Source: Bacillota bacterium
Lineage (GTDB): Bacteria > Bacillota > Clostridia > Christensenellales > CAG-138
Direction: 5' to 3'
Assembly (NCBI GenBank): GCA_016286445.1
Contig: JAEESS010000007.1
Span: 3,318 to 67,317 of the forward strand
DNA length: 64,000 nt
Below are positions 1 through 64,000 of this stretch, piece by piece; positions within the stretch are counted from its first letter, which is position 1, and each line of letters begins with the position of its first letter. The translations under genes were made by a program, and so were the position numbers. The notes below the pieces were generated by a model, which worked only from the letters and a program-made list of their open reading frames with translations, made no database searches and had not been told where the DNA came from.

Positions 1-621
1 CCCGCGGTCTACGCAACGCTTGCGAATCGCGGATACTTCGATAAGAAAGAGCTTTTGACGCTGAACCGCGGCGGCACGAATCTGCCGAGCCACTGCGACA
101 TGAACCGCACCGTCGGGATCGACATGACGACGGGGTCTCTCGGTCAGGGCTTTTCCTGCGCGGTGGGCATCGCTTTGGGCAGCAAGCTTGAAAACGACAG
201 CGCGACGATCTACACGCTGATCGGCGACGGCGAAAGCCAGGAGGGACAGATCTGGGAAGCGGCGATGTTCGCGGCGAGCAAGAAGCTGGATAACCTGATC
301 GCCTTTACCGACTACAACAAGCTGCAGATCGACGGCACGGTCGAAGAGGTCAACGGCATCGCGCCTTTGGACGAAAAATGGAGAGCGTTCGGCTGGAACG
401 TGATCGACGTCGAGGACGGCAACGACATCGACGAGGTCAGCGCGGCTGTCAAGCACGCAAAGCTCGGCATCGGCTCCGGCAAGCCCACGATGGTGATCCT
501 GAATACCAGAAAGGGCTGCGGCGTCAAGTGGATCGAGGATCTCGGCACAGCAAACCACAACACGAACGTTTCGGAAGAGCAGGCGGAAGCCGCGATCCGG
601 GAACTCAGAGGGGAGGCATGA
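1..621 (+). CDS. Transketolase, N-terminal (thiamine-diphosphate-binding) subunit; 5' end cut by window edge
   Basis: Frame 1 is open from base 1. Translation contains GSLGQGFSCAVGIALG and IGDGESQEGQIWEAAMFAASKKLDNL (TPP-binding GDG...N region of split transketolases). Its stop overlaps the next start (ATGA at 618-621). Confidence 0.9.
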   Translation, partial: PAVYATLANRGYFDKKELLTLNRGGTNLPSHCDMNRTVGIDMTTGSLGQGFSCAVGIALGSKLENDSATIYTLIGDGESQEGQIWEAAMFAASKKLDNLIAFTDYNKLQIDGTVEEVNGIAPLDEKWRAFGWNVIDVEDGNDIDEVSAAVKHAKLGIGSGKPTMVILNTRKGCGVKWIEDLGTANHNTNVSEEQAEAAIRELRGEA

Positions 622-1550
622 CCATGGAAATGCGGGCGATTTATGCGGAATTTCTCGGTAAGCTGATGGAGCAGGATAAACACGTCGTGCTTTTGGACGC
701 GGACCTTGCGAAGGCGAGCGGCACGATCAAGCTGCGCGAGAAATACTACGGCACGCAGATCTTTGACTGCGGCGTCGCGGAACAGAACATGGCGTCGATC
801 GCGGCGGGACTTAGTAGCTACGGGTTCAAGCCGTGGATCGAAAGCTTCACGCCGTTTGCGAGCCGCCGGATCTGCGATCAGATCGCGATCTCGATCGCGT
901 ATGCGAAGCAGAACGTCAAGATCGTCGGCACCGACCCGGGCATTTCAGCGGAGCTGAACGGCGGTACGCACATGAGCATGGAGGACATCGGCGTGCTGCG
1001 CTCGATCCCCGAGCTCGTGATCTTCGAGCCGGTCGACGGCGTGCAGCTTCGTGCGGCGATGCCGGTGCTCAACGACTACCCCGGCGCGGTCTATGTGCGC
1101 CTGTTCCGCAAGGAGCTTCCGGACGTGTTCCCGGCAGATTACAGGTTCGATCTCTTCAAGGCGGACGTTCTCAAAGAGGGCAAGGACCTTTCGATCTTCG
1201 TTTCCGGCATGCTCACGAAGGACGTGCTGGACGCGGCGGCGGAGCTCGAAAAAGAAGGCGTCTGCTGCGACGTTCTGAACATCCACACCATCAAGCCGAT
1301 CGACCGCGAGGCGGTGCTTGCGTCGGCGAAAAAGACCGGCGCCGTGCTGACGGTCGAAAACCACAACGTGATCGGCGGACTGCACTCCGCGGTGCTCGAA
1401 GCGCTTGCAAAGGAGAAGATCCCGGTCTGCGCGGTGGGCGTCATGGATCGGTTCGGCGAGGTCGGCAAGCTGCCGTATCTTCGCGAGGCGACCGGGCTCA
1501 CAAAAGAAAACATCATCAAGACCGCGAAGGAAGCGGTCACGCTCAAATAA
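618..1550 (+). CDS. Transketolase, C-terminal (pyrimidine-binding) subunit
   Basis: MTMEMRAIYAEFLGKLMEQDKHVVLLDADLAKASG...FDCGVAEQNMASIAAGL is typical of the split-transketolase C subunit. The track ORF 378..1550 extends upstream only by overlapping the previous gene out of frame. Confidence 0.9.
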   Translation: MTMEMRAIYAEFLGKLMEQDKHVVLLDADLAKASGTIKLREKYYGTQIFDCGVAEQNMASIAAGLSSYGFKPWIESFTPFASRRICDQIAISIAYAKQNVKIVGTDPGISAELNGGTHMSMEDIGVLRSIPELVIFEPVDGVQLRAAMPVLNDYPGAVYVRLFRKELPDVFPADYRFDLFKADVLKEGKDLSIFVSGMLTKDVLDAAAELEKEGVCCDVLNIHTIKPIDREAVLASAKKTGAVLTVENHNVIGGLHSAVLEALAKEKIPVCAVGVMDRFGEVGKLPYLREATGLTKENIIKTAKEAVTLK

Positions 1551-1567
1551 TACAGGAGGAACAGTTT

Positions 1568-2044
1568 ATGAAACTTGCAATCGGAAGCGATAAATCCGGC
1601 TTTGCCGTGAAGGAAGCGATCAAGGCGTATCTTACCGAGGCGGGCGCCGAATTCGACGACCTCGGCACTGTGGATCTCAATGAAGTCCATCCCTACTACC
1701 GCGTCGCGAACGACGTCGCGCCGCTTGTGCAGAACGGAACGTATGAGAAGGCGGTTTTGATCTGCGGCACCGGCGCGGGCATGTGCGTCGTGTCCAATAA
1801 GTTCAAGGGCGTCCACGCCGTCGCGTGCGAGGGCGTGTATTCCGCGAAAATGGCGCGCGCAATCAACAACGCGAACGTGCTGTGCATGGGCGGCTGGATC
1901 GTCGGTCCCGAGATGGCGATCGAGATGGTCAAAGCGTTCCTCCATACCGAATGGTGCGAGGGGCTCGAGGACTGGCGCGCGGTGAACATGCACAAGTTCT
2001 CCGCTGAGGTCCAAAAGATCGAGGACGGGATCTATGGCGCTTGA
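1568..2044 (+). CDS. rpiB: RpiB/LacA/LacB-family sugar-phosphate isomerase
   Basis: MKLAIGSDKSGFAVKEAIKAYL...LICGTGAGMCVVSNKFKGVHAVAC matches the RpiB fold pattern. RBS AGGAGGA at 1554-1560. Confidence 0.85.
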   Translation: MKLAIGSDKSGFAVKEAIKAYLTEAGAEFDDLGTVDLNEVHPYYRVANDVAPLVQNGTYEKAVLICGTGAGMCVVSNKFKGVHAVACEGVYSAKMARAINNANVLCMGGWIVGPEMAIEMVKAFLHTEWCEGLEDWRAVNMHKFSAEVQKIEDGIYGA

Positions 2045-3131
2045 GTTTTTGTACCGCCAGCCGGTTGCGATCCGGTTCGGCGTCGGCAGCATCGATCAGC
2101 TCGGCGAAGCGATCAGATCGCTCGGCGCGTCGCGCTGTCTCGTCGTCTGCGACCGGTTTTTAAGGACCAGGGTCGAAGCGATGCAGCGGAAGATCCCGGA
2201 GATCGCGGCGATCTTTTCGGACGTGGAGGAGAACCCGCAGCTGAAAGGCGTCATCGCGGCGACGGCGCTTGCGCGGGAAGCGAACGTCGACGCCATCGTC
2301 GGCGTCGGCGGCGGCAGCACCATGGACACGGCGAAATTCACGGCGGCGATCGCGCGGGAAAACGCCGACGCGCTTGCGTGTTTCAAAGGGGAAATGCCGT
2401 TTCCGAAGACGCGTTTTCCGATGATCGCGGTCCCGACGACCGCCGGCACCGGCAGCGAGGTCACGCAGGTCTCGGTCATCAGCCACGGAAAAGAGAAGAA
2501 GACGATCAACAATCCGGTCTTTATGCCGACGCTTGCGATCGTCGATCCGGCGCTTACGGTCACCGTGCCGCCGCGCACAACGATGAACACCGGGCTCGAC
2601 GCGATGGCGCACGCGCTGGAGGGATACTGGAGCAAACATCATCAGCCAATCTCCGATCTTTGCGCGATCGAAGCGGTGCGGCTCGTGCTCAAAAACCTTG
2701 AGACCGCGTACCGCGACGGAGCAAATCTTGCCGCGCGTGAGAATATGTCGCTTGCGGCGCTTTTGGGCGGCATGAGCTTTGCGCTTCCGAAGACCGCGGG
2801 CAGTCACGCGTGCAGCTATCCGCTTTCCGAGGATTATCATCTGCCGCACGGCGAGGCGTGCGCGTTCACGCTGGACAGCTTTGTGCGCATCAACGCGGAC
2901 GAACGGCTTGAAACGCTCTGCCATAGGGTCGGACTTTCCGGCACGGACGAGCTTGCGGACCGGATCAAAGCGCTCAAAAAGCTTGCGGGGCTTAAAACGA
3001 CACTTTCCGATCTCGGCAACGTCGATTTGGATAAGCTCGCGCGCGACGCGGCAAAGCATCCGCTGATGGGCAACAACCCCGTCGCAATGGACGAAGCCGC
3101 GCTGCGGAATATGTTTGAAGCATTGAAATGA
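2034..3131 (+). CDS. Iron-containing (group III) alcohol dehydrogenase family protein
   Basis: GVGGGSTMDTAKF, AVPTTAGTGSEVT and metal-site His region AMAHALEGYWS...SHACSYPL; 365 aa. Overlaps the rpiB stop. Confidence 0.8.
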   Translation: MALEFLYRQPVAIRFGVGSIDQLGEAIRSLGASRCLVVCDRFLRTRVEAMQRKIPEIAAIFSDVEENPQLKGVIAATALAREANVDAIVGVGGGSTMDTAKFTAAIARENADALACFKGEMPFPKTRFPMIAVPTTAGTGSEVTQVSVISHGKEKKTINNPVFMPTLAIVDPALTVTVPPRTTMNTGLDAMAHALEGYWSKHHQPISDLCAIEAVRLVLKNLETAYRDGANLAARENMSLAALLGGMSFALPKTAGSHACSYPLSEDYHLPHGEACAFTLDSFVRINADERLETLCHRVGLSGTDELADRIKALKKLAGLKTTLSDLGNVDLDKLARDAAKHPLMGNNPVAMDEAALRNMFEALK

Positions 3132-4054
3132 GAGAGAGATTCAAGGACGTCGGTATGATCGCCGGCATGGTGATCGCGTGGACGATCTACTATGCGGTCA
3201 GCAAATTCATGGTGGACCGGACGGGATCCCCGTACGCGGCAGGCTTTCTGCTGCGCGCGGCGGCGCTCGTCTTTCTCACCGTGCAGCTTGCGGCGACCGG
3301 CGGCTTCAAGGATCTGTTCCGGCAGGGCAGGGCGACCGTGATCCTGGTGATCATCGGCGTGTTCGGATTCCTCTTGGATCTCTTTGCCAACCTCGGCTAT
3401 GCAAACGGCGGTTCGCTCGGCACCGGAACGGCGCTACTGAAGACCGATGTGCTGATGGTGAATCTTCTGACCGTTGCGATCTATCGGAAGCGTCTGTACG
3501 CGACCGACTGGATCGGCAGCATTCTGATGCTTGCGGGCGTGCTGCTGGTGCTCGGACTGGATTTTCGGGAGCTCAGTTTCCGTCCGACGGATCTGTTTTT
3601 CATCGCAAGCGCGGCGTGCGTCACGGCAAATGCGTTTATCATCAAGGCTGCGCAGGACAGGCACGGGCAGAAGGCGGACACGATCTCGTATTACAACAAC
3701 TTCGTCGTACTGCTGCTGTTCGCTGCTTTTGCGATTTCCCGCGGGGACCTTGCGGCGCTGAAACCGTCCGAAACACCGGGCTTCTGGTGGCTCGTCGCGC
3801 TCGGCGGACTGGCGCAGACCGGGATCTATTTCTTCTATTACCGGAACCTCAAACGGCACGAGGTCTGGATCGTCAAGCTCTGGCTTCTTCTGATGCCGGT
3901 TTTGAGCTGCATCGTCGGCGTGCTGTTTCTGAACGAGGAACCGACGGTATGGAAGCTTGTCGGTGTCGGCGTGGTGCTTTTGGGCGCAACGGTCATCCTG
4001 CTGCGCAGCAAGCTGCATCCGGAGAACAAACAACCGAAACGGGAGGACGCGTAA
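3128..4054 (+). CDS. EamA/DMT-superfamily membrane transporter
   Basis: 308 aa and hydrophobic throughout, with a two-half layout typical of EamA repeats. Start overlaps the previous stop (ATGA). Family call is by resemblance only. Confidence 0.65.
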   Translation: MRERFKDVGMIAGMVIAWTIYYAVSKFMVDRTGSPYAAGFLLRAAALVFLTVQLAATGGFKDLFRQGRATVILVIIGVFGFLLDLFANLGYANGGSLGTGTALLKTDVLMVNLLTVAIYRKRLYATDWIGSILMLAGVLLVLGLDFRELSFRPTDLFFIASAACVTANAFIIKAAQDRHGQKADTISYYNNFVVLLLFAAFAISRGDLAALKPSETPGFWWLVALGGLAQTGIYFFYYRNLKRHEVWIVKLWLLLMPVLSCIVGVLFLNEEPTVWKLVGVGVVLLGATVILLRSKLHPENKQPKREDA

Positions 4055-5275
4055 ATGCGAACCGAAGGCGACAACATGATCGGGTTGAGACGCCAGAACC
4101 GCGCCGCGGTGCTTCTGCTGCTGCACCGGCACGGCGGGCTTTCCAGAAAGCGTCTTGCGGCGCTTTTGGGGCTGACGCCTGCCGCCGTGACCAAGATCGC
4201 GGCGGAGCTCATCGGGGAGGGGCTGATTTATGAGGACGGCTCCGTGCCCTCCGACGGCGCAGGGCGGCGGGAGATCACGCTGCGGCTTGCGGACCATAGA
4301 ATGTCGGCGCTCGGCGTTTCGATCGGGCTCGGAAAGGCAAGCGTGTCCGCCGTGCGGGCGGACGGGACCGTGCTGTTCTTTGAAACGGTTCCGCTGCCGA
4401 TTCGCGCGTCTGCGGAACAGACGGTGCAGCTGCTCTGCGATCATCTGATGAAACAGATTCATGCGTGCAGATCCGGCTTCGGCAAGCTTCTCGGCATCGG
4501 CATTGCGGTCCGCGGCGTGATCGGCGCGGACGGCAGGACCGTGAAGTCGAGCTTTGACGCGCTGGACGCGGAGGATTTTCCGATCTGCGACAGCTTCGAG
4601 GCGTACACGGGCTTTCCCACGGTGCTCTCAAACAACGTCCGCGCGCTGCTTTCGGCGGAGGCGTATCTGTCCCGGGACGAAAAGCCGCAGAGCATCTTCT
4701 TTCTGCGGTGCGGTACGGGCATCGGCGCGGCGTTTGCCGTCGGCAACGAGATCATGGAGGGTGATCGTCGGCAGTTTGCCGAGATCGGGCATATCCCGGT
4801 GATCCGACGCGGCGGAAAACCCTGTCACTGCGGAAAGTCCGGCTGTCTCGAAACGATCGCGTCTCCTGCGGCAATGCGTGAGGACGCGCAGACGATCCTT
4901 TCGCCGGAGCAGACGCCGCTTCTATGGCAAATGACAAACGGAAACCGCGACGCGGTCACGACCGCGCATGTTCTGGACGCGGCGCGCGGCGGCGATGCCG
5001 GCGCAATGAAGCTTGCGGATCGGGCGGCGGAAGCGCTTGCGGGCGCGCTGAAGAGCGTCGTTTACCTCATGGATCCGGGCAAGATCGTGCTGTACGGCGA
5101 GATCTTCGAGCATCCGTATTTTCTGTCAAAGCTTCTTGCGGAGATGGACGTCGGCGTGGACGCGGCGCATGCGGTGCCGATGGAGAAGAGCCGCTTCAAC
5201 GGACAGCTTGAACGCAAGGCGGCGGGGCTTTTGTACATCATGCAGTTTTATAAGGACGGAGGAATTATTGAATGA
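4055..5275 (+). CDS. ROK-family transcriptional regulator
   Basis: N-terminal winged HTH (LSRKRLAALLGLTPAAVTKIAAELIGEGLI) plus a ROK domain with zinc motif GHIPVIRRGGKPCHCGKSGCLET. Confidence 0.8.
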   Translation: MRTEGDNMIGLRRQNRAAVLLLLHRHGGLSRKRLAALLGLTPAAVTKIAAELIGEGLIYEDGSVPSDGAGRREITLRLADHRMSALGVSIGLGKASVSAVRADGTVLFFETVPLPIRASAEQTVQLLCDHLMKQIHACRSGFGKLLGIGIAVRGVIGADGRTVKSSFDALDAEDFPICDSFEAYTGFPTVLSNNVRALLSAEAYLSRDEKPQSIFFLRCGTGIGAAFAVGNEIMEGDRRQFAEIGHIPVIRRGGKPCHCGKSGCLETIASPAAMREDAQTILSPEQTPLLWQMTNGNRDAVTTAHVLDAARGGDAGAMKLADRAAEALAGALKSVVYLMDPGKIVLYGEIFEHPYFLSKLLAEMDVGVDAAHAVPMEKSRFNGQLERKAAGLLYIMQFYKDGGIIE

Positions 5276-5940
5276 ACACACTCGATGCGCTTCGTAGCAA
5301 GAATCCGGATCTGCCGCTGTTTGCGGTGACCGATCCCGCGTTTGCGCCGTACGGGCGGATCCTTCCCTGCGCGGACAAAGCGGCGCTTTCCCTTGCGATG
5401 GAAAAGACCGGCATTCCGGAAAACGGCAATTGCTATGTGGCGAGCGATCCGGCGCTGGAAGCGCTCAGAGCGATCGAAACGGTGGGCAAGACCGTGTTCG
5501 GCGGCATGCCGATCCAGGCGGGCTTCTGTAACGGCAGAGGTTTTACGCTGAACGCCGAGGAGTATCATAAGTGCAGCGAGGTCAATTATACGACCACGGG
5601 GCTTGTGCTGCTGCTTGCACTGCCGTCGGATATCCGCGACCGCACGCTTGATGCGAGGGACGTTAAGGGCTTTTACCTCCCGCCCGAAACGCTTATAGAG
5701 ATCCATCCGCGCGTGCTGCATTTCGCGCCGTGCCGGATCAAAGAATCCGGCTTCAACTGCCTTGTCGTGCTTGAACGCGGCACGAACGCGCCTTTGGACG
5801 CGGTCGACACGTCCGCGCCGGGCGAAGCGGGTCTTTTGTGGATGCAAAACAAATGGCTTATCTGCCATCCGGATTCCCCGCAGGCAGGCAAGGGCGCATT
5901 TGTCGGTATTACGGGGGAAAACCTGACGCTGAAGATCTGA
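5272..5940 (+). CDS. Conserved hypothetical protein, DUF4867-like (family name recalled, not verified)
   Basis: 222-aa ORF overlapping the ROK stop (ATGA). N-terminus ...LPLFAVTDPAFAPYGRIL... resembles DUF4867/ureidoglycolate-lyase-like cupins. No catalytic motif recognised. Confidence 0.5.
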   Translation: MNTLDALRSKNPDLPLFAVTDPAFAPYGRILPCADKAALSLAMEKTGIPENGNCYVASDPALEALRAIETVGKTVFGGMPIQAGFCNGRGFTLNAEEYHKCSEVNYTTTGLVLLLALPSDIRDRTLDARDVKGFYLPPETLIEIHPRVLHFAPCRIKESGFNCLVVLERGTNAPLDAVDTSAPGEAGLLWMQNKWLICHPDSPQAGKGAFVGITGENLTLKI

Positions 5941-6034
5941 CGCGCCCATAACGCGGCGGGACAGAACGTTTTTCAGCCGATCGGATCGCACCCGCCGGCG
6001 CAGCAAAGCGGTCCCGGGGCAAAAAGACGGCAGG

Positions 6035-6063
6035 TTGACAAAGCCATGGGGCGCGAGTATACT
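6035..6063 (+). promoter_or_regulatory. Sigma-A-type promoter (TTGACA-17-TATACT)
   Basis: TTGACA at 6035-6040, a 17-nt spacer, then TATACT at 6058-6063. The ATG at 6070 lies 7 nt after the -10 box. Confidence 0.45.
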
Positions 6064-6069
6064 GTCATT

Positions 6070-7038
6070 ATGAAAAATGTACGATATTTGATAAAAAGAA
6101 CGTTCGAAATTTTGTTTGCCGTGCTGTTTCTGACAAGCGGCTGCGCGCCGGCGCAGTCTGCGGAGCAGGCGGCGGAGTCGTCCGCTGCACAAAGCGCGAC
6201 GTCTGAGGCTTCCGATGAAATTGAATCGATACAGACGCAAACGGCGTCGCCCGCGCCGACCGCGTCGCCGACGCCCGAACCCACGCCGACTGCGACGCCG
6301 ACGTCTGTTCCGACGCCGACTGCGGTGCCGACGCCTGTGCCTGTTTCGGACGAGGAGCTGAACAGCGGCGCGCTGGATTCGTTTTTCAACGATTCGGTTT
6401 TGATCGGCGATTCGATGACCTCGGGCTTTTCGCACTATATTATTGCGCAGCGCGATAAAGACGGCGCGTGCCTCGGCAATATGAAATGCATCGGAGAAAG
6501 CGGACTGTTTTTGAAACTTGCATATCAAGTGGAGATCGGGAAGCGCTTACCGGGTCTGCCGTATCGCGGACGCAATTACAGCGTTTCCGATCTGGTACAG
6601 CTGCTCGGCGTAAAGACACTTTATCTGATGCTCGGCGTGAACGACGGGTATGCGTACAGCAGCACCATTGAAGACAGCATTCATCATTTCGACGAGATTA
6701 TCCGCTACACGCGGGAGAAATCGCCAGATGTGCGGATCGTGCTTATCACGATCCCTCCGGTGCTGAAAATCTATGCGCAGAAATATCCCTGCGATCCCCG
6801 TTATAATTTCGACGTCAATGAAGCGCTGTACCGGTACTGCGAAGAAAACGGCTTCGATGTGGTGGAGCTTGCCGAGCGCTTGCGCGGAGAGGACGGGTAT
6901 TTGGACCGAACCTATTGCAGCGACAATGCGTTTCATCTGAATTACGACGGCGACGCGGTGTGGCTTGCGGCGCTGCGTGAATATGCAAGGACGCAGTATG
7001 AGACCGGCGCATGGACGCCGGAAGAAACGGGAAACTGA
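6070..7038 (+). CDS. Secreted/lipoprotein SGNH (GDSL) hydrolase with Pro/Thr-rich linker
   Basis: MKNVRYLIKRTFEILFAVLFLTSGC (signal peptide plus lipobox-like Cys). PT-rich linker PTASPTPEPTPTATPTSVPTPTAVPTPVP. SGNH block I VLIGDSMTSGF and block V DNAFHL. The track start 6046 would sit inside the promoter. Confidence 0.7.
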   Translation: MKNVRYLIKRTFEILFAVLFLTSGCAPAQSAEQAAESSAAQSATSEASDEIESIQTQTASPAPTASPTPEPTPTATPTSVPTPTAVPTPVPVSDEELNSGALDSFFNDSVLIGDSMTSGFSHYIIAQRDKDGACLGNMKCIGESGLFLKLAYQVEIGKRLPGLPYRGRNYSVSDLVQLLGVKTLYLMLGVNDGYAYSSTIEDSIHHFDEIIRYTREKSPDVRIVLITIPPVLKIYAQKYPCDPRYNFDVNEALYRYCEENGFDVVELAERLRGEDGYLDRTYCSDNAFHLNYDGDAVWLAALREYARTQYETGAWTPEETGN

Positions 7039-7100
7039 AGCCGATCCTGCCGTATCGCGGTTCTGACAAGACTTTGACCGCATCCCTTTCACACACAATC

Positions 7101-7141
7101 AAAAAAAACGGTCTGCCGAGATCATTTCGGCAGACCGTTTT
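7101..7141. terminator. Bidirectional intrinsic terminator between convergent genes
   Basis: Perfect 15-bp inverted repeat AAAACGGTCTGCCGA / TCGGCAGACCGTTTT (7105-7119 / 7127-7141), flanked by an A-run and a T-run. Confidence 0.75.
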
Positions 7142-7148
7142 GCATTCG

Positions 7149-8321
7149 TCAGATTCTTGCAACGCCGCTCTTACGCGCCGCTTCTGCGACCGCCGCCGCG
7201 ACCGCCTTGCCCACGCGCGGGTCGAAGGCTTTCGGAATGATGTAGTCCGGGGAAAGCTCCTCAGGGGAGATCAGATCCGCGAGCGCCTTTGCCGCCGCCA
7301 TCTTCATCTCCTCGTTGATGTCGCTTGCGCGGACGTCGAACGTGCCGCGGAAGATGCCCGGGAACGCCAGAACGTTGTTGATCTGGTTCGGGTAGTCGCT
7401 TCTGCCCGTTGCGATGACCTTTGCGCCGCCCGCCTTTGCGTCGTCCGGGAAGATCTCGGGCGTCGGGTTCGCGCAGGCAAAGACGATCGCGTCGCGGTTC
7501 ATGGTCTTTACCATCTCGGTCGTGACCGTGCCGGGCGCCGAAACGCCGATGAACACGTCCGCGCCGACGAGCATGTCCGCGATGCTGCCCGCTTTGCGAT
7601 CGAGGTTCGTGACCTCCGCCATCTCCTCCTTGATCCAGTTCAGTCCGTCTCTGCCCTTGTAGATCGCACCCTTGCGGTCGCACATGGTGACGTTTTTGAA
7701 GCCCGCGGAAAGCAGCAGCTTCACGATCGAGACCGCCGCCGCGCCTGCGCCGGAGGTGACGACTTTGACGTCCTCCTTCTTCTTGCCAACCACTTTCAGC
7801 GCATTGGTAAGTCCCGCAAGCGTGATAACCGCGGTGCCGTGCTGATCGTCGTGGAAGATCGGAATGTCGCACTTCTCCTTGAGCTTGCGCTCGATCTCAA
7901 AACAGCGGGGCGCCGAGATGTCCTCAAGATTGATGCCGCCGAAAGATCCGGAGAGCAGATACACCGCGTTGACGAACTCATCCACGTCGTGCGTCTTGAT
8001 GCACAGCGGGAACGCGTCGACGTTGCCGAACGACTTGAAGAGCACGCACTTGCCCTCCATGACCGGCATGCCGGCTTCGGGACCGATGTCGCCGAGACCC
8101 AGCACCGCGCTGCCGTCGGTGATGACCGCGCAGAGGTTGTGGCGGCGGGTCAGCTCATAGCTCTTGTTGATATCCTTCTGGATCTCCAGGCACGGCTGCG
8201 CCACGCCGGGGGTGTAAGCGAGGCTCAGGTCGTCCTTTGTGGCGACGGGAACCGTTGCGATGACTTCGATCTTGCCCTTCCATTCTCCGTGCAGCCGGAG
8301 CGATTCTTTTGCGTAATCCAT
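7149..8321 (-). CDS. NAD(P)-dependent malic enzyme (short, YtsJ-like form)
   Basis: MDYAKESLRLHGEWKGKIEVIATVPVATKDDLSLAYTPGVAQPC...FHDDQHGTAVITLAGL...GAGAAAV is a classical malic-enzyme N-terminal plus NAD-binding pattern. Confidence 0.9.
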   Translation of the reverse strand: MDYAKESLRLHGEWKGKIEVIATVPVATKDDLSLAYTPGVAQPCLEIQKDINKSYELTRRHNLCAVITDGSAVLGLGDIGPEAGMPVMEGKCVLFKSFGNVDAFPLCIKTHDVDEFVNAVYLLSGSFGGINLEDISAPRCFEIERKLKEKCDIPIFHDDQHGTAVITLAGLTNALKVVGKKKEDVKVVTSGAGAAAVSIVKLLLSAGFKNVTMCDRKGAIYKGRDGLNWIKEEMAEVTNLDRKAGSIADMLVGADVFIGVSAPGTVTTEMVKTMNRDAIVFACANPTPEIFPDDAKAGGAKVIATGRSDYPNQINNVLAFPGIFRGTFDVRASDINEEMKMAAAKALADLISPEELSPDYIIPKAFDPRVGKAVAAAVAEAARKSGVARI

Positions 8322-8342
8322 GTATATTCTCCTTTTTTGAGT

Positions 8343-9305
8343 TTACTTTCTTGCGAGCACGTTTTTGACCTGTGATTCAATGTGCGCGGCGGTCAGACCG
8401 AAGCGCTCCTGGAGATATCCCTGCGTGCCGACCTCGCCGAACTCGTCCTCGACCGCAACGCAGGCGGCGGGGACAGGGCAGCGCTCCGCGAGCACTTCGA
8501 GGATCATGCTGTACAGACCGCCGTGGCGGTTTCCGTTCTCCGCGACGATAACCGCACCGCACTTCTTCGCCCACGCTTCGACCGCGTCTGCGTCGATCGG
8601 CTTGATCGTGAAGCAGTCGACGACCGCAGCGCTGATGCCCTGCGCTTCCAAGGAGGCGGCGGCTTTCATGGCTTCGTGCAGCATGATGCCCGCGGCGAAG
8701 ATCACAACGTCCTTGCCCTCTTTGAGCGTGACCGCCTTGCCGATCGGAAGCTCCGTGCCGTCCTCATAGATGCGGGCGTACTGCTTTCTGCCGACACGGA
8801 TGTACTTGACGCCGGGGCGGTTCACGCACTGCTTCAATGCGCTTGCAAGGCACGTCGGGTCGGACGCGTCGATCACCGTTGCGCCGGGCAGCGCATCATA
8901 GAGCGCGACGTCCTCGAACGGCATATGCGTGCCGCCGTTCATCGCCGCGGTGACGCCGGGATCGGTGCCGATCACGGTGATGTCGTTCTTCGCGTAGCCG
9001 CCGGACAGGAAGATCTGGTCGTAGATGCGGCGCGAGGCGAACGTGCCGAAGCTGTGGATGATCGGCTTGAAGCCCGCGGCGGAAAGACCTGCCGCAACGC
9101 CCGCCATATTCGCTTCGGCGATGCCGCAGTCGATCGCGCGGTCGCCGTGCGTTTTGGACCACTTCAGCGTGCCGGAGCAGCTCATCAGGTCCGCGTCCAA
9201 AAAGATCACGTCGGGATCATGCTCGCATAGATCGGCAACCGTTGCGCCGATCACGTCCTTGCAAAGCCGCGGATCCATTTCTCCGTTATAAACGATCTTT
9301 GTCAT
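8343..9305 (-). CDS. Transketolase, C-terminal subunit (second copy)
   Basis: ...DVIFLDADLMSCSGTLKW...IDCGIAEANMAGVAAGLSAAGFKP... is paralogous to 618..1550. Confidence 0.9.
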   Translation of the reverse strand: MTKIVYNGEMDPRLCKDVIGATVADLCEHDPDVIFLDADLMSCSGTLKWSKTHGDRAIDCGIAEANMAGVAAGLSAAGFKPIIHSFGTFASRRIYDQIFLSGGYAKNDITVIGTDPGVTAAMNGGTHMPFEDVALYDALPGATVIDASDPTCLASALKQCVNRPGVKYIRVGRKQYARIYEDGTELPIGKAVTLKEGKDVVIFAAGIMLHEAMKAAASLEAQGISAAVVDCFTIKPIDADAVEAWAKKCGAVIVAENGNRHGGLYSMILEVLAERCPVPAACVAVEDEFGEVGTQGYLQERFGLTAAHIESQVKNVLARK

Positions 9306-9308
9306 TTT

Positions 9309-10151
9309 TCAGCCCTCCAATGCATCGAGCTTTGTCTTAAGCTCCGCCGTCCAGTTTGCAAACCGTTCGTCGGTCACCGGCATGCTGTGGTTCATCGCGG
9401 TGTTCTCGACCTCCGTAACGCCGTGACCCTTGATCGAATCGAGCACGATCGCGTACGGTTTGTCACCGCCGTTTCTTGTACGTTCAAGCGCCGCCGCGAT
9501 CGCTTCCACGTCGCCGCCGTCGACCTTGACGGTATCGAAGCCGAACGCTTCCATCTTGGCGACGAAATCGCCCATCGGCAGGACCTCTTCGAGATAGCCG
9601 TCGAGCTGACGCTTGTTCCAGTCGATCAGCACGACGAGATTGCCGAGCTTCTTCGCGCTTGCGAACAGGAAGGATTCCCAGCACTGACCTTCCTGCATTT
9701 CGCCGTCGCCGACGATCAGGAAAACGCGGTTCTTGCGGCCCTTGAGCTTGTTGCCGAGCGCAAGACCCGCCGCCTGCGACGTGCCCTGACCGAGGGATCC
9801 GGTCGTCATATCCACGCCGGGCGTCTTGTTGCGGTCGCAGTGGCTCGGAAGCCGCGTGCCGCCGCGGTTCAGCGTCTTGAGCTCTTCGTACGGGAAGAAG
9901 CCTTTGAGCGCGAGGGTCGCATAGACGGCAGGTCCTGCATGTCCCTTCGACATGACAAGGTAATCACGATCCGGCCATTTCGGATCGGCGGGGTTCACGC
10001 GCATCTCACGTCCGTACAGAACCGCGAGCGCATCGGATATGCTCATAACGCCGCCGACGTGTCCGGAACCGATGGAGTGGATCGCTTCGAGCGCTGCCAT
10101 GCGGATTTTGAGAGCAAACGCTTCGATCGCTTTTTTCTCTTGGTTTTCCAT
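9309..10151 (-). CDS. Transketolase, N-terminal subunit (second copy)
   Basis: True start MENQEKKAIEAF... (CAT at 10149-10151, RBS AGGAGG just upstream). GSGHVGGVMSISD and VGDGEMQEGQCWE motifs. The track ORF extends to 10367 without support. Confidence 0.9.
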   Translation of the reverse strand: MENQEKKAIEAFALKIRMAALEAIHSIGSGHVGGVMSISDALAVLYGREMRVNPADPKWPDRDYLVMSKGHAGPAVYATLALKGFFPYEELKTLNRGGTRLPSHCDRNKTPGVDMTTGSLGQGTSQAAGLALGNKLKGRKNRVFLIVGDGEMQEGQCWESFLFASAKKLGNLVVLIDWNKRQLDGYLEEVLPMGDFVAKMEAFGFDTVKVDGGDVEAIAAALERTRNGGDKPYAIVLDSIKGHGVTEVENTAMNHSMPVTDERFANWTAELKTKLDALEG

Positions 10152-10257
10152 AGCTTCCTCCTGTTGATTTCTTTTGCGGCGGAATGGTCCCGCCGTTTTC
10201 ATACCTAATACAGTATTATACCTGATTTCCGATCCTTCCGCAATGGTTTTCGGCGGA

Positions 10258-11523
10258 TTATTCTCGATCGGAAAAGAATATGAGCGGGGCTCCAGCGGAT
10301 GCGACCGCGCCGTTTTCCACGGTGCGGCGTTCATCGGAAAGATACTCCCGATACAGACCGTCCGCAAGCGGGACCTCGACGACGGACGGCTTTCCGCACA
10401 TGCTGAATACGCCGACCGCCTTGCGATCGCCGAGCGTCCATGTCGACACGATCACGTCGTTTTCCCGCGCTTCGAGCGTATAGACGCCGTCCGCAAACAG
10501 CGGGTCCTTCTTCATGGCGATCAGCTTTTTCAAAAGCGCTTCGTGCATCGGCTCGCCTTCGCGCGGGACCGGATCCGGATCGAACAGCGACGGGGTGCGG
10601 TCCGCCGCCCATTCCTGTCCGCAGTAGAGCAGCGCAAGACCCTTTTGGAAGAAATTCCATGCAAGACGGTTTTCCCGCACGATCGGATCCGGGAACAGCT
10701 CTGCCGTGCGCGGACGGTCGTGGTTCTCGGTACAGCGCAGCTTGACGTAATCCGCCGGGTAGGTGCTTTCCTGCCGCTCGATCGCCTTGACGTACGCGGA
10801 CAGCGGGATCCTTCCCTCGGCATACGCGATAAAATCTTCGTAGATGTCATAATCGTAGCAGATATCGAACGCCCGATAGAGCTCGGAATCGGACAGGGCG
10901 GGAAGCCCTTCGGCGCGAAGATACCGGATAAATTCGTGCTCGACCGATTCCGCAAGCCAGATGCAGCCGGGACGGACCGCTTCCACGCGCTTTCTTGCTT
11001 CCAGCCAGAAGCCGAGCGGAATGAGCGGCGCGACGTCGCAGCGGAACCCGTCGACAAATTGCGCCCAGAAGCACAGCGTGTCAATGAGCTCGTCCCACAG
11101 CGCGCGGTTTTCAAAATCGAGATCGATGACGTCGCTCCAGTCGCCGATATGGTTGCCGAACGAGCCGTCGGGCTTTCGGTAGAAGTATTCCGGATGCGTT
11201 TTCACGAGGACGGAATCCGGTGAGGTGTGGTGATACACGACGTCGATCAGCACCTTCAGCCCGAGCGCGTGCGCGGCGTCGCACAGATGCGTAAAATCGT
11301 CCATCGTGCCAAATTCCGGATTGACGGCGCGATAGTCTTTGATCGCGTACGGCGAGCCGAGCGAGCCCTTGCGCTTCTCCGCGCCGACCGGATGGATCGG
11401 CAGCAGCCAGATCGCGTCGGCGCCGAGCGCGCGGATGCGCGGAAGATCCGCCTCGACGGCTTTGAACGTGCCGCCGAAGTTGCGGACAAAGATCGAATAC
11501 AGGGTCATGTTCCGAAGCTGCAT
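10258..11523 (-). CDS. GH13 alpha-amylase-family glycoside hydrolase (catalytic domain only)
   Basis: GH13 conserved regions: GLKVLIDVVYHHTS (I), GFRCDVAPLIP (II, nucleophile Asp), WLAESVEHEF (III, Glu), CTENHDRPR (IV). Confidence 0.85.
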   Translation of the reverse strand: MQLRNMTLYSIFVRNFGGTFKAVEADLPRIRALGADAIWLLPIHPVGAEKRKGSLGSPYAIKDYRAVNPEFGTMDDFTHLCDAAHALGLKVLIDVVYHHTSPDSVLVKTHPEYFYRKPDGSFGNHIGDWSDVIDLDFENRALWDELIDTLCFWAQFVDGFRCDVAPLIPLGFWLEARKRVEAVRPGCIWLAESVEHEFIRYLRAEGLPALSDSELYRAFDICYDYDIYEDFIAYAEGRIPLSAYVKAIERQESTYPADYVKLRCTENHDRPRTAELFPDPIVRENRLAWNFFQKGLALLYCGQEWAADRTPSLFDPDPVPREGEPMHEALLKKLIAMKKDPLFADGVYTLEARENDVIVSTWTLGDRKAVGVFSMCGKPSVVEVPLADGLYREYLSDERRTVENGAVASAGAPLIFFSDRE

Positions 11524-11539
11524 GGGAGACCTCCTTTAT

Positions 11540-12274
11540 TTACAATTCATCCGGCGCATAGGCGAGGGAGAGCTTAAAGAGCTTTTGTCCTTCGCTTTCG
11601 CCGGCAAGCAGGAACGTGTCGCCGAAAAGCTCGCTTTTCAGCGTGATCGTATCATCAAGCAGCGCTTCGCGCGAGTACTCGGTCTTGACCTCGCAAAGCG
11701 TCCGCATGCGCAGCGCGTCCGGCATTCGGTCCTCGGCAAGATCGAAATAGCGGGTGTTGTTCATATGCCCGTTCTGATCGACGTAGCTGTACGGCACGGT
11801 AAACGACGAGGTTTCATCGGTCGTCGGTGCCTGCGGCGGGCGCGGAAGCGCAGTCTCCAGCCCGGTCTGCATGCCGGGCACCGCAATGCCGCACTGCTCC
11901 GGAAAGACCGCTTTCCGCGTGTTCTGATCCATCAGCGCCCACAAAGAGCTTGCCTCGATCAGCGCGTCGCCGCGTTCATCGGTGATCCGGTAATAACGCG
12001 GAAACAGCAGATGCTTCGGCTTGCCGGGCCAGGTGACGATCCGTACGGGCTCGTCATAGACCGGCATGCGGCGCACGGTCGCCTGCTGCAGCGTCACGAT
12101 CCAAAGGATCCCGCGGTCCAACGTCTTCTCGCGTCCCGCGCCGAGCAGCGCCGCGTGATCGGTCGCCGCCTCCTGCAGCAGCGTAAACAACCGCGAAAGC
12201 CGCAGACGCCGCTTGAGGTCGGTATCGGAATAGGCGATTCGATAGTCGCGTTCAAACGGTTCAAACGTGCTCAT
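11540..12274 (-). CDS. Acyl-ACP thioesterase
   Basis: YRIAYSDTDLKRRLRLSRLFTLLQEAATDHAA...ILWIVTLQQATVRRMPVYDEPVRIVTWPG shows the double hot-dog FatA/B-like pattern. Start MSTFEPF... (CAT 12272-12274) overlaps the upstream stop. Confidence 0.75.
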   Translation of the reverse strand: MSTFEPFERDYRIAYSDTDLKRRLRLSRLFTLLQEAATDHAALLGAGREKTLDRGILWIVTLQQATVRRMPVYDEPVRIVTWPGKPKHLLFPRYYRITDERGDALIEASSLWALMDQNTRKAVFPEQCGIAVPGMQTGLETALPRPPQAPTTDETSSFTVPYSYVDQNGHMNNTRYFDLAEDRMPDALRMRTLCEVKTEYSREALLDDTITLKSELFGDTFLLAGESEGQKLFKLSLAYAPDEL

Positions 12275-13041
12275 GCGTTCACCATATCTTGAGCGAGGTA
12301 TTTCATGAAATCGGGGATGCGCTTTTCCCACGCCGCTTCATTGTGCGCAGCGCCGGGGATCACGTTTGCCGAAACGTCCGCGCCGGCTTCGGAAAGCGCC
12401 TTTGCAGTCTCGAACATGCCCGAAAGCGCTCGGCGTTTCGGGTCGATCTCGCAGGTTCCCATGTCGATCCAGACGCGCGTGGGATCGGCAAGCGGATGCG
12501 AGCGGATCAGCCCCTTGAGCTTTGACGGCGAGACCCAAAGGCTCGGGGAAAGCGCCGCCGCGCGGGAAAAGACGGAGTTGTATTCCACGGCGGCATAGAG
12601 CGACATCAGCCCGCCCATGGAGCTGCCGGCGATCATCGTGTGTTCGCGGTCGGGCAGCGTTCGGTACTGCGCGTCGATCTCCGGCTTCAGAACGGTCGTG
12701 AACCAGTCCATCGTGACCTTGCCGACCCCTTCGATATGACCGACCGGGCGCGGCGAGGAAAAGTCCCACGGGCTGTATTCGGAAAGCCGCCGAAACCCTT
12801 CCGGATTGCACTCGACCGCGACGACGATCAGCGGGAGCTTGGTCTTTTTCAGATATTCGCGCATGCCCCAGCTTTTGCCGTAGGTCGCATGGCGGTCATA
12901 GAATACATTGTGCCCGTCAAACATATACAGGACGGGATAACGGCGATCGCCGGCTTCATAGCCCTTCGGGAGACAGACGTACAGCCGACGCGGTTTTTCG
13001 GTCGGAAGTTCGGGGATCCGGATCTTTGTGATGTGAATCAT
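12271..13041 (-). CDS. Alpha/beta-hydrolase esterase (esterase-D / putative-esterase type)
   Basis: RYPVLYMFDGHNVF and nucleophile elbow IAGSSMGGLMS; 256 aa. Confidence 0.75.
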   Translation of the reverse strand: MIHITKIRIPELPTEKPRRLYVCLPKGYEAGDRRYPVLYMFDGHNVFYDRHATYGKSWGMREYLKKTKLPLIVVAVECNPEGFRRLSEYSPWDFSSPRPVGHIEGVGKVTMDWFTTVLKPEIDAQYRTLPDREHTMIAGSSMGGLMSLYAAVEYNSVFSRAAALSPSLWVSPSKLKGLIRSHPLADPTRVWIDMGTCEIDPKRRALSGMFETAKALSEAGADVSANVIPGAAHNEAAWEKRIPDFMKYLAQDMVNA

Positions 13042-13127
13042 GAACGCACTCCTCTTTGCGGATTTCTTACATTATATAGCAAATGCACCTGCGCCGCAAG
13101 TCCGGAATCCCGACAATGTGCAGATTC

Positions 13128-13156
13128 TTGACAACGGAGGCGGCGCTTTCTATAAT
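13128..13156 (+). promoter_or_regulatory. Consensus sigma-A promoter (TTGACA-17-TATAAT) for the NusG paralog
   Basis: TTGACA at 13128-13133, a 17-nt spacer, then TATAAT at 13151-13156. Confidence 0.6.
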
Positions 13157-13184
13157 GGGTACACCGAGTACGCAAAGGAGGAGG

Positions 13185-13730
13185 ATGCCGATGGAAAGCT
13201 ATTGCCTGTTCTGCAAAAGCGGGCAGGAAGGTCTTGTGATCGATCTTTTGAAGCACGGCGGATATGCGGCGTTTTCTCCGTTTGCGGTGCGAAACAGACC
13301 GGACGCCGGCGGTCTTCGGAGAACGAAAGCGCGTTTGCTGCCGGGCTATGTGTTCTTTGAAGCGGAAAACGAGCCGGAATGGGACACGATCCGGCGATAC
13401 TCCGGCGTGCTGAAGATTCTGCGCTATGAGGACGGAAGCCGCGCGTTGCACGGAGATGATCTTGCGTTCGTCAAATGGCTGAAGCGCTACGAGGGCGTGA
13501 TCGATGTGTCGCAGGTCGTCAAGGTCGGCACGAAGATCGCGTTTGCCGGAGGACCGCTCGTCGGTATGGAAGCGAAGGTGCTGAAGGTCAACAAAAGCCG
13601 AAAGGCGGTTCAGATCGCGCTCGGCGACGGCGACGCGATATTCCGGAATATATGGTGCTCGATCGAGTACATCGGGGAAAACGCGGACATCGATATGCTG
13701 CATCAGTCGTCAGCGCAGCCGGAACAGTAA
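13185..13730 (+). CDS. Specialised NusG paralog (LoaP/UpxY-like transcription antiterminator)
   Basis: NGN-like LLPGYVFFEAENEPEWDTIRRYSGVLKIL and KOW-like VGTKIAFAGGPLVGMEAKVLKVNKSRKAVQIAL. RBS AAGGAGGAGG at 13175-13184 (the start may be the second ATG at 13191). Not in a secE-nusG-rplK context; sits at the head of a polysaccharide locus. Confidence 0.75.
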   Translation: MPMESYCLFCKSGQEGLVIDLLKHGGYAAFSPFAVRNRPDAGGLRRTKARLLPGYVFFEAENEPEWDTIRRYSGVLKILRYEDGSRALHGDDLAFVKWLKRYEGVIDVSQVVKVGTKIAFAGGPLVGMEAKVLKVNKSRKAVQIALGDGDAIFRNIWCSIEYIGENADIDMLHQSSAQPEQ

Positions 13731-13746
13731 TGTCATGAAAAAGGAT

Positions 13747-13776
13747 CCGACGGATTGAATGCCGTCGGTTTTTTAT
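13747..13776 (+). terminator. Intrinsic terminator after the NusG paralog
   Basis: CCGACGG (13747-13753) / CCGTCGG (13762-13768) stem followed by TTTTTTATT. Confidence 0.75.
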
Positions 13777-13906
13777 TCTAAAAGAATAAAATGTCGAATT
13801 ATGGAAAATCGATTGACGAAATAACGCAAAAGATGTATGCTGACAGCAGCAGAAACGTCCGGGGAAATCCATATGCAAGCCGCGATTCGGATCGGAAAGG
13901 AACATA

Positions 13907-13935
13907 TTGACGGATGTACAGCATTTGTGTATAAT
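13907..13935 (+). promoter_or_regulatory. Sigma-A-type promoter of the polysaccharide operon (TTGACG-17-TATAAT)
   Basis: TTGACG at 13907-13912, a 17-nt spacer, then TATAAT at 13930-13935, in an AT-rich gap. Confidence 0.6.
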
Positions 13936-13954
13936 AGTATCATCTCATATTATG

Positions 13955-13985
13955 CGATATTGTGCGCGTAGTACGCAAAATATCG
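13955..13985 (+). promoter_or_regulatory. Leader RNA hairpin (candidate antiterminator recruitment element)
   Basis: CGATATT(G)TGCG - CGTAGTA - CGCA(A)AATATCG: 11 bp with one mismatch. It starts about 20 nt after the -10 box and has no U-tract. Function is inferred only. Confidence 0.3.
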
Positions 13986-14093
13986 ATAATATAGACAGAA
14001 AAATATGATAGCTTGCGAAAAATGCACGACAGAAGACGCATTGGGGAACGGACAGCGACGGATTTTGTGCTTTTTCCGGAAAGGATTTTTGCA

Positions 14094-14876
14094 TTGGAAC
14101 AGGTGAGACGGGACAAAAATGAAGTTGAGATCAATCTCGGAGATGTTTTCCAGATTCTGATCTCGAAATGGATCTATATTTTGCTTGCAGGCGTCCTTAC
14201 CGCGCTTGCGGTCGGTTTGTTTACGCATTTCCTTGTGCATAAGAAATACACGGCGTCGGTTTCCATGTATATCTACACGACGAACGACCAGAACCAGACC
14301 GGTACGATCAGCTACAGCGAACTGAGCGCGGCGGACAACCTGATCAAAACCTATCAAGTCATCGTAAAGAGCAATTCCGTTCTGGATACGGTTGCGGAGC
14401 GATTCAATGCCGAGCATCCGGAGTATGCGGAATGGGATATTCAGTCGAGCAACTTGTCGAGAGCAACGTCCGTCTCCGTTCCGAACGGGACCAAACTGAT
14501 TCAGGTGAGCGTTACGACCCGTGATCCGAAGCTGTCCGCGGACATCGCCAATACGTTTGCGAAGTATGTTCCCGAGCAGATCATCCGCATCACGAAAGCG
14601 GGCGGCGTTGAGATCGTGGACTATGCGACCGTTCCGAACGGTCCGTCCAGTCCGAATCTGACCAGAAACACGGTCCTCGGCTTTGCCGCGGGCTTCATAC
14701 TGGTCGCGGTATACTTCCTGCTGCGCGCATATCTTGATACGACGATCTATACGTCGGAGGAGGTCCAGAAGGTCAGCCGCTGCCCGGTGATCGGAACGGT
14801 ACCGATGATCGTTGCAAGCGGAGAGGAAACGGCACAATGGGAGGTCACGCTCCGGGAGGAAATCGTCAATGAGTAA
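14094..14876 (+). CDS. Wzz/CpsC-type polysaccharide co-polymerase (BY-kinase transmembrane modulator)
   Basis: ...EINLGDVFQILISKWIYILLAGVLTALAVGLF... N-terminal TM, a periplasmic-type Wzz domain and a C-terminal TM (VLGFAAGFILVAVYFLL). Start chosen at in-frame TTG 14094 behind GGAAAGGA (14077-14084). Alternatives are TTG 14013 and ATG 14022. Confidence 0.8.
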   Translation: MEQVRRDKNEVEINLGDVFQILISKWIYILLAGVLTALAVGLFTHFLVHKKYTASVSMYIYTTNDQNQTGTISYSELSAADNLIKTYQVIVKSNSVLDTVAERFNAEHPEYAEWDIQSSNLSRATSVSVPNGTKLIQVSVTTRDPKLSADIANTFAKYVPEQIIRITKAGGVEIVDYATVPNGPSSPNLTRNTVLGFAAGFILVAVYFLLRAYLDTTIYTSEEVQKVSRCPVIGTVPMIVASGEETAQWEVTLREEIVNE

Positions 14877-16422
14877 GATCACGATGAAACGTTCCGCTAA
14901 GAGCGGGAACAGCAAGCAGGAAGAACGCGCACAGATCCGGGAAAACCGGAGAAAGATCCTGACCGAATCCAGCGCCTTCGCCATCCGCGAGGCGTATGTG
15001 CAGCTTCGTACGAATCTGATGTACAGCGTGGCGTCGATGGACGACCGCGGCTGCAAGGTTTTCGGTGTAACGAGTGCGAATCCGTCCGAGGGCAAGAGCT
15101 TAACGGCGTCGAACATTGCGGTATCGTTCGCAATGCTCGGCAAAAAAACGCTGCTGATCGACTGCGACATGCGCAAGCCGAACATTGCGCGGCTTTGGCA
15201 TATCCATACGAACAACGGTCTGAGCGATCTGATCGCCAAGGTGGATGTATGCGATGTTTACGGCGTTGAAGGACTTCCGCTTTCGATCATCGCCTGCGGT
15301 AAAATTCCGCCGAATCCGTCGGAGATGCTGGCGTCCGCCGCGTTCCAGAATGCGATTGAGCGCTTCCGCAGAAAATACAATTACATCATCATCGATACTC
15401 CGCCGATCAACGAGGTCGCGGACGCGCAGATCGTATCGCGCGTGGTCGACGGCATGGTGCTGGTCATCCGTTCCGCAAAGACGAAGCAGAGAGATCTTGC
15501 GGAAGCCGAGAGCACGCTTCAAAGCGCAGGCGCACGGATCTGCGGCGTCGTGATCAACGATCTGAACCTCAAGCAGGGCGGAAAATACGGTTATAAGTAC
15601 GGCTATAAGTACGGTTATAAGTATGGCTATAAGTACGGGTACAAGTACGAGTATCAGTACGGCTACCGTTACGGGGATACGCCGGACTACGGCACGGATA
15701 CAGGCTCGGCGGCAGTCAAAAAACCGGTAAAGAAAGCTGCGGTAAGGGAGATTGATTTCCACGCGCATATTCTGCCCGGGCTCGATCACGGCAGCAAGGA
15801 TCTCGACAATTCGCTCGAACAGATCCGCCTTGCAAAGGCGGGCGGCGTCGATGTGATCTGCGCGACCTCACATTTTTACGGGCAGCAGATCGGCGTCGAA
15901 ACGTTCCTGGAGCAGCGCGCGCGCAGCTGGCTGGAATTGAAATCCAAGCTGGAGGAAGGCAGTCCCCGGATCGTTCTCGGGGCGGAAGTGCTCGCGTTTG
16001 AGGGGATCGATAAGCTGCCGCAGATTGAGAATCTGTGCATTGTCGGAACGAACATCCTGCTTCTTGAGATGCCGTTCGCACACTGGTCCGAGCGCTTGAT
16101 CGATTCGATCGAAACCCTGAGCGAGCGCGGCGATCTTGAGATCGTTCTTGCGCATGTGGATCGTTACGATCGCAAGCAGATCGAACGGCTGCTGGCAATG
16201 GACCATATCAAAGGACAGGTCAATGTGTCTGCGCTGACCAAGCATCTGCAGAGCAGCTATCTGCGCGACTGGATCAAGGAAGGAAAGATCGTCGCAGTGG
16301 GAAGCGATATCCACGGAACAAAGACCGGCTATACGGAGTGGCAATCCGTAAAGCAGCGGTATCCGGAGGAATGGAAAACCGTGATGCGGGAGACCGAAGC
16401 GCTGCTTTCGGATCTTCTCTGA
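14869..16422 (+). CDS. Fusion protein: BY-kinase (CpsD/YwqD-like), extended Tyr cluster, PHP-family phosphotyrosine phosphatase (CpsB/YwqE-like)
   Basis: Walker A GVTSANPSEGKSLTASN, A' LLIDCDMRKP, B IIIDTPP. Tyr cluster GGKYGYKYGYKYGYKYGYKYGYKYEYQYGYRYGDTPDYG. CpsB-like IDFHAHILPGLDHG, ATSHFY, LAHVDRY, GSDIH. One uninterrupted frame. Start MSKITMK at 14869 behind GGGAGGA. Confidence 0.85.
   Translation: MSKITMKRSAKSGNSKQEERAQIRENRRKILTESSAFAIREAYVQLRTNLMYSVASMDDRGCKVFGVTSANPSEGKSLTASNIAVSFAMLGKKTLLIDCDMRKPNIARLWHIHTNNGLSDLIAKVDVCDVYGVEGLPLSIIACGKIPPNPSEMLASAAFQNAIERFRRKYNYIIIDTPPINEVADAQIVSRVVDGMVLVIRSAKTKQRDLAEAESTLQSAGARICGVVINDLNLKQGGKYGYKYGYKYGYKYGYKYGYKYEYQYGYRYGDTPDYGTDTGSAAVKKPVKKAAVREIDFHAHILPGLDHGSKDLDNSLEQIRLAKAGGVDVICATSHFYGQQIGVETFLEQRARSWLELKSKLEEGSPRIVLGAEVLAFEGIDKLPQIENLCIVGTNILLLEMPFAHWSERLIDSIETLSERGDLEIVLAHVDRYDRKQIERLLAMDHIKGQVNVSALTKHLQSSYLRDWIKEGKIVAVGSDIHGTKTGYTEWQSVKQRYPEEWKTVMRETEALLSDLL
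15583..15676 (+). repeat. In-frame 12-nt tandem repeat (TACGGNTATAAG-like, about 5 near-perfect plus 2-3 degenerate units) encoding (YGYK)n
   Basis: Read directly: tacggttataag tacggctataag tacggttataag tatggctataag tacgggtacaag tacgagtatcag tacggctaccgt. Confidence 0.9.
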
Positions 16423-16589
16423 GGGTAAGGCGAAAAAAGGGGAAAAGAGACCGAAACGGGCGGTGCGCGGCCACAGTCGCCCCGAAAACGAGCGGTCGAA
16501 CAAAGCGTGATCCGGAGGATGCGGAGCGAGTGAAAACGCGCCGTATGCCGAAGGCAACGCAAAAATCCGAATAACAGGAGACCCCTGCA

Positions 16590-18131
16590 GTGCAAGAAAC
16601 CAACACAAATCAGACGAACCAACTGCATCAAAAACCGAAATCCCGGAAAAAAAGAACGGTTCTGTGGATCGTTCTGTCGATCGCGGCGCTTGCTTTGATC
16701 GGCGGCGGGATCTACGCGTGGCATGTACTGAAGCGACCGGATGTATTTTTCGATCAGACTGCGCGCATATCCGCCCAATCGACGCCGGAAACGACGCCCG
16801 CTTTCGATATAGAAGCGTATCTGCCGACGGCAGAGCCCGGCACAGCGCCGAGTTTGACGGCAGCGCCGGAGGAGACGTCCGGATCTGCTGAGCAAGCGAA
16901 TGAAAGCATACCCATGACGGGGATCGTCAATATCGCCCTGTTCGGGATCGACGCATATGAGGACGGGACGTCGACAAGCGGCACCATGCCGCATACCGAC
17001 GCCAATATGATCGTCGCGATCAATTTCGAGAAAAAGGAAGTCAGTCTGATTTCCATCGCGCGCGACTGTCTGACGACTGCGCCGGGTCATACCGGGTTTT
17101 ATAAGTTCAACGGCGTTTTCAACGTCGGCGGCGGCATGAAGGACCCGAAGGCGGGGTTTGAACTGAGCTCCCGCGCCGCGGAGGAGTGGCTCGGCGGTGT
17201 TTCCGTTCCGTATTATTACGGCGTGGACTTCCAGGCGGTGATCGATCTGGTCGATATGATCGGCGGGATTGATTTTGATGTGGAGATCAGACTGACAACG
17301 CTTAACGGCAGGACGATCAATCCGGGCAGGCGCCATCTGGACGGCAACGGCGTAATGGCATATATGCGTATGCGCAAAACCGCGGACGGCCTCGATTCAA
17401 GCCGGACCGCACGCCAGCGCAAGATGCTGATCGCAATCTTCAAGAAGCTGAAGCAGGAAAGCAAGCTTTCCATGATCCCGGATCTTCTGAAGACCATGGG
17501 CGACAATGTCTATACGAATACAAGTCTGACGCAAACGATGTCGCTCGTGAATTTTGCGCAGGGACTGGACGAAGACAGCATCCGTTCTTACAGCATTCAG
17601 GGGCGTATGCATTATCAGTACGATTGGCGGTATTGCTTTATCGATCAGCAGGCGCGAATCGATATTCTGAAGGAAGTGTACGGGATCGATGCGGAGCCGA
17701 TGCGGATCGATTCGCTTGTGTATGAAACCTTTCTTTACGACAGCGGATTTCGGGCGATCCAGTATCTGACGATTGCGCAAAAGCTGTTTGCAGCCATACA
17801 TGAACTGGGACCCGCCGACGCCATGAGCGAGGAGCAGAAGACCGCCTATGCCGTCTGCTGGAAGGATTACGAGAACCTGCGCGACCGGTTCCGCGCCGTC
17901 GACCGCTGGACGCAGGAGCATTATGACAGTACCGGATTCACGAAAGAGGAACAACAGAAGCGTACGAATGATTACGAAGAACTGAAAGCGCTTGAGGCAA
18001 AGCTGAAGGAATCGGGCGACGCGCTCAATACGCTGTTCCGGAATCCGATCACATTGAGATGGAACCGAAGCATCATCAATTGGTACAAAGAGGACAGCGA
18101 TATCAACGACGTTTACGTTGATTTCCGATAA
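16590..18131 (+). CDS. LCP (LytR-CpsA-Psr) family glycopolymer phosphotransferase, copy 1
   Basis: N-terminal TM, then NIALFGIDAYEDG...HTDANMIVAINFEKKEVSLISIARD...YYYGVDFQAVIDLVDMIGGIDFDV...RTARQRKMLIAIFKKLK. GTG start with RBS-like CAGGAGA. Confidence 0.85.
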   Translation: MQETNTNQTNQLHQKPKSRKKRTVLWIVLSIAALALIGGGIYAWHVLKRPDVFFDQTARISAQSTPETTPAFDIEAYLPTAEPGTAPSLTAAPEETSGSAEQANESIPMTGIVNIALFGIDAYEDGTSTSGTMPHTDANMIVAINFEKKEVSLISIARDCLTTAPGHTGFYKFNGVFNVGGGMKDPKAGFELSSRAAEEWLGGVSVPYYYGVDFQAVIDLVDMIGGIDFDVEIRLTTLNGRTINPGRRHLDGNGVMAYMRMRKTADGLDSSRTARQRKMLIAIFKKLKQESKLSMIPDLLKTMGDNVYTNTSLTQTMSLVNFAQGLDEDSIRSYSIQGRMHYQYDWRYCFIDQQARIDILKEVYGIDAEPMRIDSLVYETFLYDSGFRAIQYLTIAQKLFAAIHELGPADAMSEEQKTAYAVCWKDYENLRDRFRAVDRWTQEHYDSTGFTKEEQQKRTNDYEELKALEAKLKESGDALNTLFRNPITLRWNRSIINWYKEDSDINDVYVDFR

Positions 18132-18190
18132 GCAGAGACAAATATGGCAATATCCGCCGACGATGCCGGCGTGATGCGGAGTGCTGCATT

Positions 18191-20260
18191 ATGAACAAAA
18201 CCATGACAGAACAAGAATCAAAGCGCAAAACGGACAAGCGGAAAGGAAAAACGAAGATCCTCTTTTCCGTTCTTCTCGGCGTATATGATTTCATTGCCGT
18301 ATGCGCCGCCTATTTTCTGGCGCTTTGGATGCGGTTTGATTTCTTCTTTTCCCATATAGAACAGAAATATCTGGATGCATTCGGCAAATTCATCCTGTTT
18401 TACGGCGCGTTTTCCGTGCTGGTTCTTTGGCTGTTCCGCCTTTACAAGACGCTGTGGAGATACATCGGGATCAGCGAGATGGTCCGCACGCTTGCGGTAT
18501 CCCTGCTGCTCTCTGTTGTGCACGCCGTTGCGATCACGCTCATATTCTGGCACCGCATGCCGTTCTCTTATTATATCGGCGGCGCGATGATTCAGGCGGT
18601 CTTTCTGATCGGCATGCGGTTTTCGGCGCGTATGTACAGCAACTGGCACAGCCGAAAGGCGTTCAGCCATATGCCGATGGATCGCGTAATGCTGATCGGC
18701 GCGGGCAATGCGGGACAAATGATCCTGAAGGACATGGTTGCAAATCCCGTTAACCGTGACAAGGTCGTCTGCATCATTGACGACGATCCGAACAAGCAGG
18801 GCAGGTATCTGGAAAGCGTCCCGATCGTCGGCGGACGCGAGGACATCCTTTCCGCGGTACAAAAATATCGGATCGACAAGATCTACCTTGCGATTCCCAG
18901 TGCGACGGCAGAACAGAAACGCGATATCCTGGCGATCTGCAACGAGACGGACTGTGAGCTCAAGCAGCTCCCGGGCATTTATCAGCTGATTTCCGGACAG
19001 GTGACCGTCAGCGCGATGAAGGATGTTGCGGTGGAGGATCTTTTGGGCCGTGAACCGATCCGACCCGATCTTTCCGGCGTTTACTCCTTTATCAACGGAA
19101 AAACCGTTCTTGTCACCGGCGGCGGCGGATCCATCGGAAGCGAGCTTTGCCGCCAGATCGCGGCGCACGGACCGAAGCAGCTGATCATCTTCGATGTATA
19201 TGAGAACAGCGCATATGAGATCCAGCAGGAGCTGAAGGAACTGTATCCGACGATGGATCTTGTCGTGCTGATCGGTTCCGTCCGCGACAGCCGCAGGATG
19301 TTCAAGGTGTTCGATACCTACCGCCCGCAGATCGTTTACCATGCGGCGGCGCACAAGCATGTTCCGCTGATGGAGGACAGCCCGTGCGAAGCGATCAAGA
19401 ACAATGTGCTCGGAACGTACAAAACCGCGTATGCCGCGATGGTCCACGGCTGCGAGCGTTTTGTTCTGATCTCCACGGACAAGGCGGTCAATCCGACAAA
19501 CGTCATGGGCGCCAGCAAGCGCCTGTGCGAGATGATCGTGCAGTGCTTCGACGCAAAGATCAAGGCGGGCAAAGCAAGCGAGATCCCGCAGCTCTTTACG
19601 CATGAAGGCTGGGAAAACGCCGACAAGGACGGCACCGGAAGCGTGTTCCGCAGCATCAGGACCGAGTTTGTCGCGGTGCGGTTCGGCAATGTTCTCGGCA
19701 GCAACGGTTCCGTGATCCCGCTGTTTAAGAAGCAGATCGCGAAGGGCGGTCCCGTTACGGTCACGCATCCGGACGTCGTCCGCTACTTTATGACGATCCC
19801 GGAGGCGGTCAGCCTTGTCATGCTGGCAGGAACATACGCAAAAGGCGGCGAGATCTTTGTGCTGGATATGGGAAGTCCGGTCAAGATCGACACGCTTGCC
19901 AGAAATCTCATCCGGCAGGCGGGATTGAAACCGGACGTCGATATCAAGATCGAGTATACCGGTCTTCGTCCCGGCGAAAAACTGTATGAGGAAAAGCTGA
20001 TGGCAGCGGAAGGTCTCAGAAAGACGGAAAACGAGCTGATCCACATCGGCGCGCCGATCAAACTCGACCAGGATCTTCTTTTCAAAAACCTCAATACGCT
20101 CATGAACGCAGCGTATGCCAATGACGAACGGATCCGCGCGCTTCTGCTCGATATAGTACCGACCTATCATCCTGCAGACAACAGCGGAGACAAGCCGACG
20201 ATTACGATATACGGCGCACATGGGAAGGAAGAGAAGGACGAACTGCATGCCGCAGGCTGA
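18191..20260 (+). CDS. Membrane-anchored NDP-sugar 4,6-dehydratase (CapD/PglF/WbpM family)
   Basis: 4 N-terminal TM helices. Rossmann motifs MLIGAGNAGQ and LVTGGGGSIGSEL. HAAAHKHVPLME and STDKAVNPTNVMGASKR are Polysacc_synt_2 hallmarks. Confidence 0.85.
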   Translation: MNKTMTEQESKRKTDKRKGKTKILFSVLLGVYDFIAVCAAYFLALWMRFDFFFSHIEQKYLDAFGKFILFYGAFSVLVLWLFRLYKTLWRYIGISEMVRTLAVSLLLSVVHAVAITLIFWHRMPFSYYIGGAMIQAVFLIGMRFSARMYSNWHSRKAFSHMPMDRVMLIGAGNAGQMILKDMVANPVNRDKVVCIIDDDPNKQGRYLESVPIVGGREDILSAVQKYRIDKIYLAIPSATAEQKRDILAICNETDCELKQLPGIYQLISGQVTVSAMKDVAVEDLLGREPIRPDLSGVYSFINGKTVLVTGGGGSIGSELCRQIAAHGPKQLIIFDVYENSAYEIQQELKELYPTMDLVVLIGSVRDSRRMFKVFDTYRPQIVYHAAAHKHVPLMEDSPCEAIKNNVLGTYKTAYAAMVHGCERFVLISTDKAVNPTNVMGASKRLCEMIVQCFDAKIKAGKASEIPQLFTHEGWENADKDGTGSVFRSIRTEFVAVRFGNVLGSNGSVIPLFKKQIAKGGPVTVTHPDVVRYFMTIPEAVSLVMLAGTYAKGGEIFVLDMGSPVKIDTLARNLIRQAGLKPDVDIKIEYTGLRPGEKLYEEKLMAAEGLRKTENELIHIGAPIKLDQDLLFKNLNTLMNAAYANDERIRALLLDIVPTYHPADNSGDKPTITIYGAHGKEEKDELHAAG

Positions 20261-20696
20261 AACAGGACGCCCGTCGCGTAAACGGATGATCCTGCTGATC
20301 GCGACAGGACTTGTGCTCATCTTCATCTTCGCGCAATCCCTGCTTCCGCAGAACGTTTCCGCGGAGGAGAGCGGATGGATGACAGAGAAGATCATCAATC
20401 CGTTCCTCAATCTGTTCGGACTCCGGTCGATGATGCACGGCACGGTCCGCAAGCTTGTGCACATCGCAGAGTTTGCGATCCTGTCCGTCCTGCTTGTGTT
20501 TTGCTTTCGCGGGAAACCGATCAAAGGCGCAGGCGCCGGTTTTACAGCCGCCTTTCTGGACGAAAGCATCCAGCTTCTGTCCGACCGCGGCGCTTTGATT
20601 TCCGATGTCTGGATCGACCTGATCGGCGTTGCTCTGGGTTCATTGCTCGGTTTTTTGGTTTATCGTGCGATCATTCGACGCAGACAGGCATCTTGA
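20247..20696 (+). CDS. VanZ-family membrane protein
   Basis: RKLVHIAEFAILSVLL...FLDESIQLLSDRGALISDVWIDLIGVALG matches the VanZ pattern. Start uncertain (20220, 20247 or 20286). Confidence 0.6.
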   Translation: MPQAETGRPSRKRMILLIATGLVLIFIFAQSLLPQNVSAEESGWMTEKIINPFLNLFGLRSMMHGTVRKLVHIAEFAILSVLLVFCFRGKPIKGAGAGFTAAFLDESIQLLSDRGALISDVWIDLIGVALGSLLGFLVYRAIIRRRQAS

Positions 20697-20781
20697 CAAT
20701 AAGCAAAGAAAAAATGATTGTTTCGTGAATGATTTGATGTAAAGATCGATAGTATGCAGTAACAGAAATAGAAGGTGTAAT

Positions 20782-22092
20782 ATGAACAAGTTTTCTGAAG
20801 ATCCGCGTTTTGCCGGGATCAAACCGTTTGAAAAAAAGGTTTGGCTGAGCTCACCGACCATGCACGGCGACGAACAGCATTGGGTGGACGACGCCATACA
20901 GACGAACTGGGTATCGACCATCGGTGCGAATATCAACGAGGTAGAGAAGCAGATCGCCGAACGGATCGGCGTCAAGTATGCCGTCGCGCTTTCCTGCGGG
21001 ACAGCGGCGCTGCATCTTGCAACAAAGCTTGCCGGTGAAAAACTCTACGGGCAGGCACGTCCGAACGAAGGTACCCTGCAAGGACACAAGGTCTTTTGCT
21101 CCGATATGACGTTCGACGCTTCCATCAATCCGGTCGCCTATGAAGACGGCGAGGCGATCTTTATCGATACCGAACGCGATACATGGAACATGTCCCCGGA
21201 AGCTCTTGAAAAAGCGTTTGAAATCTATCCGGACGTCAGATTGGTCGTCATCGCGCATCTGTACGGAACGCCGGGCAAGATGGAGGAGCTGAAGTCGATC
21301 TGTGAAAAACACGGCGCGCTGATTGTCGAAGACGCAGCGGAATCCCTCGGCGCAAAGTACAAGCTGAACGGCGCGTGGGTGGAAACCGGTACGCTCGGCG
21401 ACTACAACTGCATCAGCTTCAACGGCAACAAGATCATCACCGGCAGCGCGGGCGGCATGTTCCTCACGAACAATGTTGAGGACGCAAACAAGGTTCGCAA
21501 ATGGTCCACGCAAAGCCGCGAAGCAGCGCCGTGGTACCAGCATGAAGAGATCGGCTATAACTACCGCATGAGCAATATCATTGCAGGCGTCGTTCGCGGA
21601 CAGCTTCCGTATATCGAGGAGCATATGGCACAGAAAAAGGCGATCTACGAGCGCTACAAAGCCGGTCTTGCGGATCTGCCGGTCAAAATGAACCCCTACG
21701 ATCCCGACAAGTCCCAGCCGAACTTCTGGCTCTCCTGCATGATCATCGACGAAGACGCCATGGCGCCGCAGGTGCGCGGCGAACGGGACTATCTTTACAA
21801 GTCCGTTTCCGGAAAGAGCAGTCCGCAGGAGATCCTTGACGCCATCTTCGCCTTTAACGCGGAAGGCCGCCCGATTTGGAAGCCGATGCATATGCAGCCG
21901 ATCTACCGCACGCACGCCTTCATCACCGCCGAAGGCAACGGTCGCGGACGCTCCAACGCCTACATCGCGGGCTCCGGCGTCGACGTCGGTGCGGACATCT
22001 TCCGCCGCGGTCTCTGCCTGCCCTCCGACAACAAGCTGACGCCGGAGCAGCAGGACAGGATCATCGACATAATTCATCGCTGCTTCCGGTGA
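20782..22092 (+). CDS. DegT/DnrJ/EryC1-family PLP-dependent sugar aminotransferase
   Basis: ...LSCGTAALHLA...EDAAESLGAKY...ISFNGNKIITGSAGGMF... with the Schiff-base Lys in NGNKIIT. Confidence 0.85.
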   Translation: MNKFSEDPRFAGIKPFEKKVWLSSPTMHGDEQHWVDDAIQTNWVSTIGANINEVEKQIAERIGVKYAVALSCGTAALHLATKLAGEKLYGQARPNEGTLQGHKVFCSDMTFDASINPVAYEDGEAIFIDTERDTWNMSPEALEKAFEIYPDVRLVVIAHLYGTPGKMEELKSICEKHGALIVEDAAESLGAKYKLNGAWVETGTLGDYNCISFNGNKIITGSAGGMFLTNNVEDANKVRKWSTQSREAAPWYQHEEIGYNYRMSNIIAGVVRGQLPYIEEHMAQKKAIYERYKAGLADLPVKMNPYDPDKSQPNFWLSCMIIDEDAMAPQVRGERDYLYKSVSGKSSPQEILDAIFAFNAEGRPIWKPMHMQPIYRTHAFITAEGNGRGRSNAYIAGSGVDVGADIFRRGLCLPSDNKLTPEQQDRIIDIIHRCFR

Positions 22093-23111
22093 TGTTTTTT
22101 GCTGTCGGAGCTTTCGCCATGCTATCCGTTATCGTTCCGGTGTACAATGTTGAGCCATATTTGAAAAGATGTCTTGACAGTATTCTTCATCAATCGTATC
22201 AGGATTTGGAAATATTAATCATTGATGATGGTTCTACAGATGGATCACAGGATATATGTGATGACTTTGAGAAAAAAGACAAGAGAATCAAGGTATTCCA
22301 TACGGAGAACAGAGGACTGTCTTGTGCGCGCAATTTAGGGCTTCAGCATGCAAAAGGCAACTGGATCGGGTTTGTCGATTCAGACGACTGGATCGAGCCG
22401 GATATGTATGAACATTTGATTCGGTCTGCAATTGATAATTGCGCAGATATTTCCTGCTGCGGATACGATAGAGAATATAATGACAGATCAGTATCTCATT
22501 CATTAATCAGTGAAGAAAGATGCTATGATGGTGATGAAATGGTTGCTTCGACCATGAAAGGAAGCACATTTGGCCATTATGCATGGAACAAGATTTATAA
22601 AAGAGAATTGTTCAGTGAGGAATGTAAGTTTCCTCCCGGTATGCTGTTTGAAGATATAGCCACCATATGGAAACTCATCGTGAAATGTCATCGTGTAGTA
22701 TGTGTTCCGGGTACACTCTATCATTATTTGATTCGCAAAGACAGTATCGGCAATACCAAGACAATGAAAAATCTTGCAGATCGTTGGACAGCATTCAAAG
22801 AGCGCTTTGATATAATGGCGTCGAAAAGTGATGAACTACAGATGATTTGCACAAAAGGTTGCCTTGAAACGATCGGTTATACCTGGCGATGGCTGTACGT
22901 CACAAAGAAAAAGGACAGAGTCTGCTATGAAGGACGCCTTCGGGAAATGAGGGAATTTGCAAAAGCAAATCGCAGCATGATGCGTTCTTGTTCGATAGCT
23001 ACACGCATATCTCTTCTTTGTGCTATATACTCAAATCCGATCTCTATATTCGGATGCTATTGGCTGAATCAGGTATTCAGAAGGGCAAGAAGATTGGATC
23101 GGATGACGTGA
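22092..23111 (+). CDS. Glycosyltransferase family 2
   Basis: LSVIVPVYNVEPYLKRCLDSILHQSYQDLEILIIDDGSTDGS...FVDSDDW (DxD). Start at 22092 or 22119. The AT-richer region begins here. Confidence 0.85.
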   Translation: MFFAVGAFAMLSVIVPVYNVEPYLKRCLDSILHQSYQDLEILIIDDGSTDGSQDICDDFEKKDKRIKVFHTENRGLSCARNLGLQHAKGNWIGFVDSDDWIEPDMYEHLIRSAIDNCADISCCGYDREYNDRSVSHSLISEERCYDGDEMVASTMKGSTFGHYAWNKIYKRELFSEECKFPPGMLFEDIATIWKLIVKCHRVVCVPGTLYHYLIRKDSIGNTKTMKNLADRWTAFKERFDIMASKSDELQMICTKGCLETIGYTWRWLYVTKKKDRVCYEGRLREMREFAKANRSMMRSCSIATRISLLCAIYSNPISIFGCYWLNQVFRRARRLDRMT

Positions 23112-23138
23112 TGGCGGAAGCGCCGACAAAAAGATAAT

Positions 23139-24032
23139 GTGAAAAAATACGTTCAAGATATAGATGGCTGGCAATACTATAATCATGCAATGATTCCATC
23201 ATCTGCTCCGCATGCAGATGTTGATCTTTCCACTATTCTGAACGGGGAGATATGGCGTTATAGAAACGGAAAAGACCGTCCGCTTCTCGTCAGATGGACA
23301 ACAGACTGGGATTGTGATTGTGAGACAGGATGGTGGTTTGTTGTCCGTGAAAGACCTTTTGACTTGAAGGATCTGTCTTCCTCTTCCCGGAGGAACATTA
23401 GGAAATCCCTTAGGAATTGCAGAGTCGAAAGGATCAATCCCGGAGAGTATGCTGAGGATTTATGGCGGGTATTCAATGAAGCTGCGGAGAGGTATCGGAA
23501 TTACCGCATCACTGTTACAAAACAAGAGTTTGTAAACAGAATAATTGACAGCGAAACAGAACAGGAATACTGGGGCGGTTTTGACAATCAAACGGGAAGG
23601 ATGATAGGATATGCGATCTTTCAACCGCATCAGGATTGGGTTGAGTTTCTTGTATCAAAGTATTCGACCCGATATTTGAAGCTCAGGGTCAGCGATGCCA
23701 TCAATGCGAAAGCGTTGGACTATTACCTGAATCAATTGAAAAAAAGGTACATATCCGACGGAGCGCGTTCTGTCTTTCATAAGACGAGTTTTCAGGAATA
23801 CCTAAGAGACCACTTTGGATACCGATGCGCTTTTTGCAGACTTCATGTATTGTACAAAAAACCGGTTAAGCTGTTAATTGATTTGCTGTATCCACTCAGG
23901 TCTGTTTTCCGTCGGTTTGATGATATCGGAGCAATTCATCAGATGAATTCCTTGCTCTATATGGAAGAGATCATTAGGGAGGAAAGCAAGAGAACTGTTG
24001 CTGCGGGATCGGTTCGATTGCGGCAGTTTTAG
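23139..24032 (+). CDS. Uncharacterised protein, possibly FemAB-like/GNAT-fold (Acetyltransf_6-type)
   Basis: 297 aa with a GTG start. SSSSRRNIRKSLRNCRVERI resembles the ...R.NIRKA.K.GV... segment of FemX/MurM-like and CelD-like GNAT proteins. Weak, motif-level only. Confidence 0.4.
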   Translation: MKKYVQDIDGWQYYNHAMIPSSAPHADVDLSTILNGEIWRYRNGKDRPLLVRWTTDWDCDCETGWWFVVRERPFDLKDLSSSSRRNIRKSLRNCRVERINPGEYAEDLWRVFNEAAERYRNYRITVTKQEFVNRIIDSETEQEYWGGFDNQTGRMIGYAIFQPHQDWVEFLVSKYSTRYLKLRVSDAINAKALDYYLNQLKKRYISDGARSVFHKTSFQEYLRDHFGYRCAFCRLHVLYKKPVKLLIDLLYPLRSVFRRFDDIGAIHQMNSLLYMEEIIREESKRTVAAGSVRLRQF

Positions 24033-24057
24033 TATACAGCAATGATCAGATATTGAA

Positions 24058-24786
24058 ATGCGGAAGATCGGCTTTTACGAAAAGTATATCAAACGGATTC
24101 TGGACATTATCTGCTCGCTTCTGGCGCTGATTGTGTTTAGCTGGTTATATGCAATTGTTGCCATAGCCGTGCGGATCAAATTAGGGTCGCCTGTTGTTTT
24201 CAAGCAGCCGCGCCCCGGGCTGATTGATCCGAAAACCGGTAAAGAACGAATCTTTCATTTATACAAGTTTCGGTCTATGACGGATGAGCGTGATCAATCC
24301 GGAAATCTTCTTCCTGATGAACAGAGATTGACGAAATTCGGAAGAATGCTGAGAGCGACCAGCTTGGATGAACTTCCGGAAGCGATCAACATTCTCAAAG
24401 GCGATATGTCGGTAATAGGTCCGCGACCGCAGCTTGTGCGGGATATGGTGTTTATGTCCGAGGAACAGCGAATGCGTCATACGGCAAGGCCGGGATTAAG
24501 CGGGTTAGCGCAAGTAAGAGGAAGGAACGCGATTTCGTGGGAAGATAAAATCAACTGGGACTTGGAATATATTAATGATGTTTCTTTTAAAAACGATTTC
24601 AGACTGGTTGTTGAAACGATCAAAGTTGCACTAATAGAGCAAGAAGGCATAACAGATGGAGAAAATGCCACTGCTTTGGATTACGGTGACATGCTGTTGA
24701 AAACAGGAAAAATATCCAAAACACAATATGATGCATGTCAAGCATATGCAAAGCAGATTCTGGAGGAAAGAGATGAAGTTCGTTAA
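24058..24786 (+). CDS. Monotopic phosphoglycosyl transferase (PglC/WbaP C-terminal type, Bac_transf)
   Basis: KRILDIICSLLALIVFSWL re-entrant helix, KFRSM and DELPEAINILKGDMSVIGPRP motifs. Confidence 0.9.
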   Translation: MRKIGFYEKYIKRILDIICSLLALIVFSWLYAIVAIAVRIKLGSPVVFKQPRPGLIDPKTGKERIFHLYKFRSMTDERDQSGNLLPDEQRLTKFGRMLRATSLDELPEAINILKGDMSVIGPRPQLVRDMVFMSEEQRMRHTARPGLSGLAQVRGRNAISWEDKINWDLEYINDVSFKNDFRLVVETIKVALIEQEGITDGENATALDYGDMLLKTGKISKTQYDACQAYAKQILEERDEVR

Positions 24787-25297
24787 GTGGGCATATGAGA
24801 AGATCAGAAAAAAACCTGCACCGTACTATTATCAATACTCATTGTTCTCTTATTTGTTCAAACCAATCCGGAAATGGATAACGCAGGTAATCGCTCCCAA
24901 TTGCGTTTTTAACAAAATTCGCATTTTGCTGTATCGCATGTGTGGGTTTAAAATCGGGAAACGTGTGTTTATCGGGATGCGCTGCTATTTGGACGATATG
25001 TGTTACCAACTGTTGACCATAGGAGATGATGTAACAATATCCTATGGCGTCTATTTCGCATGCCATGGAAGGCACCAAGGTCATTATCCGATTGTTATCG
25101 AAAAAGGTGCATATATCGGCATGAGGGCATCCATTATCAGCAAAAATGCCGTCAAAACAAATAATCATGCAGGGGGGGTCACGATTGGGGAAAACTCGGT
25201 TGTGGGAGCGTGTGCGCTTGTAAACCGTGATATCCCGAATGGTGCAACTGCCGTTGGGGTCCCGTGCAGGATTATTGAGAAAGGCAAACAAGAATGA
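24773..25297 (+). CDS. Left-handed beta-helix (hexapeptide) acetyltransferase
   Basis: Hexapeptide repeats ...IGDDVTISYGVYF...IEKGAYIGMRASII...VTIGENSVVGACALV.... Start MKFVKW at 24773 behind GGAGGAAAG. Confidence 0.8.
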   Translation: MKFVKWAYEKIRKKPAPYYYQYSLFSYLFKPIRKWITQVIAPNCVFNKIRILLYRMCGFKIGKRVFIGMRCYLDDMCYQLLTIGDDVTISYGVYFACHGRHQGHYPIVIEKGAYIGMRASIISKNAVKTNNHAGGVTIGENSVVGACALVNRDIPNGATAVGVPCRIIEKGKQE

Positions 25298-26070
25298 ATG
25301 ATTTGGTTTCCATTATCATGCCATCATATAATACGGGGGCATGTATTTCGGAATCGATTCAATCCGTTCAAGCGCAAACGTATAAAAACTGGGAACTGAT
25401 CATTGTGGATGATTGTTCAACGGACGATACGGATACGGTTATTCAGAGTTTTTTAGCAGATTCACGGATTCGATATCTGAAAAATGAAAATAACTGTGGG
25501 GCTGCTGTAAGCAGGAATTATGCTTTGCGTGAAGCTAAGGGAAAGTGGATTGCTTTTCTGGATTCAGATGATATCTGGATGCCGCATAAATTAGAGAAAC
25601 AGATCCGATTCATGCAGGAAAACGATTATCATTTTTCCTATACGAATTATGATGAAATGACTGCTGAAGGAGTACGGAATGACGTTTTCGTTACCGGTCC
25701 GAAAAGGATCACGAAAAACGGTTTCTATAATTATTGCTGGCCGGGCTGTCTTACGGTCATGTATGATGCGGAAACGGTTGGCTTGATTCAGATCGCCGAC
25801 ATCAAAAAGAACAATGATTACGCGATGTGGCTGAAGGTGTGTCGAAAGGCGGATTGTTATCTTTTGGATGAGAACTTGGCGATATATCGTCGCGGACGTA
25901 AAGGAAGCGTCAGTACACACAGCATCAGAACAATGATTGCTTGGCATTACCGTCTGTTTCATGAAGCGGAAGGGCAGAATTCTCTGTATGCGGCGATCAA
26001 CACAATTCGAAATTTAGTATTCGGATTATATAAGAAAAGCAGATATGTAAAAAGAGGATACATGCAATGA
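25294..26070 (+). CDS. Glycosyltransferase family 2
   Basis: VSIIMPSYNTGACISESIQSVQAQTYKNWELIIVDDCSTDDT...FLDSDDIW. Confidence 0.85.
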   Translation: MNDLVSIIMPSYNTGACISESIQSVQAQTYKNWELIIVDDCSTDDTDTVIQSFLADSRIRYLKNENNCGAAVSRNYALREAKGKWIAFLDSDDIWMPHKLEKQIRFMQENDYHFSYTNYDEMTAEGVRNDVFVTGPKRITKNGFYNYCWPGCLTVMYDAETVGLIQIADIKKNNDYAMWLKVCRKADCYLLDENLAIYRRGRKGSVSTHSIRTMIAWHYRLFHEAEGQNSLYAAINTIRNLVFGLYKKSRYVKRGYMQ

Positions 26071-27185
26071 CTGCAACCGTTTTTCTGATAGGATTTCTTC
26101 CAAATCCAAGAATATATAAGAGAATTGCATTAGCCCAAAATTACAGTAATGTTCATCTGATATGTTGGGATAGAGGAAAGGAGATGCTGGAAAGCCCAAC
26201 GGGACGCGGCTTTTCATGCAATATCATCAGAATCAATGCAGGTAATGATCCTGTGTCAAGAGTGTTTCCTTTTGAAAAGTTTAAAAAAAAGGCGTTAGAG
26301 ATTCTTACGGAAAAACATCCGGACATAATACATGTTCAAGGGCTAGACATGCTTCAAATTGCCTGTAAGTATAAGTCCATTCACAAGCATGTACATATTA
26401 TTTATGAAATCGCAGACCTTCATAGATTGCTCGTAGATAAACAAACCGGCATATTGAGGGCGTTGGCTCAAAAGTATTTGTTGTGGTTGGACCATAAATG
26501 CAGCAAACAGATTGATTTGCTAATTGTTACTTCTCAACAATACTATACCACGTATTTTTCATCATTCATTCCTAAAGAGAAAGTGATGTTCTTTCCGAAT
26601 ATACCTGATTTATCCGTTTTTGACACTTATCAAAAGAAAGAAAACCACGAACAGTTCACAATTGGTTATTTCGGCGTAATCCGGTATAAAAATGAGATAA
26701 GACTATTGATTAATTCCTTAACGAAACACAATGCGAGATTAATCATTGCAGGTTACGAAGAAAACGGAACGGATATAGAGGAGCTATGCAGAAATCGTTC
26801 AGATATTGAATGGAAAGGCAGATATGATTTCAAGAACAGTGCAGCCTCTTTATATTCACAATGTGATTGTATTTACGCTGTATATGATGCAAGTATGTCA
26901 AATTGCAAAGTAGCATTACCGAATAAACTCTATGAAGCAGTTTATTGCGAATTACCGATTCTGGTTGCAGATCAGACACACGTCGGTGATATTGTACGAA
27001 AGCAGCATGTTGGCATTCCCGTTGCGCATGACTCCCAATCAGCGATAGATTCAGCATTAGCCAGGTTGGAGAACAAAGAAGAGTATGACGGCTTTGTTAG
27101 TGGATGCAAACGATATAAGAAAGAGCTTGATTTAGAGCGTTATAATAATGAATTAGTAAAGAGGATAGAAGCTTTTATATCATAA
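26067..27185 (+). CDS. GT-B fold glycosyltransferase (GT4-like)
   Basis: 372 aa. C-terminal ...ALPNKLYEAVYCELPILVADQTHVGDIV... resembles the GT4 donor-binding segment. Confidence 0.6.
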   Translation: MTATVFLIGFLPNPRIYKRIALAQNYSNVHLICWDRGKEMLESPTGRGFSCNIIRINAGNDPVSRVFPFEKFKKKALEILTEKHPDIIHVQGLDMLQIACKYKSIHKHVHIIYEIADLHRLLVDKQTGILRALAQKYLLWLDHKCSKQIDLLIVTSQQYYTTYFSSFIPKEKVMFFPNIPDLSVFDTYQKKENHEQFTIGYFGVIRYKNEIRLLINSLTKHNARLIIAGYEENGTDIEELCRNRSDIEWKGRYDFKNSAASLYSQCDCIYAVYDASMSNCKVALPNKLYEAVYCELPILVADQTHVGDIVRKQHVGIPVAHDSQSAIDSALARLENKEEYDGFVSGCKRYKKELDLERYNNELVKRIEAFIS

Positions 27186-27212
27186 TTGAAAGGTTCAAGG
27201 GAGAATAAGACT

Positions 27213-28433
27213 ATGGTAAACGTAATCGGTTTGGGGTACATCGGACTTCCGACGGCGATGATGTTGGCGTCACACGGCGTTGAGGTCATCGGAACGGACT
27301 ACAATAAGGAACTGGTAGCCACGCTGAACGCAGGCAAAATGACGTTCAAGGAAAAAGGAATAGACGAGCTGTTCCAAGAAGCGGTCGCTGCCGGAATCAA
27401 GTTTACAACGGAATATCAGGTGACGGATACTTACATCGTTTCGGTTCCGACGCCCTATGATAAGTTCAGCAAGAAGGTCGATGCCTGTTATGTCGTTGCT
27501 GCGGTCAAGGATGTCATGAAGGTCTGTCCGAAGGGCGCGACAGTCGTCATCGAATCCACCGTTTCGCCGGGAACGATCGAAAAGTATGTCCGTCCGGTCA
27601 TTGAGGCAAACGGCTTTACGATCGGCGAGGATCTGAACCTGGTCCATGCGCCGGAGCGCATCATTCCGGGCAACATGGTCTATGAGCTGCTGCACAACAA
27701 CCGTACCATCGGTGCGGACGACCGTGCGATCGGCGAAAAGATCAAGGAGTTGTATGCATCCTTCTGTCAGGGCGAGATCGTCGTGACCGACATTAAGACC
27801 GCCGAAATGACCAAGGTCGTGGAGAATACCTTCCGCGCGGTTAATATTGCGTTTGCAAACGAGCTTGCAAAAATCTGCCGCCATGACAACATGGATGTGT
27901 ACGAGATCATCCGCATCTGCAACATGCATCCGCGCGTGAACATTCTGCAACCGGGCCCCGGCGTCGGCGGACACTGTATTTCCGTCGATCCGTGGTTCCT
28001 GGTCGGCGATTATCCGTCGCTTGCCAAGGTCATCGACGAGTCGATGAAGACCAACGACGGGATGCCGGATTTCGTGCTCAACCGCATCTATGAGATTATG
28101 AAAGAAAAAGGCATGACCGATATCAGCCGCGTCGGTCTTTACGGTCTGACCTATAAGGAGAATGTGGACGATATGCGCGAGTCTCCCACGCTGCAGCTTC
28201 TGGAAAGTCAGGAACGTCACCTTGCCACCGGACTCAAGGTCTATGATCCGTTCATCGAGAAGGACGTCGTCGCAAATCAGTATCACAACCTGGACAAATT
28301 CCTTGCAGCGGTCGATTTCGTGGTCATTATGGTCAAGCACAACGAGATCAAGGAAAACATGGACAAGCTTGCCGGCAAGGTCGTTTTGGATTGCCACAAC
28401 ATTTGCAAACTGCCGGGCGTGTATCATATTTGA
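27213..28433 (+). CDS. wecC: UDP-N-acetyl-D-mannosamine dehydrogenase (WecC/Cap5O-like)
   Basis: MVNVIGLGYIGLPTAMMLASHG...GPGVGGHCISVDPWF (catalytic Cys). Visibly GC-richer than its neighbours. The track start 27186 (TTG) is less likely than ATG 27213 behind AAGGGAG. Confidence 0.85.
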   Translation: MVNVIGLGYIGLPTAMMLASHGVEVIGTDYNKELVATLNAGKMTFKEKGIDELFQEAVAAGIKFTTEYQVTDTYIVSVPTPYDKFSKKVDACYVVAAVKDVMKVCPKGATVVIESTVSPGTIEKYVRPVIEANGFTIGEDLNLVHAPERIIPGNMVYELLHNNRTIGADDRAIGEKIKELYASFCQGEIVVTDIKTAEMTKVVENTFRAVNIAFANELAKICRHDNMDVYEIIRICNMHPRVNILQPGPGVGGHCISVDPWFLVGDYPSLAKVIDESMKTNDGMPDFVLNRIYEIMKEKGMTDISRVGLYGLTYKENVDDMRESPTLQLLESQERHLATGLKVYDPFIEKDVVANQYHNLDKFLAAVDFVVIMVKHNEIKENMDKLAGKVVLDCHNICKLPGVYHI

Positions 28434-28467
28434 CGGCAGAACACTACGTAAGAATCTGGGTGAGAAA

Positions 28468-29244
28468 ATGGCAAAAATCAAACAGCTTTTGAGAAAAGTC
28501 AAGAGACTGATACTGAAAAACCGGATCAAAAAACATGAGAAACTATTTGATCGGTTATCATATTGCTTCTTTCCCTGTGAAAAGAGCAAAACGTTGATCG
28601 TCGTATTTTCGGCATTCCCCGGAAAGGACTGTCCGCCGGTCTATAATTATCTAACAACGCTCTCCGGAATCAAAGCCAACAAACTGTTTCTGTTGGACGA
28701 TGTTTGGAATCCGGTCAATGTCGGAAGCTATTACCTCGGAAAGGACGGGGATTGGTATCTTGAACAGGATGTTTTGGACCTTTTACAGAAGATAAAAGCC
28801 GAGCATGCGTATGATAAAGTGATCACCGTCGGCTCCAGCAAGGGCGGCACATCCGCGCTGTATTTCGGAATAAAAACGGAGGCGGATACTTGTATCATCG
28901 GCGCACCGCAGTATCATGTGGGAAGTTATCTGTCATCCGAGCATTCGAGACCGATTTTGAAGGTGATCATGGGCGACAGCAGTCAGTCGTCCATTGATAA
29001 ACTCAACAGCTATATCGTTGATGAAATGCGGAAAGATCATTCGAAAAAATCTACGATCTATATCCATTATTCTCCGAAAGAGCATACGTATAAGGATCAT
29101 ATCAAGGACATGATTGCAGATTTGCATGAAAATGGCTATCAGGTGATCGAAGATAATGCATACGATTATGAACAGCACAGCGATGTCGCTAAGCATTTCC
29201 CTGCTTACCTTGTAAGTACCGTTAAGCGTGAAATACAGGATTGA
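28468..29244 (+). CDS. Alpha/beta-hydrolase-fold protein of unknown role
   Basis: KTLIVVFSAFPG...LFLLDD...ITVGSSKGGTSALYFG (GxSxG elbow). The track ORF 28162 start overlaps wecC and is rejected. Confidence 0.45.
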   Translation: MAKIKQLLRKVKRLILKNRIKKHEKLFDRLSYCFFPCEKSKTLIVVFSAFPGKDCPPVYNYLTTLSGIKANKLFLLDDVWNPVNVGSYYLGKDGDWYLEQDVLDLLQKIKAEHAYDKVITVGSSKGGTSALYFGIKTEADTCIIGAPQYHVGSYLSSEHSRPILKVIMGDSSQSSIDKLNSYIVDEMRKDHSKKSTIYIHYSPKEHTYKDHIKDMIADLHENGYQVIEDNAYDYEQHSDVAKHFPAYLVSTVKREIQD

Positions 29245-29291
29245 ACAAAGGTTGGTATGAACAAACGTTCGGATTATTACAGGAAACACAA

Positions 29292-30476
29292 ATGTTGGAT
29301 CATGTTTTGATTATAAAGTTACAGGCATATAACAGCTTATCATCATCCAATATGCGCATGCTGGCCATGATGAAAGGGCTTAATGAACTGGGGTATAAAA
29401 TGGACTTGCTTTGTACCCCGGTCAGTGCTGTTACGCATATTAATGATATGAGCGACTATGCGTTTCTGAAGGGCGTCAATATCATTACAACTTCACAAAA
29501 CAAGGCGTATGAGAGCTTGGTATCCTCTCCGAAGGGAACAAAAAAGGGACTGAAGCAAAAGCTGCTTCCCGTACTCAGAAAGGTGTATCATAAGTTATCC
29601 CTTTATACAAGCTCATCAACAATAGCAAAGAAGCTGACGTTGGATATTCTTCCGCGAAAAGAATATCAGTATGTCATTTCCGTTTCTGATCCGAAGATTT
29701 CTCAAATTGCGTTAAGAGCGCTGCTAAAGGATGGTTTAAGAAGTGAAAAGGTGATCGAATACTGGGGGGATCCGATGACCGGTGACATTACACAGAGGGC
29801 AATTTATCCGGAGTTTATCATCAAAAGAGAAGAAAGAAAATACCTTAAGATCGCGGACAGAATTGTATACACATCCCCGTTTACTTTGGAGATGGAGCAG
29901 AAAACGCATCCGATGTATGCGGATAAAATGCTTTTTGTTCCGACAGCGAACGCATTCCGAAAGATATACCCGGATACGAAGAACGATTTGTTTACGGTCG
30001 GGTATTACGGCGCTTATCATTCCGGGATCAGGAATATTATGCCGCTTTACAATGCGTTTTCTTCTTTGATAGGGATTGCAAAGCTCAATCTGGTCGGCGA
30101 CTCGGATTTGCAATTACAGCCTACTGAGAATATCATGATCCGCCCGCGGGGAGTTGTAAAGGACTTGGAAGAACAAACCGATTTGTTTGTTTGCGTTTTG
30201 AACAGTTCAGGGACGCAGATCCCCGGAAAGCTCTACCATAATGCAGCAACAAACCGTCCGATCCTTGTCATTCTTGACGGGGAGCGGCAAGATGAAATGC
30301 GAGAGTACTTGGAATCGTTTGATCGGTTTATCCTTTGCGGTAATTCGGAGACGGAAATCGCATCCGCAATCAAATCTGTTATGAACGACAAGAGGGTATG
30401 GGAGCCGTGTAAATTGTTGGAGCCCAAAACAATTGCTGCAAAAATCATCGATTTTGATGGGGAAACAAAGGAATGA
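29292..30476 (+). CDS. Putative GT-B fold glycosyltransferase
   Basis: MLDHVLIIKLQAYNSLSSSNMRMLAMMKGL... and C-terminal ...GTQIPGKLYHNAATNRPILVILDG.... Start uncertain (TTG 29241 or ATG 29292). Confidence 0.45.
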   Translation: MLDHVLIIKLQAYNSLSSSNMRMLAMMKGLNELGYKMDLLCTPVSAVTHINDMSDYAFLKGVNIITTSQNKAYESLVSSPKGTKKGLKQKLLPVLRKVYHKLSLYTSSSTIAKKLTLDILPRKEYQYVISVSDPKISQIALRALLKDGLRSEKVIEYWGDPMTGDITQRAIYPEFIIKREERKYLKIADRIVYTSPFTLEMEQKTHPMYADKMLFVPTANAFRKIYPDTKNDLFTVGYYGAYHSGIRNIMPLYNAFSSLIGIAKLNLVGDSDLQLQPTENIMIRPRGVVKDLEEQTDLFVCVLNSSGTQIPGKLYHNAATNRPILVILDGERQDEMREYLESFDRFILCGNSETEIASAIKSVMNDKRVWEPCKLLEPKTIAAKIIDFDGETKE

Positions 30477-31615
30477 TCAAAAAGCTATGTGTTATTTCGG
30501 CATATTATCCGTCTGAAAACGATCCGCATTATGCGTTTGTCGGAACGTTGATCAGTGCAATCGCCGATCAGGGAATTGAATGTCATGTGATTTCTCCGGT
30601 TTCCAATATGGAGAAACAACACAGAGCGGAATCCAGAATTGAGACAACGCTGAACGGCGCAAAAATCCATGTGTATTGTCCGTCCTATACGGTTTTTCCG
30701 AGTAGAAGGATTTTTGGCTATGAGACATATCGTCTTACCGTTTCATCGAAGCAGCGTGCGATTCGTAAAACCTTTGAAAGGTATATTCATGATTGCGATG
30801 CAATCTATTCCCATTTCATCGACTCCGGGGTGCATGCGGCGCTGTTGTCTGAAAAAACAGGGGTTCCGGCGTTTGTTGCCATCGGTGAGAGCAATCTTAA
30901 CAATAAACAGCTGAACTATTCACTGTATATGAAGGAACTGCAGAGATATATTAAAGGCGTGGTGTCTGTATCTTCTGAGCTAAAGAAAGATGCGCTTGAT
31001 ATCGGCATATTCTCTGCAGAGACGCCGATCGAAGTCTTTCCGAACAGCATCGATACGGATCTTTTCAAGCCGATGGATAAAGCCGAACAGCGAAAGAATC
31101 TGGGGTTATCCGATACGGATTTTGTCGTTTCCTTTGTAGGCGGTTTTATCGAGCGAAAGGGCTTTGATAAGGTACAGCAGATTATCAGACGCCATCCGGA
31201 TTGGAAGTGTATTCTGATCGGAGGCGGGGATATCCCCATAACCGTTCCCAAAGAACAAATTGCTTTCGCCGGAAGGATCAGTCACGACCGGATACCGGCA
31301 TATCTTTGTGCATCCGACGTATTTGTTCTTCCTACAAAGGCGGAAGGCTGCTGCAATGCGATCGTCGAGGCGATGGGGTGCGGGTTGCCGATCGTTTCCT
31401 CCGATAGAGGGTTTAATTACGACATTTTGAATCGCGAGTATGCGATTCTGGTCGATCCGGAGAATATTGACGAAATTGAACAAGCGTTGATGACATATGC
31501 ATCTGATCAGCAGCTCCGAAAGGAACATGCGGACAAAAGCTTGCAGGCGGGCAAGCTCTTGTCGATCGAAAACCGTGCAAACGGAATTGTTCGTTTTATG
31601 GAGAAGAATCTATGA
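30473..31615 (+). CDS. Glycosyltransferase family 4
   Basis: ...FVGGFIERKGFDKV...LPTKAEGCCNAIVEAMGCGLPIVSS... (EX7E region). Confidence 0.85.
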   Translation: MIKKLCVISAYYPSENDPHYAFVGTLISAIADQGIECHVISPVSNMEKQHRAESRIETTLNGAKIHVYCPSYTVFPSRRIFGYETYRLTVSSKQRAIRKTFERYIHDCDAIYSHFIDSGVHAALLSEKTGVPAFVAIGESNLNNKQLNYSLYMKELQRYIKGVVSVSSELKKDALDIGIFSAETPIEVFPNSIDTDLFKPMDKAEQRKNLGLSDTDFVVSFVGGFIERKGFDKVQQIIRRHPDWKCILIGGGDIPITVPKEQIAFAGRISHDRIPAYLCASDVFVLPTKAEGCCNAIVEAMGCGLPIVSSDRGFNYDILNREYAILVDPENIDEIEQALMTYASDQQLRKEHADKSLQAGKLLSIENRANGIVRFMEKNL

Positions 31616-32859
31616 ACCGTTCTCTGGGATTACGGATAAATTGTCAAATACTAAGCAAAGTATTGTTTGCTTTTTATATTGTATATACAAACGTCCTAAG
31701 CTATTCGCTTTTCTTTGTACGAGGATTGTCTTCTGCGTTACTGATCGGCGCAATTGCATTGCAATTGCTGCATGAAAGATTTAGGATCCGTTTGGATAGA
31801 AGCCTGATTGCATTGCTGGTTTTTGCAGCATATTTGTTATTGTCGGGTTTGCTTGTCGCCTATGATTACAGCAAGACATTTAGTACGGTCCTATCATTTT
31901 TGGAGTATTTGGGTGTTTTTTATTTGGTGGTTTATTATATTCAATCTGACAACAAACCGGATTTTCCTATGTATGTTTTTATCATACAAGCGATCGCAGC
32001 AACACTCATCTTGATTCTGAATGGCGTCGGGGTGAAAAGAGTCAGCATTGCTGAAAACGTAAATGTAAATACCATCGGTGTAACACTTACATTTGCGATA
32101 GGGTTTGTTTTATATTTATTGATTGCAAGGAAAAACAGCGCTGTTAAGTGGGGAATCAGCATTACAGCGATTGCAGTTTTGCTTATTGGTGTATTATTGA
32201 CTGTTTCCAAGAAAGCAATTATCGGCGGCGCTGCTTTGATTATACTGTGGACGGTTCTCTGCTATCGTTATACGTTTGCACGAATTAAGTGGTTTTGGAA
32301 ACTCTTTCTTGTTGCTGTACTAGTATTCTCCGGAATACTCATATATAGGTGGTACACTTCAAGATACGCGCTTCAGATGGAAGTGTTTATGTTTCGAATG
32401 AGCGAGACGTATGTTGGTGACAGTGATCAGGAAAGGATAGAATTGTTTAAAGAAGGACTACTGCTTTTCCTTTCTCATCCATTCTTCGGTGTGGGATTTA
32501 ACAATGCAAGATACTATACTTCGTGGAGCACCTACACACATTGTCTGTATAGTGAAATGTTGGCATGTACGGGTATTATTGGGACGCTGATCTTTGGATA
32601 TACGCTCGTCCGACCGTGGGTGATCATCTCAAGGAAACGGGAATCATACAAACGGACAGATCTAATTCTCAATACGCGCACAAAATACTTGTTAGCGATA
32701 TTTGTCGTTTTCTTTGCAATCAGCTTTACAACGATTGCGTTTTATGCACAAAACCTGATGTATATTGTGGCGGTCGTCGCAGGATATGCGATCACAACGC
32801 CGCTTGCGAGAGAGGAAGAAAGGAATGCAGCAGATGAAAAGATTACGCTCGTTTGTTAA
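31612..32859 (+). CDS. wzy: O-antigen polymerase/ligase-like membrane protein (Wzy candidate)
   Basis: 415 aa with 10 or more hydrophobic segments and a larger loop ...RMSETYVGDSDQERIELFKEG.... Lies among GT genes with a separate Wzx. No strict motif exists for Wzy. Confidence 0.65.
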   Translation: MNRSLGLRINCQILSKVLFAFYIVYTNVLSYSLFFVRGLSSALLIGAIALQLLHERFRIRLDRSLIALLVFAAYLLLSGLLVAYDYSKTFSTVLSFLEYLGVFYLVVYYIQSDNKPDFPMYVFIIQAIAATLILILNGVGVKRVSIAENVNVNTIGVTLTFAIGFVLYLLIARKNSAVKWGISITAIAVLLIGVLLTVSKKAIIGGAALIILWTVLCYRYTFARIKWFWKLFLVAVLVFSGILIYRWYTSRYALQMEVFMFRMSETYVGDSDQERIELFKEGLLLFLSHPFFGVGFNNARYYTSWSTYTHCLYSEMLACTGIIGTLIFGYTLVRPWVIISRKRESYKRTDLILNTRTKYLLAIFVVFFAISFTTIAFYAQNLMYIVAVVAGYAITTPLAREEERNAADEKITLVC

Positions 32860-33736
32860 ATATGCTATGAAAAAAGGCTTTTTCAATTGCCTCGGTGATG
32901 AACCGTATCTAAAGCTGTTTTATTGGATCTATATGGGAAAAAGATTGAACCTCAAGAACCCGAAACGGTTTACCGAGAAGCTGCAGTGGTTGAAGATTCA
33001 TGACCGAAAACCGTATTACAGTACGATGGTTGACAAGTATGCGGCAAAAGAGTACGTTGCGGGAATCATTGGGCAGGAGTATATTATCCCGACGTACGGC
33101 GTTTGGGATTCGCCGAGAGACATCGATTTTGATGCACTCCCCGATCAATTCGTCTTGAAGACGACACATGATTCCGGAACGGTCAGAATCATTGATAAAT
33201 CAAAAGGCTTTGATAAAGAAGCTCTGATCGATTATTTCGAAGGGAGACAGAAAAGGAATCTGGGTATTATTGCAAGGGAGTGGCCGTATAAGCAGGTAAA
33301 ACCGCGCATTATTGCGGAACAGTATCTAGAAGGGCCAGAAACGGCATCGGGAGAGCATGACGTCAGAGATTATAAGTTCTTTTGTTTTAATGGAATCGTC
33401 AAGTGTATGAAGGTCGATTACAACAGATTTACCTGTCATCATACAAATTATTACGGTAGGAATAAAGAACGGCTGCCTTTTTGCGAAAGGCGTCTTCCGA
33501 GTGACGACAGTCAAACGATCGAACTACCCGTTCATTTTGATGAAATGGTGTCCCTTGCTGAAATGCTTGCAAAGGATATACCTTTCTTAAGAGCCGATTT
33601 TTATGAGGTCAATGACAAGGTTTATTTCGGGGAACTGACATTTTTCCCGGCTTCCGGAGCAAGCAGTCCCTTTGAACCGGATGAATGGGATTATACGCTT
33701 GGAAGCTGGATCAAGCTTCCGAATGAAGAACAATAA
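32825..33736 (+). CDS. TupA-like ATP-grasp protein
   Basis: NLKNPKRFTEKLQWLKIHDRKPYYSTMVDKYAAKEYV...FVLKTTHDSG...DYKFFCFNG...RADFYEVNDKVYFGELTFFP is the characteristic ATPgrasp_TupA pattern. Confidence 0.7.
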   Translation: MQQMKRLRSFVKYAMKKGFFNCLGDEPYLKLFYWIYMGKRLNLKNPKRFTEKLQWLKIHDRKPYYSTMVDKYAAKEYVAGIIGQEYIIPTYGVWDSPRDIDFDALPDQFVLKTTHDSGTVRIIDKSKGFDKEALIDYFEGRQKRNLGIIAREWPYKQVKPRIIAEQYLEGPETASGEHDVRDYKFFCFNGIVKCMKVDYNRFTCHHTNYYGRNKERLPFCERRLPSDDSQTIELPVHFDEMVSLAEMLAKDIPFLRADFYEVNDKVYFGELTFFPASGASSPFEPDEWDYTLGSWIKLPNEEQ

Positions 33737-33748
33737 GAGGTTTATAGG

Positions 33749-34825
33749 ATGAGAGTAATGTTGCATGGAGCGGTGAATATGAGTAACTATGGAGATTACA
33801 TATTTGCCGAGTTATTCTATCAATCACTTTTGAATAATGGGGTACAAGTAGAGTTTTATACGCATCCCAAGTATGGTATAAGCAGTTATTTTCAGAAGCA
33901 TCTCGATTATAAGCCTGAAACGCGAAATTACAAAAAGCTATTACATCAATGTGATGCCTTTATTTTTTTCTCGGGCGGATATATCGCTGAACCAAGAAAA
34001 AAAGGCTTTTTGGCAGAAACACGTCATATTCATCGGTATTTGTATCCGGCTTCTTTGTTTATGAAAGCAGGAAAGCCGATTTATGTTATGGGTGTTGGAG
34101 CTGGACCGTTTGATGAAAATGCTGCATTCAGTAAAAGAGCCAGAGAGATTCTTAATTATGCGACAGTTATTACAGTCCGGAATGAAGAGTCACTGCAGTA
34201 TTGTAAAGAGTTCGGGATAAATAACGATATTCAGGTAACGGCCGATACCGCCTTGGTGATCAAAGAGTTTCTGGATCGGGAAAAACAGGATGTACCGAGA
34301 TTTGAAACAGAAAACGGAAAGAAGATGCTTCTGTTCCATATCGACAGCAATGCGGAAGTGACGGCAAAATTGAAGGAGATCGTTGTTCCGGCAACGATAC
34401 GCTTTTTGAAAGCGCACCCCGATTATCAGCTGTATCTGGCTGCTGACGGGATAAAGCGTGATTCGCACTATCAGGAATATGAAACGATATTTGCGGGATG
34501 CGATCCGATTACTTTGAAATATGATGATCCGTGGAAATTGACGCGACAGATTGAGCGCGCGGATCTGATCATCACGACAAAGCTGCATGTCGGCATCGTT
34601 GGCTCTGCGCTGGGCAGATCGGTCGTTTCGTTCCCGTTCGTTCCCAATAAAACATTACGTTTTTATAAGCAAATCGGCGAAGCAGACAGATGCGTCCCGC
34701 TGAAAGAAATCACAACGGAAAAAGCTTATCAAATGCTTGAAGCATATAAGGATCGGATGGTTACTGTGCCGCAGGAATTGATCGATAAGGCCAAGCTGAA
34801 TTTGGAGTTGCTTCCCAAAGAATAG
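33749..34825 (+). CDS. Polysaccharide pyruvyl transferase
   Basis: MRVMLHGAVNMSNYGDYIFAELF...FFSGGYI...ITTKLHVGIVGSALGRSVV (PS_pyruv_trans-like). Confidence 0.7.
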   Translation: MRVMLHGAVNMSNYGDYIFAELFYQSLLNNGVQVEFYTHPKYGISSYFQKHLDYKPETRNYKKLLHQCDAFIFFSGGYIAEPRKKGFLAETRHIHRYLYPASLFMKAGKPIYVMGVGAGPFDENAAFSKRAREILNYATVITVRNEESLQYCKEFGINNDIQVTADTALVIKEFLDREKQDVPRFETENGKKMLLFHIDSNAEVTAKLKEIVVPATIRFLKAHPDYQLYLAADGIKRDSHYQEYETIFAGCDPITLKYDDPWKLTRQIERADLIITTKLHVGIVGSALGRSVVSFPFVPNKTLRFYKQIGEADRCVPLKEITTEKAYQMLEAYKDRMVTVPQELIDKAKLNLELLPKE

Positions 34826-34847
34826 TTGATCAAAGGTCGCTATTGAA

Positions 34848-36383
34848 ATGAGAAAAAAGAAAGCACTTATAAATACGATTTTTTCGATGCTGTTGGAAGT
34901 GATCACGGTTGTTGCCGGGTTTATCCTTCCCAGATTGTTCATCGGAACGTTTGGATCGGAAGTCAACGGGTTGGTGTCTTCGATAACAAGTTTTATCGGT
35001 TACATCACGCTTCTTCAATCCGGCGTCGGAACGGTCGCCAAGGCTGCCATGTACAAGCCTCTGGCAAAGAAGGATCATGACAAGCTTTGCGTTATCGCAA
35101 AAACCGTAGAATCCTTTTTCCGGAAGATCGCATTTATTACCATCGCATATATAGCCGTTCTCGCAGGCCTGTTTCCGACGCTGATCGCGCCGGACACGGG
35201 ATCGTTTTTGTATACGGCTTCATTGGTGGTGATCATAGGCGTTAGCACCGCAGCGCAGTATTTCTTTGGCATTACGCACCAAATGCTGCTGGAGGCGGAT
35301 CAAAACTCCTATGTCTATTCAATCCTGCAGATTGCGACAGTCATCGTCAACACGGCGGTGTCCGTAGTTTTGATCAAAGCCGGTTGCTCGGTTCAGATCG
35401 TGAAACTGGGCAGTGCTGCTATCTTTGTATTGCGTCCGCTGCTGCTCAGCATCTACACCAAGAGGAAATATAAGCTTTACGGCAAATATGAGGTTGATAA
35501 TTCGCTGATCAAGCAACGCTGGGACGGCTTTGCGCAGGCGATAGCATATTTCATTCATTCAAAGACCGATATTTTTGTGCTGACGCTGTTTGCCAGATTC
35601 AGCCCAAATGTTTCATTGAGCCTGGTTTCCGTTTACAGCGTTTATCACTTGGTCACGACCGGTTTGACGTCATTTATCCGTGCGATTGAACGAGCAGTTA
35701 CGTCGGCACTCGGCAATATCATTGCATTGGGCGAGCGAGATACCCTTGTCAAGACATTTCAGGCATATAACAATTTCATGCATATTCTGTGTACGACGGT
35801 GTTTGCGACCGCAAGCATAACGGTGTTCAAGTTTGTCGGTATCTATGTCAAAAACATTACCGATGTGGAATATGTGCAATATGCATTCGGTTATATCATT
35901 ATTGCAGCCGAATATCTGTTTTGTTTGCGGTTACCGTACACCAGCCTCATCAATGCGGCAGGAAAGTTCAAAGAGACAAGAACCTCGGCAATCGTAGAAG
36001 CAGTCTCGAACATTGCTGTTTCTGTGATACTGGTATCGAGATTCGGGTTGATCGGCGTAGCGATCGGCACGTTTGTTGCTATGGCATATCGAACGGTTTC
36101 CTTTATGATCTTTTTGCATAAAGACGTTATCTGCTTGAGTATCGGCACACAGATCAAGAGGTATTTGCTTTCTTTTGTGATCTACGGGGCTTTGGTTTAT
36201 GCAGCTTCACTGATCAATATTCAAATCACACACTATGTGTCATGGATTCTTTATGCGGGAATTACGTTTGCGGCGACCGGCGCGGTTACATTACTGGTCA
36301 ATCTCCTTATCATGCGAAAAGAAACTGTTGCCGTAATCAAAACGTTCATCAGACGTCTGCCCAAAAAACGGGCGGATTCTTGA
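34848..36383 (+). CDS. wzx: MOP-superfamily oligosaccharide flippase (Wzx)
   Basis: 511 aa with about 12-14 TM segments. N-terminus MRKKKALINTIFSMLLEVITVVAGFILPRLFIGTFGSEVNGL is typical of polysaccharide-biosynthesis flippases. Confidence 0.75.
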   Translation: MRKKKALINTIFSMLLEVITVVAGFILPRLFIGTFGSEVNGLVSSITSFIGYITLLQSGVGTVAKAAMYKPLAKKDHDKLCVIAKTVESFFRKIAFITIAYIAVLAGLFPTLIAPDTGSFLYTASLVVIIGVSTAAQYFFGITHQMLLEADQNSYVYSILQIATVIVNTAVSVVLIKAGCSVQIVKLGSAAIFVLRPLLLSIYTKRKYKLYGKYEVDNSLIKQRWDGFAQAIAYFIHSKTDIFVLTLFARFSPNVSLSLVSVYSVYHLVTTGLTSFIRAIERAVTSALGNIIALGERDTLVKTFQAYNNFMHILCTTVFATASITVFKFVGIYVKNITDVEYVQYAFGYIIIAAEYLFCLRLPYTSLINAAGKFKETRTSAIVEAVSNIAVSVILVSRFGLIGVAIGTFVAMAYRTVSFMIFLHKDVICLSIGTQIKRYLLSFVIYGALVYAASLINIQITHYVSWILYAGITFAATGAVTLLVNLLIMRKETVAVIKTFIRRLPKKRADS

Positions 36384-36419
36384 CACCCATATGGACAGGA
36401 CAGAAAGAGGAAATAATAT

Positions 36420-37535
36420 ATGAAAAAGATCATGACTGTATTCGGCACACGGCCGGAGGCAATCAAAATTTGCCCGCTCGTCAATGAAATGAAAAAACGG
36501 GCGGGGCTGCAGGTCGTTGTCTGCGTGACGGCGCAGCACCGGCAGATGCTGGATCAGGTGCTGGAAACGTTCGGCGTCGTGCCGGATTACGACCTGAACA
36601 TCATGAAGGACCGGCAGACGCTGTTCGACATTACGACCAACATTCTGAACGGGATCAAGGCGGTGCTGGAGAAGGAAAAGCCGGACGTCGTGCTTGTTCA
36701 CGGCGATACCAGCACGACGTTCGTCACGGCGCTCGCGTGTTTCTATCTGCAGATCCCGGTCGGACATGTGGAAGCGGGGCTTCGGACGTACAATATTTAC
36801 AGCCCGTATCCGGAGGAATTCAACCGCGAAGCCGTTTCGATCATCTCGCAGTATAACTTTGCGCCGACGCCGCTGTCCCGTGACAATCTGCTGCGCGAGG
36901 GAAGAAAGGCGGAGAATATCTATGTCACCGGCAACACGGTCATCGACGCGATGCAGCATACGGTGAAAGCGGATTACTCACATCCCGAATTGGATTGGGT
37001 CGGCGACGGCAAGCTGATCTTTATTACGGCGCACCGCCGCGAAAACCTCGGCGAGCCGATGCATCATATGTTCCGTGCTATTCGCCGCGTCCTCGACGAG
37101 CATCCGGAGTGCAAGGCGGTCTATCCAATCCATATGAATCCGGTCGTACGGCAGGCGGCGGACGAGGAGCTCGGCGACTGCAAGCAGATCCATATCATTG
37201 AGCCGATCGAGGTCTTTGACTGTCACAACTTTGAAGCGCGGTCCTATCTGTGCCTGACCGATTCCGGCGGGATCCAGGAGGAGTGTCCGTCCTACGGCGT
37301 ACCGGTACTGGTCATGCGCGATACGACGGAACGTCCCGAAGGCGTCGATGCCGGGACGCTGAAGCTGGTCGGTACGAATGAGGAGACGATCTACAATACC
37401 TTTAAGCTGCTGCTTGAAAACAAAGAGGAATACGAGAAGATGTCGCACGCATGCAATCCGTACGGAGACGGACACGCCTGCGAACGCATTGCAGACATTC
37501 TGGAAGGCAAAGCCTATACTCCTTGGGAACCGTGA
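36420..37535 (+). CDS. wecB: UDP-N-acetylglucosamine 2-epimerase (non-hydrolysing)
   Basis: MKKIMTVFGTRPEAIKICPLV...VLVHGDTSTTF...HVEAGLRTYN...LTDSGGIQEE. GC-richer than its neighbours. Confidence 0.9.
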   Translation: MKKIMTVFGTRPEAIKICPLVNEMKKRAGLQVVVCVTAQHRQMLDQVLETFGVVPDYDLNIMKDRQTLFDITTNILNGIKAVLEKEKPDVVLVHGDTSTTFVTALACFYLQIPVGHVEAGLRTYNIYSPYPEEFNREAVSIISQYNFAPTPLSRDNLLREGRKAENIYVTGNTVIDAMQHTVKADYSHPELDWVGDGKLIFITAHRRENLGEPMHHMFRAIRRVLDEHPECKAVYPIHMNPVVRQAADEELGDCKQIHIIEPIEVFDCHNFEARSYLCLTDSGGIQEECPSYGVPVLVMRDTTERPEGVDAGTLKLVGTNEETIYNTFKLLLENKEEYEKMSHACNPYGDGHACERIADILEGKAYTPWEP

Positions 37536-37565
37536 CCAGGGATCGTTTTGCGGAACAAGAAGAAA

Positions 37566-38720
37566 ATGAAACAGACGGAACAGATCTTATTGCAAGCGAT
37601 ACAAAAATCGTTATGGGGTCGTGACATTGCATTTTCGCCGGATACCGATTGGAAAGCTGTGCTGGATGAGGCGGAGAAGCAAACGATATTATGCATTGCG
37701 ATTTCGGCTGCACCGGCAGAGTATCAAAGCAAATACCAAAGCAGAGCAGGTTTCGGCGTTGCACATTTTATTCGGATCCTGCATTTTCAGTCTGCTTTGT
37801 GCGAGCTGTTTCAGGCAAACGGTATCCCTATGGTAATTCTGAAAGGGACTGCGGCTGCAATCTATTACCCGAACCCGATGCAGCGTACAATGGGCGATAT
37901 CGATTTTCTTGTTCCGGAAGAGTCGTTTGAACGGGCAAAGGAATTGCTTGATTTGAACGGGTATCGGATTGCCGAAGACCCTCTGTATCCGCGGCACATC
38001 GAAGCCTGCAAAGAAGGTGTCTCTTTCGAGATGCATCGTTTTTTCACGAATGACGACGGAGTTGACGTCGACCGTTTCCTTTTTGCGGGCATGCAGAATA
38101 TAAAGACCGGTAGGATCTATCATTCGGAGTTTCCTATGCTGCCTGTCATGGAAAACGGTTTGGTACTGCTTGCACATATTGCGCACCACCTTCGTGCCGG
38201 ATTGGGACTTCGTCAGATGATCGACTGGATGATGTTTGTCGATCAAGAACTGGATGATGAGCTTTGGCTGCAATCATTCAAAACTGCGGCGGAACAGACC
38301 GGTCTCGATAAATTGGCGCGAACGGCGACAAAAATGTGTCAGATGTATCTCGGACTGTCGGATCGGATCAACTGGTGCAAAGATGCGGACAGCAGACTAT
38401 GTGCGGAACTGATGGATAATTTGCTGTCCTCCGGAAACTTTGGGAAGAAAAGGGGGTCCGGGTTACAGGTTGAAAGTGCGGTCTCACACCTTAAGAGAAA
38501 GGGCTTCCGATATCTGCAGCAAGCCGGAGAGTATAACTGGAAGGCATATCATAAGCATAAATGGCTGAAGCCGTTTGCGTGGATCTATCAGATCGGCAGA
38601 TATGCAAGGCAGGGATTGCAGACGAAACGAGAAGGAAAACAAATCATAGAGGACATCGGACGGGGAAAGAAACGAAGCGATCTATATCAGAAACTGATAC
38701 CGGGACAATCAAAGGAATAA
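37566..38720 (+). CDS. Uncharacterised nucleotidyltransferase-family protein (NTP_transf_5-like)
   Basis: ...ILKGTAAAIYYPNPMQRTMGDIDFLVPEESFERAKELLDLNGY... carries the GDxD nucleotidyltransferase signature of this family. Confidence 0.6.
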   Translation: MKQTEQILLQAIQKSLWGRDIAFSPDTDWKAVLDEAEKQTILCIAISAAPAEYQSKYQSRAGFGVAHFIRILHFQSALCELFQANGIPMVILKGTAAAIYYPNPMQRTMGDIDFLVPEESFERAKELLDLNGYRIAEDPLYPRHIEACKEGVSFEMHRFFTNDDGVDVDRFLFAGMQNIKTGRIYHSEFPMLPVMENGLVLLAHIAHHLRAGLGLRQMIDWMMFVDQELDDELWLQSFKTAAEQTGLDKLARTATKMCQMYLGLSDRINWCKDADSRLCAELMDNLLSSGNFGKKRGSGLQVESAVSHLKRKGFRYLQQAGEYNWKAYHKHKWLKPFAWIYQIGRYARQGLQTKREGKQIIEDIGRGKKRSDLYQKLIPGQSKE

Positions 38721-38724
38721 AACA

Positions 38725-38760
38725 AAAGCGCCGGACAGGGTGACCTAATCCGGCGCTTTT
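38725..38760. terminator. Bidirectional intrinsic terminator between convergent operons
   Basis: AAAAGCGCCGGA (38725-38736) / TCCGGCGCTTTT (38749-38760), a perfect 12-bp stem with A/T runs on both sides. Confidence 0.8.
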
Positions 38761-38769
38761 GTTTTCGAT

Positions 38770-39849
38770 TTATGCCTTGTAGTACTCTTTATACCACTCC
38801 GCGAATCTGCGCAGACCTTCGCGGATGCCGATGGCCGGGCGGAAGCCGTAGTCGGTCTCGAGCGCGGCGCTGTCTGCATAGGTCACGGGAACGTCGCCCG
38901 GCTGCATGCCGACGAGCTCGCGGTGTCCTTCAAAGTCATAGTCTGCGGGCAGAACGCCGGCACGGACGAGTTCTTCCTGCAGCGTGGCGATGTAGTCCAG
39001 GAGGTTTTCCGGCGTGCCGCCGCCGATGTTGTAGACCGCGTAGGGAGGCAGGGGCAGCCCGTCCTCGCCGGTCGCTTTCTCCGGCGCGCCCTGCATGATG
39101 CGGATCACGCCCTCCACGATATCGTCCACATAGGTGAAGTCGCGCTTGCAGTTGCCGTAGTTGAAGATCTGGATGGTCTTTCCTGCGACCAGTTTTTGCG
39201 TTGCGGAGAAATAGAACATATCCGGACGGCCTGCGGGACCGTAAACGGTAAAGAAGCGCAGTCCCGTCGAGGGAATATTGTAGAGCTTACTGTAGCTGTG
39301 CGCCAACAGCTCATTCGACTTCTTCGTTGCCGCATAGAGGGAAACGGGATTGTCGACCTTGTCGTCGGTAGAAAACGGCACCTTCTTGTTGCCGCCGTAG
39401 ACCGAAGAGGACGAGGCATAGACCAGATGCTCCACCGGATTGTGACGGCAGGCCTCCAGGATATTGTAGAACCCGATCAGGTTCGATTCGATGTATACGT
39501 CCGGATGATCGATCGAATAGCGCACGCCCGCCTGCGCGGCAAGGTTCACGACGATTGCAGGCTTGTACTCCTGAAAGACGCGGTCGACCAGCGCTTTATC
39601 CGCAATCGAGCCCTTGACAAAGATGTGCCTGACGGGCGAAGTCTCCGCCGCCTGTGCGATCAAGGACAGGCGGTATTCTTTTAATGCGGGATCGTAGTAA
39701 TCGTTCATGTTGTCGAACGAAATGACCGTGCCGCCCTGCAGTTCTTTCAGAAGCCGCAGCACGAGAAACGCGCCGATAAAGCCCGGCGAGCCGGTGACGA
39801 GGATCGTTTTGTTGTTGAGATCAATGTGCTGTTTTCCCATTTGAGTCAC
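38770..39849 (-). CDS. NAD-dependent epimerase, UDP-glucuronate 4-epimerase type
   Basis: VTGSPGFIGAF...YASSSSVYGGNKKVPFSTDD...SLYAATKKSNELLAHSYSKLY...FFTVYGPAGRPDM closely follows the Cap1J/LpsL-type pattern. Confidence 0.8.
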   Translation of the reverse strand: MTQMGKQHIDLNNKTILVTGSPGFIGAFLVLRLLKELQGGTVISFDNMNDYYDPALKEYRLSLIAQAAETSPVRHIFVKGSIADKALVDRVFQEYKPAIVVNLAAQAGVRYSIDHPDVYIESNLIGFYNILEACRHNPVEHLVYASSSSVYGGNKKVPFSTDDKVDNPVSLYAATKKSNELLAHSYSKLYNIPSTGLRFFTVYGPAGRPDMFYFSATQKLVAGKTIQIFNYGNCKRDFTYVDDIVEGVIRIMQGAPEKATGEDGLPLPPYAVYNIGGGTPENLLDYIATLQEELVRAGVLPADYDFEGHRELVGMQPGDVPVTYADSAALETDYGFRPAIGIREGLRRFAEWYKEYYKA

Positions 39850-40583
39850 CCTTTGATTCCTTTGTATGTATTTTGTACGGTTTCGTAGCTTTCGAGATTG
39901 CCGATGTCATAGCGGCTGCCGGGCATTTCCATGCTGTACATGACGCTGTGACTGCACATCCATGCAACGAGTGAGCCCGGGGCGTCCGTACCGCAGCCGT
40001 CGGAAATGGCGTCTCGGATGCGGGCGGCGTCGGCTTTCGTGTAGAAATAAAACGGCGGCGTGCACCAGTGCGACTTCGGGCTCTCAGGTTTCTCCTCCAA
40101 AGAGAGCAGCCGTTCCTGTTCGTCGATCTCGGAGATGCCGAAGCGATGCAGCCTGTTCCCGTCCGGCTCGTAATAGCGCATCGTACAGGACGTGCCCTTT
40201 TTCAGAGCGTACCGAAGGAAGGACGTCAGCGAAAAATCCAGCAGATTATCGCCGGCAATGACCAGAAGGTCGTCGTTGAGACCCAGCTTGTCGATCGCAA
40301 ACTGAATATCGCAGACCGCGCCGAGCCGCGTTTCGTTGGTGCTTGTACCGTCGTCGACCACTGTGATCGGCAGTGTGTGCGCTTTTGCCCAAGCTTCAAA
40401 GTGCTGCGCGAACTTGTGATTTGTGATCACAATGTATTCATCAATCAATTTGACGGCGTCAATGTCCTCGATCAGCCAATCGAGGATCGTTTTTTCGCCG
40501 ACCTTCAAAAGCGGCTTCGGAAAGTTCTCCGTCAGCGGGTAAAGCCGGGTCGCGTACCCCGCGGCAAGGATCAAACACTTCAT
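39846..40583 (-). CDS. Sugar-1-phosphate nucleotidyltransferase
   Basis: MKCLILAAGYATRLYPLTENFPKPLLKVGEKTILDWLIE (G-x-G-T-R-L signature); 245 aa. Confidence 0.8.
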   Translation of the reverse strand: MKCLILAAGYATRLYPLTENFPKPLLKVGEKTILDWLIEDIDAVKLIDEYIVITNHKFAQHFEAWAKAHTLPITVVDDGTSTNETRLGAVCDIQFAIDKLGLNDDLLVIAGDNLLDFSLTSFLRYALKKGTSCTMRYYEPDGNRLHRFGISEIDEQERLLSLEEKPESPKSHWCTPPFYFYTKADAARIRDAISDGCGTDAPGSLVAWMCSHSVMYSMEMPGSRYDIGNLESYETVQNTYKGIKG

Positions 40584-40592
40584 AGCGGTACC

Positions 40593-41768
40593 TCACAGGC
40601 TTGCGCCGTCTGCACTCTCGGTGATGCGGACGGCATATTTTTCTTTCAGCTGCGGGAAATCTTTGCAATACGCTTCGCTGACTTTGCGTACGATGGATTC
40701 CTCGAATGCCGGGTCGATCAGCGCCATGCAGCAGCCCTTGAAGCCTGCGCCGCAAAACCGTCCGCCGTAGACGCCGTCGGTCTTGCGCAGGAGCTCGTAG
40801 AGCCGGATCTGCTCCGGCGCGCCGGATTCCCAGTTTTCGATGCTGCTTCGACCGGACTCGAACGACAGCCGTCCGAAGGTTTCGATGTCGCTTCTGCGCC
40901 ACGCCTCCGCACCCTGTTCGACCCGCTGAAATTCCGTATACCAGTGCTCGCAGCGCTTTGCCCACGGCTCGGGCAGTCGGTCCCTGTACCTGAGATAGAC
41001 CTCGTATGGGACGCTGCGCGCATTCGCTTCCGCAAACTTACCGTACTCCATGCCGGATAGCGCCATCAGCGCGTACACGCCCGCACGCAGCTCATCCACG
41101 CGCATATTGAACTTGGATCCCATAAGGCTGTGTTCGAGCCCGCTGAAAAAGATCGCGATCTTGTACGGCTTCATGGCGGGATCGGTCGGAATCAGTTCGA
41201 AACTGCCGTCCGCAGTGTCGAGATACAGCAGATGATCCTTTCGTCCCAAAACCTCGCAGCTTTGGTCCAGCTTGCCCACGTTGACGCCGACATAGTTTCG
41301 TTCCGCGTCAAATGCCGTGTCGATCAGCTCCTGCGGCGACAGATGGACGTCGTTGACCTTCGCAAGCGCGGAAAGGAACGCCAGCGTGACTGCCGCCGAG
41401 GACGACAGCCCGCCGATCGGAAGAGAGCCTTCAAAAACGCCGCAGACGCCGACGGTCAGAGGATGCATTTTTGCAAGCGCCCACGATGCGCCGCGCAGGT
41501 AATCTGCCCAGTCGTTTTGTCTGTTCGGCACGGCGGCGATATGCCACTGTGCGCGCTTCGGAAACTGCAGCGAAGTCAGTTCGACCACGCCGTTTTCCTT
41601 GGGACGGTAGGCAAAATGGATTCCCTGATCGATCGCAAAGCCGGTGATCTTGCCGAGATTGTGATCGGAGTGCGCACCGATCGGGCAGACCCGATAGGGG
41701 CTGAAGCTGAGCCCCTCGGGATCTTTGCCGTAGAGCTTATGGAATTGTTGTTCGCAGAGCCGGTGCAT
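40593..41768 (-). CDS. GHMP sugar-1-kinase of the galactokinase family (non-canonical, possibly uronate kinase-like)
   Basis: GHMP motif PIGGLSSSAAVTLAFLSAL. The N-terminal motif YRVCPIGAHSDHNLG replaces the canonical GRVNLIGEHTDY. Start MHRLCEQQF (CAT 41766-41768) lies 1 nt from the ugd stop. Confidence 0.8.
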   Translation of the reverse strand: MHRLCEQQFHKLYGKDPEGLSFSPYRVCPIGAHSDHNLGKITGFAIDQGIHFAYRPKENGVVELTSLQFPKRAQWHIAAVPNRQNDWADYLRGASWALAKMHPLTVGVCGVFEGSLPIGGLSSSAAVTLAFLSALAKVNDVHLSPQELIDTAFDAERNYVGVNVGKLDQSCEVLGRKDHLLYLDTADGSFELIPTDPAMKPYKIAIFFSGLEHSLMGSKFNMRVDELRAGVYALMALSGMEYGKFAEANARSVPYEVYLRYRDRLPEPWAKRCEHWYTEFQRVEQGAEAWRRSDIETFGRLSFESGRSSIENWESGAPEQIRLYELLRKTDGVYGGRFCGAGFKGCCMALIDPAFEESIVRKVSEAYCKDFPQLKEKYAVRITESADGASL

Positions 41769-41769
41769 C

Positions 41770-42993
41770 TCAATCCCTGCGGAACAGATCGCGCGTGTAG
41801 ACCTTGTCGGCAACGTCGCCGAGGATGTGCTCGTCGAAACGATTGGCAAGGATCACATCGCTTTCCCTCTTGAAGCGATCGAGATCGTTGACGACCTCCG
41901 AACGGAAGAACTCACTGCCGTTTTCCAGCGTCGGCTCGTAGATAATGATCGGGATGCCCTTCGCCTTGATGCGCTTCATGACGCCCTGGATCGCGGACGC
42001 GCGGAAGTTGTCGCTGTTCGACTTCATCGTCAGACGGTAGACGCCGACGGTGCGCGGGTTGCGTTTGATGATCTGATCCGCGATGAAGTCCTTGCGGACC
42101 GTGTTCGACTTGACGACCGCCTCGATCATCGTCTGCGGAACGTCCTTGTAGTTTGCCAAAAGCTGCTTGGTGTCCTTGGGCAGGCAGTAGCCGCCGTAGC
42201 CGAACGACGGGTTGTTGTAATGCCCGCCGATGCGCGGGTCCATGCAGACGCCGTCGATGATCATCTGCGTGTCAAGCCCCTTGGTCTGCGCGTAGGTGTC
42301 GAGCTCGTTGAAGTAGCTGACACGCACCGCAAGGTAGGTGTTCGCAAACAGCTTGATCGCCTCGGCTTCGGTGAGATGCGCAAGCAGTACCGGGATGTTC
42401 TGCGGGGCAGTACCCGCACGTTCTTCTTCGGCTCTCGCGCCTTCCAAAAGCAGGTCTGCAAACATCTGCGCTTCTTTCTTTTGCGTGTCGTCGCAGCCGA
42501 CCACGATGCGACTCGGATGCAGATTGTCGTACAGCGCCTTGGATTCGCGCAGAAACTCCGGGCTGAAAATGATGTTGTTCACACCGTACTTTTTGCGGAC
42601 GGACTCGGTATAGCCGACCGGGATCGTGGACTTGATGACCATCAGCACGTTCGGGTTGACCTTCAAAGTCCATTCGATCGCGTCCTCGACCGCGCTGGTA
42701 TCAAAGAAGTGGTTTTCGTCGTCGTAATTGGTCGGGGTGGCGATGATGACAAGCTCTGCGCTGCCGTACGCCGCCGCCTTGTCGGTGGTGGTGAAAAGGT
42801 TCAGCTTGCGAGAGCCTTCTCTTGCTTCGCGGAAGAAACGCTCGATCTCGTCGTCCTGGATCGGGCTGATGAATTGATTCAGCTTTTCGGCTTTCTTTTC
42901 GGTGGTCGTGATGGCGGTGACTTCGTGTTTCTGCGCCAGCAGAACGGCAAGGGACAGTCCCACATATCCGACGCCTGCAACGGTAATCTTCAT
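41770..42993 (-). CDS. ugd: UDP-glucose 6-dehydrogenase
   Basis: [20 protein letters not shown]...[16 protein letters not shown]...[14 protein letters not shown] (catalytic Cys). Confidence 0.9.
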
Positions 42994-43017
42994 GTCGTTT
43001 CTCCTTTGTTTGATTTT

Positions 43018-44520
43018 TTAATCTCTGCGGAACAGGTCCCGCGTATAAACCTTTTCTTCGACGTCGTCCAACGCCGTATCATAGCGGTTGGCGATGATGC
43101 AGCCGCACATCCTCTTGAACTTCTTGAGATCGTTGACGACCCGGCTTCCGAAAAACGTGCTGCCGTTTTCGAGCGTCGGCTCGTAGATCACGACCGTTGC
43201 GCCTTTCGCTTTGATGCGCTTCATAACGCCTTGGATCGAGCTTTGCCGGAAGTTGTCGGAGTTCGCCTTCATGGTGAGACGGTAGACGCCGACGACCAGC
43301 TCGCGCTGCTTTTTCTCCTGCGCTTTGTTGTAGTTTGCCGAAGCCGTATAGCTGCCCGCGATCTCCAGCACGCGGTCCGCAATAAAGTCCTTGCGCGTGC
43401 GGTTGCTCTCGACGATCGCGGTCATCATGTTCTGCGGCACATGCTGATAGTTGGCTAAAAGCTGCTTCGTGTCCTTCGGCAGGCAGTAGCCGCCGTAGCC
43501 GAACGACGGATTGTTGTAATAATCGCCGACGCGCGGATCGAGGCAGACACCCTTGATGATCGACGCGGTGGAAAGACCCTTGACCTCGGCGTAGGTATCC
43601 AGCTCGTTGAAGAACGACACGCGCAGCGCAAGGTAGGTGTTGACAAACAGCTTGGTCGCCTCGGCTTCCGTATAGCCCATGAACAGCGTTTCGATCGGGC
43701 TTTTGATCGCGCCTTGCCTGAGAAGCGCGGCAAAGGTGTGCGCGGCGTCTTCCGTGTTCGGATCGCAGCCGACAATGATGCGGGAGGGGTAAAGGTTGTC
43801 GTAGAGCGCTTTGCTTTCGCGCAAAAACTCCGGACTGAAGATGATGTTGTCCGCTTGGTACAGCTTACGCACGTGCTCCGTATAGCCGACCGGAATCGTG
43901 GACTTGATGACGATGGTGGGCTTCGTTTCCCGCTCCTTGGTGCTTTCCAGGATCAGCCGGATCACCGCTTCGACCGCCGAGCAGTCAAAGAAGTTCTGCT
44001 TGGGATCGTAGTTGGTCGGCGCGGCGATGATGATGTAATCCGCATTCCGATAGGCGCCTGCGCCGTCGGTGGTCGCGGTTAAATGCAGCGCGCGTGTGCC
44101 TGCCTGCGCTTCGGCAAGATACTGTTCGATGTATTCATCCTGGATCGGCGAGACGAAGCGGTTCAGCTTTTCGACCTTCTCGGGCACGATATCGACCGCC
44201 GTGACGTCGTTGTGCTGCGCAAGCAGAACGGCAAGCGACATACCGACATAGCCGGTTCCCGCGACCGCGATCCTGCAGGAGCGCACGGCGTGCAGTTCGT
44301 GCGGCGCGGGGCTTTCCAGCACATCGCCGATCTCAAACCGCAGCACTTCGGACAGCGCCAAAAGCTGATTGATCGAGGGTTCATAGTCCCGGTTTTCGAT
44401 ACGGGACAGCAATGCGCGGTTGATCCCGGTCGCTTTGGAAAGCTGAAGCTGCGTCATTTTCATTGCCTTGCGCCGGGCGGCGACGGTCTGCGCCAATCGC
44501 ACAGGGGACAGTTTTCGCAT
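43018..44520 (-). CDS. XRE-type HTH domain fused to UDP-glucose 6-dehydrogenase
   Basis: N-terminal about 70 aa [41 protein letters not shown] (HTH_3/XRE). A full Ugd follows: [18 protein letters not shown]...[14 protein letters not shown]. Single frame, 500 aa. Confidence 0.85.
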
Positions 44521-44578
44521 GATATTCCTCCGGACGGGACTGAGTATCCGCTTGTAATATAAGACCCGTCACTGGCAT

Positions 44579-44607
44579 ATTATAACGGATCCGATCGCGC
44601 TTTGCAA
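44579..44607 (-). promoter_or_regulatory. Sigma-A-type promoter (TTGCAA-17-TATAAT, minus strand) for the HTH-ugd operon
   Basis: Minus-strand TTGCAA (plus 44602-44607), a 17-nt spacer, then TATAAT (plus 44579-44584). Confidence 0.5.
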
Positions 44608-44813
44608 CAGGATGTGACGGTTTTTCATCAATTATATAGATTTTAATGCAGGATGCGGGGATATTTTGTTATGAATAATAACATATCATGCGCAACACAG
44701 CAAATTGGGAAGGATTTGCCGGAACGATGCGGTTCGGCTGCGCCTGCGAACAAAGGAAGGTGCGCGGCGTGTGGACGGGGATACGGAACTTGTGCTTTTC
44801 AGAAGACCGTGAT

Positions 44814-44865
44814 ACAATGTAACAAACATACCGGGTAGATTTTGCCGCGCATAACAATGTAACAA
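44814..44865 (+). repeat. Direct repeat ACAATGTAACAA x2, starts 40 bp apart
   Basis: Identical 12-mers at 44814-44825 and 44854-44865 in the divergent intergenic region. Each contains the TGT-N-ACA half-palindrome. Confidence 0.7.
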
Positions 44866-44892
44866 GATCAACTATTATGACAGGAGACGGAA

Positions 44893-46539
44893 ATGGAAGA
44901 GCTTTTTGAAGTAAAGGAGCCGCCGAAAAAGAAGAAGAAAAAGAAATCCGGAAGGACTTTGCTGATCGTTCTGGGCGGCATTTTGCTTGTGCTGGGCGTC
45001 GCTGCCTTTTTCGGGTATCGGTATGTCAACAGGATCCTGAAGCGTCCGGAGACGATGTTCGATCGCGAAACGGAAACGCCGATCCCGGAGAAAACGCCGA
45101 TAGCGCCTGCGTTCGAGATCCCTGTGGAGGTGCCGGACAGGGATGATTCCTCTGCGGAAGCTTCCGATCCGTTCGGGATCGAGCCGCAGACGACGGAACA
45201 GTCGGAGCGTTCGGAGGAGACGCCTGCCGATTCCGACAGTGTTGCATACAATGGGATTCTGAACGTCATGCTGATGGGGATCGACGCCTATGAGGATGGC
45301 AGGACGACGAGCGGAACGATGCCGCATACCGACAGCATGATGGTGATCACGGTGAATTTCGATCAGGATACGGTGGACGTTATTACGCTGCCGCGCGACA
45401 CGTTTACGACTGTACCGGGGTATTCGGGCTTTTATAAGCTGAACGGCGTGTTTAATGTGGGACTCGGCGGCAAGTTCAGCACGACCGGAAAAGCAGACGA
45501 CCTTGCGGACGGATTCAAGCTGGTATGCCGCACGGCGGAGAAATGGCTCGGCGGGATCTCCATTCCGTATTATTACGGCGTGGACTTTCAGGCGGTGATT
45601 GATATCGTCGATGCGATCGGCGGGATCGACTATGATGTGGATCAACAGTTCCGGTCGATGAACCGCAGACAGAGCTATCACGTCGGCATGCAGCATCTCG
45701 ACGGCGATGCGGTCATGGGATATTTGCGTATCAGAAACTCGGCGGACGGACTTGACAGCTCCCGCACGGCAAGACAGCGCAAAATGATGGTGGCAATCTT
45801 TAAGAAACTGAAGAACGAAGGAAAGCTTTCGCAGATCCCGGCTTTGATTTCGGCGGCAAACAGCGGGATATACACGAATACTTCCTTGGGACAAACGGCG
45901 GCGCTGGTCAACTATGCGGCAAAGCTGGATTCGGACAATATCCGTACAAGAGCGATGTACGGCGATATCGGCGATATCGAAGCGTATTGGAGATTCGCCT
46001 ATGTGAATCAGCAGAATCGCCTCGATATCATTAGCGAAGTATACGGCATCGAAGCTAAACCCGTCGGGTTCTGCACCAGACAGTACGAACGATGGCTGGG
46101 CCGGATCGGCTTTTTGACCATAAAGTATCTGCATCAGGTTGAAAAGGTCCTGCAGACGGTTCAGGAGAAGAAGGACGCAGGGGAATCGTTTACGGATGAG
46201 CAGATCGCGCTGTATGCCGCTTGTTATAACGACTATATCGCGCTGCATAACGTGTATGATACCGATTTTGCGGCGCTTGCCGCGGAATATGCCGCGGCCC
46301 CGTGGCGGGAGAAGCTGAATGAACAGAAGACGCTGACAACAGAGCAGGAGCAGAAAAACACCGAGATCAGCAACCGGGAAACGGAACTCTTTGCGCATAC
46401 TCAGGATCTGATGAAGAACCTGAAGAAATCGACCGAGGATCTTGTGCACTCGATCAAATGTCGGAATTGCTCCTGGCGGTTGGCGGATAGATGGTATGAA
46501 GATAAGGACATAAACGAAGTATTCGTGAACTTCGGTTAA
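44893..46539 (+). CDS. LCP (LytR-CpsA-Psr) family phosphotransferase, copy 2
   Basis: Lys-rich N-terminus plus TM, then LNVMLMGIDAYEDG...HTDSMMVITVNFDQDTVDVITLPRD...YYYGVDFQAVIDIVDAIGGIDYDV...RTARQRKMMVAIFKKLK. Paralog of 16590..18131. Confidence 0.85.
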   Translation: MEELFEVKEPPKKKKKKKSGRTLLIVLGGILLVLGVAAFFGYRYVNRILKRPETMFDRETETPIPEKTPIAPAFEIPVEVPDRDDSSAEASDPFGIEPQTTEQSERSEETPADSDSVAYNGILNVMLMGIDAYEDGRTTSGTMPHTDSMMVITVNFDQDTVDVITLPRDTFTTVPGYSGFYKLNGVFNVGLGGKFSTTGKADDLADGFKLVCRTAEKWLGGISIPYYYGVDFQAVIDIVDAIGGIDYDVDQQFRSMNRRQSYHVGMQHLDGDAVMGYLRIRNSADGLDSSRTARQRKMMVAIFKKLKNEGKLSQIPALISAANSGIYTNTSLGQTAALVNYAAKLDSDNIRTRAMYGDIGDIEAYWRFAYVNQQNRLDIISEVYGIEAKPVGFCTRQYERWLGRIGFLTIKYLHQVEKVLQTVQEKKDAGESFTDEQIALYAACYNDYIALHNVYDTDFAALAAEYAAAPWREKLNEQKTLTTEQEQKNTEISNRETELFAHTQDLMKNLKKSTEDLVHSIKCRNCSWRLADRWYEDKDINEVFVNFG

Positions 46540-46546
46540 GCCTCAG

Positions 46547-46572
46547 AGCCCCCTTCTTCGGGGGCTTTTTTA
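46547..46572 (+). terminator. Intrinsic terminator
   Basis: AGCCCCC-TTCTTC-GGGGGCT followed by TTTTTT. Confidence 0.8.
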
Positions 46573-46625
46573 TGCGTAAACGCAGTCGTGCCGGACGGCT
46601 TCCGACCGCGGCGTGCAGCGAAGAA

Positions 46626-46653
46626 TTGACTTTTTGCATGGGAATGGTATAAT
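46626..46653 (+). promoter_or_regulatory. Sigma-A-type promoter (TTGACT-16-TATAAT)
   Basis: TTGACT at 46626-46631 and TATAAT at 46648-46653, about 75 nt upstream of the ATG at 46731. Confidence 0.55.
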
Positions 46654-46730
46654 GATCTGACGTTGCGGAAGAGAGACGGGGAAAGAAGGAGCGAACGTAC
46701 CGTAAAGCGGTTTTGCCGGGGTAGGGAACG

Positions 46731-47876
46731 ATGGAGAATGCAGGAAAGCGCAGTGCTGTTTTTCGAGTGGTAAAGGGCTTTGTCAGGAAAAATCTTGTCA
46801 TGGTCATCGCGCTTGTCGCCGCGGCGGTCACGATGTTTTTTGTGCCGCCGGACAAGGCGTATCTCGGCTACTTCGATTTCAAGACGCTGACCTGTCTCTT
46901 CTGCGTGCTCGCGGTCGTCTGCGCGCTGAAGGATATCCGGTTCTTTTATGTTCTTGCGCGCAAGGTCGTGCAGCTGTTCAAAAACGCCCGCATGAGCGTG
47001 CTCGGTCTCGTCTACATCACATTTATCGGCTCCATGCTGATCGCAAACGACATGGCGCTTCTGACGTTCCTTCCGCTCGGGTTCTTCGTACTGTCCACGA
47101 CGCGCAAGGAAAAATACATGTCGTTCACCTTCATCATGCAGAACATCGCGGCGAATCTCGGCGGCATGCTGACGCCGTTCGGCAACCCGCAGAACCTGTA
47201 TCTGTACACAAAATTCGAGATCCCGAACCTCGAATTTATGCGGATCATGGCGCCGCCGTTTTTGTTCTCCGTTGCGCTGATCACGCTCTGCTGCATCATT
47301 TTCGTGAAACCCGAGCCGCTGAAGCTCGACGACGAAAGGATCCATCTGCCGGAGGGGCGGACGATCCTGTATCTTTGCCTGTTTGCGCTTGCGATCGCGA
47401 TCGTGTTCCGCGGCATTCCGTACTGGGTCGGACTGATCGTCATTCCGGCGGTGCTGCTGTTTGCGGATCGGAAAGCGCTCCTGGAGGTCGATTATCCGCT
47501 GCTCATGACGTTCGTGTTCTTCTTCGTGTTTGCGGGCAATATGGCAAGGATCGACGCTGTCCGCAACTTCTTCTCGGGGCTTCTTGCGAAGAACACGCTG
47601 CTGTTTTCCGTTCTTTCGTGTCAGTTCATCAGCAACGTGCCGTCCGCCGTGCTGCTTTCGCAGTTTACGACAAACTATCCGGACCTTCTCGTCGGCGTCA
47701 ACATCGGCGGCGTCGGCTCGCTGATCGCGTCGCTGGCAAGCCTGATCACGCTGCGCGAGCATATCAAGAACAATCCGGGCAGGACGATGTCGTATATCGG
47801 CAAGTTCTCCCTGTTTAATTTCTCGTTTCTGATCCTGCTCGTCGGCTTTATGCTGCTGCTGAAATGGATCGCGTAA
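46731..47876 (+). CDS. ArsB/NhaD-superfamily anion permease (CitMHS-like)
   Basis: 381 aa polytopic protein. ...GSMLIANDMALLTFLP... and ...GGMLTPFGNPQNLYLY... resemble this permease superfamily. Substrate unknown. Confidence 0.6.
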   Translation: MENAGKRSAVFRVVKGFVRKNLVMVIALVAAAVTMFFVPPDKAYLGYFDFKTLTCLFCVLAVVCALKDIRFFYVLARKVVQLFKNARMSVLGLVYITFIGSMLIANDMALLTFLPLGFFVLSTTRKEKYMSFTFIMQNIAANLGGMLTPFGNPQNLYLYTKFEIPNLEFMRIMAPPFLFSVALITLCCIIFVKPEPLKLDDERIHLPEGRTILYLCLFALAIAIVFRGIPYWVGLIVIPAVLLFADRKALLEVDYPLLMTFVFFFVFAGNMARIDAVRNFFSGLLAKNTLLFSVLSCQFISNVPSAVLLSQFTTNYPDLLVGVNIGGVGSLIASLASLITLREHIKNNPGRTMSYIGKFSLFNFSFLILLVGFMLLLKWIA

Positions 47877-47885
47877 GGAGGACGT

Positions 47886-48449
47886 ATGGAGAGCATTCAT
47901 GAGAAGAAAAAAGCGCTTCGCAAATCGGTCACGACGCGGGTGAAACTGCTGCCCGGCGCGTACCGCGCAGCGGCGAGCTGCAGCATCGCAAAGCAGGTGC
48001 TGACCTCCGAAGAGTACCGCGCGGCAAAGCGGATCTTCCTCTATATCGGCATGCCGACGGAGCCGGACACCGCGGGGATCATCGAAGCGGCGCTTTCGGA
48101 CGGCAAGGACGTCTATGTTCCGAAATGCATCAGCAGGACCGAAATGCTCGCCGTGCGCATCCGAAGCACTGCCGATCTCGTGCCCGGGGCATACGGCATT
48201 CCGGAGCCGACCGATCTTTCCGAAACGATCGAGCCGGACGCGATCGACCTGATCCTCGTGCCGTGCGTGTCCGCGTGGACGGACGGCAGGCGTCTCGGGC
48301 ACGGCGCGGGCTATTACGACCGCTTCCTCGCGGGCGGCGCGGACAAAACGCTCTGTCTCTGCTTTCGCAAAGCGCTTTCGCCCGACATTCCGACGGACGA
48401 AAACGACGTCCGCATGCATCGCGTGATCTTTGATCCGGAATCCGTTTGA
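47886..48449 (+). CDS. 5-formyltetrahydrofolate cyclo-ligase
   Basis: ...KKALRKSV...IFLYIGMPTEPDT...GAYGIPEP...DLILVPCVSAWTDGRRLGHGAGYYDRFL. Confidence 0.85.
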   Translation: MESIHEKKKALRKSVTTRVKLLPGAYRAAASCSIAKQVLTSEEYRAAKRIFLYIGMPTEPDTAGIIEAALSDGKDVYVPKCISRTEMLAVRIRSTADLVPGAYGIPEPTDLSETIEPDAIDLILVPCVSAWTDGRRLGHGAGYYDRFLAGGADKTLCLCFRKALSPDIPTDENDVRMHRVIFDPESV

Positions 48450-48481
48450 ATGCCGACACGGGCAAAACAGAATAGAAAAGC

Positions 48482-48516
48482 AAATCGGAGAAAGCCCCGG
48501 CTCTCTCCGATTTTTG
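48482..48516 (+). terminator. Intrinsic terminator
   Basis: AAATCGGAGA (48482-48491) / TCTCCGATTT (48504-48513), a 10-bp stem running into a T-run. Confidence 0.7.
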
Positions 48517-48587
48517 TTATTTCTATGGATTTTCGGCGAGGAATCAGATCCCGGCACGGGTGCTCGTACCCATACAGACGCGTTTTG

Positions 48588-48877
48588 TCATCCGATATTC
48601 CGGACGATGCCGGAGAAAAGAATGGAACCGTCTCTGCCCGTGATAAGGAACAGGAAGGGCCGGTCCAGAACAAAGTCGATTTCCGCGTCCGGCCCCGCAG
48701 CGCCTTCCGCCATAGCGAGCGCGTAAATGCCGCGCCGGTCACGCCCTGCTCGTCGATCTCCACCGTTGCGGCATGTTCCGCCGCGCTCAGGTAAAGGTCG
48801 TCCCGGTCCGTCGCCAGCGGCGTAAAGTCCGCAAGGACGGGATCCAAAGCGTCCGTCAGCCCGAGCGATTGGATGAT
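48588..48877 (-). pseudogene. Serpin gene remnant (C-terminal ~95 codons, with a frameshift in the reactive-centre-loop region)
   Basis: One frame reads IIQSLGLTDALDPVLADFTPLATDRDDLYLSAAEHAATVEIDEQGVTGAAFT. A second frame continues ALAMAEGAAGPDAEIDFVLDRPFLFLITGRDGSILFSGIVRNIG*. Together these give the serpin hinge, RCL and C-terminal signature. TGA TGA lies immediately upstream in the first frame (plus 48878-48883), and no N-terminal ~300 aa are present. Confidence 0.6.
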
Positions 48878-49023
48878 TCATCATCCAAACCGGCTCGCCT
48901 CCTTTCACCCATATACACGACGTCCGCAGCAAAATTTTACAACGGTTTATAAAAACAGCATGAAAACAAAAACGGAACGGTCCGCCGGGAACCGCTCCGA
49001 ATGTCACCGCTCAGGCGGTTTTG

Positions 49024-49452
49024 TTATTCTTTCGCTTTCATCCGTTCGAGCAGTTTCCGCTTCAAAAGCTCGTAGCGCTCGCGCTTTTCTTCCTTTGCAA
49101 AATGCACCTCGCGGAACTGCTCGGGACAGTTTGTGTAATCGAGCGTTACGGTTCCGAACTGCTCGCTGGTCAGATCAAACGTGCGGCCTTCGACTGCGTT
49201 GAAGCAATGATAATTTCCATCCGGAAGCGGCACGCCGTACACCTTTCCGCCGAAAAGATCCTGCAGGAGAAACGCCGTGATCGAACACTGCCCGAGCGTT
49301 GGGTTTTCAGGGCTCCAGTCGGCGCGCATGCGCGGCGCACAGGTCTTTACGCACCACACGTCCGAAAGAAGATCATAGTAATCCCGCGGCGTCAGACCGT
49401 TTTTGTCCGTGACCGTCGCTGTTTCCCAACCGTAAAACCGATATGTTTTCAT
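49024..49452 (-). CDS. Conserved hypothetical protein (YunG-like, name recalled only)
   Basis: 142-aa ORF whose ATG overlaps the SRAP stop (ATGA). ...NPTLGQCSITAFLLQDLFGGKVY...NYHCFN...FDLTSEQF. Confidence 0.5.
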   Translation of the reverse strand: MKTYRFYGWETATVTDKNGLTPRDYYDLLSDVWCVKTCAPRMRADWSPENPTLGQCSITAFLLQDLFGGKVYGVPLPDGNYHCFNAVEGRTFDLTSEQFGTVTLDYTNCPEQFREVHFAKEEKRERYELLKRKLLERMKAKE

Positions 49453-50057
49453 GATAGCGGTCCTCCTTCGACCGGAACGGAAAGGTTATAGATAAACTCG
49501 TGGAAGTCCGTGTCGGGCGAGAGCCATTCCTCCGCGCGGGAGAACGGCACGAGCACCGGCATGCGCGGATGGATGTCGCGGATCGACGGTTCGGCGTCCT
49601 GCGTGAGGATGGAGAAGCAGGGGAGACGGTGTTCGTCCGAGGTGCGGATATAGAGCCCCGCCAGATACAGCGGCTCCCGGTTGACCGCGCCGATTGCGCA
49701 GCGGACCTTTTTGTTTGATTCGGTCTTTTTCCACTCGAAGTAGCGGGATGCGGGGATCAGGCACCGGCGCTCGTCGATGCTCGAAACGAACAGATCCTTT
49801 TCCGGCGCGGTCTCCATGCGGGTATTGAACACGAGCATTCCGCGGGTCGGATGCGTAAAGCCCCACTGCATCGGAAACGCGCCGAGGCGGCGGTTCAAAG
49901 CGCTCGGCGCGATGACCGGCGCAATGTCGGTCGGACGGATCTCGCCGGACGTTTTCATGTTCGCGCAGATCTTTCCGGACACGCGCAAAGCCTGCCGGAT
50001 CAGCTCTTCGAGCTGTTCGTCCCGGATCTCCTGATAAATCTCATATCTTCCGCACAT
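49449..50057 (-). CDS. SOS-response-associated peptidase (SRAP/YedK family)
   Basis: Starts MCGRY (Cys2 nucleophile after Met removal). ...FNTRMETAPEKDLF...RCLIPASRYFEWKK...FSILTQDA...IHPRMPVLV. The track start 50066 adds 3 unsupported codons. Confidence 0.85.
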   Translation of the reverse strand: MCGRYEIYQEIRDEQLEELIRQALRVSGKICANMKTSGEIRPTDIAPVIAPSALNRRLGAFPMQWGFTHPTRGMLVFNTRMETAPEKDLFVSSIDERRCLIPASRYFEWKKTESNKKVRCAIGAVNREPLYLAGLYIRTSDEHRLPCFSILTQDAEPSIRDIHPRMPVLVPFSRAEEWLSPDTDFHEFIYNLSVPVEGGPLS

Positions 50058-50189
50058 ATCCGTCACCGCCTTTTTTCCATTTTACCAGCTTTTCCCGCGT
50101 TTGAAAAGCCCCCGCCGCACACGAATCCCGTCGAAAACGGCTTCTTGCCGCAAAGAAAAAAGCCTCGCGGGGAGGCTTTTTGCTCTCGG

Positions 50190-52412
50190 TTATTTCACCT
50201 TGGCGGAAAGCACGTTCGACCAGTCGCCGAAGTACGTCATACCCTCGAACACCTGATACGAGCGTACCGTCACATAATAGGTCGTGCCGGATTTCAGGTT
50301 TTTGATCACGTTCTGATACTGATCCGGACGCGTGATCTTGATCGCGGTGACGTTCTTGGTAAAGCTCCGGTCCGTTGCGTACTTGATCTGATAGCCGGTA
50401 AAGACCTTGGAGCCGGACCATTTGACGGTCAGCTGCTTCGATCCGGGCGTAACGGCGTTCAGCTTGCGCGTTGTGATGCGTACGGTCGTTTTCAACGGTC
50501 CGACAAGCCCGAGGTTGAAGTTGTCCATCGGATCCTCGAAATACGCCTTGACGCCGTACTGATAGCGCGTTCCGGCATAAACGGTCGTGTCGATCCACGA
50601 CGCGGCAGTCGTGTTGTTCCAGCGTTCAAACGTCGTCCAGCCCGCGCTTGCAAGGTTCCATGCGCGGCGATAGATGACATAGCCCCTTGCACCGGAGACC
50701 GGTTCCCAACTCAGTCGAATGCCATTGTCAACGTTCTGCACGGCGGTCGTGTTCGTTGCGGGCAGATAGATCTTGAACCAAAGCGTCAGCATTCGATCCG
50801 TCCCCTTGAACGCGACAGTCGCCTTTGCTGTGCCGGGGGTCGTATTGTTTGTATAGCGCACGGTATAGTATGCGGGATCGATCTCACTGCCGGACGGATC
50901 CGTTACGACGACGGAGGGCTTCTGGGCAAAACCGTTCGCGACGACGTACGCCGTCGTGCCCTTATACTGCACGGCGCCGTCCCGGAACGAGGCAAAGGCA
51001 TCGCCGGTATATGCGGGAACGAGGGAGACGTCCACCTGCATCGAACCCTTGCCGGTGTCGTACAGATAGGTGAAGGAATCGACCGCTTCCTGTGCTGTCA
51101 CGACGCCGGTCGCGGGATCGTAGGAGAGCGCCGCGTCGGAAACCGAGACGCGGGACGGATCCGAAACAAGCGCATGCATGTCGAACGTGTACGCACCGCC
51201 GTCCGCCGCAAACCCGCCGACGGCGGTCACCGTCTGCGTGCCGGGTTGGCAGTTCTTCAGCGTCCCGTATCTGCCGAGATCCAGTTCAGACAAACAGTTT
51301 CCGCCGCACCAAAGCAGATACAGCTTTGATGCGGGGTCAAGGATCAGTTCGGACAGGCGATTGTTCGGGCAGTAGATGTTCTCGATCTTCGGACAGGCGG
51401 AAAGATCGAGAACCGACAGCCTTCCGACGATCTCCAGAATGTTCAGGTTCGGGCAGGCGGAAAGATCGAGCGCATCCAGATCGGTGGAAACAAGCATCAG
51501 ATCGGTCAGCGCGGGCTTGCTGCCGAGCTTCAGCGTGTGCAGCTTCACGTCGTCGTACATGTTGTCGTTCTCATAAAGGATCCGGATCAGCTTCTCGCAG
51601 TTGGAAAGATCGAGTGCCCCGACCGGGCAGCTGTCCAGATGCAGCGATTGAAGCTTTGTGCATTTGGTCAGATCGAGCGCGGTGATCGGCACGTCCATCA
51701 GACCAACACTGCGCAGGTATGTGCAATTCGTAACGTCCAGCGCTGCAACGGGACAAGACATGAGAAAGAGCGATTTCAAAAGCCTGCAGTTTGTAAGATC
51801 GAGCTCCGTGATCGGCGCATCGGTCAGATCCAATGTATGCAGATCGGTGTTTTCGGAAACGTTCAGCGCTTCGATCGGAACGCTATACAGGAGCAGATCG
51901 GTAAGCTTTTTGTTGTGCGAAAGATCCAGCGTGCGCAGCGAGGCGTTTTCGATGCTGAGGTAAGTCAGCTCCGCAAGCTGAGAAAGATCGATCGACGCCG
52001 TGTCACAATTCTGAAGCGTCAGCTTGAGAAGCTTTGTGTTTGCCGAAAGATTCAGACGGGTCACGATCGTATCGGTGTGAAGGGCCAGCACCGTCAGCTC
52101 CGTAAAGTGTTCAAGCCCGGTAAAATCGGATACGCTTGCGTCGATCTCCATCTCCCTGACGGAAAGGACCCGGTCCCTTGTCAGATACCAGACACGGTCG
52201 TCAAAGTCGGCTTCATCGTCGGGATCGCATTGTCCGTAGTGTTCCCGAATGAACAGACGGAACTGCTCATCCGGGAACGTCCGTTCGTTGATCTCAAGAT
52301 AGTGCGCATCGCGCGGCGTTTCGATTTCGGCGCCTTCCTCCGCGATCGCGGCAGGCGCAAGCGCAAAGAGCATCAGCAATGCCAGCATCAGTGCAAGACA
52401 TCGTTTCATCAT
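50190..52412 (-). CDS. Secreted protein with leucine-rich repeats followed by Ig/FN3-like domains
   Basis: Signal peptide MMKRCLALMLALLMLFALAPAAIA. About 22-aa LRR units (LDLSHNKKLTDLLL..., LDLTNCRLLKSLFL..., LDLTKCTKLQSLHL...). C-terminal FN3-like segments (GIRLSWEPVSGARGYVIYRR, LTVKWSGSKVFTGYQIKY). Paralogous to the ectodomain of 52539..54779. Confidence 0.75.
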   Translation of the reverse strand: MMKRCLALMLALLMLFALAPAAIAEEGAEIETPRDAHYLEINERTFPDEQFRLFIREHYGQCDPDDEADFDDRVWYLTRDRVLSVREMEIDASVSDFTGLEHFTELTVLALHTDTIVTRLNLSANTKLLKLTLQNCDTASIDLSQLAELTYLSIENASLRTLDLSHNKKLTDLLLYSVPIEALNVSENTDLHTLDLTDAPITELDLTNCRLLKSLFLMSCPVAALDVTNCTYLRSVGLMDVPITALDLTKCTKLQSLHLDSCPVGALDLSNCEKLIRILYENDNMYDDVKLHTLKLGSKPALTDLMLVSTDLDALDLSACPNLNILEIVGRLSVLDLSACPKIENIYCPNNRLSELILDPASKLYLLWCGGNCLSELDLGRYGTLKNCQPGTQTVTAVGGFAADGGAYTFDMHALVSDPSRVSVSDAALSYDPATGVVTAQEAVDSFTYLYDTGKGSMQVDVSLVPAYTGDAFASFRDGAVQYKGTTAYVVANGFAQKPSVVVTDPSGSEIDPAYYTVRYTNNTTPGTAKATVAFKGTDRMLTLWFKIYLPATNTTAVQNVDNGIRLSWEPVSGARGYVIYRRAWNLASAGWTTFERWNNTTAASWIDTTVYAGTRYQYGVKAYFEDPMDNFNLGLVGPLKTTVRITTRKLNAVTPGSKQLTVKWSGSKVFTGYQIKYATDRSFTKNVTAIKITRPDQYQNVIKNLKSGTTYYVTVRSYQVFEGMTYFGDWSNVLSAKVK

Positions 52413-52432
52413 TTCGTAATACCTCCGTTTTC

Positions 52433-52462
52433 AGTATAAATCGCATCAAATCTTCGTGTCAA
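52433..52462 (-). promoter_or_regulatory. Sigma-A-like promoter (TTGACA-18-TATACT, minus strand) upstream of the secreted LRR protein
   Basis: Minus-strand TTGACA (plus 52457-52462) and TATACT (plus 52433-52438). Preceded by an 11-bp perfect hairpin at 52475-52515 (GCAAAGCCGCA / TGCGGCTTTGC). Confidence 0.4.
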
Positions 52463-52538
52463 TCGGGCCGGCGGGCAAAGCCGCACATGGTACGGGGTGT
52501 GAAATGCGGCTTTGCGCCGTTCCGTCCCGAAACCTCGG

Positions 52539-54779
52539 TCATTCGATCGTACAGCTTCGGATGTTCGACCACGGACTGTGGACCGTATTTCCGAAGCGGT
52601 TGTAGATCACGCGGACACGGACGTAATACCGCGTGCCTGCAGTCAGTCGATCGATCGTACCTTCCTGTACGGCGAGATAGAAGAACTCACCGGAATGCAC
52701 GTCCTCGGCAAAGCCCGGGTCGCTTGAGACCTGCATCTCGTATGCGTCTGCGCCGTCAATGCCGGACCATACCGCCGTGACCTCGTCTGCCTCTCCGGAG
52801 ACCGAAAGCAGCGTCGGCGGCTGAATGTACAGGACGTCGTTTGAATACGAGCTTTCGCCGGCGGCGTCGGGATTGCCGCCGAGACATGCCTTTACGATAT
52901 ACCGGTATTGCATGAACGACGAGACGCCGCCGTCCGACCAGCCTGCCTCCGCTGTTCTTCCGAGCAGCGCGGGATCGCTCCATTCGCCGCGCGTGACGGG
53001 CTTTTCGATGCGGTACACCAGATAGCTCTCTGCGCCGCTGATCGCCGTCCATGAGACACGCACGCCGCCGGACGACGCGGACGCGCTCAGACCGGAGACC
53101 TGCGGTGCGATGATCCGGAACGTGGCGACCGCGAAGATGTCCGAATTGTGCATGGTGACGTTCACAAACGCCGTGCCGAGGTTTACGTTGTTCGAGTAGG
53201 TGACGTCGTACAGCTTCGGATTGAGGATCACGCCGTTCTGGTCGAGTACGCGGATCGGCGGCTGCTTCGCATTGCCGTTGTAGATCATGTACGGCGTGCT
53301 GCCGTCAAAGCGCACAAAGGTGTCGCCGGGCTTGAATGCGGTTTCAAACTCGATCCGGATGCTTCTGACGGGCGGAGGTGTTTTGCTTGGCGTCTGCGGG
53401 GCGGCGGTTGCGGAAACGTTCGGTTCCGGAAGCGTAACCTCTACCTCAAAGACCGAGCTGCCGGTATGGTAACGGTAAACGAATGTTTTGAACGCGGTAT
53501 CGGTGCGAAGGATGCCGGTTGCAGGGTCGTAGCGCATGCCTTCGCCCGCGAACGACACGCGTGAGGGATCGTCGACCAGCAGATGCAGATCGAAGTACCA
53601 ACCCTGCGTGTCCTGCTTAAACGGCGCGGATGCGCGAACCGACTGCTTTCCGCCGTCGATCGCCGCTTCCGACGCGCCGACGGTGAGCTCACGCAGATGA
53701 TTTCCGGAAACGGAAACGGACCGAAGCGCTGTGTTGGCGGACAGATCGAGCGACTGCAGGTTGTTTCCGTCGACGGAAAGCTGTTCGAGGTTCGGACAGC
53801 CCGTGACGTCCAGCGTTTCGAGCGCGTTGTCGGAAAGCGTCAGCGTATGAAGCGCCGGAAGCGTTCCGAGCTCCAATTCGCAGAGCGCACCGCCGGAAAC
53901 GGTCAGCGAACCGAGTTTTTCGTTTGCGCTGACGTCCAGCGTTTCCAAACCGCCCTCAACAACAACGGCAACCAGGTCCGTATTTGCGGAAAGATCAAGT
54001 GCCTGTACAGACGGAAGCGCAAGGTCGAGCGAGATGAGCGCGGTCAGCCCGGAAAGCGACGCGGCTTCGACCGATCCGTCGGCATGCCACGACAGCGAGG
54101 TGAGTGCAGGGAACTGCTCGAGCCCGCGAAGATCGCGCACGCTGTCCGGCAGTTCGAGCGAGCAAACGCTGCGCGTCTGCGCTTCGGTCAGATAGTATCC
54201 GTATTCGTCCTGTTCGGCGCCTGCCGTGTCGATCAGGTATGCGCGCAGGGCTTCGTCCGGAATGCTCTCGGCGTCGAGAGACAGATACCGGTCGGACGGA
54301 ACCGGATCCGTCGGCGCGGGGGACGTTGCCGGGACGACGGTCGCCGCGGGCTCGGGCGTTTTTTCATCAACGGGCGCTTCGATCGAAGGAGATTCCGGAG
54401 CAGCGCCGGGACGGAAGAGATCGCCCAAAAGCCCTCTGCCGAACGGCGTGAGTGCAAAGAACCCGACGATCAGCAGCACGGCGGCAGCGGGGATCAGACG
54501 CGGCGCATACGCACGGAAGCTTTCGCCGACGCTTGAAAGTTGCAGCTTCAGCCTGCGGGTCCTTTTACGGCGCGGCGGCTCCCGCATCAGCCGTTCGATG
54601 GTTTCGGTAAGCTCCGGCGGCCAGTCCGCGCGCGCGGAAGCGCGGTTCAGGATCGCTTCGACCGACGGACAGACGTGCCGTTCGGCAAGCGCCGCCGCCT
54701 CGTCCTCTCCGATGGAAAAGGCGTCGTTCAAAAGATACGGTTTTTTGCGGAGCAGTTTTTTCAGTTTGCGATTGGTCAT
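52539..54779 (-). CDS. Single-pass membrane protein, candidate anti-sigma factor with LRR + FN3 ectodomain
   Basis: Start overlaps the sigma-factor stop (ATGA). About 110-aa cytoplasmic N-terminus, TM LIPAAAVLLIVGFFALTPF, Pro-rich spacer, LRRs (LDLSANTDLVAVVV, LDVSANEKLGSLTV, LDVTGCPNLEQLSV, LDLSANTALRSVSV) and FN3-like repeats (VRVSWTAISGAESYLVYR, VTAVWSGIDGADAYEMQV). Confidence 0.7.
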   Translation of the reverse strand: MTNRKLKKLLRKKPYLLNDAFSIGEDEAAALAERHVCPSVEAILNRASARADWPPELTETIERLMREPPRRKRTRRLKLQLSSVGESFRAYAPRLIPAAAVLLIVGFFALTPFGRGLLGDLFRPGAAPESPSIEAPVDEKTPEPAATVVPATSPAPTDPVPSDRYLSLDAESIPDEALRAYLIDTAGAEQDEYGYYLTEAQTRSVCSLELPDSVRDLRGLEQFPALTSLSWHADGSVEAASLSGLTALISLDLALPSVQALDLSANTDLVAVVVEGGLETLDVSANEKLGSLTVSGGALCELELGTLPALHTLTLSDNALETLDVTGCPNLEQLSVDGNNLQSLDLSANTALRSVSVSGNHLRELTVGASEAAIDGGKQSVRASAPFKQDTQGWYFDLHLLVDDPSRVSFAGEGMRYDPATGILRTDTAFKTFVYRYHTGSSVFEVEVTLPEPNVSATAAPQTPSKTPPPVRSIRIEFETAFKPGDTFVRFDGSTPYMIYNGNAKQPPIRVLDQNGVILNPKLYDVTYSNNVNLGTAFVNVTMHNSDIFAVATFRIIAPQVSGLSASASSGGVRVSWTAISGAESYLVYRIEKPVTRGEWSDPALLGRTAEAGWSDGGVSSFMQYRYIVKACLGGNPDAAGESSYSNDVLYIQPPTLLSVSGEADEVTAVWSGIDGADAYEMQVSSDPGFAEDVHSGEFFYLAVQEGTIDRLTAGTRYYVRVRVIYNRFGNTVHSPWSNIRSCTIE

Positions 54780-55309
54780 GATAGAGTCCTCCCGATCAAG
54801 AATACCAGCAGTAAGGTTTGATACAGCTTTGACTTGTTCTTCTTGATGTGAGCCCGCATTCGCTTGAATCGCTGTGCAACCGTGTTCACGCTGACGCCGA
54901 GCGCCGCGGCGATCTCCCTCTGCGAGTAGCCGTCCAGATAGAAGGCTTCAAACGCCTCGATCCATTCGGGCGGCGCGTCGGAGAGCATCTCGCGCAAAAG
55001 CGCGCGCGCCCGCTTGTCCTCGTATGCGGCGTCGCGCGGTTCGCCGTTCGCGGCAAGCTGCGGCGCAAGCTCCTTGAACCGGCGATCCCTACGCACCTCG
55101 CTGCAGTACGCGTGCCGCATGCAGGTCTTGAGATACGCGATCGGCTCGTGAACGGTCTCCGGGATCTTCCCGGAATAGATCAACAGCGCAAGATCGGCGA
55201 CAAGATCGCTTGCGGCTTCGTGGTCACCTGTGAGCATCAGCGCATAGCGATACAGCTTATTGCGGTTCGCATCATTCAGATAGACCGTTAACAACTCTTC
55301 AATTTGCAT
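54776..55309 (-). CDS. ECF-type sigma-70 family RNA polymerase sigma factor
   Basis: Region 2-like ...LYRYALMLTGDHEAASDLVADLAL... and region 4 HTH YLDGYSQREIAAALGVSVNTVAQRFKRMR; 177 aa. Confidence 0.85.
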   Translation of the reverse strand: MQIEELLTVYLNDANRNKLYRYALMLTGDHEAASDLVADLALLIYSGKIPETVHEPIAYLKTCMRHAYCSEVRRDRRFKELAPQLAANGEPRDAAYEDKRARALLREMLSDAPPEWIEAFEAFYLDGYSQREIAAALGVSVNTVAQRFKRMRAHIKKNKSKLYQTLLLVFLIGRTLS

Positions 55310-55443
55310 ACCACACCCCGCATATACCGATTGGCAAGATTGTATAACAGCTGTACGGCAGAGACAAGCCCTGCCTTTTGTACATCTCCGTAACTAAGAC
55401 GTATGATCCGGGCGGATTCTGTCACGCGTTTTTCTTTTTTTAT

Positions 55444-55468
55444 AAAAAAAACGACGCCGGGCGGCGCC
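55444..55468 (-). terminator. Intrinsic terminator (minus strand)
   Basis: Minus strand reads GGCGCC-GCCC-GGCGTC followed by TTTTTTTT. Confidence 0.6.
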
Positions 55469-55482
55469 GAAGGAGAATCCTG

Positions 55483-56310
55483 TTACTGTATGAGCCGATA
55501 GACGTCCGTTCTGCGCTGTCTGAGAAGCGGCAGCTCGGCACGGATCTGTTCGAGCCGGTCAAGGTCGAGCGTCGTGACCGCGACGGCTTCCTGCTCGTCA
55601 AGCTGCGCGAGGACGTTGCCCCACGGCGAACAGACGATCGAATGTCCCCAGGACCGATAGGAAGCGTTCGGGTCGCGCGCGGGCGCGGTGCCGACCGTGT
55701 AGACCTGGTTATCGACCGCGCGGCTTCTGAACAGCAGCTCCCAGTGTGCGGGACCGGTCGTCATGTTGAAGGCGGCGGGAACCAGGATGACCTTTGCGCC
55801 GGCGTCGACCATCAGCCGGGAGAGCTCCGGAAAACGAAAATCGTAGCAGATGCAGAGCCCGAAGCTGCAGAACGGGGTGGAAAAGGTCGTCACAGCGTTT
55901 CCGGGCGAAAGCGTGTCGGACTCGAAAAAACGCTGTCCGCCCTTTACGTCGATGTCGAACAAATGCATTTTGCGGTGCTTTGCGATCTGTCTGCCGTCGG
56001 GATCAAAGACGTATGCCGTGTTGTATACGCAATCGTTTTCACGCTCTGCGATCGAGCCGCCGCAAAGGTATGCGTGCCGTTCCTTCGCAAGCGCGGAAAG
56101 AAACTGCCACGACGGTCCGCCCTCGGGCTCGGCAAAGGTCGGGAACAGCCGCGCTTCATACGGTCCGTTCCACATTTCGGGCAGCATAAAAAGGTCCGCC
56201 GCGCCGTCCGGGACCGATCCGATAAGCGCCCGGATATGCGCGTATGTTTCTTCCTTTGTCGGTTTTCCGAGAAGCTGTATGCTTGCGATGCGCAGTAAAT
56301 GCCGGTTCAA
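55483..56310 (-). CDS. Carbon-nitrogen hydrolase (nitrilase-superfamily amidase, omega-amidase-like)
   Basis: LRIASIQLLG...MLPEMWNGPY (Glu)...HRKMHLFD (Lys)...FGLCICYDFRFPEL (Cys) forms the E-K-C triad. Start taken at TTG 56310 behind GGAAGGAGGA; the track start 56394 is unsupported. Confidence 0.8.
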   Translation of the reverse strand: MNRHLLRIASIQLLGKPTKEETYAHIRALIGSVPDGAADLFMLPEMWNGPYEARLFPTFAEPEGGPSWQFLSALAKERHAYLCGGSIAERENDCVYNTAYVFDPDGRQIAKHRKMHLFDIDVKGGQRFFESDTLSPGNAVTTFSTPFCSFGLCICYDFRFPELSRLMVDAGAKVILVPAAFNMTTGPAHWELLFRSRAVDNQVYTVGTAPARDPNASYRSWGHSIVCSPWGNVLAQLDEQEAVAVTTLDLDRLEQIRAELPLLRQRRTDVYRLIQ

Positions 56311-56423
56311 GGCAGATCCTCCTTCCATGCGGCGACGGGGAGACGCGCGCTCCTGTTCGACAGACGGGATTTTCCGTGGGGAAATCCGAATCAATTCTTC
56401 GGGTTGCCGTGCTTACGGCTTGT

Positions 56424-57287
56424 TCAGAGGACGGCAAGGTCCTGCAGAAAACGCAGCATTCCCTTTGGAAGCGGCGCGTCGGGGGAGAGCCCGGTGTCCG
56501 CAAGCGGGATCAGCTTATTGCTTCCGTGGTAATCGCTGCCGGCGGTGACGTAAAGATCAAACGCCTCCGACAGCGCAAGGATCTGCTCCCGCAGAATGTC
56601 GGTATAGCCGGAGTAGCAGCCCTCCAGTCCCGAAAGCCCGAAGCCGATCAAGCGGCGAACGCGATCTTCGAGCTCGGCGCCGAGAATCAGCTGATCGCCG
56701 TCGCCGAAGCACGGATGCGCCAGCACCGGCACGCCGCCGGCGTCGAGGATCGCGCGGATCGCATCCTCGGGACGCGTATAGAGATCCGGCACATGCAGAC
56801 GGTTCAGCACCGTATGAAACGCAGATTTGATCGTTTCGGCGCGTCCGTATCGGACCATCAGCTTTGCCAGATGCGGTTTTCCGGGGTTTGAAAGCGCGTG
56901 CAGCGCTTCGACGTCCGCGTTCGGAAAGGTGATCCCGTATTCCGTTTTGAGCTGTTCCAGCCGCAGATCGAGCTTTTTCAGACGGTTTGCATGTCCCGCA
57001 TCCACAACGGCGCGGATCGAAGGCGCGTCCGGACTGTAGCCGTAGCCTAAGATGTGATACTTTCCGCACGCGTCCTTGCAGGAAAACTCCACGCCGAACA
57101 GAAAGCGCGGATCGTCCTGCCGGAGCTGCGCTTTGATCCGATCGCATGCGGCGATCGCATCGTGATCCGTGACGGAAAACACATCGATGCCCGCTGCGCG
57201 CACATGGGAAAGGAGCTCCTCCGGCGTGTCTGTGCCGTCGGAAACGTTCGTGTGCATATGCAGGTCGATGATCGGATGCGTTTTCAT
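56424..57287 (-). CDS. PHP-domain phosphoesterase (TrpH/YciV-like)
   Basis: IDLHMHTNVSDGTDTPEELL...FSVTDHDAI...VLAHP...GSDYHG. Confidence 0.85.
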   Translation of the reverse strand: MKTHPIIDLHMHTNVSDGTDTPEELLSHVRAAGIDVFSVTDHDAIAACDRIKAQLRQDDPRFLFGVEFSCKDACGKYHILGYGYSPDAPSIRAVVDAGHANRLKKLDLRLEQLKTEYGITFPNADVEALHALSNPGKPHLAKLMVRYGRAETIKSAFHTVLNRLHVPDLYTRPEDAIRAILDAGGVPVLAHPCFGDGDQLILGAELEDRVRRLIGFGLSGLEGCYSGYTDILREQILALSEAFDLYVTAGSDYHGSNKLIPLADTGLSPDAPLPKGMLRFLQDLAVL

Positions 57288-57299
57288 GATGCCCGTCCT

Positions 57300-58844
57300 T
57301 TACGCCCGTTTGACCAGCGTCAGGATGTTCTGTCCGTTGCGGTATTCATAGTGAACGTCGTCCATCAGCTTCTTGGTCAAGAACACCCCGAGCCCGCCGA
57401 TGGCGCGTTCGTCCGCGGAAAGGGTCACGTCCGGATCCTGCTTTTTCAGCGGATCATACGGTACGCCGCGGTCGATGAACGTGATCGTAACGCCGTCGGG
57501 ATCGACCGCGATCCGCACGGTTGCTTTGCCCTTTTCGGGCGCGTAGGCATAGCTTGCGATGTTGATGAAGATCTCCTCCGCGGCAAGCCCGATCTGCATC
57601 CGGGATCTCGGCGGGAACTGGATTTTCGCAAGCTGTTCTTCCAGAAAGCTCTGCACCTCGGCAAGATTCTCCGCGGAGGCTTCGATGGTCAGCTCTTCCC
57701 GGGAGAAGGTCAGCGTGTCGACGGTTTCAAGCAGCTCGATCAGCTCGCGGGTCCAGAGCGCGTTTTCCGTTCGTCCCTGCTCGGTTTTGATCTCCCCGCG
57801 GCGGATCCCGCGGCGGATGAGCCGTGTATACCCGATAATGCGGGCTTTGTTTTCAACCTCGCGGATCTTTGTTTCGGAGGTTGTGCCGAGATAGGAGGCA
57901 AGCGTTTCATGCCAGAATCGCTTTGCCGTTTCAAAATCATAGCCCTGGAACCGCTTGATGATTTCGTGATCCACCTCGGAGAAGCCGACGAACGCGTTGT
58001 ACATGCTGCCGAGCTCAAAGATCGGATATCCCATGGCAAGCGTATCCATGTCGATCAGAAGGACCTCGTCGTTCTGAAGCTCTAAATTCTTGGTGTGATA
58101 GTCGCCGTGGATCAGGTGGTTGTCGCGCGGGACCGCCTCGATCAGCGCAAGAAGCTTCTTTTCGGATTCCTCCGGCAGGGTATCCTGCAGGAATCGCGCC
58201 CACGAAAGCGCGGTCTGCTTCATGTCCGTGAGCTTTCCTTCCGGCGCTTCGGTGCCGTGGATTTTCAGAAGCATTTCCGAAAACTCCTTTACGCACCAGT
58301 CGAACTTCTCCGGCTGCGTCGAAAGGATCTTTGCAAACGAGCGCGCGTTCAGAAGCTCAAAGACCGAGCCGTAGCTATTGCCGACCTTTACGACGTCATA
58401 GGAGATCGCGGTGGGGATGCCGAGGATCAGCGCAAGCTTTGCCATCTCGCGCTCATTCTGAATGTCTCCGAGCGCGTCGGCATTCCGGTAGACCTTTACC
58501 ACATTGTCGCTGTCGATGCGGTACAGCGAACCGTTTGAACCGTGGCCGATCTCCTCGCAGCCCTCGATGGAAACGACGCGGTACGCTTTTTCCACCGTCA
58601 GGATCTCCGTGAAGCCGGTCATGTCCAGGATTTCATAGACCTCGGAACTGACGTTAATGATCCGCATATCGGGATGCGTTTTGCGGATCCGCAGCAGGAC
58701 GCGAAGCCCTGCGGAGGAAATGTATTCGAGATGCTCCGCATCCAGCACGACCGGTTCGCCGTCAGCGGTAAGCTTCTCAAGCATCCGCGCTTCCGCCGCG
58801 GCGGCGTTCTGGGAATCGATTCGTCCGTTCAACGTAATTATCAT
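57300..58844 (-). CDS. Tri-domain protein: STAS, APH/protein-kinase-like phosphotransferase, GHKL (RsbW/SpoIIAB-like) ATPase
   Basis: STAS: MIITLNGRIDSQNAAAAE...LEYISSAGLRVLLRI...VYEILDMTGFTEIL. PKL: IGHGSNGSLYRI...VVKVY...LIHGDYHTKNL...LLIDMDTL. GHKL: ...LAAEEIFINIASYAY...DRGVPYDP...GGLGVFLTKKLMD.... Start at 58844 behind AAGGAG. Confidence 0.8.
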   Translation of the reverse strand: MIITLNGRIDSQNAAAAEARMLEKLTADGEPVVLDAEHLEYISSAGLRVLLRIRKTHPDMRIINVSSEVYEILDMTGFTEILTVEKAYRVVSIEGCEEIGHGSNGSLYRIDSDNVVKVYRNADALGDIQNEREMAKLALILGIPTAISYDVVKVGNSYGSVFELLNARSFAKILSTQPEKFDWCVKEFSEMLLKIHGTEAPEGKLTDMKQTALSWARFLQDTLPEESEKKLLALIEAVPRDNHLIHGDYHTKNLELQNDEVLLIDMDTLAMGYPIFELGSMYNAFVGFSEVDHEIIKRFQGYDFETAKRFWHETLASYLGTTSETKIREVENKARIIGYTRLIRRGIRRGEIKTEQGRTENALWTRELIELLETVDTLTFSREELTIEASAENLAEVQSFLEEQLAKIQFPPRSRMQIGLAAEEIFINIASYAYAPEKGKATVRIAVDPDGVTITFIDRGVPYDPLKKQDPDVTLSADERAIGGLGVFLTKKLMDDVHYEYRNGQNILTLVKRA

Positions 58845-59041
58845 TTCGGTGGTCTCCTTCTCCTGAATCATATAAGATACTGTATTATAACATATCTTTT
58901 CGCTAAAAGCATGAACTATTTCAAGAAATATCAAAATAACTTCTTGAAAAGCGCCGCTCCAGCGTGTACAATACAATCAATCGGGATAACGTACGGTGCG
59001 TGATCGCCTGTCAACGCTTGGCGGGCGGGAAAGGATTATAC

Positions 59042-59656
59042 ATGAAAACGGATATCATTCAAATCGAACCGAGCGGCGCGGGCATTGAGAAAGCGCTTGC
59101 GGAGACCGAAAAGGCCGCCGCTTTTCGGGGACTGGATCCCAAGCAGACGTTAAGACTCCGGCTGCTTGCCGAGGAGATGACGGGCATGCTGAAAACGATC
59201 ACCGGGCAAACGCAGTATCGCTACTGGGCGGAATCGGAAGGGAACGTTTTTTCGCTGCATCTGATGACGAATATGCAGGTGGATCCGGAAATGCGCGAAA
59301 CGCTTCTGAAAACGTCGACCACCGGTAAAAATGCCGCCGCGAAGGGCTTTATGGGACGGCTGAAGGATATTTTTCTGCGGCTCGGCGAATCGACCGACGC
59401 CAATGCGTTTGCCACGGAATACGGTTACGGCTACGTCGGCGTGGTCGGCTATGACGCTTCGGTGGATATGTCGCCGAACGCCGTGCTGTACGGCTGGTCG
59501 ATGTCCGCCTATCGGGATGCCGTTGCAAAGCATCAGTCCGAGGAACCGGAGAAGTGGGATGAACTGGAAAAATCGATCACGGCAAAGCTGGCGGATGAGG
59601 TCAAGATCTTCATTCGCGGCAAATCCGTGGAAATGGTAATCGAAAAAGCATTCTGA
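59042..59656 (+). CDS. Hypothetical protein (no family recognised)
   Basis: 205-aa ORF MKTDIIQIEPSGAGIEKALAETEKAAAF...LRLRLLAEEMTGML..., 21 nt upstream of the STAS gene. Coding-like composition. Confidence 0.5.
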   Translation: MKTDIIQIEPSGAGIEKALAETEKAAAFRGLDPKQTLRLRLLAEEMTGMLKTITGQTQYRYWAESEGNVFSLHLMTNMQVDPEMRETLLKTSTTGKNAAAKGFMGRLKDIFLRLGESTDANAFATEYGYGYVGVVGYDASVDMSPNAVLYGWSMSAYRDAVAKHQSEEPEKWDELEKSITAKLADEVKIFIRGKSVEMVIEKAF

Positions 59657-59677
59657 TTTCGGAAGGGAGATACAAAC

Positions 59678-59974
59678 ATGACGATTGAAAAAACAAAAAA
59701 CGGCAGCGCTCTTTTGATCGCGCTTTCCGGCAGACTGGACACCATGACCGCACCGGACCTCGAAGCGGAGCTCAAGGACGGACTTGAAGGGATCGAGGAG
59801 CTGACCTTTGATCTTGATAAGCTCGACTACATCTCTTCCGCAGGGCTTCGAGTGCTGCTTTCGGCGCAAAAGACCATGAACCGTCAGGGCAGCATGAAGG
59901 TGCAGCATCCGAATGAGGTGATCGCGGAGATCTTCGAGGTTACCGGCTTTACGGATATCCTCACGATCGAATAA
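59678..59974 (+). CDS. STAS-domain protein (anti-sigma-factor antagonist, SpoIIAA/RsbV-like)
   Basis: LSGRLDTMTAPDLEAEL...LDYISSAGLRVLLSAQK...VIAEIFEVTGFTDILTI; 98 aa. Confidence 0.85.
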   Translation: MTIEKTKNGSALLIALSGRLDTMTAPDLEAELKDGLEGIEELTFDLDKLDYISSAGLRVLLSAQKTMNRQGSMKVQHPNEVIAEIFEVTGFTDILTIE

Positions 59975-60001
59975 CTGTTTCGGAAGAACCACCGGACCGA
60001 A

Positions 60002-60040
60002 AACCGTCTGTGCATAAGATCGGCACGGACGGTTTTTTAT
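60002..60040 (+). terminator. Probable intrinsic terminator
   Basis: ACCGTCTGTGC ... GCACGGACGGT (one mismatch or wobble) followed by TTTTTTATTT. Confidence 0.6.
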
Positions 60041-60226
60041 TTGTCCGATCCATGGAACGGATTTGCACAGAAAATTAACAATTTGACGGATAATTTCGTT
60101 CGGATGCTATAGACAAATCTGCCGGCATTATAATATATATGTAAAAGTATATTGCGTAAACCAGCATGATCCACGGACCGAAACGAAAAAACAGACAGAT
60201 CCGGACGCAATCAAAAAGCGGAGGCA

Positions 60227-63200
60227 ATGAAATACATGAGGAACGGAGCAATGAAAAGAGCGGCGTCGCTGCTGCTTGCGCTGATCATGGTATTCGGCAT
60301 AATCGGCAGCGTGGCAGCGGCAGACTCGAATGTATACTATTTGATCGGTACAATGACAGATTGGTCGGTCAACGCGGATTACCAGCTTACGGAGAATCCC
60401 AATGTGCCGGGTGAATATCAGATCACGGTGGACCTTCCGGCAAACGCGGAGTTCAAGGTTGTCAAAGGAAACACAGAAACATGGTATCCGGATAATGCCG
60501 GCAATTATGCGGTTTCCGAAGCGGGCAACTATACCGTATCTTTCCGTCCGGACGGACAAGGCGGCAGCGACTGGTATTACGGCTATTTCTACGTTGCAAA
60601 GAACGTGATCCCGACCTACGCAATCACCGTCACCACCGACGGACATGGCACAGCGGTCGCGGACAAGACCGCGGCGCAGGCGGGCGAAACCGTCACCGTC
60701 ACCATCGCACCGGACGAGGGCTACGAGCTCGATACCGTTACCGGCACGCCCGGAACATGGAATCTGTCCGGTAACATCGGCACCTTCACAATGCCCGCGG
60801 AAGCGGTTGCGTTGCGTGTGACGTTCAAGGAGCAGCACGTTCCTGAAGAGCACCGGATCCATACAATCGTCACTGGCGAAGGCACAGTAACCGTTGCGGA
60901 ACGGGCAACGGAGGGCGATACCGTCACCGTCACGCTGATGCCTGCGGAGAACTATGCGCTCCGCACGCTGAAGGTCGACGGACGCGATGTTACCTCGGCG
61001 GGAGTGCTTTCCGCTCTTTCCTATTCCTTTGTGATGCCGGGCTACGACATTACGATTGAGGCGGTCTTCGACGCGGTCGCGACAGGTGAGCATGCGATCC
61101 ATGTGTTCGTGTCCGGTCTCGGCACGGCGTTTGCGGACAAGACCACGGCGGCGGAGGGCGAACGCGTTACTTTCACCATTGAAAACGGCGTCGGCTATGT
61201 GTTCCAGCAGATCGTGGTCAATGACATTCCACAGCTCAAGAATCAAACATGGTTTGAGATGCCGAATGCGGATGCGATCGTTTACATTTATTTCGATCGC
61301 GTGGATTATCCAATCACGCTGAACAGCGGCGTACAGGGCACGATGAATGCGATCCCGCGTACCAATTCTGCATTTGCCGGCACCGAGGTGCAGGTCATCG
61401 TCAACGCGAACGAGGATTACGACGTCAAGACGCTGACCGTCATAGAGACCGAAACGAATGAACCGGTGGATGTGAAGCTGAAGGAGAAGGACGGACAGAC
61501 TTCGATCTATACATTCACGATGCCTGCCGCGTCGGTTACCGTCACGGCGACCTATAAAAAGCGCGCGACCAACGGCTACTACCTCCTGAAGGGGCAGGGG
61601 GGCAATTGGACGGTCGATCAGATCGACGGCAACGACAAGTTTGTCGACGACCTTTCGGTCTCCGGACAGATGCTGCTGACGACGGAGCTCTTCGCCGGCG
61701 ATGAGATCAAGGTCGTGCACGTCACAAAAGGCGCGATCGACGTATGGTATCCGGACGGTTTGGATAATCAGTATCACGTTACGCAGAACGACACGGGCGC
61801 CGTAACGATTTATTTCAGAACGTCATATTATAATGAATGGTCAGCTTTCGGCGGATACTTCTTCGTCAAACGATTCGAGAACCAGTACTATTTGGTAAAC
61901 GCAGATAATGAAGCCATCCGTTGGGACGACCATCTGTATATCAATAAAGAGTTTAACGCGAATGCGATCATCAATGACAAGAACGAGACCATCAAAGGAC
62001 TTTACGGATCCGATCATGAGCATATGGTCCTGACCTGGCGCAATTCCGGCGAAAAGCTCAAGGTTGTGAAAGTTGCCAACGGGACAATTGCGGAATGGCT
62101 GCCCGACGGTGTCAGCAATGCATATCCGGAATGGATTACGCCGAACTCCACGCAGGACAAGATGCACTATGGCGCGCAGAACAGCGCGGGCAGATACGGC
62201 GTATTCGAAGGCATGGTCTTTGTCTTCTTTGAGGAGCAGATCGGTCATGTATACGGCACCGACAACGTGCTGCGCAGTGATCGCATCGACTGGACGAACA
62301 ACGTCTTCGACGTGCAGAAGGCGTTCAAGGCGGACGCCGCTGACAAATCGACGGTCAATCCGCTGAACGCCGAATCGCTGACCTACAACCTTGCGCACGG
62401 CAGCATCAGCCTCTCCACCGGCACGCCGTTCATCCGGGAAGGACGCAGCGATGAGGGCAGTATCCCTGAGGCGATGAGCAACATCATCTATGAGCTCGGA
62501 CTGAATCAGGAGGTCTACGTCTCCATCCTTGCAGAGGCGGGCTATGCGCTCGACGGCACGCCGTACATCACTTACGGCAATGCCCGCGCCGATATGACGA
62601 AGGACGGCGATCGCTGGTACTTCACCATGCCGAGAGCCGACGTCGTGATCCACGCGCCGATGAAAAAGGTGTTCCGCACGCAGTCCGTGCTGCTGTCCGG
62701 ACAGATCGGCGTCAATTTCTTCGTCGATCTTTCGGCGTATACCGACGAGGAGAAGCATAACTGCCGGATGAAGTTTACGGTCGGAAAGGACAGCGAGCCG
62801 CAGTGGGCGGATTTCGGTTCGGATTTCCACAGCACGATCACGCCGACGAACTACGGCTTCACCTGCTTTGTGAATGCGATCCAGATGGCGGACGAGATCA
62901 CGGCGAAGCTCTATTACGGCAACGAGGAGATCTCGTATAAGCACTATTCGCTCGAAGAGTATGTCAAGTATTTCGATCGTTCGGACAGCACGCAGAACAA
63001 CAACGTTGAAGCGCTGCGCGTCATCCGCGCCATGATCGACTTCGGCTATTATGCGCAGCAGTATTTCAAAGAGCTAAACGCTTCGCTCTTCGATGAATAT
63101 ACGGAGGTCAAGCGCTACTACGCGACGCAGTACGATTTCGCCTCAATCAAGCGCATGACCGAAGGACATTCGCTGAAAAATGCGGAAAACGTCGATCTCG

Positions 63201-63625
63201 GCACATCGGACATTGATTCTCTTTCCGCGTCGATCGCCGTGGATTCCGCCACTGCGCTGATCGTGTATCTGACTATGAAATCCGGCACGACATCGACGCC
63301 GGAGATCAAGGTCGGCACGCAGACGCTTTCGATGTCAAATCCGGAGGTCAAAAACGGCAGCTTTACCTGGAAGCTTACGGATGAGTTCTCGGGCTCGACA
63401 CGGAAATACGCAGTCCGGATCGAGGGCATCAGCCCGCACAATCTGGATAAGCGGTTCACGATCAAGGGAACGGCGGGCAGCAATTTCACGATCAAGGCGT
63501 CGACGTTCTCCTATATTGATTTGGTTCTGTCTTCGGAATCTGTGTCGAACGAGATGAAGATGCTGGTCGCGTCGATGTACGCGTTCCATGAAGCGGAAGT
63601 TGCGTACCGCAACCAATCGAACTGA
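60227..63625 (+). CDS. Large secreted repeat-containing protein (three YYL-W beta-sandwich-like modules plus four ~75-aa tandem repeats)
   Basis: Signal peptide MKRAASLLLALIMVFGIIGSVAAA. Repeats YAITVTTDGHGTAVADKTAAQAGETVTVTIAPDEGYEL / HTIVTGEGTVTVAERATEGDTVTVTLMPAENYAL / HVFVSGLGTAFADKTTAAEGERVTFTIENGVGYVF / YPITLNSGVQGTMNAIPRTNSAFAGTEVQVIVNANEDYDV. No sortase or choline-binding motif seen. Exact start ambiguous (60227, 60236 or 60251). Confidence 0.7.
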   Translation: MKYMRNGAMKRAASLLLALIMVFGIIGSVAAADSNVYYLIGTMTDWSVNADYQLTENPNVPGEYQITVDLPANAEFKVVKGNTETWYPDNAGNYAVSEAGNYTVSFRPDGQGGSDWYYGYFYVAKNVIPTYAITVTTDGHGTAVADKTAAQAGETVTVTIAPDEGYELDTVTGTPGTWNLSGNIGTFTMPAEAVALRVTFKEQHVPEEHRIHTIVTGEGTVTVAERATEGDTVTVTLMPAENYALRTLKVDGRDVTSAGVLSALSYSFVMPGYDITIEAVFDAVATGEHAIHVFVSGLGTAFADKTTAAEGERVTFTIENGVGYVFQQIVVNDIPQLKNQTWFEMPNADAIVYIYFDRVDYPITLNSGVQGTMNAIPRTNSAFAGTEVQVIVNANEDYDVKTLTVIETETNEPVDVKLKEKDGQTSIYTFTMPAASVTVTATYKKRATNGYYLLKGQGGNWTVDQIDGNDKFVDDLSVSGQMLLTTELFAGDEIKVVHVTKGAIDVWYPDGLDNQYHVTQNDTGAVTIYFRTSYYNEWSAFGGYFFVKRFENQYYLVNADNEAIRWDDHLYINKEFNANAIINDKNETIKGLYGSDHEHMVLTWRNSGEKLKVVKVANGTIAEWLPDGVSNAYPEWITPNSTQDKMHYGAQNSAGRYGVFEGMVFVFFEEQIGHVYGTDNVLRSDRIDWTNNVFDVQKAFKADAADKSTVNPLNAESLTYNLAHGSISLSTGTPFIREGRSDEGSIPEAMSNIIYELGLNQEVYVSILAEAGYALDGTPYITYGNARADMTKDGDRWYFTMPRADVVIHAPMKKVFRTQSVLLSGQIGVNFFVDLSAYTDEEKHNCRMKFTVGKDSEPQWADFGSDFHSTITPTNYGFTCFVNAIQMADEITAKLYYGNEEISYKHYSLEEYVKYFDRSDSTQNNNVEALRVIRAMIDFGYYAQQYFKELNASLFDEYTEVKRYYATQYDFASIKRMTEGHSLKNAENVDLGTSDIDSLSASIAVDSATALIVYLTMKSGTTSTPEIKVGTQTLSMSNPEVKNGSFTWKLTDEFSGSTRKYAVRIEGISPHNLDKRFTIKGTAGSNFTIKASTFSYIDLVLSSESVSNEMKMLVASMYAFHEAEVAYRNQSN

Positions 63626-63656
63626 AGCGATCAAATCGGAACAGGAGGCTGAAAAA

Positions 63657-63770
63657 ATGAAAGAGCAATATGAAAAAGCATCCATGGAAGTGATCCGGTT
63701 CGATTGCACAACGGACGTGATCGTCACAAGCCCGAACAGCGATACGCCGCTCCCCGAAACCGACGAATAA
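63657..63770 (+). CDS. Candidate 37-aa small protein
   Basis: MKEQYEKASMEVIRFDCTTDVIVTSPNSDTPLPETDE. RBS ACAGGAGG at 63641-63648, 8 nt before the ATG. Begins 31 nt after the big surface-protein gene. The track ORF 63588 start overlaps that gene. Confidence 0.35.
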   Translation: MKEQYEKASMEVIRFDCTTDVIVTSPNSDTPLPETDE

Positions 63771-63836
63771 CGGAATGCAAAAGTCCCCGAAGCTGTTTGG
63801 ACTAACCCCCTGAAAAACGGACATTGGAAAAAAGAG

Positions 63837-63870
63837 CCCCCTGTCGTAGAATAGGAACTACGACAGGGGG
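63837..63870. other. Perfect 13-bp stem-loop
   Basis: CCCCCTGTCGTAG-AATAGGAA-CTACGACAGGGGG. An A-run precedes it, so the U-tract would be on the minus strand. On the plus strand only TT follows. Confidence 0.6.
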
Positions 63871-63878
63871 TTAAACGT

Positions 63879-64000
63879 ATGAGGCAAAAATACACAAAGA
63901 TGGAAGAATTGGCCGAGATAATCTTCGAGAGGAAAGCTGCCGGAGAAACGAATCGACAAATCGGAGAAAGTTTCGGATTGACGAAGAAACAAGTAAAGGG
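63879..64000 (+). CDS. 5' end of an HTH protein, possibly an IS3-family transposase OrfA; truncated by window edge
   Basis: MRQKYTKMEELAEIIFERKAAGETNRQIGESFGLTKKQVK... resembles N-termini of Clostridial IS3-type OrfA proteins. Only about 40 codons are visible. Confidence 0.3.
   Translation, partial: MRQKYTKMEELAEIIFERKAAGETNRQIGESFGLTKKQVK

Follow-up and report, generated by a model that had tools for sequence, protein, structure and literature searches.

The window, the whole 64,000-nt stretch of DNA analysed here, carries a gene for a NusG paralog that is followed on the same strand by a long polysaccharide operon (Table 1). The genome encodes exactly two NGN proteins. The second is the housekeeping NusG, which lies on another contig (C5) in the order rpmG-secE-nusG-rplK-rplA, so that the paralog does stand outside the secE-nusG-rplK context, as the initial annotation had proposed. 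The more than 20 same-strand genes that were called between 14094 and 38720 are confirmed as 22 ORFs, and their Pfam matches identify a typical Gram-positive capsule/EPS locus. The operon products include Wzz, a BY-kinase with CpsB, LCP, CapD, VanZ, DegT, glycosyltransferases and Bac_transf, as well as a UDP-sugar dehydrogenase, Wzy, a TupA ATP-grasp protein, a pyruvyl transferase, a 2-epimerase and others. The identity of one 511-aa operon ORF as a flippase was not confirmed. The first operon gene has a TTG start at 14094 preceded by GGAAAGGA, and both the start and the ribosome-binding site are kept in relatives.

Table 1. Features of the NusG paralog gene and the capsule/EPS operon, in window positions.
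Feature	Position	Strand	Description
P1, promoter of paralog gene	13128..13156	+	TTGACA-17-TATAAT, sigma-A-type, 12/12 matches
NusG paralog gene	13191..13730	+	ATG 13191, stop at 13730, 179 aa
Intrinsic terminator ending the paralog transcription unit	13747..13774	+	7-bp GC stem 13747-13768 + T6
Conserved intergenic boxes	13790..13841	+	AATGTCGAAT 13790-13799 + promoter-like TTGACG-17-TATGCT 13813-13841
P2, promoter of polysaccharide operon	13907..13935	+	TTGACG-17-TATAAT, 11/12 matches
Promoter-proximal TATG block	13941..13976	+	TATGCG 13951, TGTGCG 13961, degenerate TACGC 13972
Operon leader	~13942-14093	+	152 nt
Imperfect 21-bp hairpin at predicted transcript 5' end	13943..13995	+	contains the 13955-13985 hairpin
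Capsule/EPS operon	14094..38720	+	22 same-strand genes (ORFs, Pfam)
R1, ~120-nt structured RNA	16441..16563	+	between gene 2 (BY-kinase/CpsB) and gene 3 (LCP), in a gap of 167 nt
Internal terminator-like hairpin + U6	22075..22100	+	at DegT stop codon; 8-bp stem + TTTTTT
Terminal bidirectional terminator, very strong	38719..38765	+	stem ~17 bp, -31 kcal/mol, z -7.8

The transcription signals initially read around the paralog hold up well. The perfect promoter P1, the paralog's own terminator (-14.8 kcal/mol, z -3.3) and the second, near-consensus promoter P2 are all three conserved among related loci, and the leader put at roughly 150 nt has that length. Close relatives keep P1 as CCTTGACAA-N17-19-CTCTATAATGGGrACAC, with a CAAGAGAAAAA box upstream. 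Most related loci have a hairpin and T-run 3' of the paralog gene, and a P2-type TTGAC-17-TAnAnT follows the paralog in 61 of them, yielding 54 unique leaders. The intergenic boxes appear as conserved blocks in an alignment of 16 loci. Their promoter-like site scores 9/12 in a promoter scan that finds 4 promoter-like sites in 1.4 kb, against 1.5 +/- 1.2 in shuffles. The sequence GTCGAAT preceded by AGGAwww is present upstream of canonical loaP genes too. Dozens of loci, at 52-86% protein identity, share the order of paralog, terminator, strong promoter, leader and cps operon.

The encoded protein is, in identity and fold, a specialised NGN+KOW NusG paralog. Of its first description as a 180-aa NGN+KOW protein the domains stand, with a Pfam NusG/NGN match at E 3.5e-8 and a weak KOW match, and the length is corrected to 179 aa. 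Among NCBIfam models LoaP ranks best, followed by RfaH, UpxY and NusG. The score on the LoaP model NF033641 is 70.5 bits, below the curated cut-off of 125 bits. Housekeeping NusGs reach 95-112 bits and true LoaPs 173-196 bits on the same model, which matches all 20 paralog-family members (best E 1.7e-24). A housekeeping NusG identity was rejected on 26.1 bits with TIGR00922 (cut-off 135.7) and on the presence of the canonical nusG elsewhere. Identity with RfaH was rejected on 40.9 bits with TIGR01955 (cut-off 144.5), the predicted beta CTD and an ops-like match that is partial and seen in some relatives. UpxY was rejected on 39.7 bits with NF033644 (cut-off 100), the separate transcription unit and a locus in which no small partner gene was seen. 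An AF2 model (pLDDT 84.9, pTM 0.75) predicts the KOW domain, or CTD, as beta-barrel strands with no alpha-hairpin. The best Foldseek match is the LoaP-RNA complex 8f5g, at TM 0.70-0.75 across both domains and 160-173 columns; NusG and RfaH structures match the NGN only, at a TM of about 0.4. The best PDB match by sequence is likewise 8f5g. Profile and predicted fold point to LoaP as the nearest characterised family.

Phylogeny separates the paralog from housekeeping NusG and also from LoaP. The query and 60 cluster representatives form a clade of their own (SH-aLRT 99, branch length 1.37; clade support 99-100%), and the seven canonical LoaPs fall outside it, unresolved. The tree sequences exclude RfaH, UpxY, ActX and TaA, and the clade is placed relative to NusG and LoaP only. 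At E <= 1e-3 it comprises 541 clusters at 50% identity. The paralog carries the clade signature C5xxC8, Y79xD81, F93xxW96 and W155, and 34 columns are invariant among homologs at 55-86% identity. The protein belongs to a large clade, so far uncharacterised, that is akin to LoaP yet distinct from it. The subfamily of the paralog also has C156. Presence of the paralog is patchy, with 11 of 251 same-order genomes carrying it and one same-genus genome missing it. Distant clade members (P0122, P0125, P0136 and P0168) have no cps genes adjoining, and the cps link is therefore limited to the subfamily of ~52% or more identity and a few others.

The conserved unit of the operon leader is the TATG(C/T)G-repeat block, which keeps a constant distance from the -10 element and forms the 5' arm of the leader hairpin. 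The block consists of two or three repeats spaced 10-12 nt apart (40/49 pairs). The first TATG follows the -10 by 15 nt in almost every close relative, and TATG is enriched ~18-fold at +15..+39. A position-weight matrix of the motif finds a single match in its own genome, at 40.7 bits, the runner-up scoring 19.2. A strict promoter and motif pattern returned 32 matches in the 251 same-order genomes, against 16 in a reversed control, and apart from the locus itself these are due to chance or lie inside FtsW/RodA coding sequence. In one genome a block-bearing cps promoter and the paralog are found on different contigs, which is consistent with action in trans.

The initial annotation had singled out an 11-bp leader hairpin without a U-tract (13955-13985) as a candidate recruitment site. 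Its pairing is confirmed (11 bp with one G.A mismatch), and no U-tract follows it. Its size is not, as it forms the inner part of the 21-bp hairpin (-17.2 kcal/mol, z -2.66; 3 of 200 shuffles are equally stable), which the centroid of the whole leader keeps as its sole structure. Covariation, the check proposed for this hairpin, was not found: read in the register of the window's hairpin, the sequence alignment has 60.5% of cells paired versus 59.6% when shuffled, and it is the sequence block of the 5' arm that is conserved instead. RNAalifold gave no consensus structure for the whole leader and its first 67 nt (13 and 26 close relatives), and the leader has no Rfam match. The 5' block pairs better with downstream than with shuffled sequence in 27/27 close relatives (mean z +1.76). 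The lack of covariation leads us to speak only of a conserved tendency to pair in the 5' block, and not of a conserved hairpin structure. As a candidate recruitment site the hairpin gives way to R1.

R1, which the initial annotation had not seen, is matched at full length by its covariance model (70.6 bits, E 4.7e-16), as the sole copy in the genome. Over 41 sequences, 94.1% of cells are paired compared to 86.2% in shuffles (0/500), and both sides have changed in 15 of 25 pairs. The RNA has multiple helices and many invariant unpaired nucleotides, and in some loci its 3' hairpin has an SD-like GAAGG/GGAGG 5-25 nt before a start codon. R1 occurs in 43 of 98 paralog-centred loci, versus 2/251 same-order and 1/399 same-class genomes. 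Beyond 40 genomes the searches applied strict filters and few candidates were scored in each genome, which makes these background frequencies floors. Both R1-positive genomes of the 251-genome order sample are among the 11 with the paralog. R1 was not detected in two of the four closest paralog-bearing genomes of that sample, nor near more distant paralogs, and some 11 close paralogs are orphans, having no TATG block and no R1 in the flanks examined. Three arrangements are seen, with R1 after the kinase gene in the operon, in the leader after the TATG block, or directly upstream of the paralog; in some loci it lies between the BY-kinase gene and the paralog. Rfam returned no match for R1, whether on 28 kb at E <= 1 or on the 200-nt region at E <= 10, or for its relatives, and the only Rfam matches in the region are spurious ones on the terminal terminator hairpin. 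The location is of the EAR type, and identity with the EAR/epsC RNA (RF01735) was rejected as its covariance model gives no match. The TATG block and R1 are both conserved, R1 covaries, and both tightly co-occur with the paralog. R1, ~2.5 kb downstream within the operon, is the strongest candidate RNA recruitment element. Terminator-like sites in the operon are in mild excess (28 vs 19.2 +/- 4.2), with one convincing internal site. The hairpin at the DegT stop codon (-10.7 kcal/mol, z -2.4) is a candidate site for a processive antiterminator to read through.

We consider it probable that the paralog serves as an operon-specific processive antitermination and elongation factor for the 24.6-kb capsule operon, with R1 as its likely RNA partner. 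From the locus we infer binding, loading and antitermination by the paralog as follows. The constitutive-looking P1 would yield the paralog as a monocistronic unit. RNA polymerase would start at P2 and transcribe the TATG(C/T)G block, predicted to fold here as the 21-bp 5' hairpin, and ~2.5 kb on it would transcribe R1, between the regulatory (Wzz, BY-kinase/phosphatase) and the biosynthetic genes. The signal that the paralog would recognise is a nascent nucleic acid, most likely R1 by analogy with the RNA-binding LoaP; the TATG block could be an alternative signal, or an additional pause and loading site. The paralog would displace NusG on the elongation complex, and the polymerase might then resist pauses and intrinsic terminators, including the candidate at 22075-22100, up to the 38.7-kb terminator. 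A further step, which we take only tentatively and with the balance somewhat against it, is that R1 represents a new antitermination-RNA class acting as a loading platform for the NusG-paralog clade in a bipartite system, with the TATG repeats as a programmed pause.

R1 could instead be an independent cis-regulator, either a riboswitch for a metabolite or signal or a stand-alone EAR-type RNA, found together with the paralog only as a fellow component of such cps loci, with the paralog recruited by the TATG block or hairpin alone. The multi-helix architecture with its invariant unpaired nucleotides and the SD-like sequence near start codons would suit such a regulator, and every promoter 3' of a paralog has the TATG block. 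For EAR, moreover, activity has been reported with no protein partner known (PMC8191782). We nevertheless regard an independent R1 as unlikely, as it is essentially confined to paralog-bearing genomes and loci and directly abuts the paralog gene in several of them, and ligand-related genes are not consistently found downstream.

It is similarly improbable that the TATG block acts as DNA, be it through an ops-like non-template signal and pause, or through -10-like TAnTAT sigma-dependent pausing for loading. The fixed -10 distance and the period of 10-12 nt would fit a DNA signal, and a 10-nt spacing sets G at -10 and T/G at -1/+1, the elemental pause consensus. Many close relatives read tGCGGTAwTATG; set in the pause register against ops (GGCGGTAGnnTG), which has 10 specified positions, this agrees at 8 of them. 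The G511 leader contains GGCGGTAT. The ops-like match is found in part of the close group, though not in the window (GCGATA) or in groups B/C, and its chance of arising within the block is estimated at ~0.01-0.06. The paralog N-terminus FCKSGQE resembles YCKRGQ of RfaH, which is only a lead. The predicted fold and domain arrangement are nearer the RNA-bound LoaP than RfaH. UpxY sites, for their part, are DNA elements of ~40 bp (PMC11685472), a precedent on the side of a DNA signal.

Rather unlikely is a reading without any recruitment, in which the 5' hairpin is an mRNA-stabilising stem-loop, the TATG repeats are an operator, for example of a winged-helix response regulator, or both. The hairpin begins ~1-2 nt from the predicted transcription start and shows no covariation; the sequence conservation of its 5' arm, however, far exceeds what a generic stem of this kind needs. 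Sites of response regulators are typically direct repeats one helical turn apart. Yet the TATG motif occurs once in the genome and goes with the paralog family, and a conserved regulator gene beside the block was not found. That the paralog is a second housekeeping-type NusG or a decaying duplicate devoid of an operon-specific role, for which its NGN+KOW architecture could be cited, was already disfavoured and is very hard to sustain against 26 bits on the NusG model, the separate clade, the 34 invariant columns, the patchy presence and the consistent linkage to cps loci.

Capsules, toxins and antibiotic clusters are under the control of operon-specific NusG paralogs. To our knowledge, mechanistic understanding is limited to RfaH, UpxY and LoaP, each with a different recruitment signal. 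With the paralog read as an antitermination factor dedicated to its neighbouring genes, the capsule operon of this rumen Clostridia genome seems to represent a variant of operon-specific antitermination that has not been described, a view drawn from the specialised NusG beside a 25-kb operon with two conserved non-Rfam elements. The locus represents a large unstudied clade, whose capsule-linked branch has two conserved cis elements absent from Rfam. A covarying 120-nt RNA and a NusG paralog at an EAR-like position offer a testable link between RNA-based and NusG-based antitermination. If R1 and the paralog do form a bipartite system, EAR-type RNAs in general may use NusG-family cofactors, which would address the missing partner of EAR. 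The elements might find use as parts for the expression of long polysaccharide clusters, and in annotating capsule regulation in rumen and gut Clostridia.

Among known systems, LoaP binds to a hairpin in the leader RNA and counteracts NusA at intrinsic terminators (PMC12691694). The paralog shares with LoaP the nature of a specialised Bacillota NGN+KOW NusG paralog, a gene position adjoining a long polysaccharide or secondary-metabolite/polyketide operon and, in its predicted fold, the compact two-domain arrangement of the RNA complex 8f5g. Sampled canonical loaP genes likewise precede Wzz/CpsB-type capsule genes. The paralog clade differs in its CxxC, YxD, FxxW and W155, positions occupied in LoaP and NusG by V, T and other residues. 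A UNCG-tetraloop hairpin is the cis element typical of LoaP, and canonical loci (L120, L121) have it as GU-UUCG-GC. The cis elements at paralog loci are the TATG repeats and the 120-nt R1, and no UNCG hairpin is conserved among the leaders of related loci. Such a hairpin, with a stem of >=4 bp, is found in just 3 of 54 leaders, at differing positions. The window alone has a hairpin of 5 bp with a UCCG loop at 14070-14083, which overlaps the ribosome-binding site, and the R1 gap of the window has no UNCG hairpin. The initial label of LoaP-like is apt insofar as LoaP is the nearest characterised family by profile and fold. It does not extend to membership, which the score of 70.5 against 125 bits, the separate clade and the lack of a conserved UNCG hairpin argue against, and by the tests available the protein does not belong to the LoaP family.

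UpxY/UpxZ of Bacteroides and RfaH/ops of Proteobacteria are, like the proposed system, capsule- or LPS-operon-specific paralogs with pause-coupled conserved leader elements. The paralog gene of some related loci, like upxY, is located within the operon directly after a leader-type element, and the TATG block in part resembles ops, in the pause register. The paralog locus differs from these systems in the absence of a UpxZ-like gene, in a KOW predicted as a beta-barrel rather than an alpha-hairpin, and in having the paralog as a transcription unit of its own ahead of the operon promoter. The conAn system of Gram-positive conjugative elements achieves bipartite processive antitermination with the ConAn1 protein and the conAn2 RNA (PMC8191782). 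The likeness is one of logic only, a protein factor with a cis RNA at the start of a long operon; ConAn1 is not reported as a NusG-like antiterminator (PMC8191782), and the RNA and operon type are unrelated. EAR is an antitermination RNA within or upstream of Bacilli eps/cps operons (PMC8191782, PMC2864571) that promotes processive antitermination (PMC8191782). R1 resembles the EAR/epsC RNA of Bacillales in its length of ~120 nt and in lying either behind the kinase gene of an eps/cps operon or upstream of the operon. R1 differs in having no match to RF01735, in belonging to rumen Clostridia rather than Bacillales and, in contrast to an RNA with no known protein partner, in its tight linkage to a NusG paralog.

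The specialised NusG paralog encoded upstream of the capsule (cps/EPS) operon is distinct from the housekeeping NusG. The 2.65-Mb assembly is a MAG, 82% complete, and encodes two NGN proteins. The second is a 194-aa NusG occupying the rpmG-secE-nusG-rplK-rplA cluster, which agrees with the initial annotation in placing the paralog outside the secE-nusG-rplK context. The NGN and KOW domains ascribed to the paralog are recovered by Pfam (NusG/NGN at E 3.5e-8, KOW weakly), and its length of 180 aa needs correction to 179 aa. The perfect promoter P1, the gene's own terminator and the near-consensus promoter P2 of the capsule operon were likewise correctly recognized. Promoter-like sites in the region number 4, against 1.5 +/- 1.2 in shuffles. 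The upstream neighbours (esterase, acyl-ACP thioesterase and amylase) lie on the other strand and are unrelated to capsule synthesis. The predicted run of more than 20 polysaccharide genes is found as 22 same-strand ORFs from 14094 to 38720 with capsule-type functions. The genes encode Wzz/CpsC, a BY-kinase fused to a CpsB phosphatase, an LCP protein and a CapD-type dehydratase. Further products are VanZ, a DegT aminotransferase, GT2 and GT4 glycosyltransferases, a Bac_transf sugar transferase, a hexapeptide acyltransferase, a UDP-sugar dehydrogenase, Wzy, a TupA-type ATP-grasp enzyme, a pyruvyl transferase and a UDP-GlcNAc 2-epimerase, alongside several ORFs without assignment. The operon-end terminator is common to both convergent units and drew spurious Rfam matches to MIR8008, ohsC and sraL.

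Features of the paralog gene and the capsule operon in the window
Feature	Position	Strand	Details
P1, promoter of the paralog	13128-13156	+	TTGACA-17-TATAAT, 12/12 matches
Paralog ORF	ATG 13191 to stop 13730	+	179 aa; preceded by AAGGAGGAGG
Paralog terminator	13747-13768 plus T6	+	-14.8 kcal/mol, z -3.3
P2, promoter of the operon	13907-13935	+	TTGACG-17-TATAAT, 11/12 matches
Leader repeats	TATGCG 13951; TGTGCG 13961; degenerate TACGC 13972	+	leader sequence
First operon gene	start TTG 14094	+	behind GGAAAGGA
Internal hairpin plus U6	22075-22100	+	-10.7 kcal/mol, z -2.4; candidate readthrough site
Operon-end terminator	38719-38765	bidirectional	stem ~17 bp, -31 kcal/mol, z -7.8

Among NCBIfam models, LoaP scores the paralog at 70.5 bits (cut-off 125), RfaH at 40.9 (144.5), UpxY at 39.7 (100) and NusG at 26.1 (135.7), a ranking that needs care since ordinary NusGs from 401 Bacillota genomes reach 95-112 bits on the LoaP model. 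LoaP is also the best family for the aligned relatives (20/20 match, E 1.7e-24). True LoaP occurs in only 7 of the 401 genomes, at 173-196 bits. A maximum-likelihood tree of 94 proteins combined the query and 12 relatives, 60 representatives of 50%-identity clusters, 7 canonical LoaPs, 13 NusGs and L132, an NGN paralog from the LoaP-model search, with no RfaH, UpxY, ActX or TaA sequences among them. The phylogeny proposed as a check against NusG and LoaP sets the query apart from the NusG clade, which has 100% support. The query and every cluster representative form one long-branched clade (support 99, branch length 1.37), and the LoaPs fall into three small unresolved groups. The paralog clade comprises 541 clusters at E <= 1e-3 and 194 at E <= 1e-10. 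Its signature residues are C5 and C8 (YCLFC), Y79xD81, F93xxW96, G102 and W155; LoaP and NusG carry V and T at the C5/C8 columns and other residues at the remaining ones. The CxxC pair lies in the first beta-strand and occurs in 52-55 of 61 distant representatives. A metal site or redox switch is conceivable. The window's subfamily adds an invariant W155-C156. The AF2 model of the paralog is confident (pLDDT 84.9, pTM 0.75) and shows the KOW domain as a beta-barrel. Among PDB structures it agrees best with the three chains of the LoaP-RNA complex 8f5g (TM 0.70-0.75 over both domains), which is also the top sequence match (E 8.5e-7); NusG and RfaH structures reach a TM of only about 0.4, on the NGN domain alone. 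The predicted conformation matches the RNA-bound state of LoaP. The description "LoaP-like" stands as far as LoaP is nearest by profile and predicted fold. The paralog therefore resembles LoaP in looks and presumably in working, yet by the tests applied it is not a family member, scoring below the LoaP cut-off and lying outside the LoaP groups of the tree.

The gene order around the paralog recurs across relatives. Protein-guided scans gave 33 loci in species-representative genomes and a further 79 in metagenomes; almost all belong to Clostridia MAGs of rumen or gut origin that carry the labels Christensenellales, Oscillospiraceae or Acutalibacteraceae. A TTGAC-17-TAnAnT promoter follows within 900 nt of the paralog in 61 loci (54 unique leaders), usually with a terminator in between and a cps gene after it. 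P1 is kept in the close group as CCTTGACAA-N17-19-CTCTATAATGGGrACAC. Between the paralog terminator and the next promoter, a GTCGAAT box (13790-13799, AATGTCGAAT) is kept in close relatives. The same box, with AGGAwww 11-12 nt before it, lies upstream of canonical loaP genes (L115, L116, L118, L120). The combination resembles a sigma-H-type promoter (RnAGGAwWW-N11-12-RnnGAAT), the -35-like part being poor in the window. A third promoter-like site at 13813-13841 (TTGACGAAATAACGCAAAAGATGTATGCT, 9/12) is strongly kept in close relatives, including its spacer, and may serve as a tandem promoter or bind a protein.

The leader hairpin first described at 13955-13985 is real and forms the core of a longer, imperfect hairpin of 21 bp (13943-13995; -17.2 kcal/mol, z -2.66), which has one G.A mismatch and two bulges. 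This longer hairpin begins about 1-2 nt past the predicted start of transcription, and no other structure survives in the centroid fold computed for the entire leader. Its expected conservation is not borne out. RNAalifold yields no consensus structure for related leaders, and in the window's hairpin register the sequence alignment has 60.5% paired cells (shuffles 59.6%) and no more compensatory changes than expected. When leaders are anchored on the -10, a conserved block begins at a fixed distance from it. Group A (27 unique leaders, protein identity >= 69%) reads nnTAnnrTCTnATAkTATGCGrTAwTATGTGC, group B (55-60%) AGTATGCGTATsAGTATGCCC behind a GGATTATAATCC palindrome, and group C (52-55%) TTCTATGGGTTTGTATGTCC. 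From +15 to +39 after the -10, TATG is some 18 times as frequent as further downstream (0.068 vs 0.0037 per nt), and successive copies are spaced by 10-12 nt in 40/49 cases. Scored genome-wide, a position-weight matrix of the block picks out one site, at 40.7 bits (runner-up 19.2). The first ~75 nt are more stable than shuffles in group A (mean z -1.9; other groups -0.65), and pairing of the 5' block against the downstream 50 nt is above that of shuffled versions in 27/27 group A leaders (mean z +1.76). We conclude that the hairpin exists in this genome and that close relatives retain a tendency to form one, the selected unit being the 5' sequence block. Mid-leader, a GCGAAAAA box (14015-14022) recurs in the close relatives L005, L006 and L029 (L009 similar) within otherwise unalignable sequence.

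The TATG block may also act at the DNA level, as a pause and/or a signal like ops, the RfaH recruitment element. The 10-nt spacing yields G(-10)...T(-1)G(+1) elemental-pause registers, and many group A blocks read tGCGGTAwTATG, matching 8/10 specified positions of ops (GGCGGTAGnnTG) in the pause register. The window itself reads GCGATA and groups B and C are without the match; the ops-like resemblance is a lead only. A LoaP-type UNCG hairpin, present as GU-UUCG-GC in canonical LoaP loci L120 and L121, was rejected as the leader element because it is not conserved in related leaders. A UCCG-loop hairpin at 14070-14083 (CUUUU-UCCG-GAAAG), which shares sequence with the ribosome-binding site of the first operon gene, occurs in this genome only and is absent from relatives. 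The promoter-plus-TATG pattern also matches within FtsW/RodA-type coding sequence (…LIILEPNMSITMC…) in five genomes (L153-L156, L170), a false-positive class.

The longer leaders of groups B and C hold a ~120-nt structured RNA with conserved helices, R1, which the initial annotation had missed and for which RNAalifold gives 25 pairs, 6 with compensatory changes. A covariance model built from it matches the window at 16441-16563 over its full length (70.6 bits, E 4.7e-16), the one copy in the genome. R1 sits in a 167-nt gap between the BY-kinase/CpsB gene (end 16422) and the LCP gene (GTG 16590). It starts 19 nt past the stop codon of gene 2 (14812-16422), a single ORF with a P-loop BY-kinase domain and a CpsB/CapC phosphatase domain. 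A weak second match inside the operon (25759-25846; 14.6 bits, E 0.047) is probably due to chance. In 41 sequences, whose alignment was fitted to the model, 94.1% of cells are paired against 86.2% in shuffles (0/500 as high), 15 of 25 pairs changed on both sides, and 89 compensatory cells compare with 28 expected. Sliding the 3' partner by 1-3 columns, as a control, leaves 20-46% of cells paired. R1 matches no Rfam family, and the antitermination RNA epsC/EAR (RF01735) is unmatched even at E <= 10 on a 200-nt stretch.

Of the 98 paralog-centred loci, 43 carry R1; it shares the strand of the paralog in every case, and three arrangements are seen. In close relatives with enough flank, as in the window, it lies inside the operon about 2.7 kb past the paralog stop. 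In groups B and C it follows the TATG block in the leader, and in L084, L090, L100, L025 and L030 it ends 5-25 nt before the paralog start codon, L100 having the order BY-kinase, R1, paralog. Searches starting from R1 showed a very low background, with R1 in 2/251 same-order genomes (the own genome and G511) and 1/399 same-class genomes (the own only), floor figures under strict filters. Both order genomes are among the 11 of 251 that carry the paralog (hypergeometric p about 0.002). The paralog is absent from one same-genus genome, and accessory capsule islands typically show such patchiness. Two of the 4 closest paralog-positive genomes in the order sample gave no R1 match, and none was detected near canonical LoaPs or near human-gut paralogs at 44-52% identity. 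Some close paralogs are orphans (L011, L053-L056, L049, L052, L070; 72-78% identity), lying behind another gene with no promoter of their own and no cps operon after them, and neither TATG block nor R1 was found in the examined flanks. Orphan-type paralogs may act in trans. Action in trans is also plausible given G651, where a cps promoter with the TATG block lies on another contig than the paralog and has no NGN gene within 1.5 kb. In G511 (L185), R1 likewise lies on another contig than the genome's paralog, within a short leader that follows a TATAAT promoter and precedes a sugar-transferase gene; this leader contains GGCGGTAT, which agrees with ops over the first seven bases of that element.

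LoaP uses both of its domains to bind a small hairpin in the leader RNA, and at intrinsic terminators it acts against NusA (PMC12691694). UpxY and RfaH use DNA signals and load at paused complexes (PMC11685472). EAR is an antitermination RNA within or upstream of Bacilli eps/cps operons, for which a protein cofactor is not excluded (PMC8191782, PMC2864571). R1 occupies the position of EAR, after the kinase gene and before the biosynthetic genes. Given this position and the link to a LoaP-like protein predicted in an RNA-bound-like conformation, we favour by analogy a bipartite system of R1 RNA and paralog. The facts are at the sequence level, and from them we infer binding, loading and readthrough. 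The paralog would load onto the polymerase at R1, and the TATG block could cause a pause close to the promoter, offer a first point of contact or stabilise the 5' end. The complex so modified would read through sites such as the internal hairpin plus U6, until readthrough ends at the exceptionally long-stemmed terminal terminator. Terminators with long stems reportedly withstand processive antitermination (PMC10325885). Against the bipartite system count the single convincing internal terminator, the mild excess of terminator-like sites in the operon (28 vs 19.2 +/- 4.2), the orphan close paralogs and the two close genomes in which R1 went undetected. LoaP-type paralogs beside polysaccharide clusters are already known (PMC12691694) and are included in our own sample, and the general idea is thus not new. 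As far as Rfam 15 and the literature open to searching go, three things appear undescribed: the CxxC clade itself, the promoter-proximal TATG-repeat block, and the R1 RNA with its linkage to the paralog.

Follow-up and report, generated by a model that had tools for sequence, protein, structure and literature searches.

The locus described here raises the question of whether a BY-kinase and its PHP phosphatase have truly been joined in one polypeptide and, if so, what the junction changes. In the CpsC/CpsD/CpsB system of S. pneumoniae, and in CapA/CapB/CapC of S. aureus and YwqC(TkmA)/YwqD(PtkA)/YwqE(PtpZ) of B. subtilis, three functions are found together: a Wzz-type membrane modulator, a tyrosine autokinase with Walker A/A′/B P-loop motifs and a Tyr cluster, and a PHP phosphatase that depends on metal. 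An earlier note on this DNA rightly stated that each of these is normally a protein of its own. The same three functions occur in the window (the whole stretch of 64,000 nucleotides analysed here) and in the same setting, where a Wzy-type polysaccharide locus begins and an LCP (CpsA-like) gene adjoins, but kinase and phosphatase are here included in a single polypeptide. BY-kinase function is thought to require cycles in which the Tyr cluster is phosphorylated and dephosphorylated, coupled to assembly and disassembly of a ring. A 2022 review says of the PHP-type phosphatases in Gram-positive bacteria that the way in which these engage the kinase domains of their cognate partners "is not known" (PMC9800525).

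The fusion gene (14869..16422, + strand) is a single ORF encoding 517 aa. It lies within an open frame at 14812..16422 (+) in the ORF listing of the window, in which the ATG is at 14869. GGAGG is present 9 nt 5′ to this ATG, and the gene shares 8 nt with the end of the Wzz/CpsC gene upstream, whose stop lies within the overlap (ATGAGTAA). Pfam identifies a P-loop AAA_31/ParA domain at aa 64–234 and CpsB_CapC (PF19567) at aa 295–486. The layout proposed in the earlier note, a kinase, a Tyr cluster and a complete PHP domain after a spacer of ~20 aa, is borne out, and the DFHAH, TSH, HVDRY and GSDIH motifs that it named are all found in the protein. All parts of the gene given below are on the + strand.

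The catalytic domain of the BY-kinase occupies aa 41–244 (14989..15600). Over these residues the kinase half matches TIGR01007 (NCBIfam) with 186.9 bits (curated cut-off 108.05; E 3e-55) and, in a PDB sequence search, CapB 4jlv (E 8.5e-41). By sequence and structure its matches are to CapB/Wzc. Walker A (A70-NPSEGK76-S77, that is ANPSEGKS, aa 70–77; 15076..15099), Walker A′ (IDCDMRKP, aa 97–104; 15157..15180) and Walker B (IIIDTPP, aa 173–179; 15385..15405) were read from the sequence; LLIDCDMR (aa 95–102) matches the Walker A′ pattern hhhhDxDxR. Walker A is invariant among all fused sequences that cover it, and the three motifs together are invariant or conservatively substituted. The oligomerisation motif (helix alpha2) is E41-x-x-V44-x-x-R47, ExxVxxR rather than the ExxRxxR of firmicute-type BY-kinases. 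E41 and R47 are invariant in 21 diverse kinases, and the central R/K is replaced by V, I or T throughout the lineage, fused or unfused. AF2 modelled the kinase half poorly (pLDDT 30–80; monomer, mixed alignment).

Directly C-terminal to the kinase catalytic domain is the Tyr cluster (aa 240–274; 15586..15690). It includes a Tyr at every second residue between aa 240 and 268, plus Y274, giving exactly 16. Most of it is encoded by a 12-nt tandem repeat at 15586–15665 (TRF: period 12, 6.7 copies). Orthologs carry 10–16 Tyr. The cluster is far longer than that of CpsD, in which the sites mutated were Y215/Y218/Y221 (PMC9800525), and it is internal, whereas in kinases of the CpsD/CapB/YwqD type it is a free C-terminal tail: unlike in all described members of this type, a further 243 residues are located C-terminal to it. 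The 20-residue spacer between Y274 and I295 (aa 275–294, GTDTGSAAVKKPVKKAAVRE; 15691..15750) carries a basic patch and is predicted by AF2 to be disordered, with pLDDT <50 over aa 224–280 and block means of 39 (aa 271–280) and 71 (aa 281–290). Ortholog spacers differ in both sequence and length (20–38 aa, never below 20), and an R/K-K/R-P-x-x-K patch recurs in them. Tyr cluster and spacer together span 59–79 aa among the fused sequences and are always in-frame and stop-free. The 20-aa minimum fits the idea that some slack is required between the tyrosines and the barrel of the PHP domain.

The CpsB/YwqE-type PHP phosphotyrosine phosphatase domain extends over aa 295–517 (15751..16419). It matches PF19567 with 76.4 bits (curated cut-off 27; E 3e-21) and YwqE 3qy6 in the PDB sequence search (E 5e-9). 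The AF2 model of this half (aa 290–517), with a pLDDT of ~97, has the PHP fold, a distorted TIM barrel, and its best Foldseek matches are CpsB 3qy8, YwqE 3qy6 and Cps4B 2wjd (TM 0.68–0.73, E 8e-11 to 4e-10). Cps4B has nine metal ligands, H5, H7, D14, H42, E80, E108, H136, D199 and H201 (PMC2777267), eight of which are kept here as H298, H300, H335, E373, E400, H429, D480 and H482. The ninth, Asp14, corresponds to His307 here, and His too can bind metal. The equivalent of the catalytic Arg139 is R432, invariant among the fused sequences, and the position of the auxiliary Arg206 aligns with G487, with K485 nearby. Both the His and the Gly replacements are lineage-wide and occur in the unfused relatives too. 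Over 16 fused sequences the PHP motifs are invariant except for single E373D, A332S and S334P changes. The catalytic motifs of both halves are intact; the two halves would presumably be active as kinase and as phosphatase.

The surroundings of the gene are those of a polysaccharide locus. At its head, on the same (+) strand, are a NusG-paralog (LoaP-like) gene (13191..13730; Pfam NusG E 5e-8), syntenic in most fused loci, and a separate gene for a CpsC/YwqC-type membrane modulator (14022..14876, +; Pfam Wzz E 1.6e-10, and GNVR; TIGR01006 E 1e-39). Directly downstream of the fusion gene is a LytR-CpsA-Psr (LCP) ligase gene (16590..18131, +; Pfam E 2.5e-26), which is syntenic in 15/16 fused loci, that is, in all with a downstream flank available. 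The order is modulator, kinase-phosphatase, LCP, as against cpsA-B-C-D. The first biosynthetic gene encodes a CapD-like Polysacc_synt_2 dehydratase (18191..20260, +; Pfam). The biosynthetic part extends to ~38720 and includes DegT, glycosyltransferase, Bac_transf, Wzy and other genes, among them Bac_transf at 24058–24786 for the initiating phosphoglycosyl transferase, Wzy_C at 31612–32859 for the Wzy polymerase and several GT2 and GT1 genes. Judged by this gene content, with phosphoglycosyl transferase, Wzy, glycosyltransferases and LCP accompanying the module, the locus appears to be a standard Wzy-type polysaccharide operon. No flippase (Wzx) family match was obtained among the ORFs of the locus, and a 511-aa ORF (34848–36383) had no Pfam match even at E = 1. 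Neither an Rfam scan nor a tRNA scan of the window gave any match.

The fused gene is not confined to a single assembly. The exact 517-aa product is encoded on 9 independently assembled contigs (NCBI and Logan assemblies), and 15 further fused sequences, from 13 GTDB species-representative MAGs and 2 metagenome contigs, also keep one ORF. Neither a stop codon nor a frameshift interrupts the frame where the Tyr cluster passes into the PHP domain. The 13 GTDB representatives are all labelled Clostridia and come mostly from ruminant guts (cattle, sheep); all carriers are uncultured bacteria. In NCBI, one fused ortholog goes by the name 'polysaccharide biosynthesis tyrosine autokinase', which mentions no phosphatase and flags an annotation gap.

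Outside this clade, no kinase+PHP fusion was found in 1.84 billion cluster representatives, by a two-domain profile search or in 185,579 species genomes, and none was found described in the literature that could be searched. The fusion is rare, and the architecture is neither widespread nor characterized so far as these searches of protein clusters, profiles, species genomes and literature reach. On both points that the earlier note named as able to refute it, the reading frame and the spread of the architecture, the finding is upheld. Several candidates were rejected. Nine sequences considered as distant fusions (P0244, P0252, P0264, P0270, P0274, P0286, P0297, P0300 and P0357) are long kinase representatives without a PHP domain. 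Five apparent C-terminal fusions (P0010, P0020, P0030, P0040 and P0081) join a truncated kinase to truncated partner domains and resemble deletion chimeras or misassemblies; hence they provide no evidence that BY-kinases fuse freely. On the unfused side, four seemingly 'stand-alone' PHP proteins (P0121, P0123, P0129 and P0143; 75–81% identical to the window) are fragments resulting from contig ends or internal Met calls and were for this reason discarded as unfused close relatives. A 375-aa protein without a PHP Pfam match (P0004) is a fusion that loses its frame after IDFHAHVLPGCDHG, on a frameshifted or low-quality contig, and was rejected as an unfused relative.

This leaves a single truly split member inside the fused clade, P0122/L008, in which one AAG→TAG change separates the two genes again with both halves intact. 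It shows that the fused state is not obligatory. In related gut Clostridia, unfused loci (L005/P0125, L025 and L026, and also L009, L019, L020, L027 and L029) likewise have the PHP gene after the kinase gene, 5–40 nt away. These sister loci are 77–88% identical to the window in the kinase and 54–69% in the PHP domain, and share with it the gene order, a (KYGY)n Tyr cluster and the DHG, G487 and ExxVxxR variants. They differ in that the kinase stops after a tail of 3–8 aa, followed by a gap of 7–40 nt to the PHP start codon, and in that the NusG-paralog and LCP genes are absent from the matching positions in most of them.

The fused sequences have a single origin: they are monophyletic in both the PHP and the concatenated trees, with unfused L005/L025/L026 as sister. 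They have been under long-term purifying selection, dS within the clade reaching ~1.0–1.1 with the kinase at a dN/dS of 0.052 and the PHP domain at 0.135. The corresponding values for unfused relatives are 0.089 and 0.180, so that constraint on the fused genes is no weaker than on their unfused relatives.

This is a genuine and maintained fusion of two adjacent polysaccharide-locus genes, for a cytoplasmic BY-kinase and its PHP phosphatase, which arose once in uncultured gut Clostridia known mostly from ruminants. The best reading of the product, which we consider likely, is an ordinary CpsC/CpsD/CpsB phosphoregulatory module in which the phosphatase is tethered 1:1 to its own substrate tail. 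Activation of the kinase domain would come from the CpsC-like membrane protein, the product of its own gene immediately upstream. The kinase would trans-autophosphorylate the Tyr cluster (aa 240–274) of a neighbouring subunit, and the metal-dependent PHP domain, 20–55 residues downstream of the tyrosines, would then remove the phosphates. This cycle would adjust how the polymer is assembled, in the manner of the split CpsBCD, CapABC and YwqCDE systems. Fusion fixes the kinase:phosphatase ratio at 1:1 and provides a high local phosphatase concentration beside the substrate tail. Its effect is probably quantitative, a faster or more complete resetting for which translational coupling would be unneeded, and a new kind of regulation is unlikely. 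The functional step may well have been small, as argued by the neighbouring separate genes of the sister loci, the re-split in L008 and the long Tyr cluster of unfused relatives. The claim that the module is 'self-contained' fails, since a separate membrane modulator is still needed. The 'phospho-cycling module' and the changed ring geometry put forward in the earlier note are inferences, as are dephosphorylation in cis as against in trans and any effect on oligomerisation.

That two genes were joined by a lost stop or a frameshift during sequencing or assembly could be suspected, given that kinase and PHP genes only a few nt apart are the norm among relatives and that a 12-nt tandem repeat, prone to mis-assembly, encodes most of the Tyr cluster. 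This is effectively refuted by the identical product on contigs from different assemblies and by the 15 diverged fused sequences, which hold frame through many in-frame indels; the period of the repeat is moreover a multiple of 3. It is also very improbable that one half is a degenerate pseudo-enzyme, with the PHP domain, for example, serving as a scaffold only or being retargeted to other substrates. The His307 and Gly487 replacements relative to Cps4B and the faster evolution of the PHP domain compared to the kinase could be read in this way, but the remaining metal ligands (save the single E373D) and R432 are conserved, the dN/dS of the domain denotes strong constraint, and the same substitutions occur in stand-alone orthologs annotated as protein-tyrosine phosphatase by JGI. 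In addition, the R206A mutant of Cps4B retains ~40% activity (PMC2777267). Internal translation initiation in the linker, which would also or mainly yield a separate PHP protein and hence effectively a split system, has little to commend it in the window, where spacer codons 275–294 include no in-frame ATG, GTG or TTG and no properly spaced Shine-Dalgarno sequence. Two codons ahead of EIDFHAH there is indeed an in-frame ATG in L021 and a GTG in the split L008, but most fused orthologs have no start codon at that position, and we regard such a mode of expression as highly unlikely.

A more ambitious proposal is that the fusion is adaptive and works by a mechanism of its own, with the Tyr cluster as an internal loop that would move in cis between the subunit's own PHP active site and the kinase site of its neighbour. 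The outcome would be an autonomous, self-resetting oscillator, and the PHP domains would be part of the kinase ring or sterically gate it. Maintenance of the fused state through dS ~1 in at least 13 species is in keeping with this, as are the spacer of at least 20 aa and the recurring basic patch beside an acidic or phosphorylated cluster. The spacer is furthermore ~10–25 aa longer than a simple read-through of a sister-type junction would produce, which suggests that the linker was shaped during or after fusion. On the other hand, one lineage within the clade was re-split by a single nucleotide, relatives function with separate genes, and no domain feature is specific to the fused clade, DHG, G487, ExxVxxR and the long Tyr cluster all being present in unfused relatives. 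We judge the proposal unlikely. It is equally doubtful that a kinase ring with eight built-in phosphatases would act as an autonomous assembly/disassembly oscillator whose timing is set by the basic-patch spacer of at least 20 aa; if it did, BY-kinases would here be regulated in a way that is not observed when the genes are split.

Returning to the tethered but otherwise ordinary module, a precedent for fusing parts of such systems is provided by the proteobacterial Wzc, a P-type BY-kinase with modulator and kinase in one chain. The model of cyclic phosphorylation and dephosphorylation with octamer assembly and disassembly (PMC9800525) is common to Wzc and the window protein. Their fusion partners differ: a transmembrane modulator is joined to the kinase in Wzc, and the kinase to a phosphatase here. 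The phosphatase of Wzc, Wzb, is a separate LMW-PTP unrelated to PHP in fold and mechanism.

Since close relatives manage with two separate genes, the fusion probably has a modest biological impact. A natural and long-maintained fusion is nevertheless evidence of the 'Rosetta-stone' kind that kinase and phosphatase work physically close together and in a 1:1 ratio, and it shows that a Tyr cluster can be kept under selection without being a free C-terminal tail. With it, a single-chain construct is already at hand for cryo-EM or crystallography of a PHP phosphatase beside its substrate and for dissecting cis and trans reactions with point mutants. It is chiefly of value as a natural handle for learning how phosphatases of the PHP type engage BY-kinases.

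The kinase, the Tyr cluster, a spacer and the PHP phosphatase domain lie in one frame, as the earlier note had described, and the fusion is confirmed. One ORF spans 14812..16422 on the + strand of the window. Its probable start is ATG 14869, also chosen by independent gene calls; this is the biologically sensible start, sharing bases with the upstream gene's stop codon (ATGAGTAA) and preceded by GGAGG. In the 517-aa fusion protein, aa 41-244 match the BY-kinase family TIGR01007 (186.9 bits; cut-off 108), aa 64-234 match P-loop Pfam families and aa 295-486 match the CpsB_CapC PHP domain (PF19567; 76.4 bits, cut-off 27). A sequence search against solved structures matched the BY-kinase CapB to aa 32-245 (E 8.5e-41) and the PHP phosphatase YwqE to aa 295-487 (E 1.5e-8). 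Between the two domains there are exactly 16 Tyr, alternating at aa 240-268 plus Y274, followed by a 20-residue spacer. AlphaFold2 models the PHP half (aa 290-517) at a pLDDT of ~97, the kinase half poorly and the region aa 224-280, Tyr cluster included, at a pLDDT below 50. The best Foldseek matches are CpsB, YwqE and Cps4B (TM 0.68-0.73), followed by CapAB, Wzc, BceF and VpsO.

At the DNA level the Tyr cluster is a tandem repeat with a 12-nt unit, TACGGCTATAAG (6.7 copies, window 15586-15665, 82% matches). Repeat copy number varies across orthologs (10-16 Tyr), always in frame, and the cluster looks like a slippage-prone substrate tail of variable length.

The fusion is not an assembly artefact. 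Gene calls on 9 contigs of separate assemblies (one from NCBI, several from Logan runs) give exactly the same 517-aa protein. Scanning a single genome for each GTDB species provided 77 loci, and in each the stretch joining the kinase match to the PHP match was checked for stops and frame changes. An uninterrupted single ORF occurs in 13 species representatives (L010-L018 and L021-L024) and likewise in two metagenome contigs, L003 and L004. A stop or frameshift between the Tyr cluster and the PHP domain, which the earlier note named as a refuting result, was found in none of these contigs, species representatives or metagenome loci. Fused orthologs are 88-99% identical to the window in the kinase and 68-89% in the PHP domain, and their Tyr cluster plus spacer measures 59-79 residues, in frame every time. 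All 13 representatives are MAGs labelled Clostridia, and most fused MAGs were recovered from the guts of ruminants (omasum of cattle and goat, buffalo reticulum, sheep rumen).

Nor did the searches show the architecture to be widespread or already characterised. When the whole protein was compared exhaustively by phmmer with 1.84 billion cluster representatives, the best 150 matches listed were all single-domain, headed by a 263-aa kinase (307 bits), and a Pfam check of the long matches among them revealed no PHP domain; in this search the fused clade itself is masked by shorter representatives, as other small clades could be. A profile covering both domains, made from 21 kinase and PHP pairs, some real and some virtually concatenated (32-82% identity), was also searched against a 5.8-billion-cluster database. 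Only three proteins (P0001-P0003) score as two-domain proteins (551-566 bits), together with the frameshifted P0004, and the next match is kinase-only at 319 bits. Five proteins from another search (P0010, P0020, P0030, P0040 and P0081) each join a truncated BY-kinase to a truncated GT2, CapD, GT1 or LCP domain; they resemble deletion chimeras, or errors of metagenome assembly, more than clean domain fusions. The fused ortholog MDO4835404.1 is named merely "polysaccharide biosynthesis tyrosine autokinase" at NCBI, and neither full-text searches nor two BY-kinase reviews or analyses turned up a mention of a kinase-PHP fusion. The fusion is rare, confined to one clade, conserved and, within the reach of these searches, undescribed.

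All fused sequences fall in one clade when neighbour-joining trees are built from the PHP domain or from the two domains concatenated; the sister group of this clade comprises unfused loci of related gut Clostridia (L005, L025 and L026); the kinase-only tree resolves less. Within the fused clade dN/dS is 0.052 for the kinase and 0.135 for the PHP domain at a dS of about 1.0-1.1, indicating that both halves have long been under strong purifying selection while fused; the unfused relatives give 0.089 and 0.180 (dS 1.1-1.3). In these relatives the kinase stops 3-8 residues past the last Tyr and the PHP gene starts 5-40 nt after it, with no obvious Shine-Dalgarno sequence, an arrangement which suggests translational coupling and an easy source for a fusion. 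The fused spacer (at least 20 aa, mostly 20-23) is longer than expected from plain read-through of the sister junction and has a recurrent basic patch, RKPxxK or KKPVKK. The contig L008 shares 92% identity with the fused L014 and has TAG in the linker where the fused L021 has AAG (L008:330-370), with a GTG after the TAG, two codons ahead of EIDFHAH. It represents either a secondary split of the fusion or a sequencing error, the states being one nucleotide apart either way. Clear signs point to the fused and the split state being nearly interchangeable.

Both halves retain their motifs. Across 16 fused sequences, Walker A (ANPSEGKS, aa 70-77), Walker A' (IDCDMRKP, aa 97-104) and Walker B (IIIDTPP, aa 173-179) are invariant or nearly so, as are the PHP motifs DFHAH (296-300), DHG (306-308), TSH (333-335), GAE (371-373), LEMPF (399-403), AHVDRY (428-433) and GSDIHG (478-483). 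The Cps4B active site includes the metal ligand Asp14, the key catalytic Arg139 and the auxiliary phosphate-binding Arg206 (PMC2777267). Sequence alignment to it shows that 8 of the 9 metal ligands are identical and that Arg139 corresponds to R432, whereas Asp14 is replaced by His307 (DHG for DDG; window 15787-15789) and Arg206 aligns with Gly487 (window 16327-16329). Both substitutions are lineage-wide PHP traits, fused or not. Similarly, the kinase O-motif (aa 41-47, window 14989-15009) reads ExxVxxR instead of ExxRxxR; its central residue is Val, Ile or Thr throughout the lineage, fused or unfused, but Arg or Lys in more distant F-type kinases. Since unfused relatives share them, His307, Gly487 and ExxVxxR are not consequences of fusion.

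The gene belongs to a long operon on the + strand, at roughly 13.2-38.7 kb of the window. A LoaP-like NusG paralog (13191-13730, +) heads this polysaccharide operon; next come a separate modulator of the Wzz/CpsC type, then the fusion gene, then an LCP ligase. The operon also encodes a CapD-like dehydratase, VanZ, a DegT aminotransferase, GT2 and GT1 glycosyltransferases, a Bac_transf initiating transferase, a UDP-sugar dehydrogenase, a Wzy-type polymerase, a pyruvyl transferase and a UDP-GlcNAc 2-epimerase, all on the + strand. The order NusG paralog, Wzz, fusion gene, LCP, CapD is common to all fused loci with enough flank. The NusG paralog occupies the same position in most fused-clade loci and is mostly missing from the unfused sister loci. 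The 64-kb window includes no second kinase or PHP gene, and neither Rfam matches at gathering threshold nor tRNA genes (1-64000). No flippase family was recognised among the operon ORFs, three of which (23139-24032, 29241-30476 and 34848-36383, +; 297, 411 and 511 aa) lack any significant match in Pfam; the longest of them, of 511 aa, lies at a place where one might look for a Wzx flippase. The unfused sister locus carrying P0125 (L005; also GCA_016648615.1) has the order Wzz, kinase, PHP, CapD, VanZ, DegT, with 84% identity to the window in the kinase and 69% in the PHP domain. It shares an NCBI assembly accession with a fused locus; the two would be paralogs if the accession represents one genome, but it may instead be a metagenome.

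BY-kinases in general cycle through activation, trans phosphorylation of the Tyr cluster in an oligomer and phosphatase reset (PMC9800525). The fusion is most likely a standard F-type BY-kinase circuit, in which a CpsC-like modulator would switch on the kinase domain, the cluster would be phosphorylated in trans inside an oligomer and the PHP domain would reset it. Fusion fixes a 1:1 kinase:phosphatase stoichiometry, tethers the phosphatase at a distance of 20-55 residues from each of the substrate tyrosines and makes translational coupling unnecessary. Since PHP strand β1 (IDFHAH) has two metal ligands at its C-terminal end, we infer that the chain enters the domain from the side away from the active site. 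About 20 residues of spacer are then plausibly the minimum allowing the last tyrosines to fold back into the PHP site, which would explain its conserved minimum length. The functional reading of the earlier note, a tail tethered between kinase and phosphatase as a self-contained phospho-cycling module, is plausible, tempered by the near-interchangeability of fused and split states. The fusion is chiefly of value as a natural construct, with kinase and phosphatase on a single chain, for addressing a question which the field lists as open.

Follow-up and report, generated by a model that had tools for sequence, protein, structure and literature searches.

The locus described here raises the question of whether one protein can serve both as an enzyme of nucleotide-sugar synthesis and as the regulator of the operon that encodes it. 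Within the window, the whole 64,000-nucleotide stretch of Bacillota DNA that was analysed, a single ORF with its start codon at an ATG at 44520 (read from the sequence) joins an XRE-type HTH to a complete UDP-glucose 6-dehydrogenase (Ugd). This arrangement, recognised in the first-pass annotation, was borne out by the ORF call and the Pfam domains, and the HTH peptide quoted there was found in the same ORF. The gene and its parts are as follows.

43018..44520, minus strand, HTH-Ugd fusion gene, 500 aa plus stop (ORF call; Pfam HTH_3 and three Ugd domains)
44527..44531, minus strand, ribosome-binding site GGAGG, 6 nt before the ATG of the HTH-Ugd gene (read directly)
44317..44520, minus strand, XRE/Cro-C1 HTH, aa 1–68, recognition helix aa 33–42 (Pfam HTH_3, 2.3e-10)
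44275..44316, minus strand, variable linker, aa 69–82 (low identity, high dN/dS, low pLDDT)
43021..44274, minus strand, complete UDP-glucose 6-dehydrogenase module, aa 83–500 (match to K. pneumoniae Ugd)

The HTH_3 profile (PF01381) matched aa 14–64 with 40.8 bits against a cutoff of 23. The UDPG_MGDP_dh N-terminal, central and C-terminal domains together span aa 83–489, with scores of 111.8 (PF03721), 86.9 (PF00984) and 41.7 bits (PF03720), each above its cutoff, and the NCBIfam model for nucleotide sugar dehydrogenases (TIGR03026) gave 301 bits, its cutoff being 189.8. Both the Rossmann motif (GTGYVG) and the motif holding the catalytic cysteine (GGYCLPKD) were seen intact, as originally described. 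The linker does join the HTH to the Ugd, but is about 14 aa long (aa 69–82) and not about 20.

A fusion of this kind could be produced artificially if an HTH gene and a ugd gene were two genes that an error of sequencing or assembly had joined by removing a stop codon or shifting the frame. The comparative data already refute this explanation, and its probability is considered negligible. The identical 500-aa protein is present on 9 independent contigs from different samples, the HTH plus Ugd architecture is common to at least 120 protein clusters, and one uninterrupted ORF covers aa 1–500 in 75 of 80 species-representative genomes, which contradicts the separate ORFs that the first-pass annotation had allowed for. 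In addition, the family consensus (xYRIAVAG) has Arg or Lys where Ugd has its start Met, and an internal ribosome-binding site or start is absent from the fused ORF.

HTH-Ugd proteins are frequent among Clostridia of the rumen and gut. Every one of the 120 homologues listed, at 78–100% identity, carries PF01381 and the Ugd domains. Carriers include Ruminococcus flavefaciens, Lachnospiraceae, Oscillospiraceae, Erysipelotrichaceae and others, and among them are the cultured R. flavefaciens SAb67 and YL228, Hominifimenecus microfluidus and Lachnospiraceae FE2018. A search of cluster representatives with the full protein was uninformative on distribution because the fused family is hidden within plain-Ugd clusters; its only yield was a handful of divergent fused proteins (P0137, P0169 and P0268). 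Searching proteins with just the HTH–linker segment was likewise uninformative, giving 4 short fragments out of 7 candidates. Among the papers that literature searches returned, none describes an HTH/XRE-Ugd fusion in its title or the opening lines of its abstract; the fusion is widespread in gut and rumen Firmicutes and, as far as this literature indicates, unstudied.

Both functional parts of the protein appear to be maintained. Across the family, dN/dS was 0.27 for the HTH, 0.15 for the Ugd and 0.71 for the linker, values which indicate purifying selection on the HTH and the Ugd and near-neutral evolution of the linker. Mean family identity was 89% for the Ugd domain, the most conserved part of the fused protein, 62% for the HTH and 18% for the linker. 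In the AF2 model, the HTH consists of helices at aa 6–19, 24–31, 35–42, 50–60 and 64–67 (pLDDT 84–94), and pLDDT falls below 50 at aa 72–77 of the linker. A five-helix Cro/C1 fold is predicted with high confidence, and a flexible linker joins it to the Ugd. The model is that of a monomer (pTM 0.55). The closest solved relative of the HTH is the N-terminal domain of the P22 c2 repressor (E=7e-6), with which it shares the five-helix fold.

Residues 82–500 match solved Ugds with E-values from 5e-144 to 2e-133, covering the full enzyme of K. pneumoniae (3PID/3PHL, E=5e-144) and S. pyogenes HasB (1DLI). Like these enzymes, HTH-Ugd has Rossmann, central and UDP-binding domains and the catalytic motifs. 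It differs from the solved Ugds in its 82-aa N-terminal HTH and linker, all PDB matches beginning at query aa 75–83, and from the solved bacterial Ugds in about 14 extra residues inserted at aa 387–404. The family motifs GxGYVG, PEFLRE, KLxxNxxLA and GGxCxxKD are all found in the fused Ugd, and Y91, T208, E231, E235, K290, N294, C346, K349 and D350 are invariant in 60 family members. The catalytic residues were mapped onto S. pyogenes residue numbers, and the fused Ugd keeps the Tyr equivalent to Tyr71 of E. coli Ugd, the target of the BY-kinase. With these invariant residues, a dN/dS of 0.15 and its position as usually the sole Ugd of the operon, the Ugd domain is predicted, at the level of sequence, to be catalytically competent. 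Against the E. coli-type Ugd equivalog (NF011631 / PRK15057; cutoff 757 bits), the fused copy scored 527.5 bits and the plain copy described below 541 bits. Because this cutoff was missed, it is from the solved-Ugd matches and the adjoining UDP-GlcA-epimerase-like gene that we infer UDP-Glc to be the substrate.

The fusion heads a minus-strand operon whose remaining genes, in order of transcription, are listed below.

41770..42993, minus strand, plain Ugd paralog, 407 aa (ORF, Pfam, BLASTP)
40593..41768, minus strand, GalK-like GHMP sugar kinase, 391 aa from the ATG at 41768 (Pfam GalKase_gal_bdg and GHMP_kinases_N/C)
39846..40583, minus strand, sugar-1-phosphate nucleotidylyltransferase (Pfam NTP_transferase, 1.2e-28)
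38770..39849, minus strand, UDP-glucuronate 4-epimerase-like SDR, last gene of the operon (Pfam Epimerase)

The first-pass annotation had placed HTH-Ugd at the head of an operon and suggested that it couples metabolite status to transcription of the capsule genes. The first part holds, but the five genes of the operon (HTH-Ugd, Ugd, GalK-like kinase, NTP-transferase and UDP-GlcA-4-epimerase-like SDR) are nucleotide-sugar genes, and 'the capsule genes' are not among them; within the window, the operon and the EPS cluster are convergent. The epimerase-like SDR matches PDB 5U4Q at 1e-103 and the B. cereus UDP-GlcA 4-epimerase (6ZL6) at 9e-36. The second Ugd, 24 nt downstream of the fusion, has its own AGGAG ribosome-binding site, and the by-eye estimate of roughly 60% shared residues agrees with the BLASTP result of 60% identity over 430 columns. 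The accompanying idea, that a redundant paralog frees the fused copy for regulation, is not supported because just 7 of the 80 related loci have a tandem plain Ugd; the catalytic residues of the fused Ugd are moreover invariant. Among the related loci, the most frequent downstream partner of HTH-Ugd is a UDP-GlcA-4-epimerase-like gene, and in most of them the fused gene is the sole Ugd with this gene adjoining. The pair of GalK-like kinase and NTP-transferase genes recurs in about 20 loci, and in some genomes the HTH-Ugd gene stands alone with its predicted operators.

Upstream of the fused gene, a 17-bp palindrome, TGTyry-N5-ryrACA, was identified, with PWM sites in 74 of 81 loci; its occurrence at HTH-Ugd promoters is new in this analysis. 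Strict palindromes numbered 83 in 21 kb of upstream sequence (3.9/kb), compared with 0.055/kb in the remaining 782 kb of the loci; dinucleotide shuffles gave 1.06 ± 1.04 matches. The spacing is strict: a spacer of 5 gave 83 matches, other spacers from 2 to 9 gave 1–4 each, and spacers 4 and 6 gave 1 each. Overall, 123 of 151 PWM matches fall within the 260-nt upstream regions, with site centres at +26 to +39 and at −74 to −142 (peak −100 to −104) relative to the predicted TSS. Seven of the 81 loci have no predicted site and 32 have one only. The predicted operator is conserved at fixed promoter positions in most species. Plain-Ugd promoters served as a very small negative control, and neither of the two usable loci has a site upstream of its Ugd gene. 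In metagenome contigs, 2 of the first 120 matches to the exact operator pattern lie 20–63 nt upstream of HTH-Ugd genes; the other matches listed are scattered chance occurrences, mostly in non-gut environmental samples, and no further recurrent target gene was present among those listed, a weakly informative result. Rex- and CRP-type sites are 16 bp long (TGTTAA-N4-TTAACA or TGTGA-N6-TCACA), and the 17-bp 6-5-6 spacing rules out a Rex or CRP identity for the motif.

Sequence changes in the palindrome follow changes in the HTH at residue 36, a position in the recognition helix (aa 33–42). Gly or Thr at this residue accompanies TGTC half-sites in 11 of 11 loci, against 7 of 57 loci otherwise (p=2e-8), and Ala accompanies the half-site TGTTAT. 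At equal Ugd divergence, half-site similarity is 0.55–0.59 in pairs that share residue 36 and 0.12–0.24 in pairs that do not. This covariation is only partly phylogeny-corrected, and mutual information is similar at many HTH columns. From the conserved positions and the covariation between residue 36 and the half-site, the HTH is predicted to bind the 17-bp palindrome.

The promoter region of the fused gene in the window contains the following predicted elements.

44667..44683, no strand assigned, predicted operator TGTTATGAATAATAACA, a perfect 6-5-6 palindrome centred about −103 from the predicted TSS
44579..44607, minus strand, sigma-70-like promoter TTGCAA-17-TATAAT (10/12; promoter scan, consensus match only)

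The predicted TSS lies at about 44572, and related loci have equivalent promoters at an equal distance from the ATG. The palindrome scores 17.8 bits; no other PWM site in the 64-kb window reaches 10 bits, the next best scoring 9.3. It occupies the canonical distal position of the family. As this sole operator-like site is upstream of the fused gene, with none upstream of the EPS genes, the earlier suggestion that the capsule genes are regulated finds no support in the window. The proximal operator is absent, leaving the distal site alone, and the sites of the closest relatives are eroded, with the distal site only in one (L003), a weak site in another (L004) and none in a third (L005). Within 372 nt, the gene's strand carries seven further TGTYRY half-sites, one of them overlapping the −35 hexamer. 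A site at −103 could not by itself repress through occlusion, and with only the distal operator left, control in this organism may be weaker or altered. Because the proximal operator is missing and the sites of the closest relatives are eroded, regulation in the window's organism is the least certain part of the proposal. An operator candidate picked by eye, TTATAATAT-N16-ATATTACAA, overlapping the −10, was dropped as it is not conserved in relatives. A leader RNA hairpin at 44533–44570 was not significant (folding z-score −0.41), and an Rfam scan of the whole 64-kb window matched no family.

On balance, HTH-Ugd is probably a bifunctional trigger enzyme which binds the palindrome in its own promoter and autoregulates the UDP-glucuronate/UDP-galacturonate operon that it heads. 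The core of the first-pass proposal, an enzyme that is also a transcription factor, has gained indirect comparative support from HTH selection, the positioned palindrome and the covariation; its capsule-gene target and its appeal to paralog redundancy find no support. The fusion, its conservation, the intact catalytic residues and the conservation, positions and covariation of the palindrome are observed; we infer the DNA binding by this HTH, the enzyme activity, the sign of regulation, the looping and the ligand response. The Ugd body would dimerise like its closest solved relative, the K. pneumoniae enzyme, which is a dimer (PMC9927302), and would present two HTHs to two half-sites with centres 11 bp apart. 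A typical member would have one operator in the transcribed leader (+26 to +39) and one or two around −100, a layout suggestive of repression, to which DNA looping between sites some 130 bp apart may contribute. Affinity for DNA may depend on whether UDP-Glc, UDP-GlcA or NAD(H) occupies the active site of the Ugd. The complete version, in which a working Ugd represses itself through two or three phased operators and looping and is switched by UDP-Glc, UDP-GlcA or NAD(H), as the first trigger enzyme of nucleotide-sugar metabolism, is put forward tentatively.

It could instead be supposed that the fused Ugd is an inactive ligand sensor and that the tandem plain paralog supplies the activity. The paralog 24 nt downstream in the window invites this view; P0137, a divergent metagenomic singleton in which an HTH is joined to a Ugd whose catalytic motifs have degraded, indicates that such an end-state can exist, and BzdR is a precedent for an inactive enzyme-derived sensor (PMC3602430). 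Family-wide invariance of the catalytic residues is difficult to reconcile with a lost activity, however, as is a Ugd domain more conserved than the HTH (89% versus 62%; dN/dS 0.15), whose dN/dS is 0.05–0.11 even within the paralog-bearing clade. With the tandem copy in 7 of 80 loci and the fused gene mostly the sole Ugd beside an epimerase, a sensor without activity is considered very unlikely.

A different objection concerns the palindrome, which might serve some other, unlinked transcription factor as its operator or be a structural element of the DNA, with the HTH of the fusion in another role such as protein–protein contact or non-specific nucleoid association. Although the loci with one site or none and the superficial likeness of the motif to TGT...ACA operators (Rex, CRP) leave room for this, the motif accompanies the fused gene across several Firmicutes families at fixed positions, keeps a strict spacer of 5 unlike the 16-bp sites, tracks residue 36 of the fused HTH and is missing from the two plain-Ugd promoters, which makes a separate factor unlikely. 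The same protein and operator might also act in activation, or autoregulation might have been lost in the window's organism, where the circuit may be decaying or rewired. Retention of the distal site alone, the one weak site or none in the closest relatives, and the extra half-sites, including that across the −35 hexamer, are in keeping with such a change; the HTH of this clade nevertheless remains under purifying selection (dN/dS 0.13–0.21), and a perfect palindrome is kept exactly at the canonical distal position. Activation or local loss is accordingly regarded as improbable, and the bifunctional trigger enzyme is retained as the preferred reading.

Enzymes fused to repressors are known, as in BirA, NadR, PutA and archaeal RbkR, which serve the metabolism of vitamins, cofactors or amino acids (PMC5397151) and belong with the trigger enzymes of Commichau & Stulke 2008, as cited there. 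The prediction is that HTH-Ugd, in the manner of these proteins, recognises a palindrome at the promoter of the genes of its pathway, with the ligand site of the enzyme as the presumed sensor. Unlike them, it has an unrelated enzyme (UDPG_MGDP_dh family), and its pathway is nucleotide-sugar and polysaccharide precursor synthesis; the DNA-binding domains of BirA (winged helix) and PutA (ribbon-helix-helix) are also of other types. The order of its parts, an N-terminal XRE-type HTH, a flexible linker and a C-terminal enzyme fold, is that of BzdR, whose shikimate-kinase-derived sensor is without enzyme activity (PMC3602430). In contrast to BzdR, HTH-Ugd retains all catalytic residues under strong conservation, a BzdR-type degradation being seen in the singleton P0137 only; it is closer to the bifunctional 'missing link' chimera built in the BzdR study (PMC3602430) than to BzdR itself. 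With respect to P22 c2, dimerisation of HTH-Ugd would presumably occur through the Ugd body and not a C-terminal repressor domain. The P22 c2 repressor binds a pseudo-palindromic operator as a dimer, and the predicted HTH-Ugd operator is unrelated to it in sequence.

A Ugd-based trigger enzyme would extend the fused enzyme-repressor principle to the supply of cell-surface polysaccharide precursors. Synthesis of UDP-GlcA uses up UDP-Glc and two NAD+, a cost that makes direct feedback on it plausible, and many rumen and gut Firmicutes would gain such metabolite-to-transcription feedback on uronic-acid precursor supply. If responsive to ligand, HTH-Ugd would be a ready-made UDP-sugar-responsive transcription factor, a natural UDP-sugar biosensor and a natural counterpart of the engineered BzdR 'missing link'. 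The family offers a sharply defined predicted operator together with a testable specificity residue (36).

The window contains exactly what the first-pass annotation had described, an XRE-type helix-turn-helix (HTH) and a UDP-glucose dehydrogenase (Ugd) within one ORF (HTH-Ugd) with a plain Ugd in tandem; the 24-nt interval was found as stated, and the roughly 60% of residues said to be shared corresponds to 60% identity between the Ugd modules of the two copies. Kinase, nucleotidylyltransferase and SDR genes are closely packed 3' of both Ugd genes on the same strand.

Features of the HTH-Ugd operon and its upstream region (window coordinates)
43018..44520, minus strand: HTH-Ugd fusion gene, 500 aa, ATG start with GGAGG ahead
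41770..42993, minus strand: plain Ugd, 407 aa, own AGGAG, 24 nt past the stop of the fused gene
ATG at 41768, minus strand: GalK-like GHMP kinase (Pfam); the kinase and nucleotidylyltransferase pair spans 39846-41768
within 39846-41768, minus strand: sugar-1-phosphate nucleotidylyltransferase (Pfam)
downstream in the operon, minus strand: SDR, epimerase-like (Pfam)
44607-44579, minus strand: predicted promoter TTGCAA-17-TATAAT (promoter scan)
44893-46539, plus strand: LCP (LytR-CpsA-Psr) gene, divergent from the HTH-Ugd operon

In Pfam, HTH_3 was matched at aa 14-64 of HTH-Ugd (40.8 bits, cutoff 23) and three UDP-glucose/GDP-mannose dehydrogenase domains at aa 83-489. The protein also exceeds the NCBIfam TIGR03026 cutoff (301 vs 189.8 bits), no dedicated model for the fusion was found in NCBIfam, and databases label it merely 'nucleotide sugar dehydrogenase' or 'UDPglucose 6-dehydrogenase'. 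The possibility of a frameshift at the junction had been raised, and the fusion proved genuine. The same 500-aa protein, 100% identical, is called on nine contigs of different samples with like neighbours. A survey of one genome per GTDB species, in which an alignment of the first 100 residues served as query, gave 385 confirmed stretches; in the best 80 of these a single frame runs from the HTH through the junction into the beginning of the Rossmann fold, with one unbroken ORF matching aa 1-500 in 75 (59-88% identity). PF01381 and the Ugd domains occur together in at least 120 homologues, that is, in all 120 among the matches listed (78-100% identity, ~500 aa). Most carriers belong to Clostridia of the rumen and gut, among them Ruminococcus flavefaciens SAb67 and YL228, many Lachnospiraceae, Oscillospiraceae, Christensenella, Roseburia, Agathobacter and Hominifimenecus microfluidus, with Erysipelotrichaceae as further carriers. 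Because the family consensus (xYRIAVAG) has Arg/Lys where the ancestral Ugd had its start Met, and no internal ribosome binding site or start was found in the window's gene, HTH-Ugd is an obligate fusion.

Both halves of the protein are conserved, the enzyme most strongly. Mean identity in the 120-member alignment is 89% for Ugd, 62% for the HTH and 18% for the linker, with dN/dS (Nei-Gojobori) of 0.15, 0.27 and 0.71, respectively; between the window and its closest relatives the Ugd value is 0.05-0.11 and the HTH value 0.13-0.21. The GxGYVG motif and residues T208, E231, E235, K290, N294, C346 and D350, taken as the counterparts of the streptococcal enzyme's catalytic residues, do not vary across 60 HTH-Ugd sequences. 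Klebsiella pneumoniae Ugd (3PID/3PHL) matches aa 82-500 (E=5e-144) and Streptococcus pyogenes HasB (1DLI) the Ugd part (2e-133), and an N-terminal extension of this kind is absent from all solved Ugd matches. The AlphaFold2 model shows a five-helix Cro/C1 domain (pLDDT 84-94), to which the P22 c2 repressor N-domain is the nearest solved HTH, disorder over aa 72-77 and a Rossmann domain predicted with confidence; the central domain was poorly modelled because the alignment was shallow.

The plain Ugd had been proposed as a redundant copy that frees the fused one for regulation, a proposal that the related loci do not bear out. Among the loci of the best 80 of the 385 stretches, a plain Ugd lies directly 3' of the fused gene in only seven (L003, L004, L005, L053, L064, L067 and L076). 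An epimerase-like gene comes after HTH-Ugd in ~45, with a GHMP kinase and nucleotidylyltransferase between or just before in ~20 of these; the HTH-Ugd gene of R. flavefaciens SAb67 and that of H. microfluidus stand alone. The fused copy is therefore normally the sole Ugd of its unit and, given also the strong constraint on its catalytic residues, a sensor-only role for its Ugd domain appears unlikely. In one divergent protein, P0137 (673-2115 of L083, a single 2.9-kb metagenome contig), an HTH is joined to a Ugd of the other type, with 63% identity to the plain paralog of the window. This Ugd has degenerate catalytic motifs (GDFCPPED present, IKSTIP replaced, a 10-aa deletion), and no operator was found upstream of the P0137 gene on L083; P0137 could be a derivative that only senses, or the product of a poor assembly. 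Between the window and L003-L005, identity is 96-98% for the plain Ugd, 84-88% for the fused gene and 80-83% for the kinase and nucleotidylyltransferase; the plain Ugd is either unusually conserved or recently exchanged.

The SDR matches PDB 5U4Q (1e-103) and the Bacillus cereus UDP-glucuronate 4-epimerase (9e-36), and the GHMP kinase is only distantly akin to solved galactokinases (1e-34). The kinase and nucleotidylyltransferase, which lie inside this Ugd/epimerase operon and recur beside HTH-Ugd in ~20 related loci, may together serve salvage, converting a free uronic acid or another sugar into the corresponding UDP-sugar.

When 81 upstream regions were read side by side, an inverted repeat such as TGTTGCTATCAGCAACA was found to recur upstream of HTH-Ugd. 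Under a generic definition (TGT...ACA, 6-N-6 layout, at least 5/6 complementary pairs), a spacer of 5 gave 83 matches in 21 kb of upstream sequence (3.9 per kb; 58/81 loci) and 43 in the remaining 782 kb of those loci (0.055 per kb). Other spacers within 2-9 nt gave 1-4 matches apiece, and 200 dinucleotide-preserving shuffles of the upstream regions gave 1.06 +/- 1.04 (maximum 5). With a symmetrised PWM and a 10-bit threshold, sites were present in 74/81 loci, 123 of 151 matches falling within the 260-nt upstream regions; seven loci have no site, 32 have one, 35 two and seven three. Counted from sigma-70 promoters matching at least 10/12 positions, site centres form two sharp groups, a proximal one in the leader (+26 to +39) and a distal one at -74 to -142, peaking at -100 to -104. 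Paired distal sites are spaced by 33 bp, and the distal-to-proximal separation peaks at 130-133 bp. Such a palindrome could be read as an RNA hairpin or as a DNA site; a DNA site bound by protein is favoured, since the TGT/ACA ends do not vary and some copies lie upstream of the promoter. Rex- and CRP-type consensus sites are 16 bp, and the strict 17-bp length seen in the spacing test argues against either. At plain-Ugd promoters on related metagenomic contigs no site was found upstream of the gene in the two usable cases, a weak comparison at n=2.

The inner bases of the half-site track HTH position 36, which follows the conserved Asn-Arg where the recognition helix begins. Gly/Thr36 occurs with TGTC(G/A)T in 11/11 loci against 7/57 for other residues (Fisher p=2e-8), Ala36 with TGTTAT in 11/12 against 15/45 for Ser (p=6e-4), and Ser36 mostly with TGTTGC, in tests that ignore phylogeny and with similar mutual information in several other columns. 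As a partial control for phylogeny, locus pairs were binned by Ugd-domain identity; half-site overlap per bin was 0.39, 0.55 and 0.59 for pairs with the same residue 36 and 0.24, 0.24 and 0.12 for pairs with different residues.

Exactly one PWM site of 10 bits or more is present in the 64 kb, the perfect palindrome TGTTATGAATAATAACA at 44667-44683 (17.8 bits; runner-up 9.3). Its centre lies ~-103 from the predicted promoter, the canonical distal position, and its TGTTAT half-sites are in keeping with the Ala36 of the window's HTH. A proximal operator was absent by PWM, and the closest relatives are also eroded (L003, distal site only; L004, weak proximal; L005, none). Across the 372 nt of intergenic DNA, the minus strand (that of the fused gene) carries seven TGTYRY half-sites, one of which overlaps the -35 hexamer. 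The intergenic region with the predicted operator is common to the operon and the divergent LCP gene, just upstream of which a perfect 12-nt direct repeat, ACAATGTAACAA, occurs at 44814-44825 and 44854-44865, 40 nt apart, each copy with a TGTTAC half-site (minus strand). An LCP homologue within ~6 kb upstream of the fused gene was found in one related locus only (L005, divergent). Control of the capsule genes had been proposed, yet the only site in the window is in the fused gene's own upstream region; the PWM scan found none ahead of any EPS gene, which would support local autoregulation rather than control of the capsule locus.

In the proposed mechanism, HTH-Ugd would be an active Ugd that forms a dimer, and its two HTHs, on flexible tethers, would contact the 17-bp palindrome. 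Occupancy of the leader site would repress the gene or operon, possibly strengthened by looping to sites near -100, and the ligand state of the enzyme may modulate DNA binding. The HTH is joined directly to strand beta-1 of the NAD-binding domain. The closest solved homologue of the Ugd part is a dimer (PMC9927302), and that paper, citing Chen et al. 2011, reports conformational and oligomeric changes in UGDHs on substrate or product binding. Functionally, the trigger enzymes BirA, NadR, PutA and archaeal RbkR match HTH-Ugd, all in vitamin, cofactor or amino-acid metabolism (2017 paper, PMC5397151). BzdR is alike in architecture, with an XRE-type HTH, a linker and a shikimate-kinase-derived sensor; that sensor has lost its activity (PMC3602430), whereas the Ugd of HTH-Ugd has probably not. 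The trigger-enzyme idea is partly supported by these comparisons of sequence, sharpened to autoregulation through a defined predicted operator and shorn of paralog redundancy and capsule regulation. No description of an HTH/XRE-Ugd fusion was found in the full-text literature, judged by title and abstract opening, and HTH-Ugd appears to be a new, widespread variant of the trigger-enzyme type.

Convergent with the operon is a large EPS locus on the plus strand, at about 14.8-38.7 kb, which encodes a BY-kinase, LCP, glycosyltransferases, Wzy and a pyruvyl transferase.

Features of the EPS locus (window coordinates)
14812-16422, plus strand: 536-aa ORF, BY-kinase-type P-loop (AAA_31/ParA, aa 83-253) and CpsB/CapC PHP-type phosphotyrosine phosphatase domain (aa 314-505)
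16590-18131, plus strand: LCP (LytR-CpsA-Psr) gene
27186-28433: third nucleotide-sugar dehydrogenase, within the low-GC island

The low-GC island (22000-36000; 41-46% GC vs ~52-62% in the flanks) spans the glycosyltransferase, Wzy and pyruvyl-transferase section, which points to a serotype-specific cassette subject to horizontal exchange. Separate cps genes usually encode the kinase and the phosphatase, and a fusion such as the 536-aa ORF would be unusual. A Tyr that presumably aligns with Tyr71, the BY-kinase target of E. coli Ugd, is retained in both Ugd copies.
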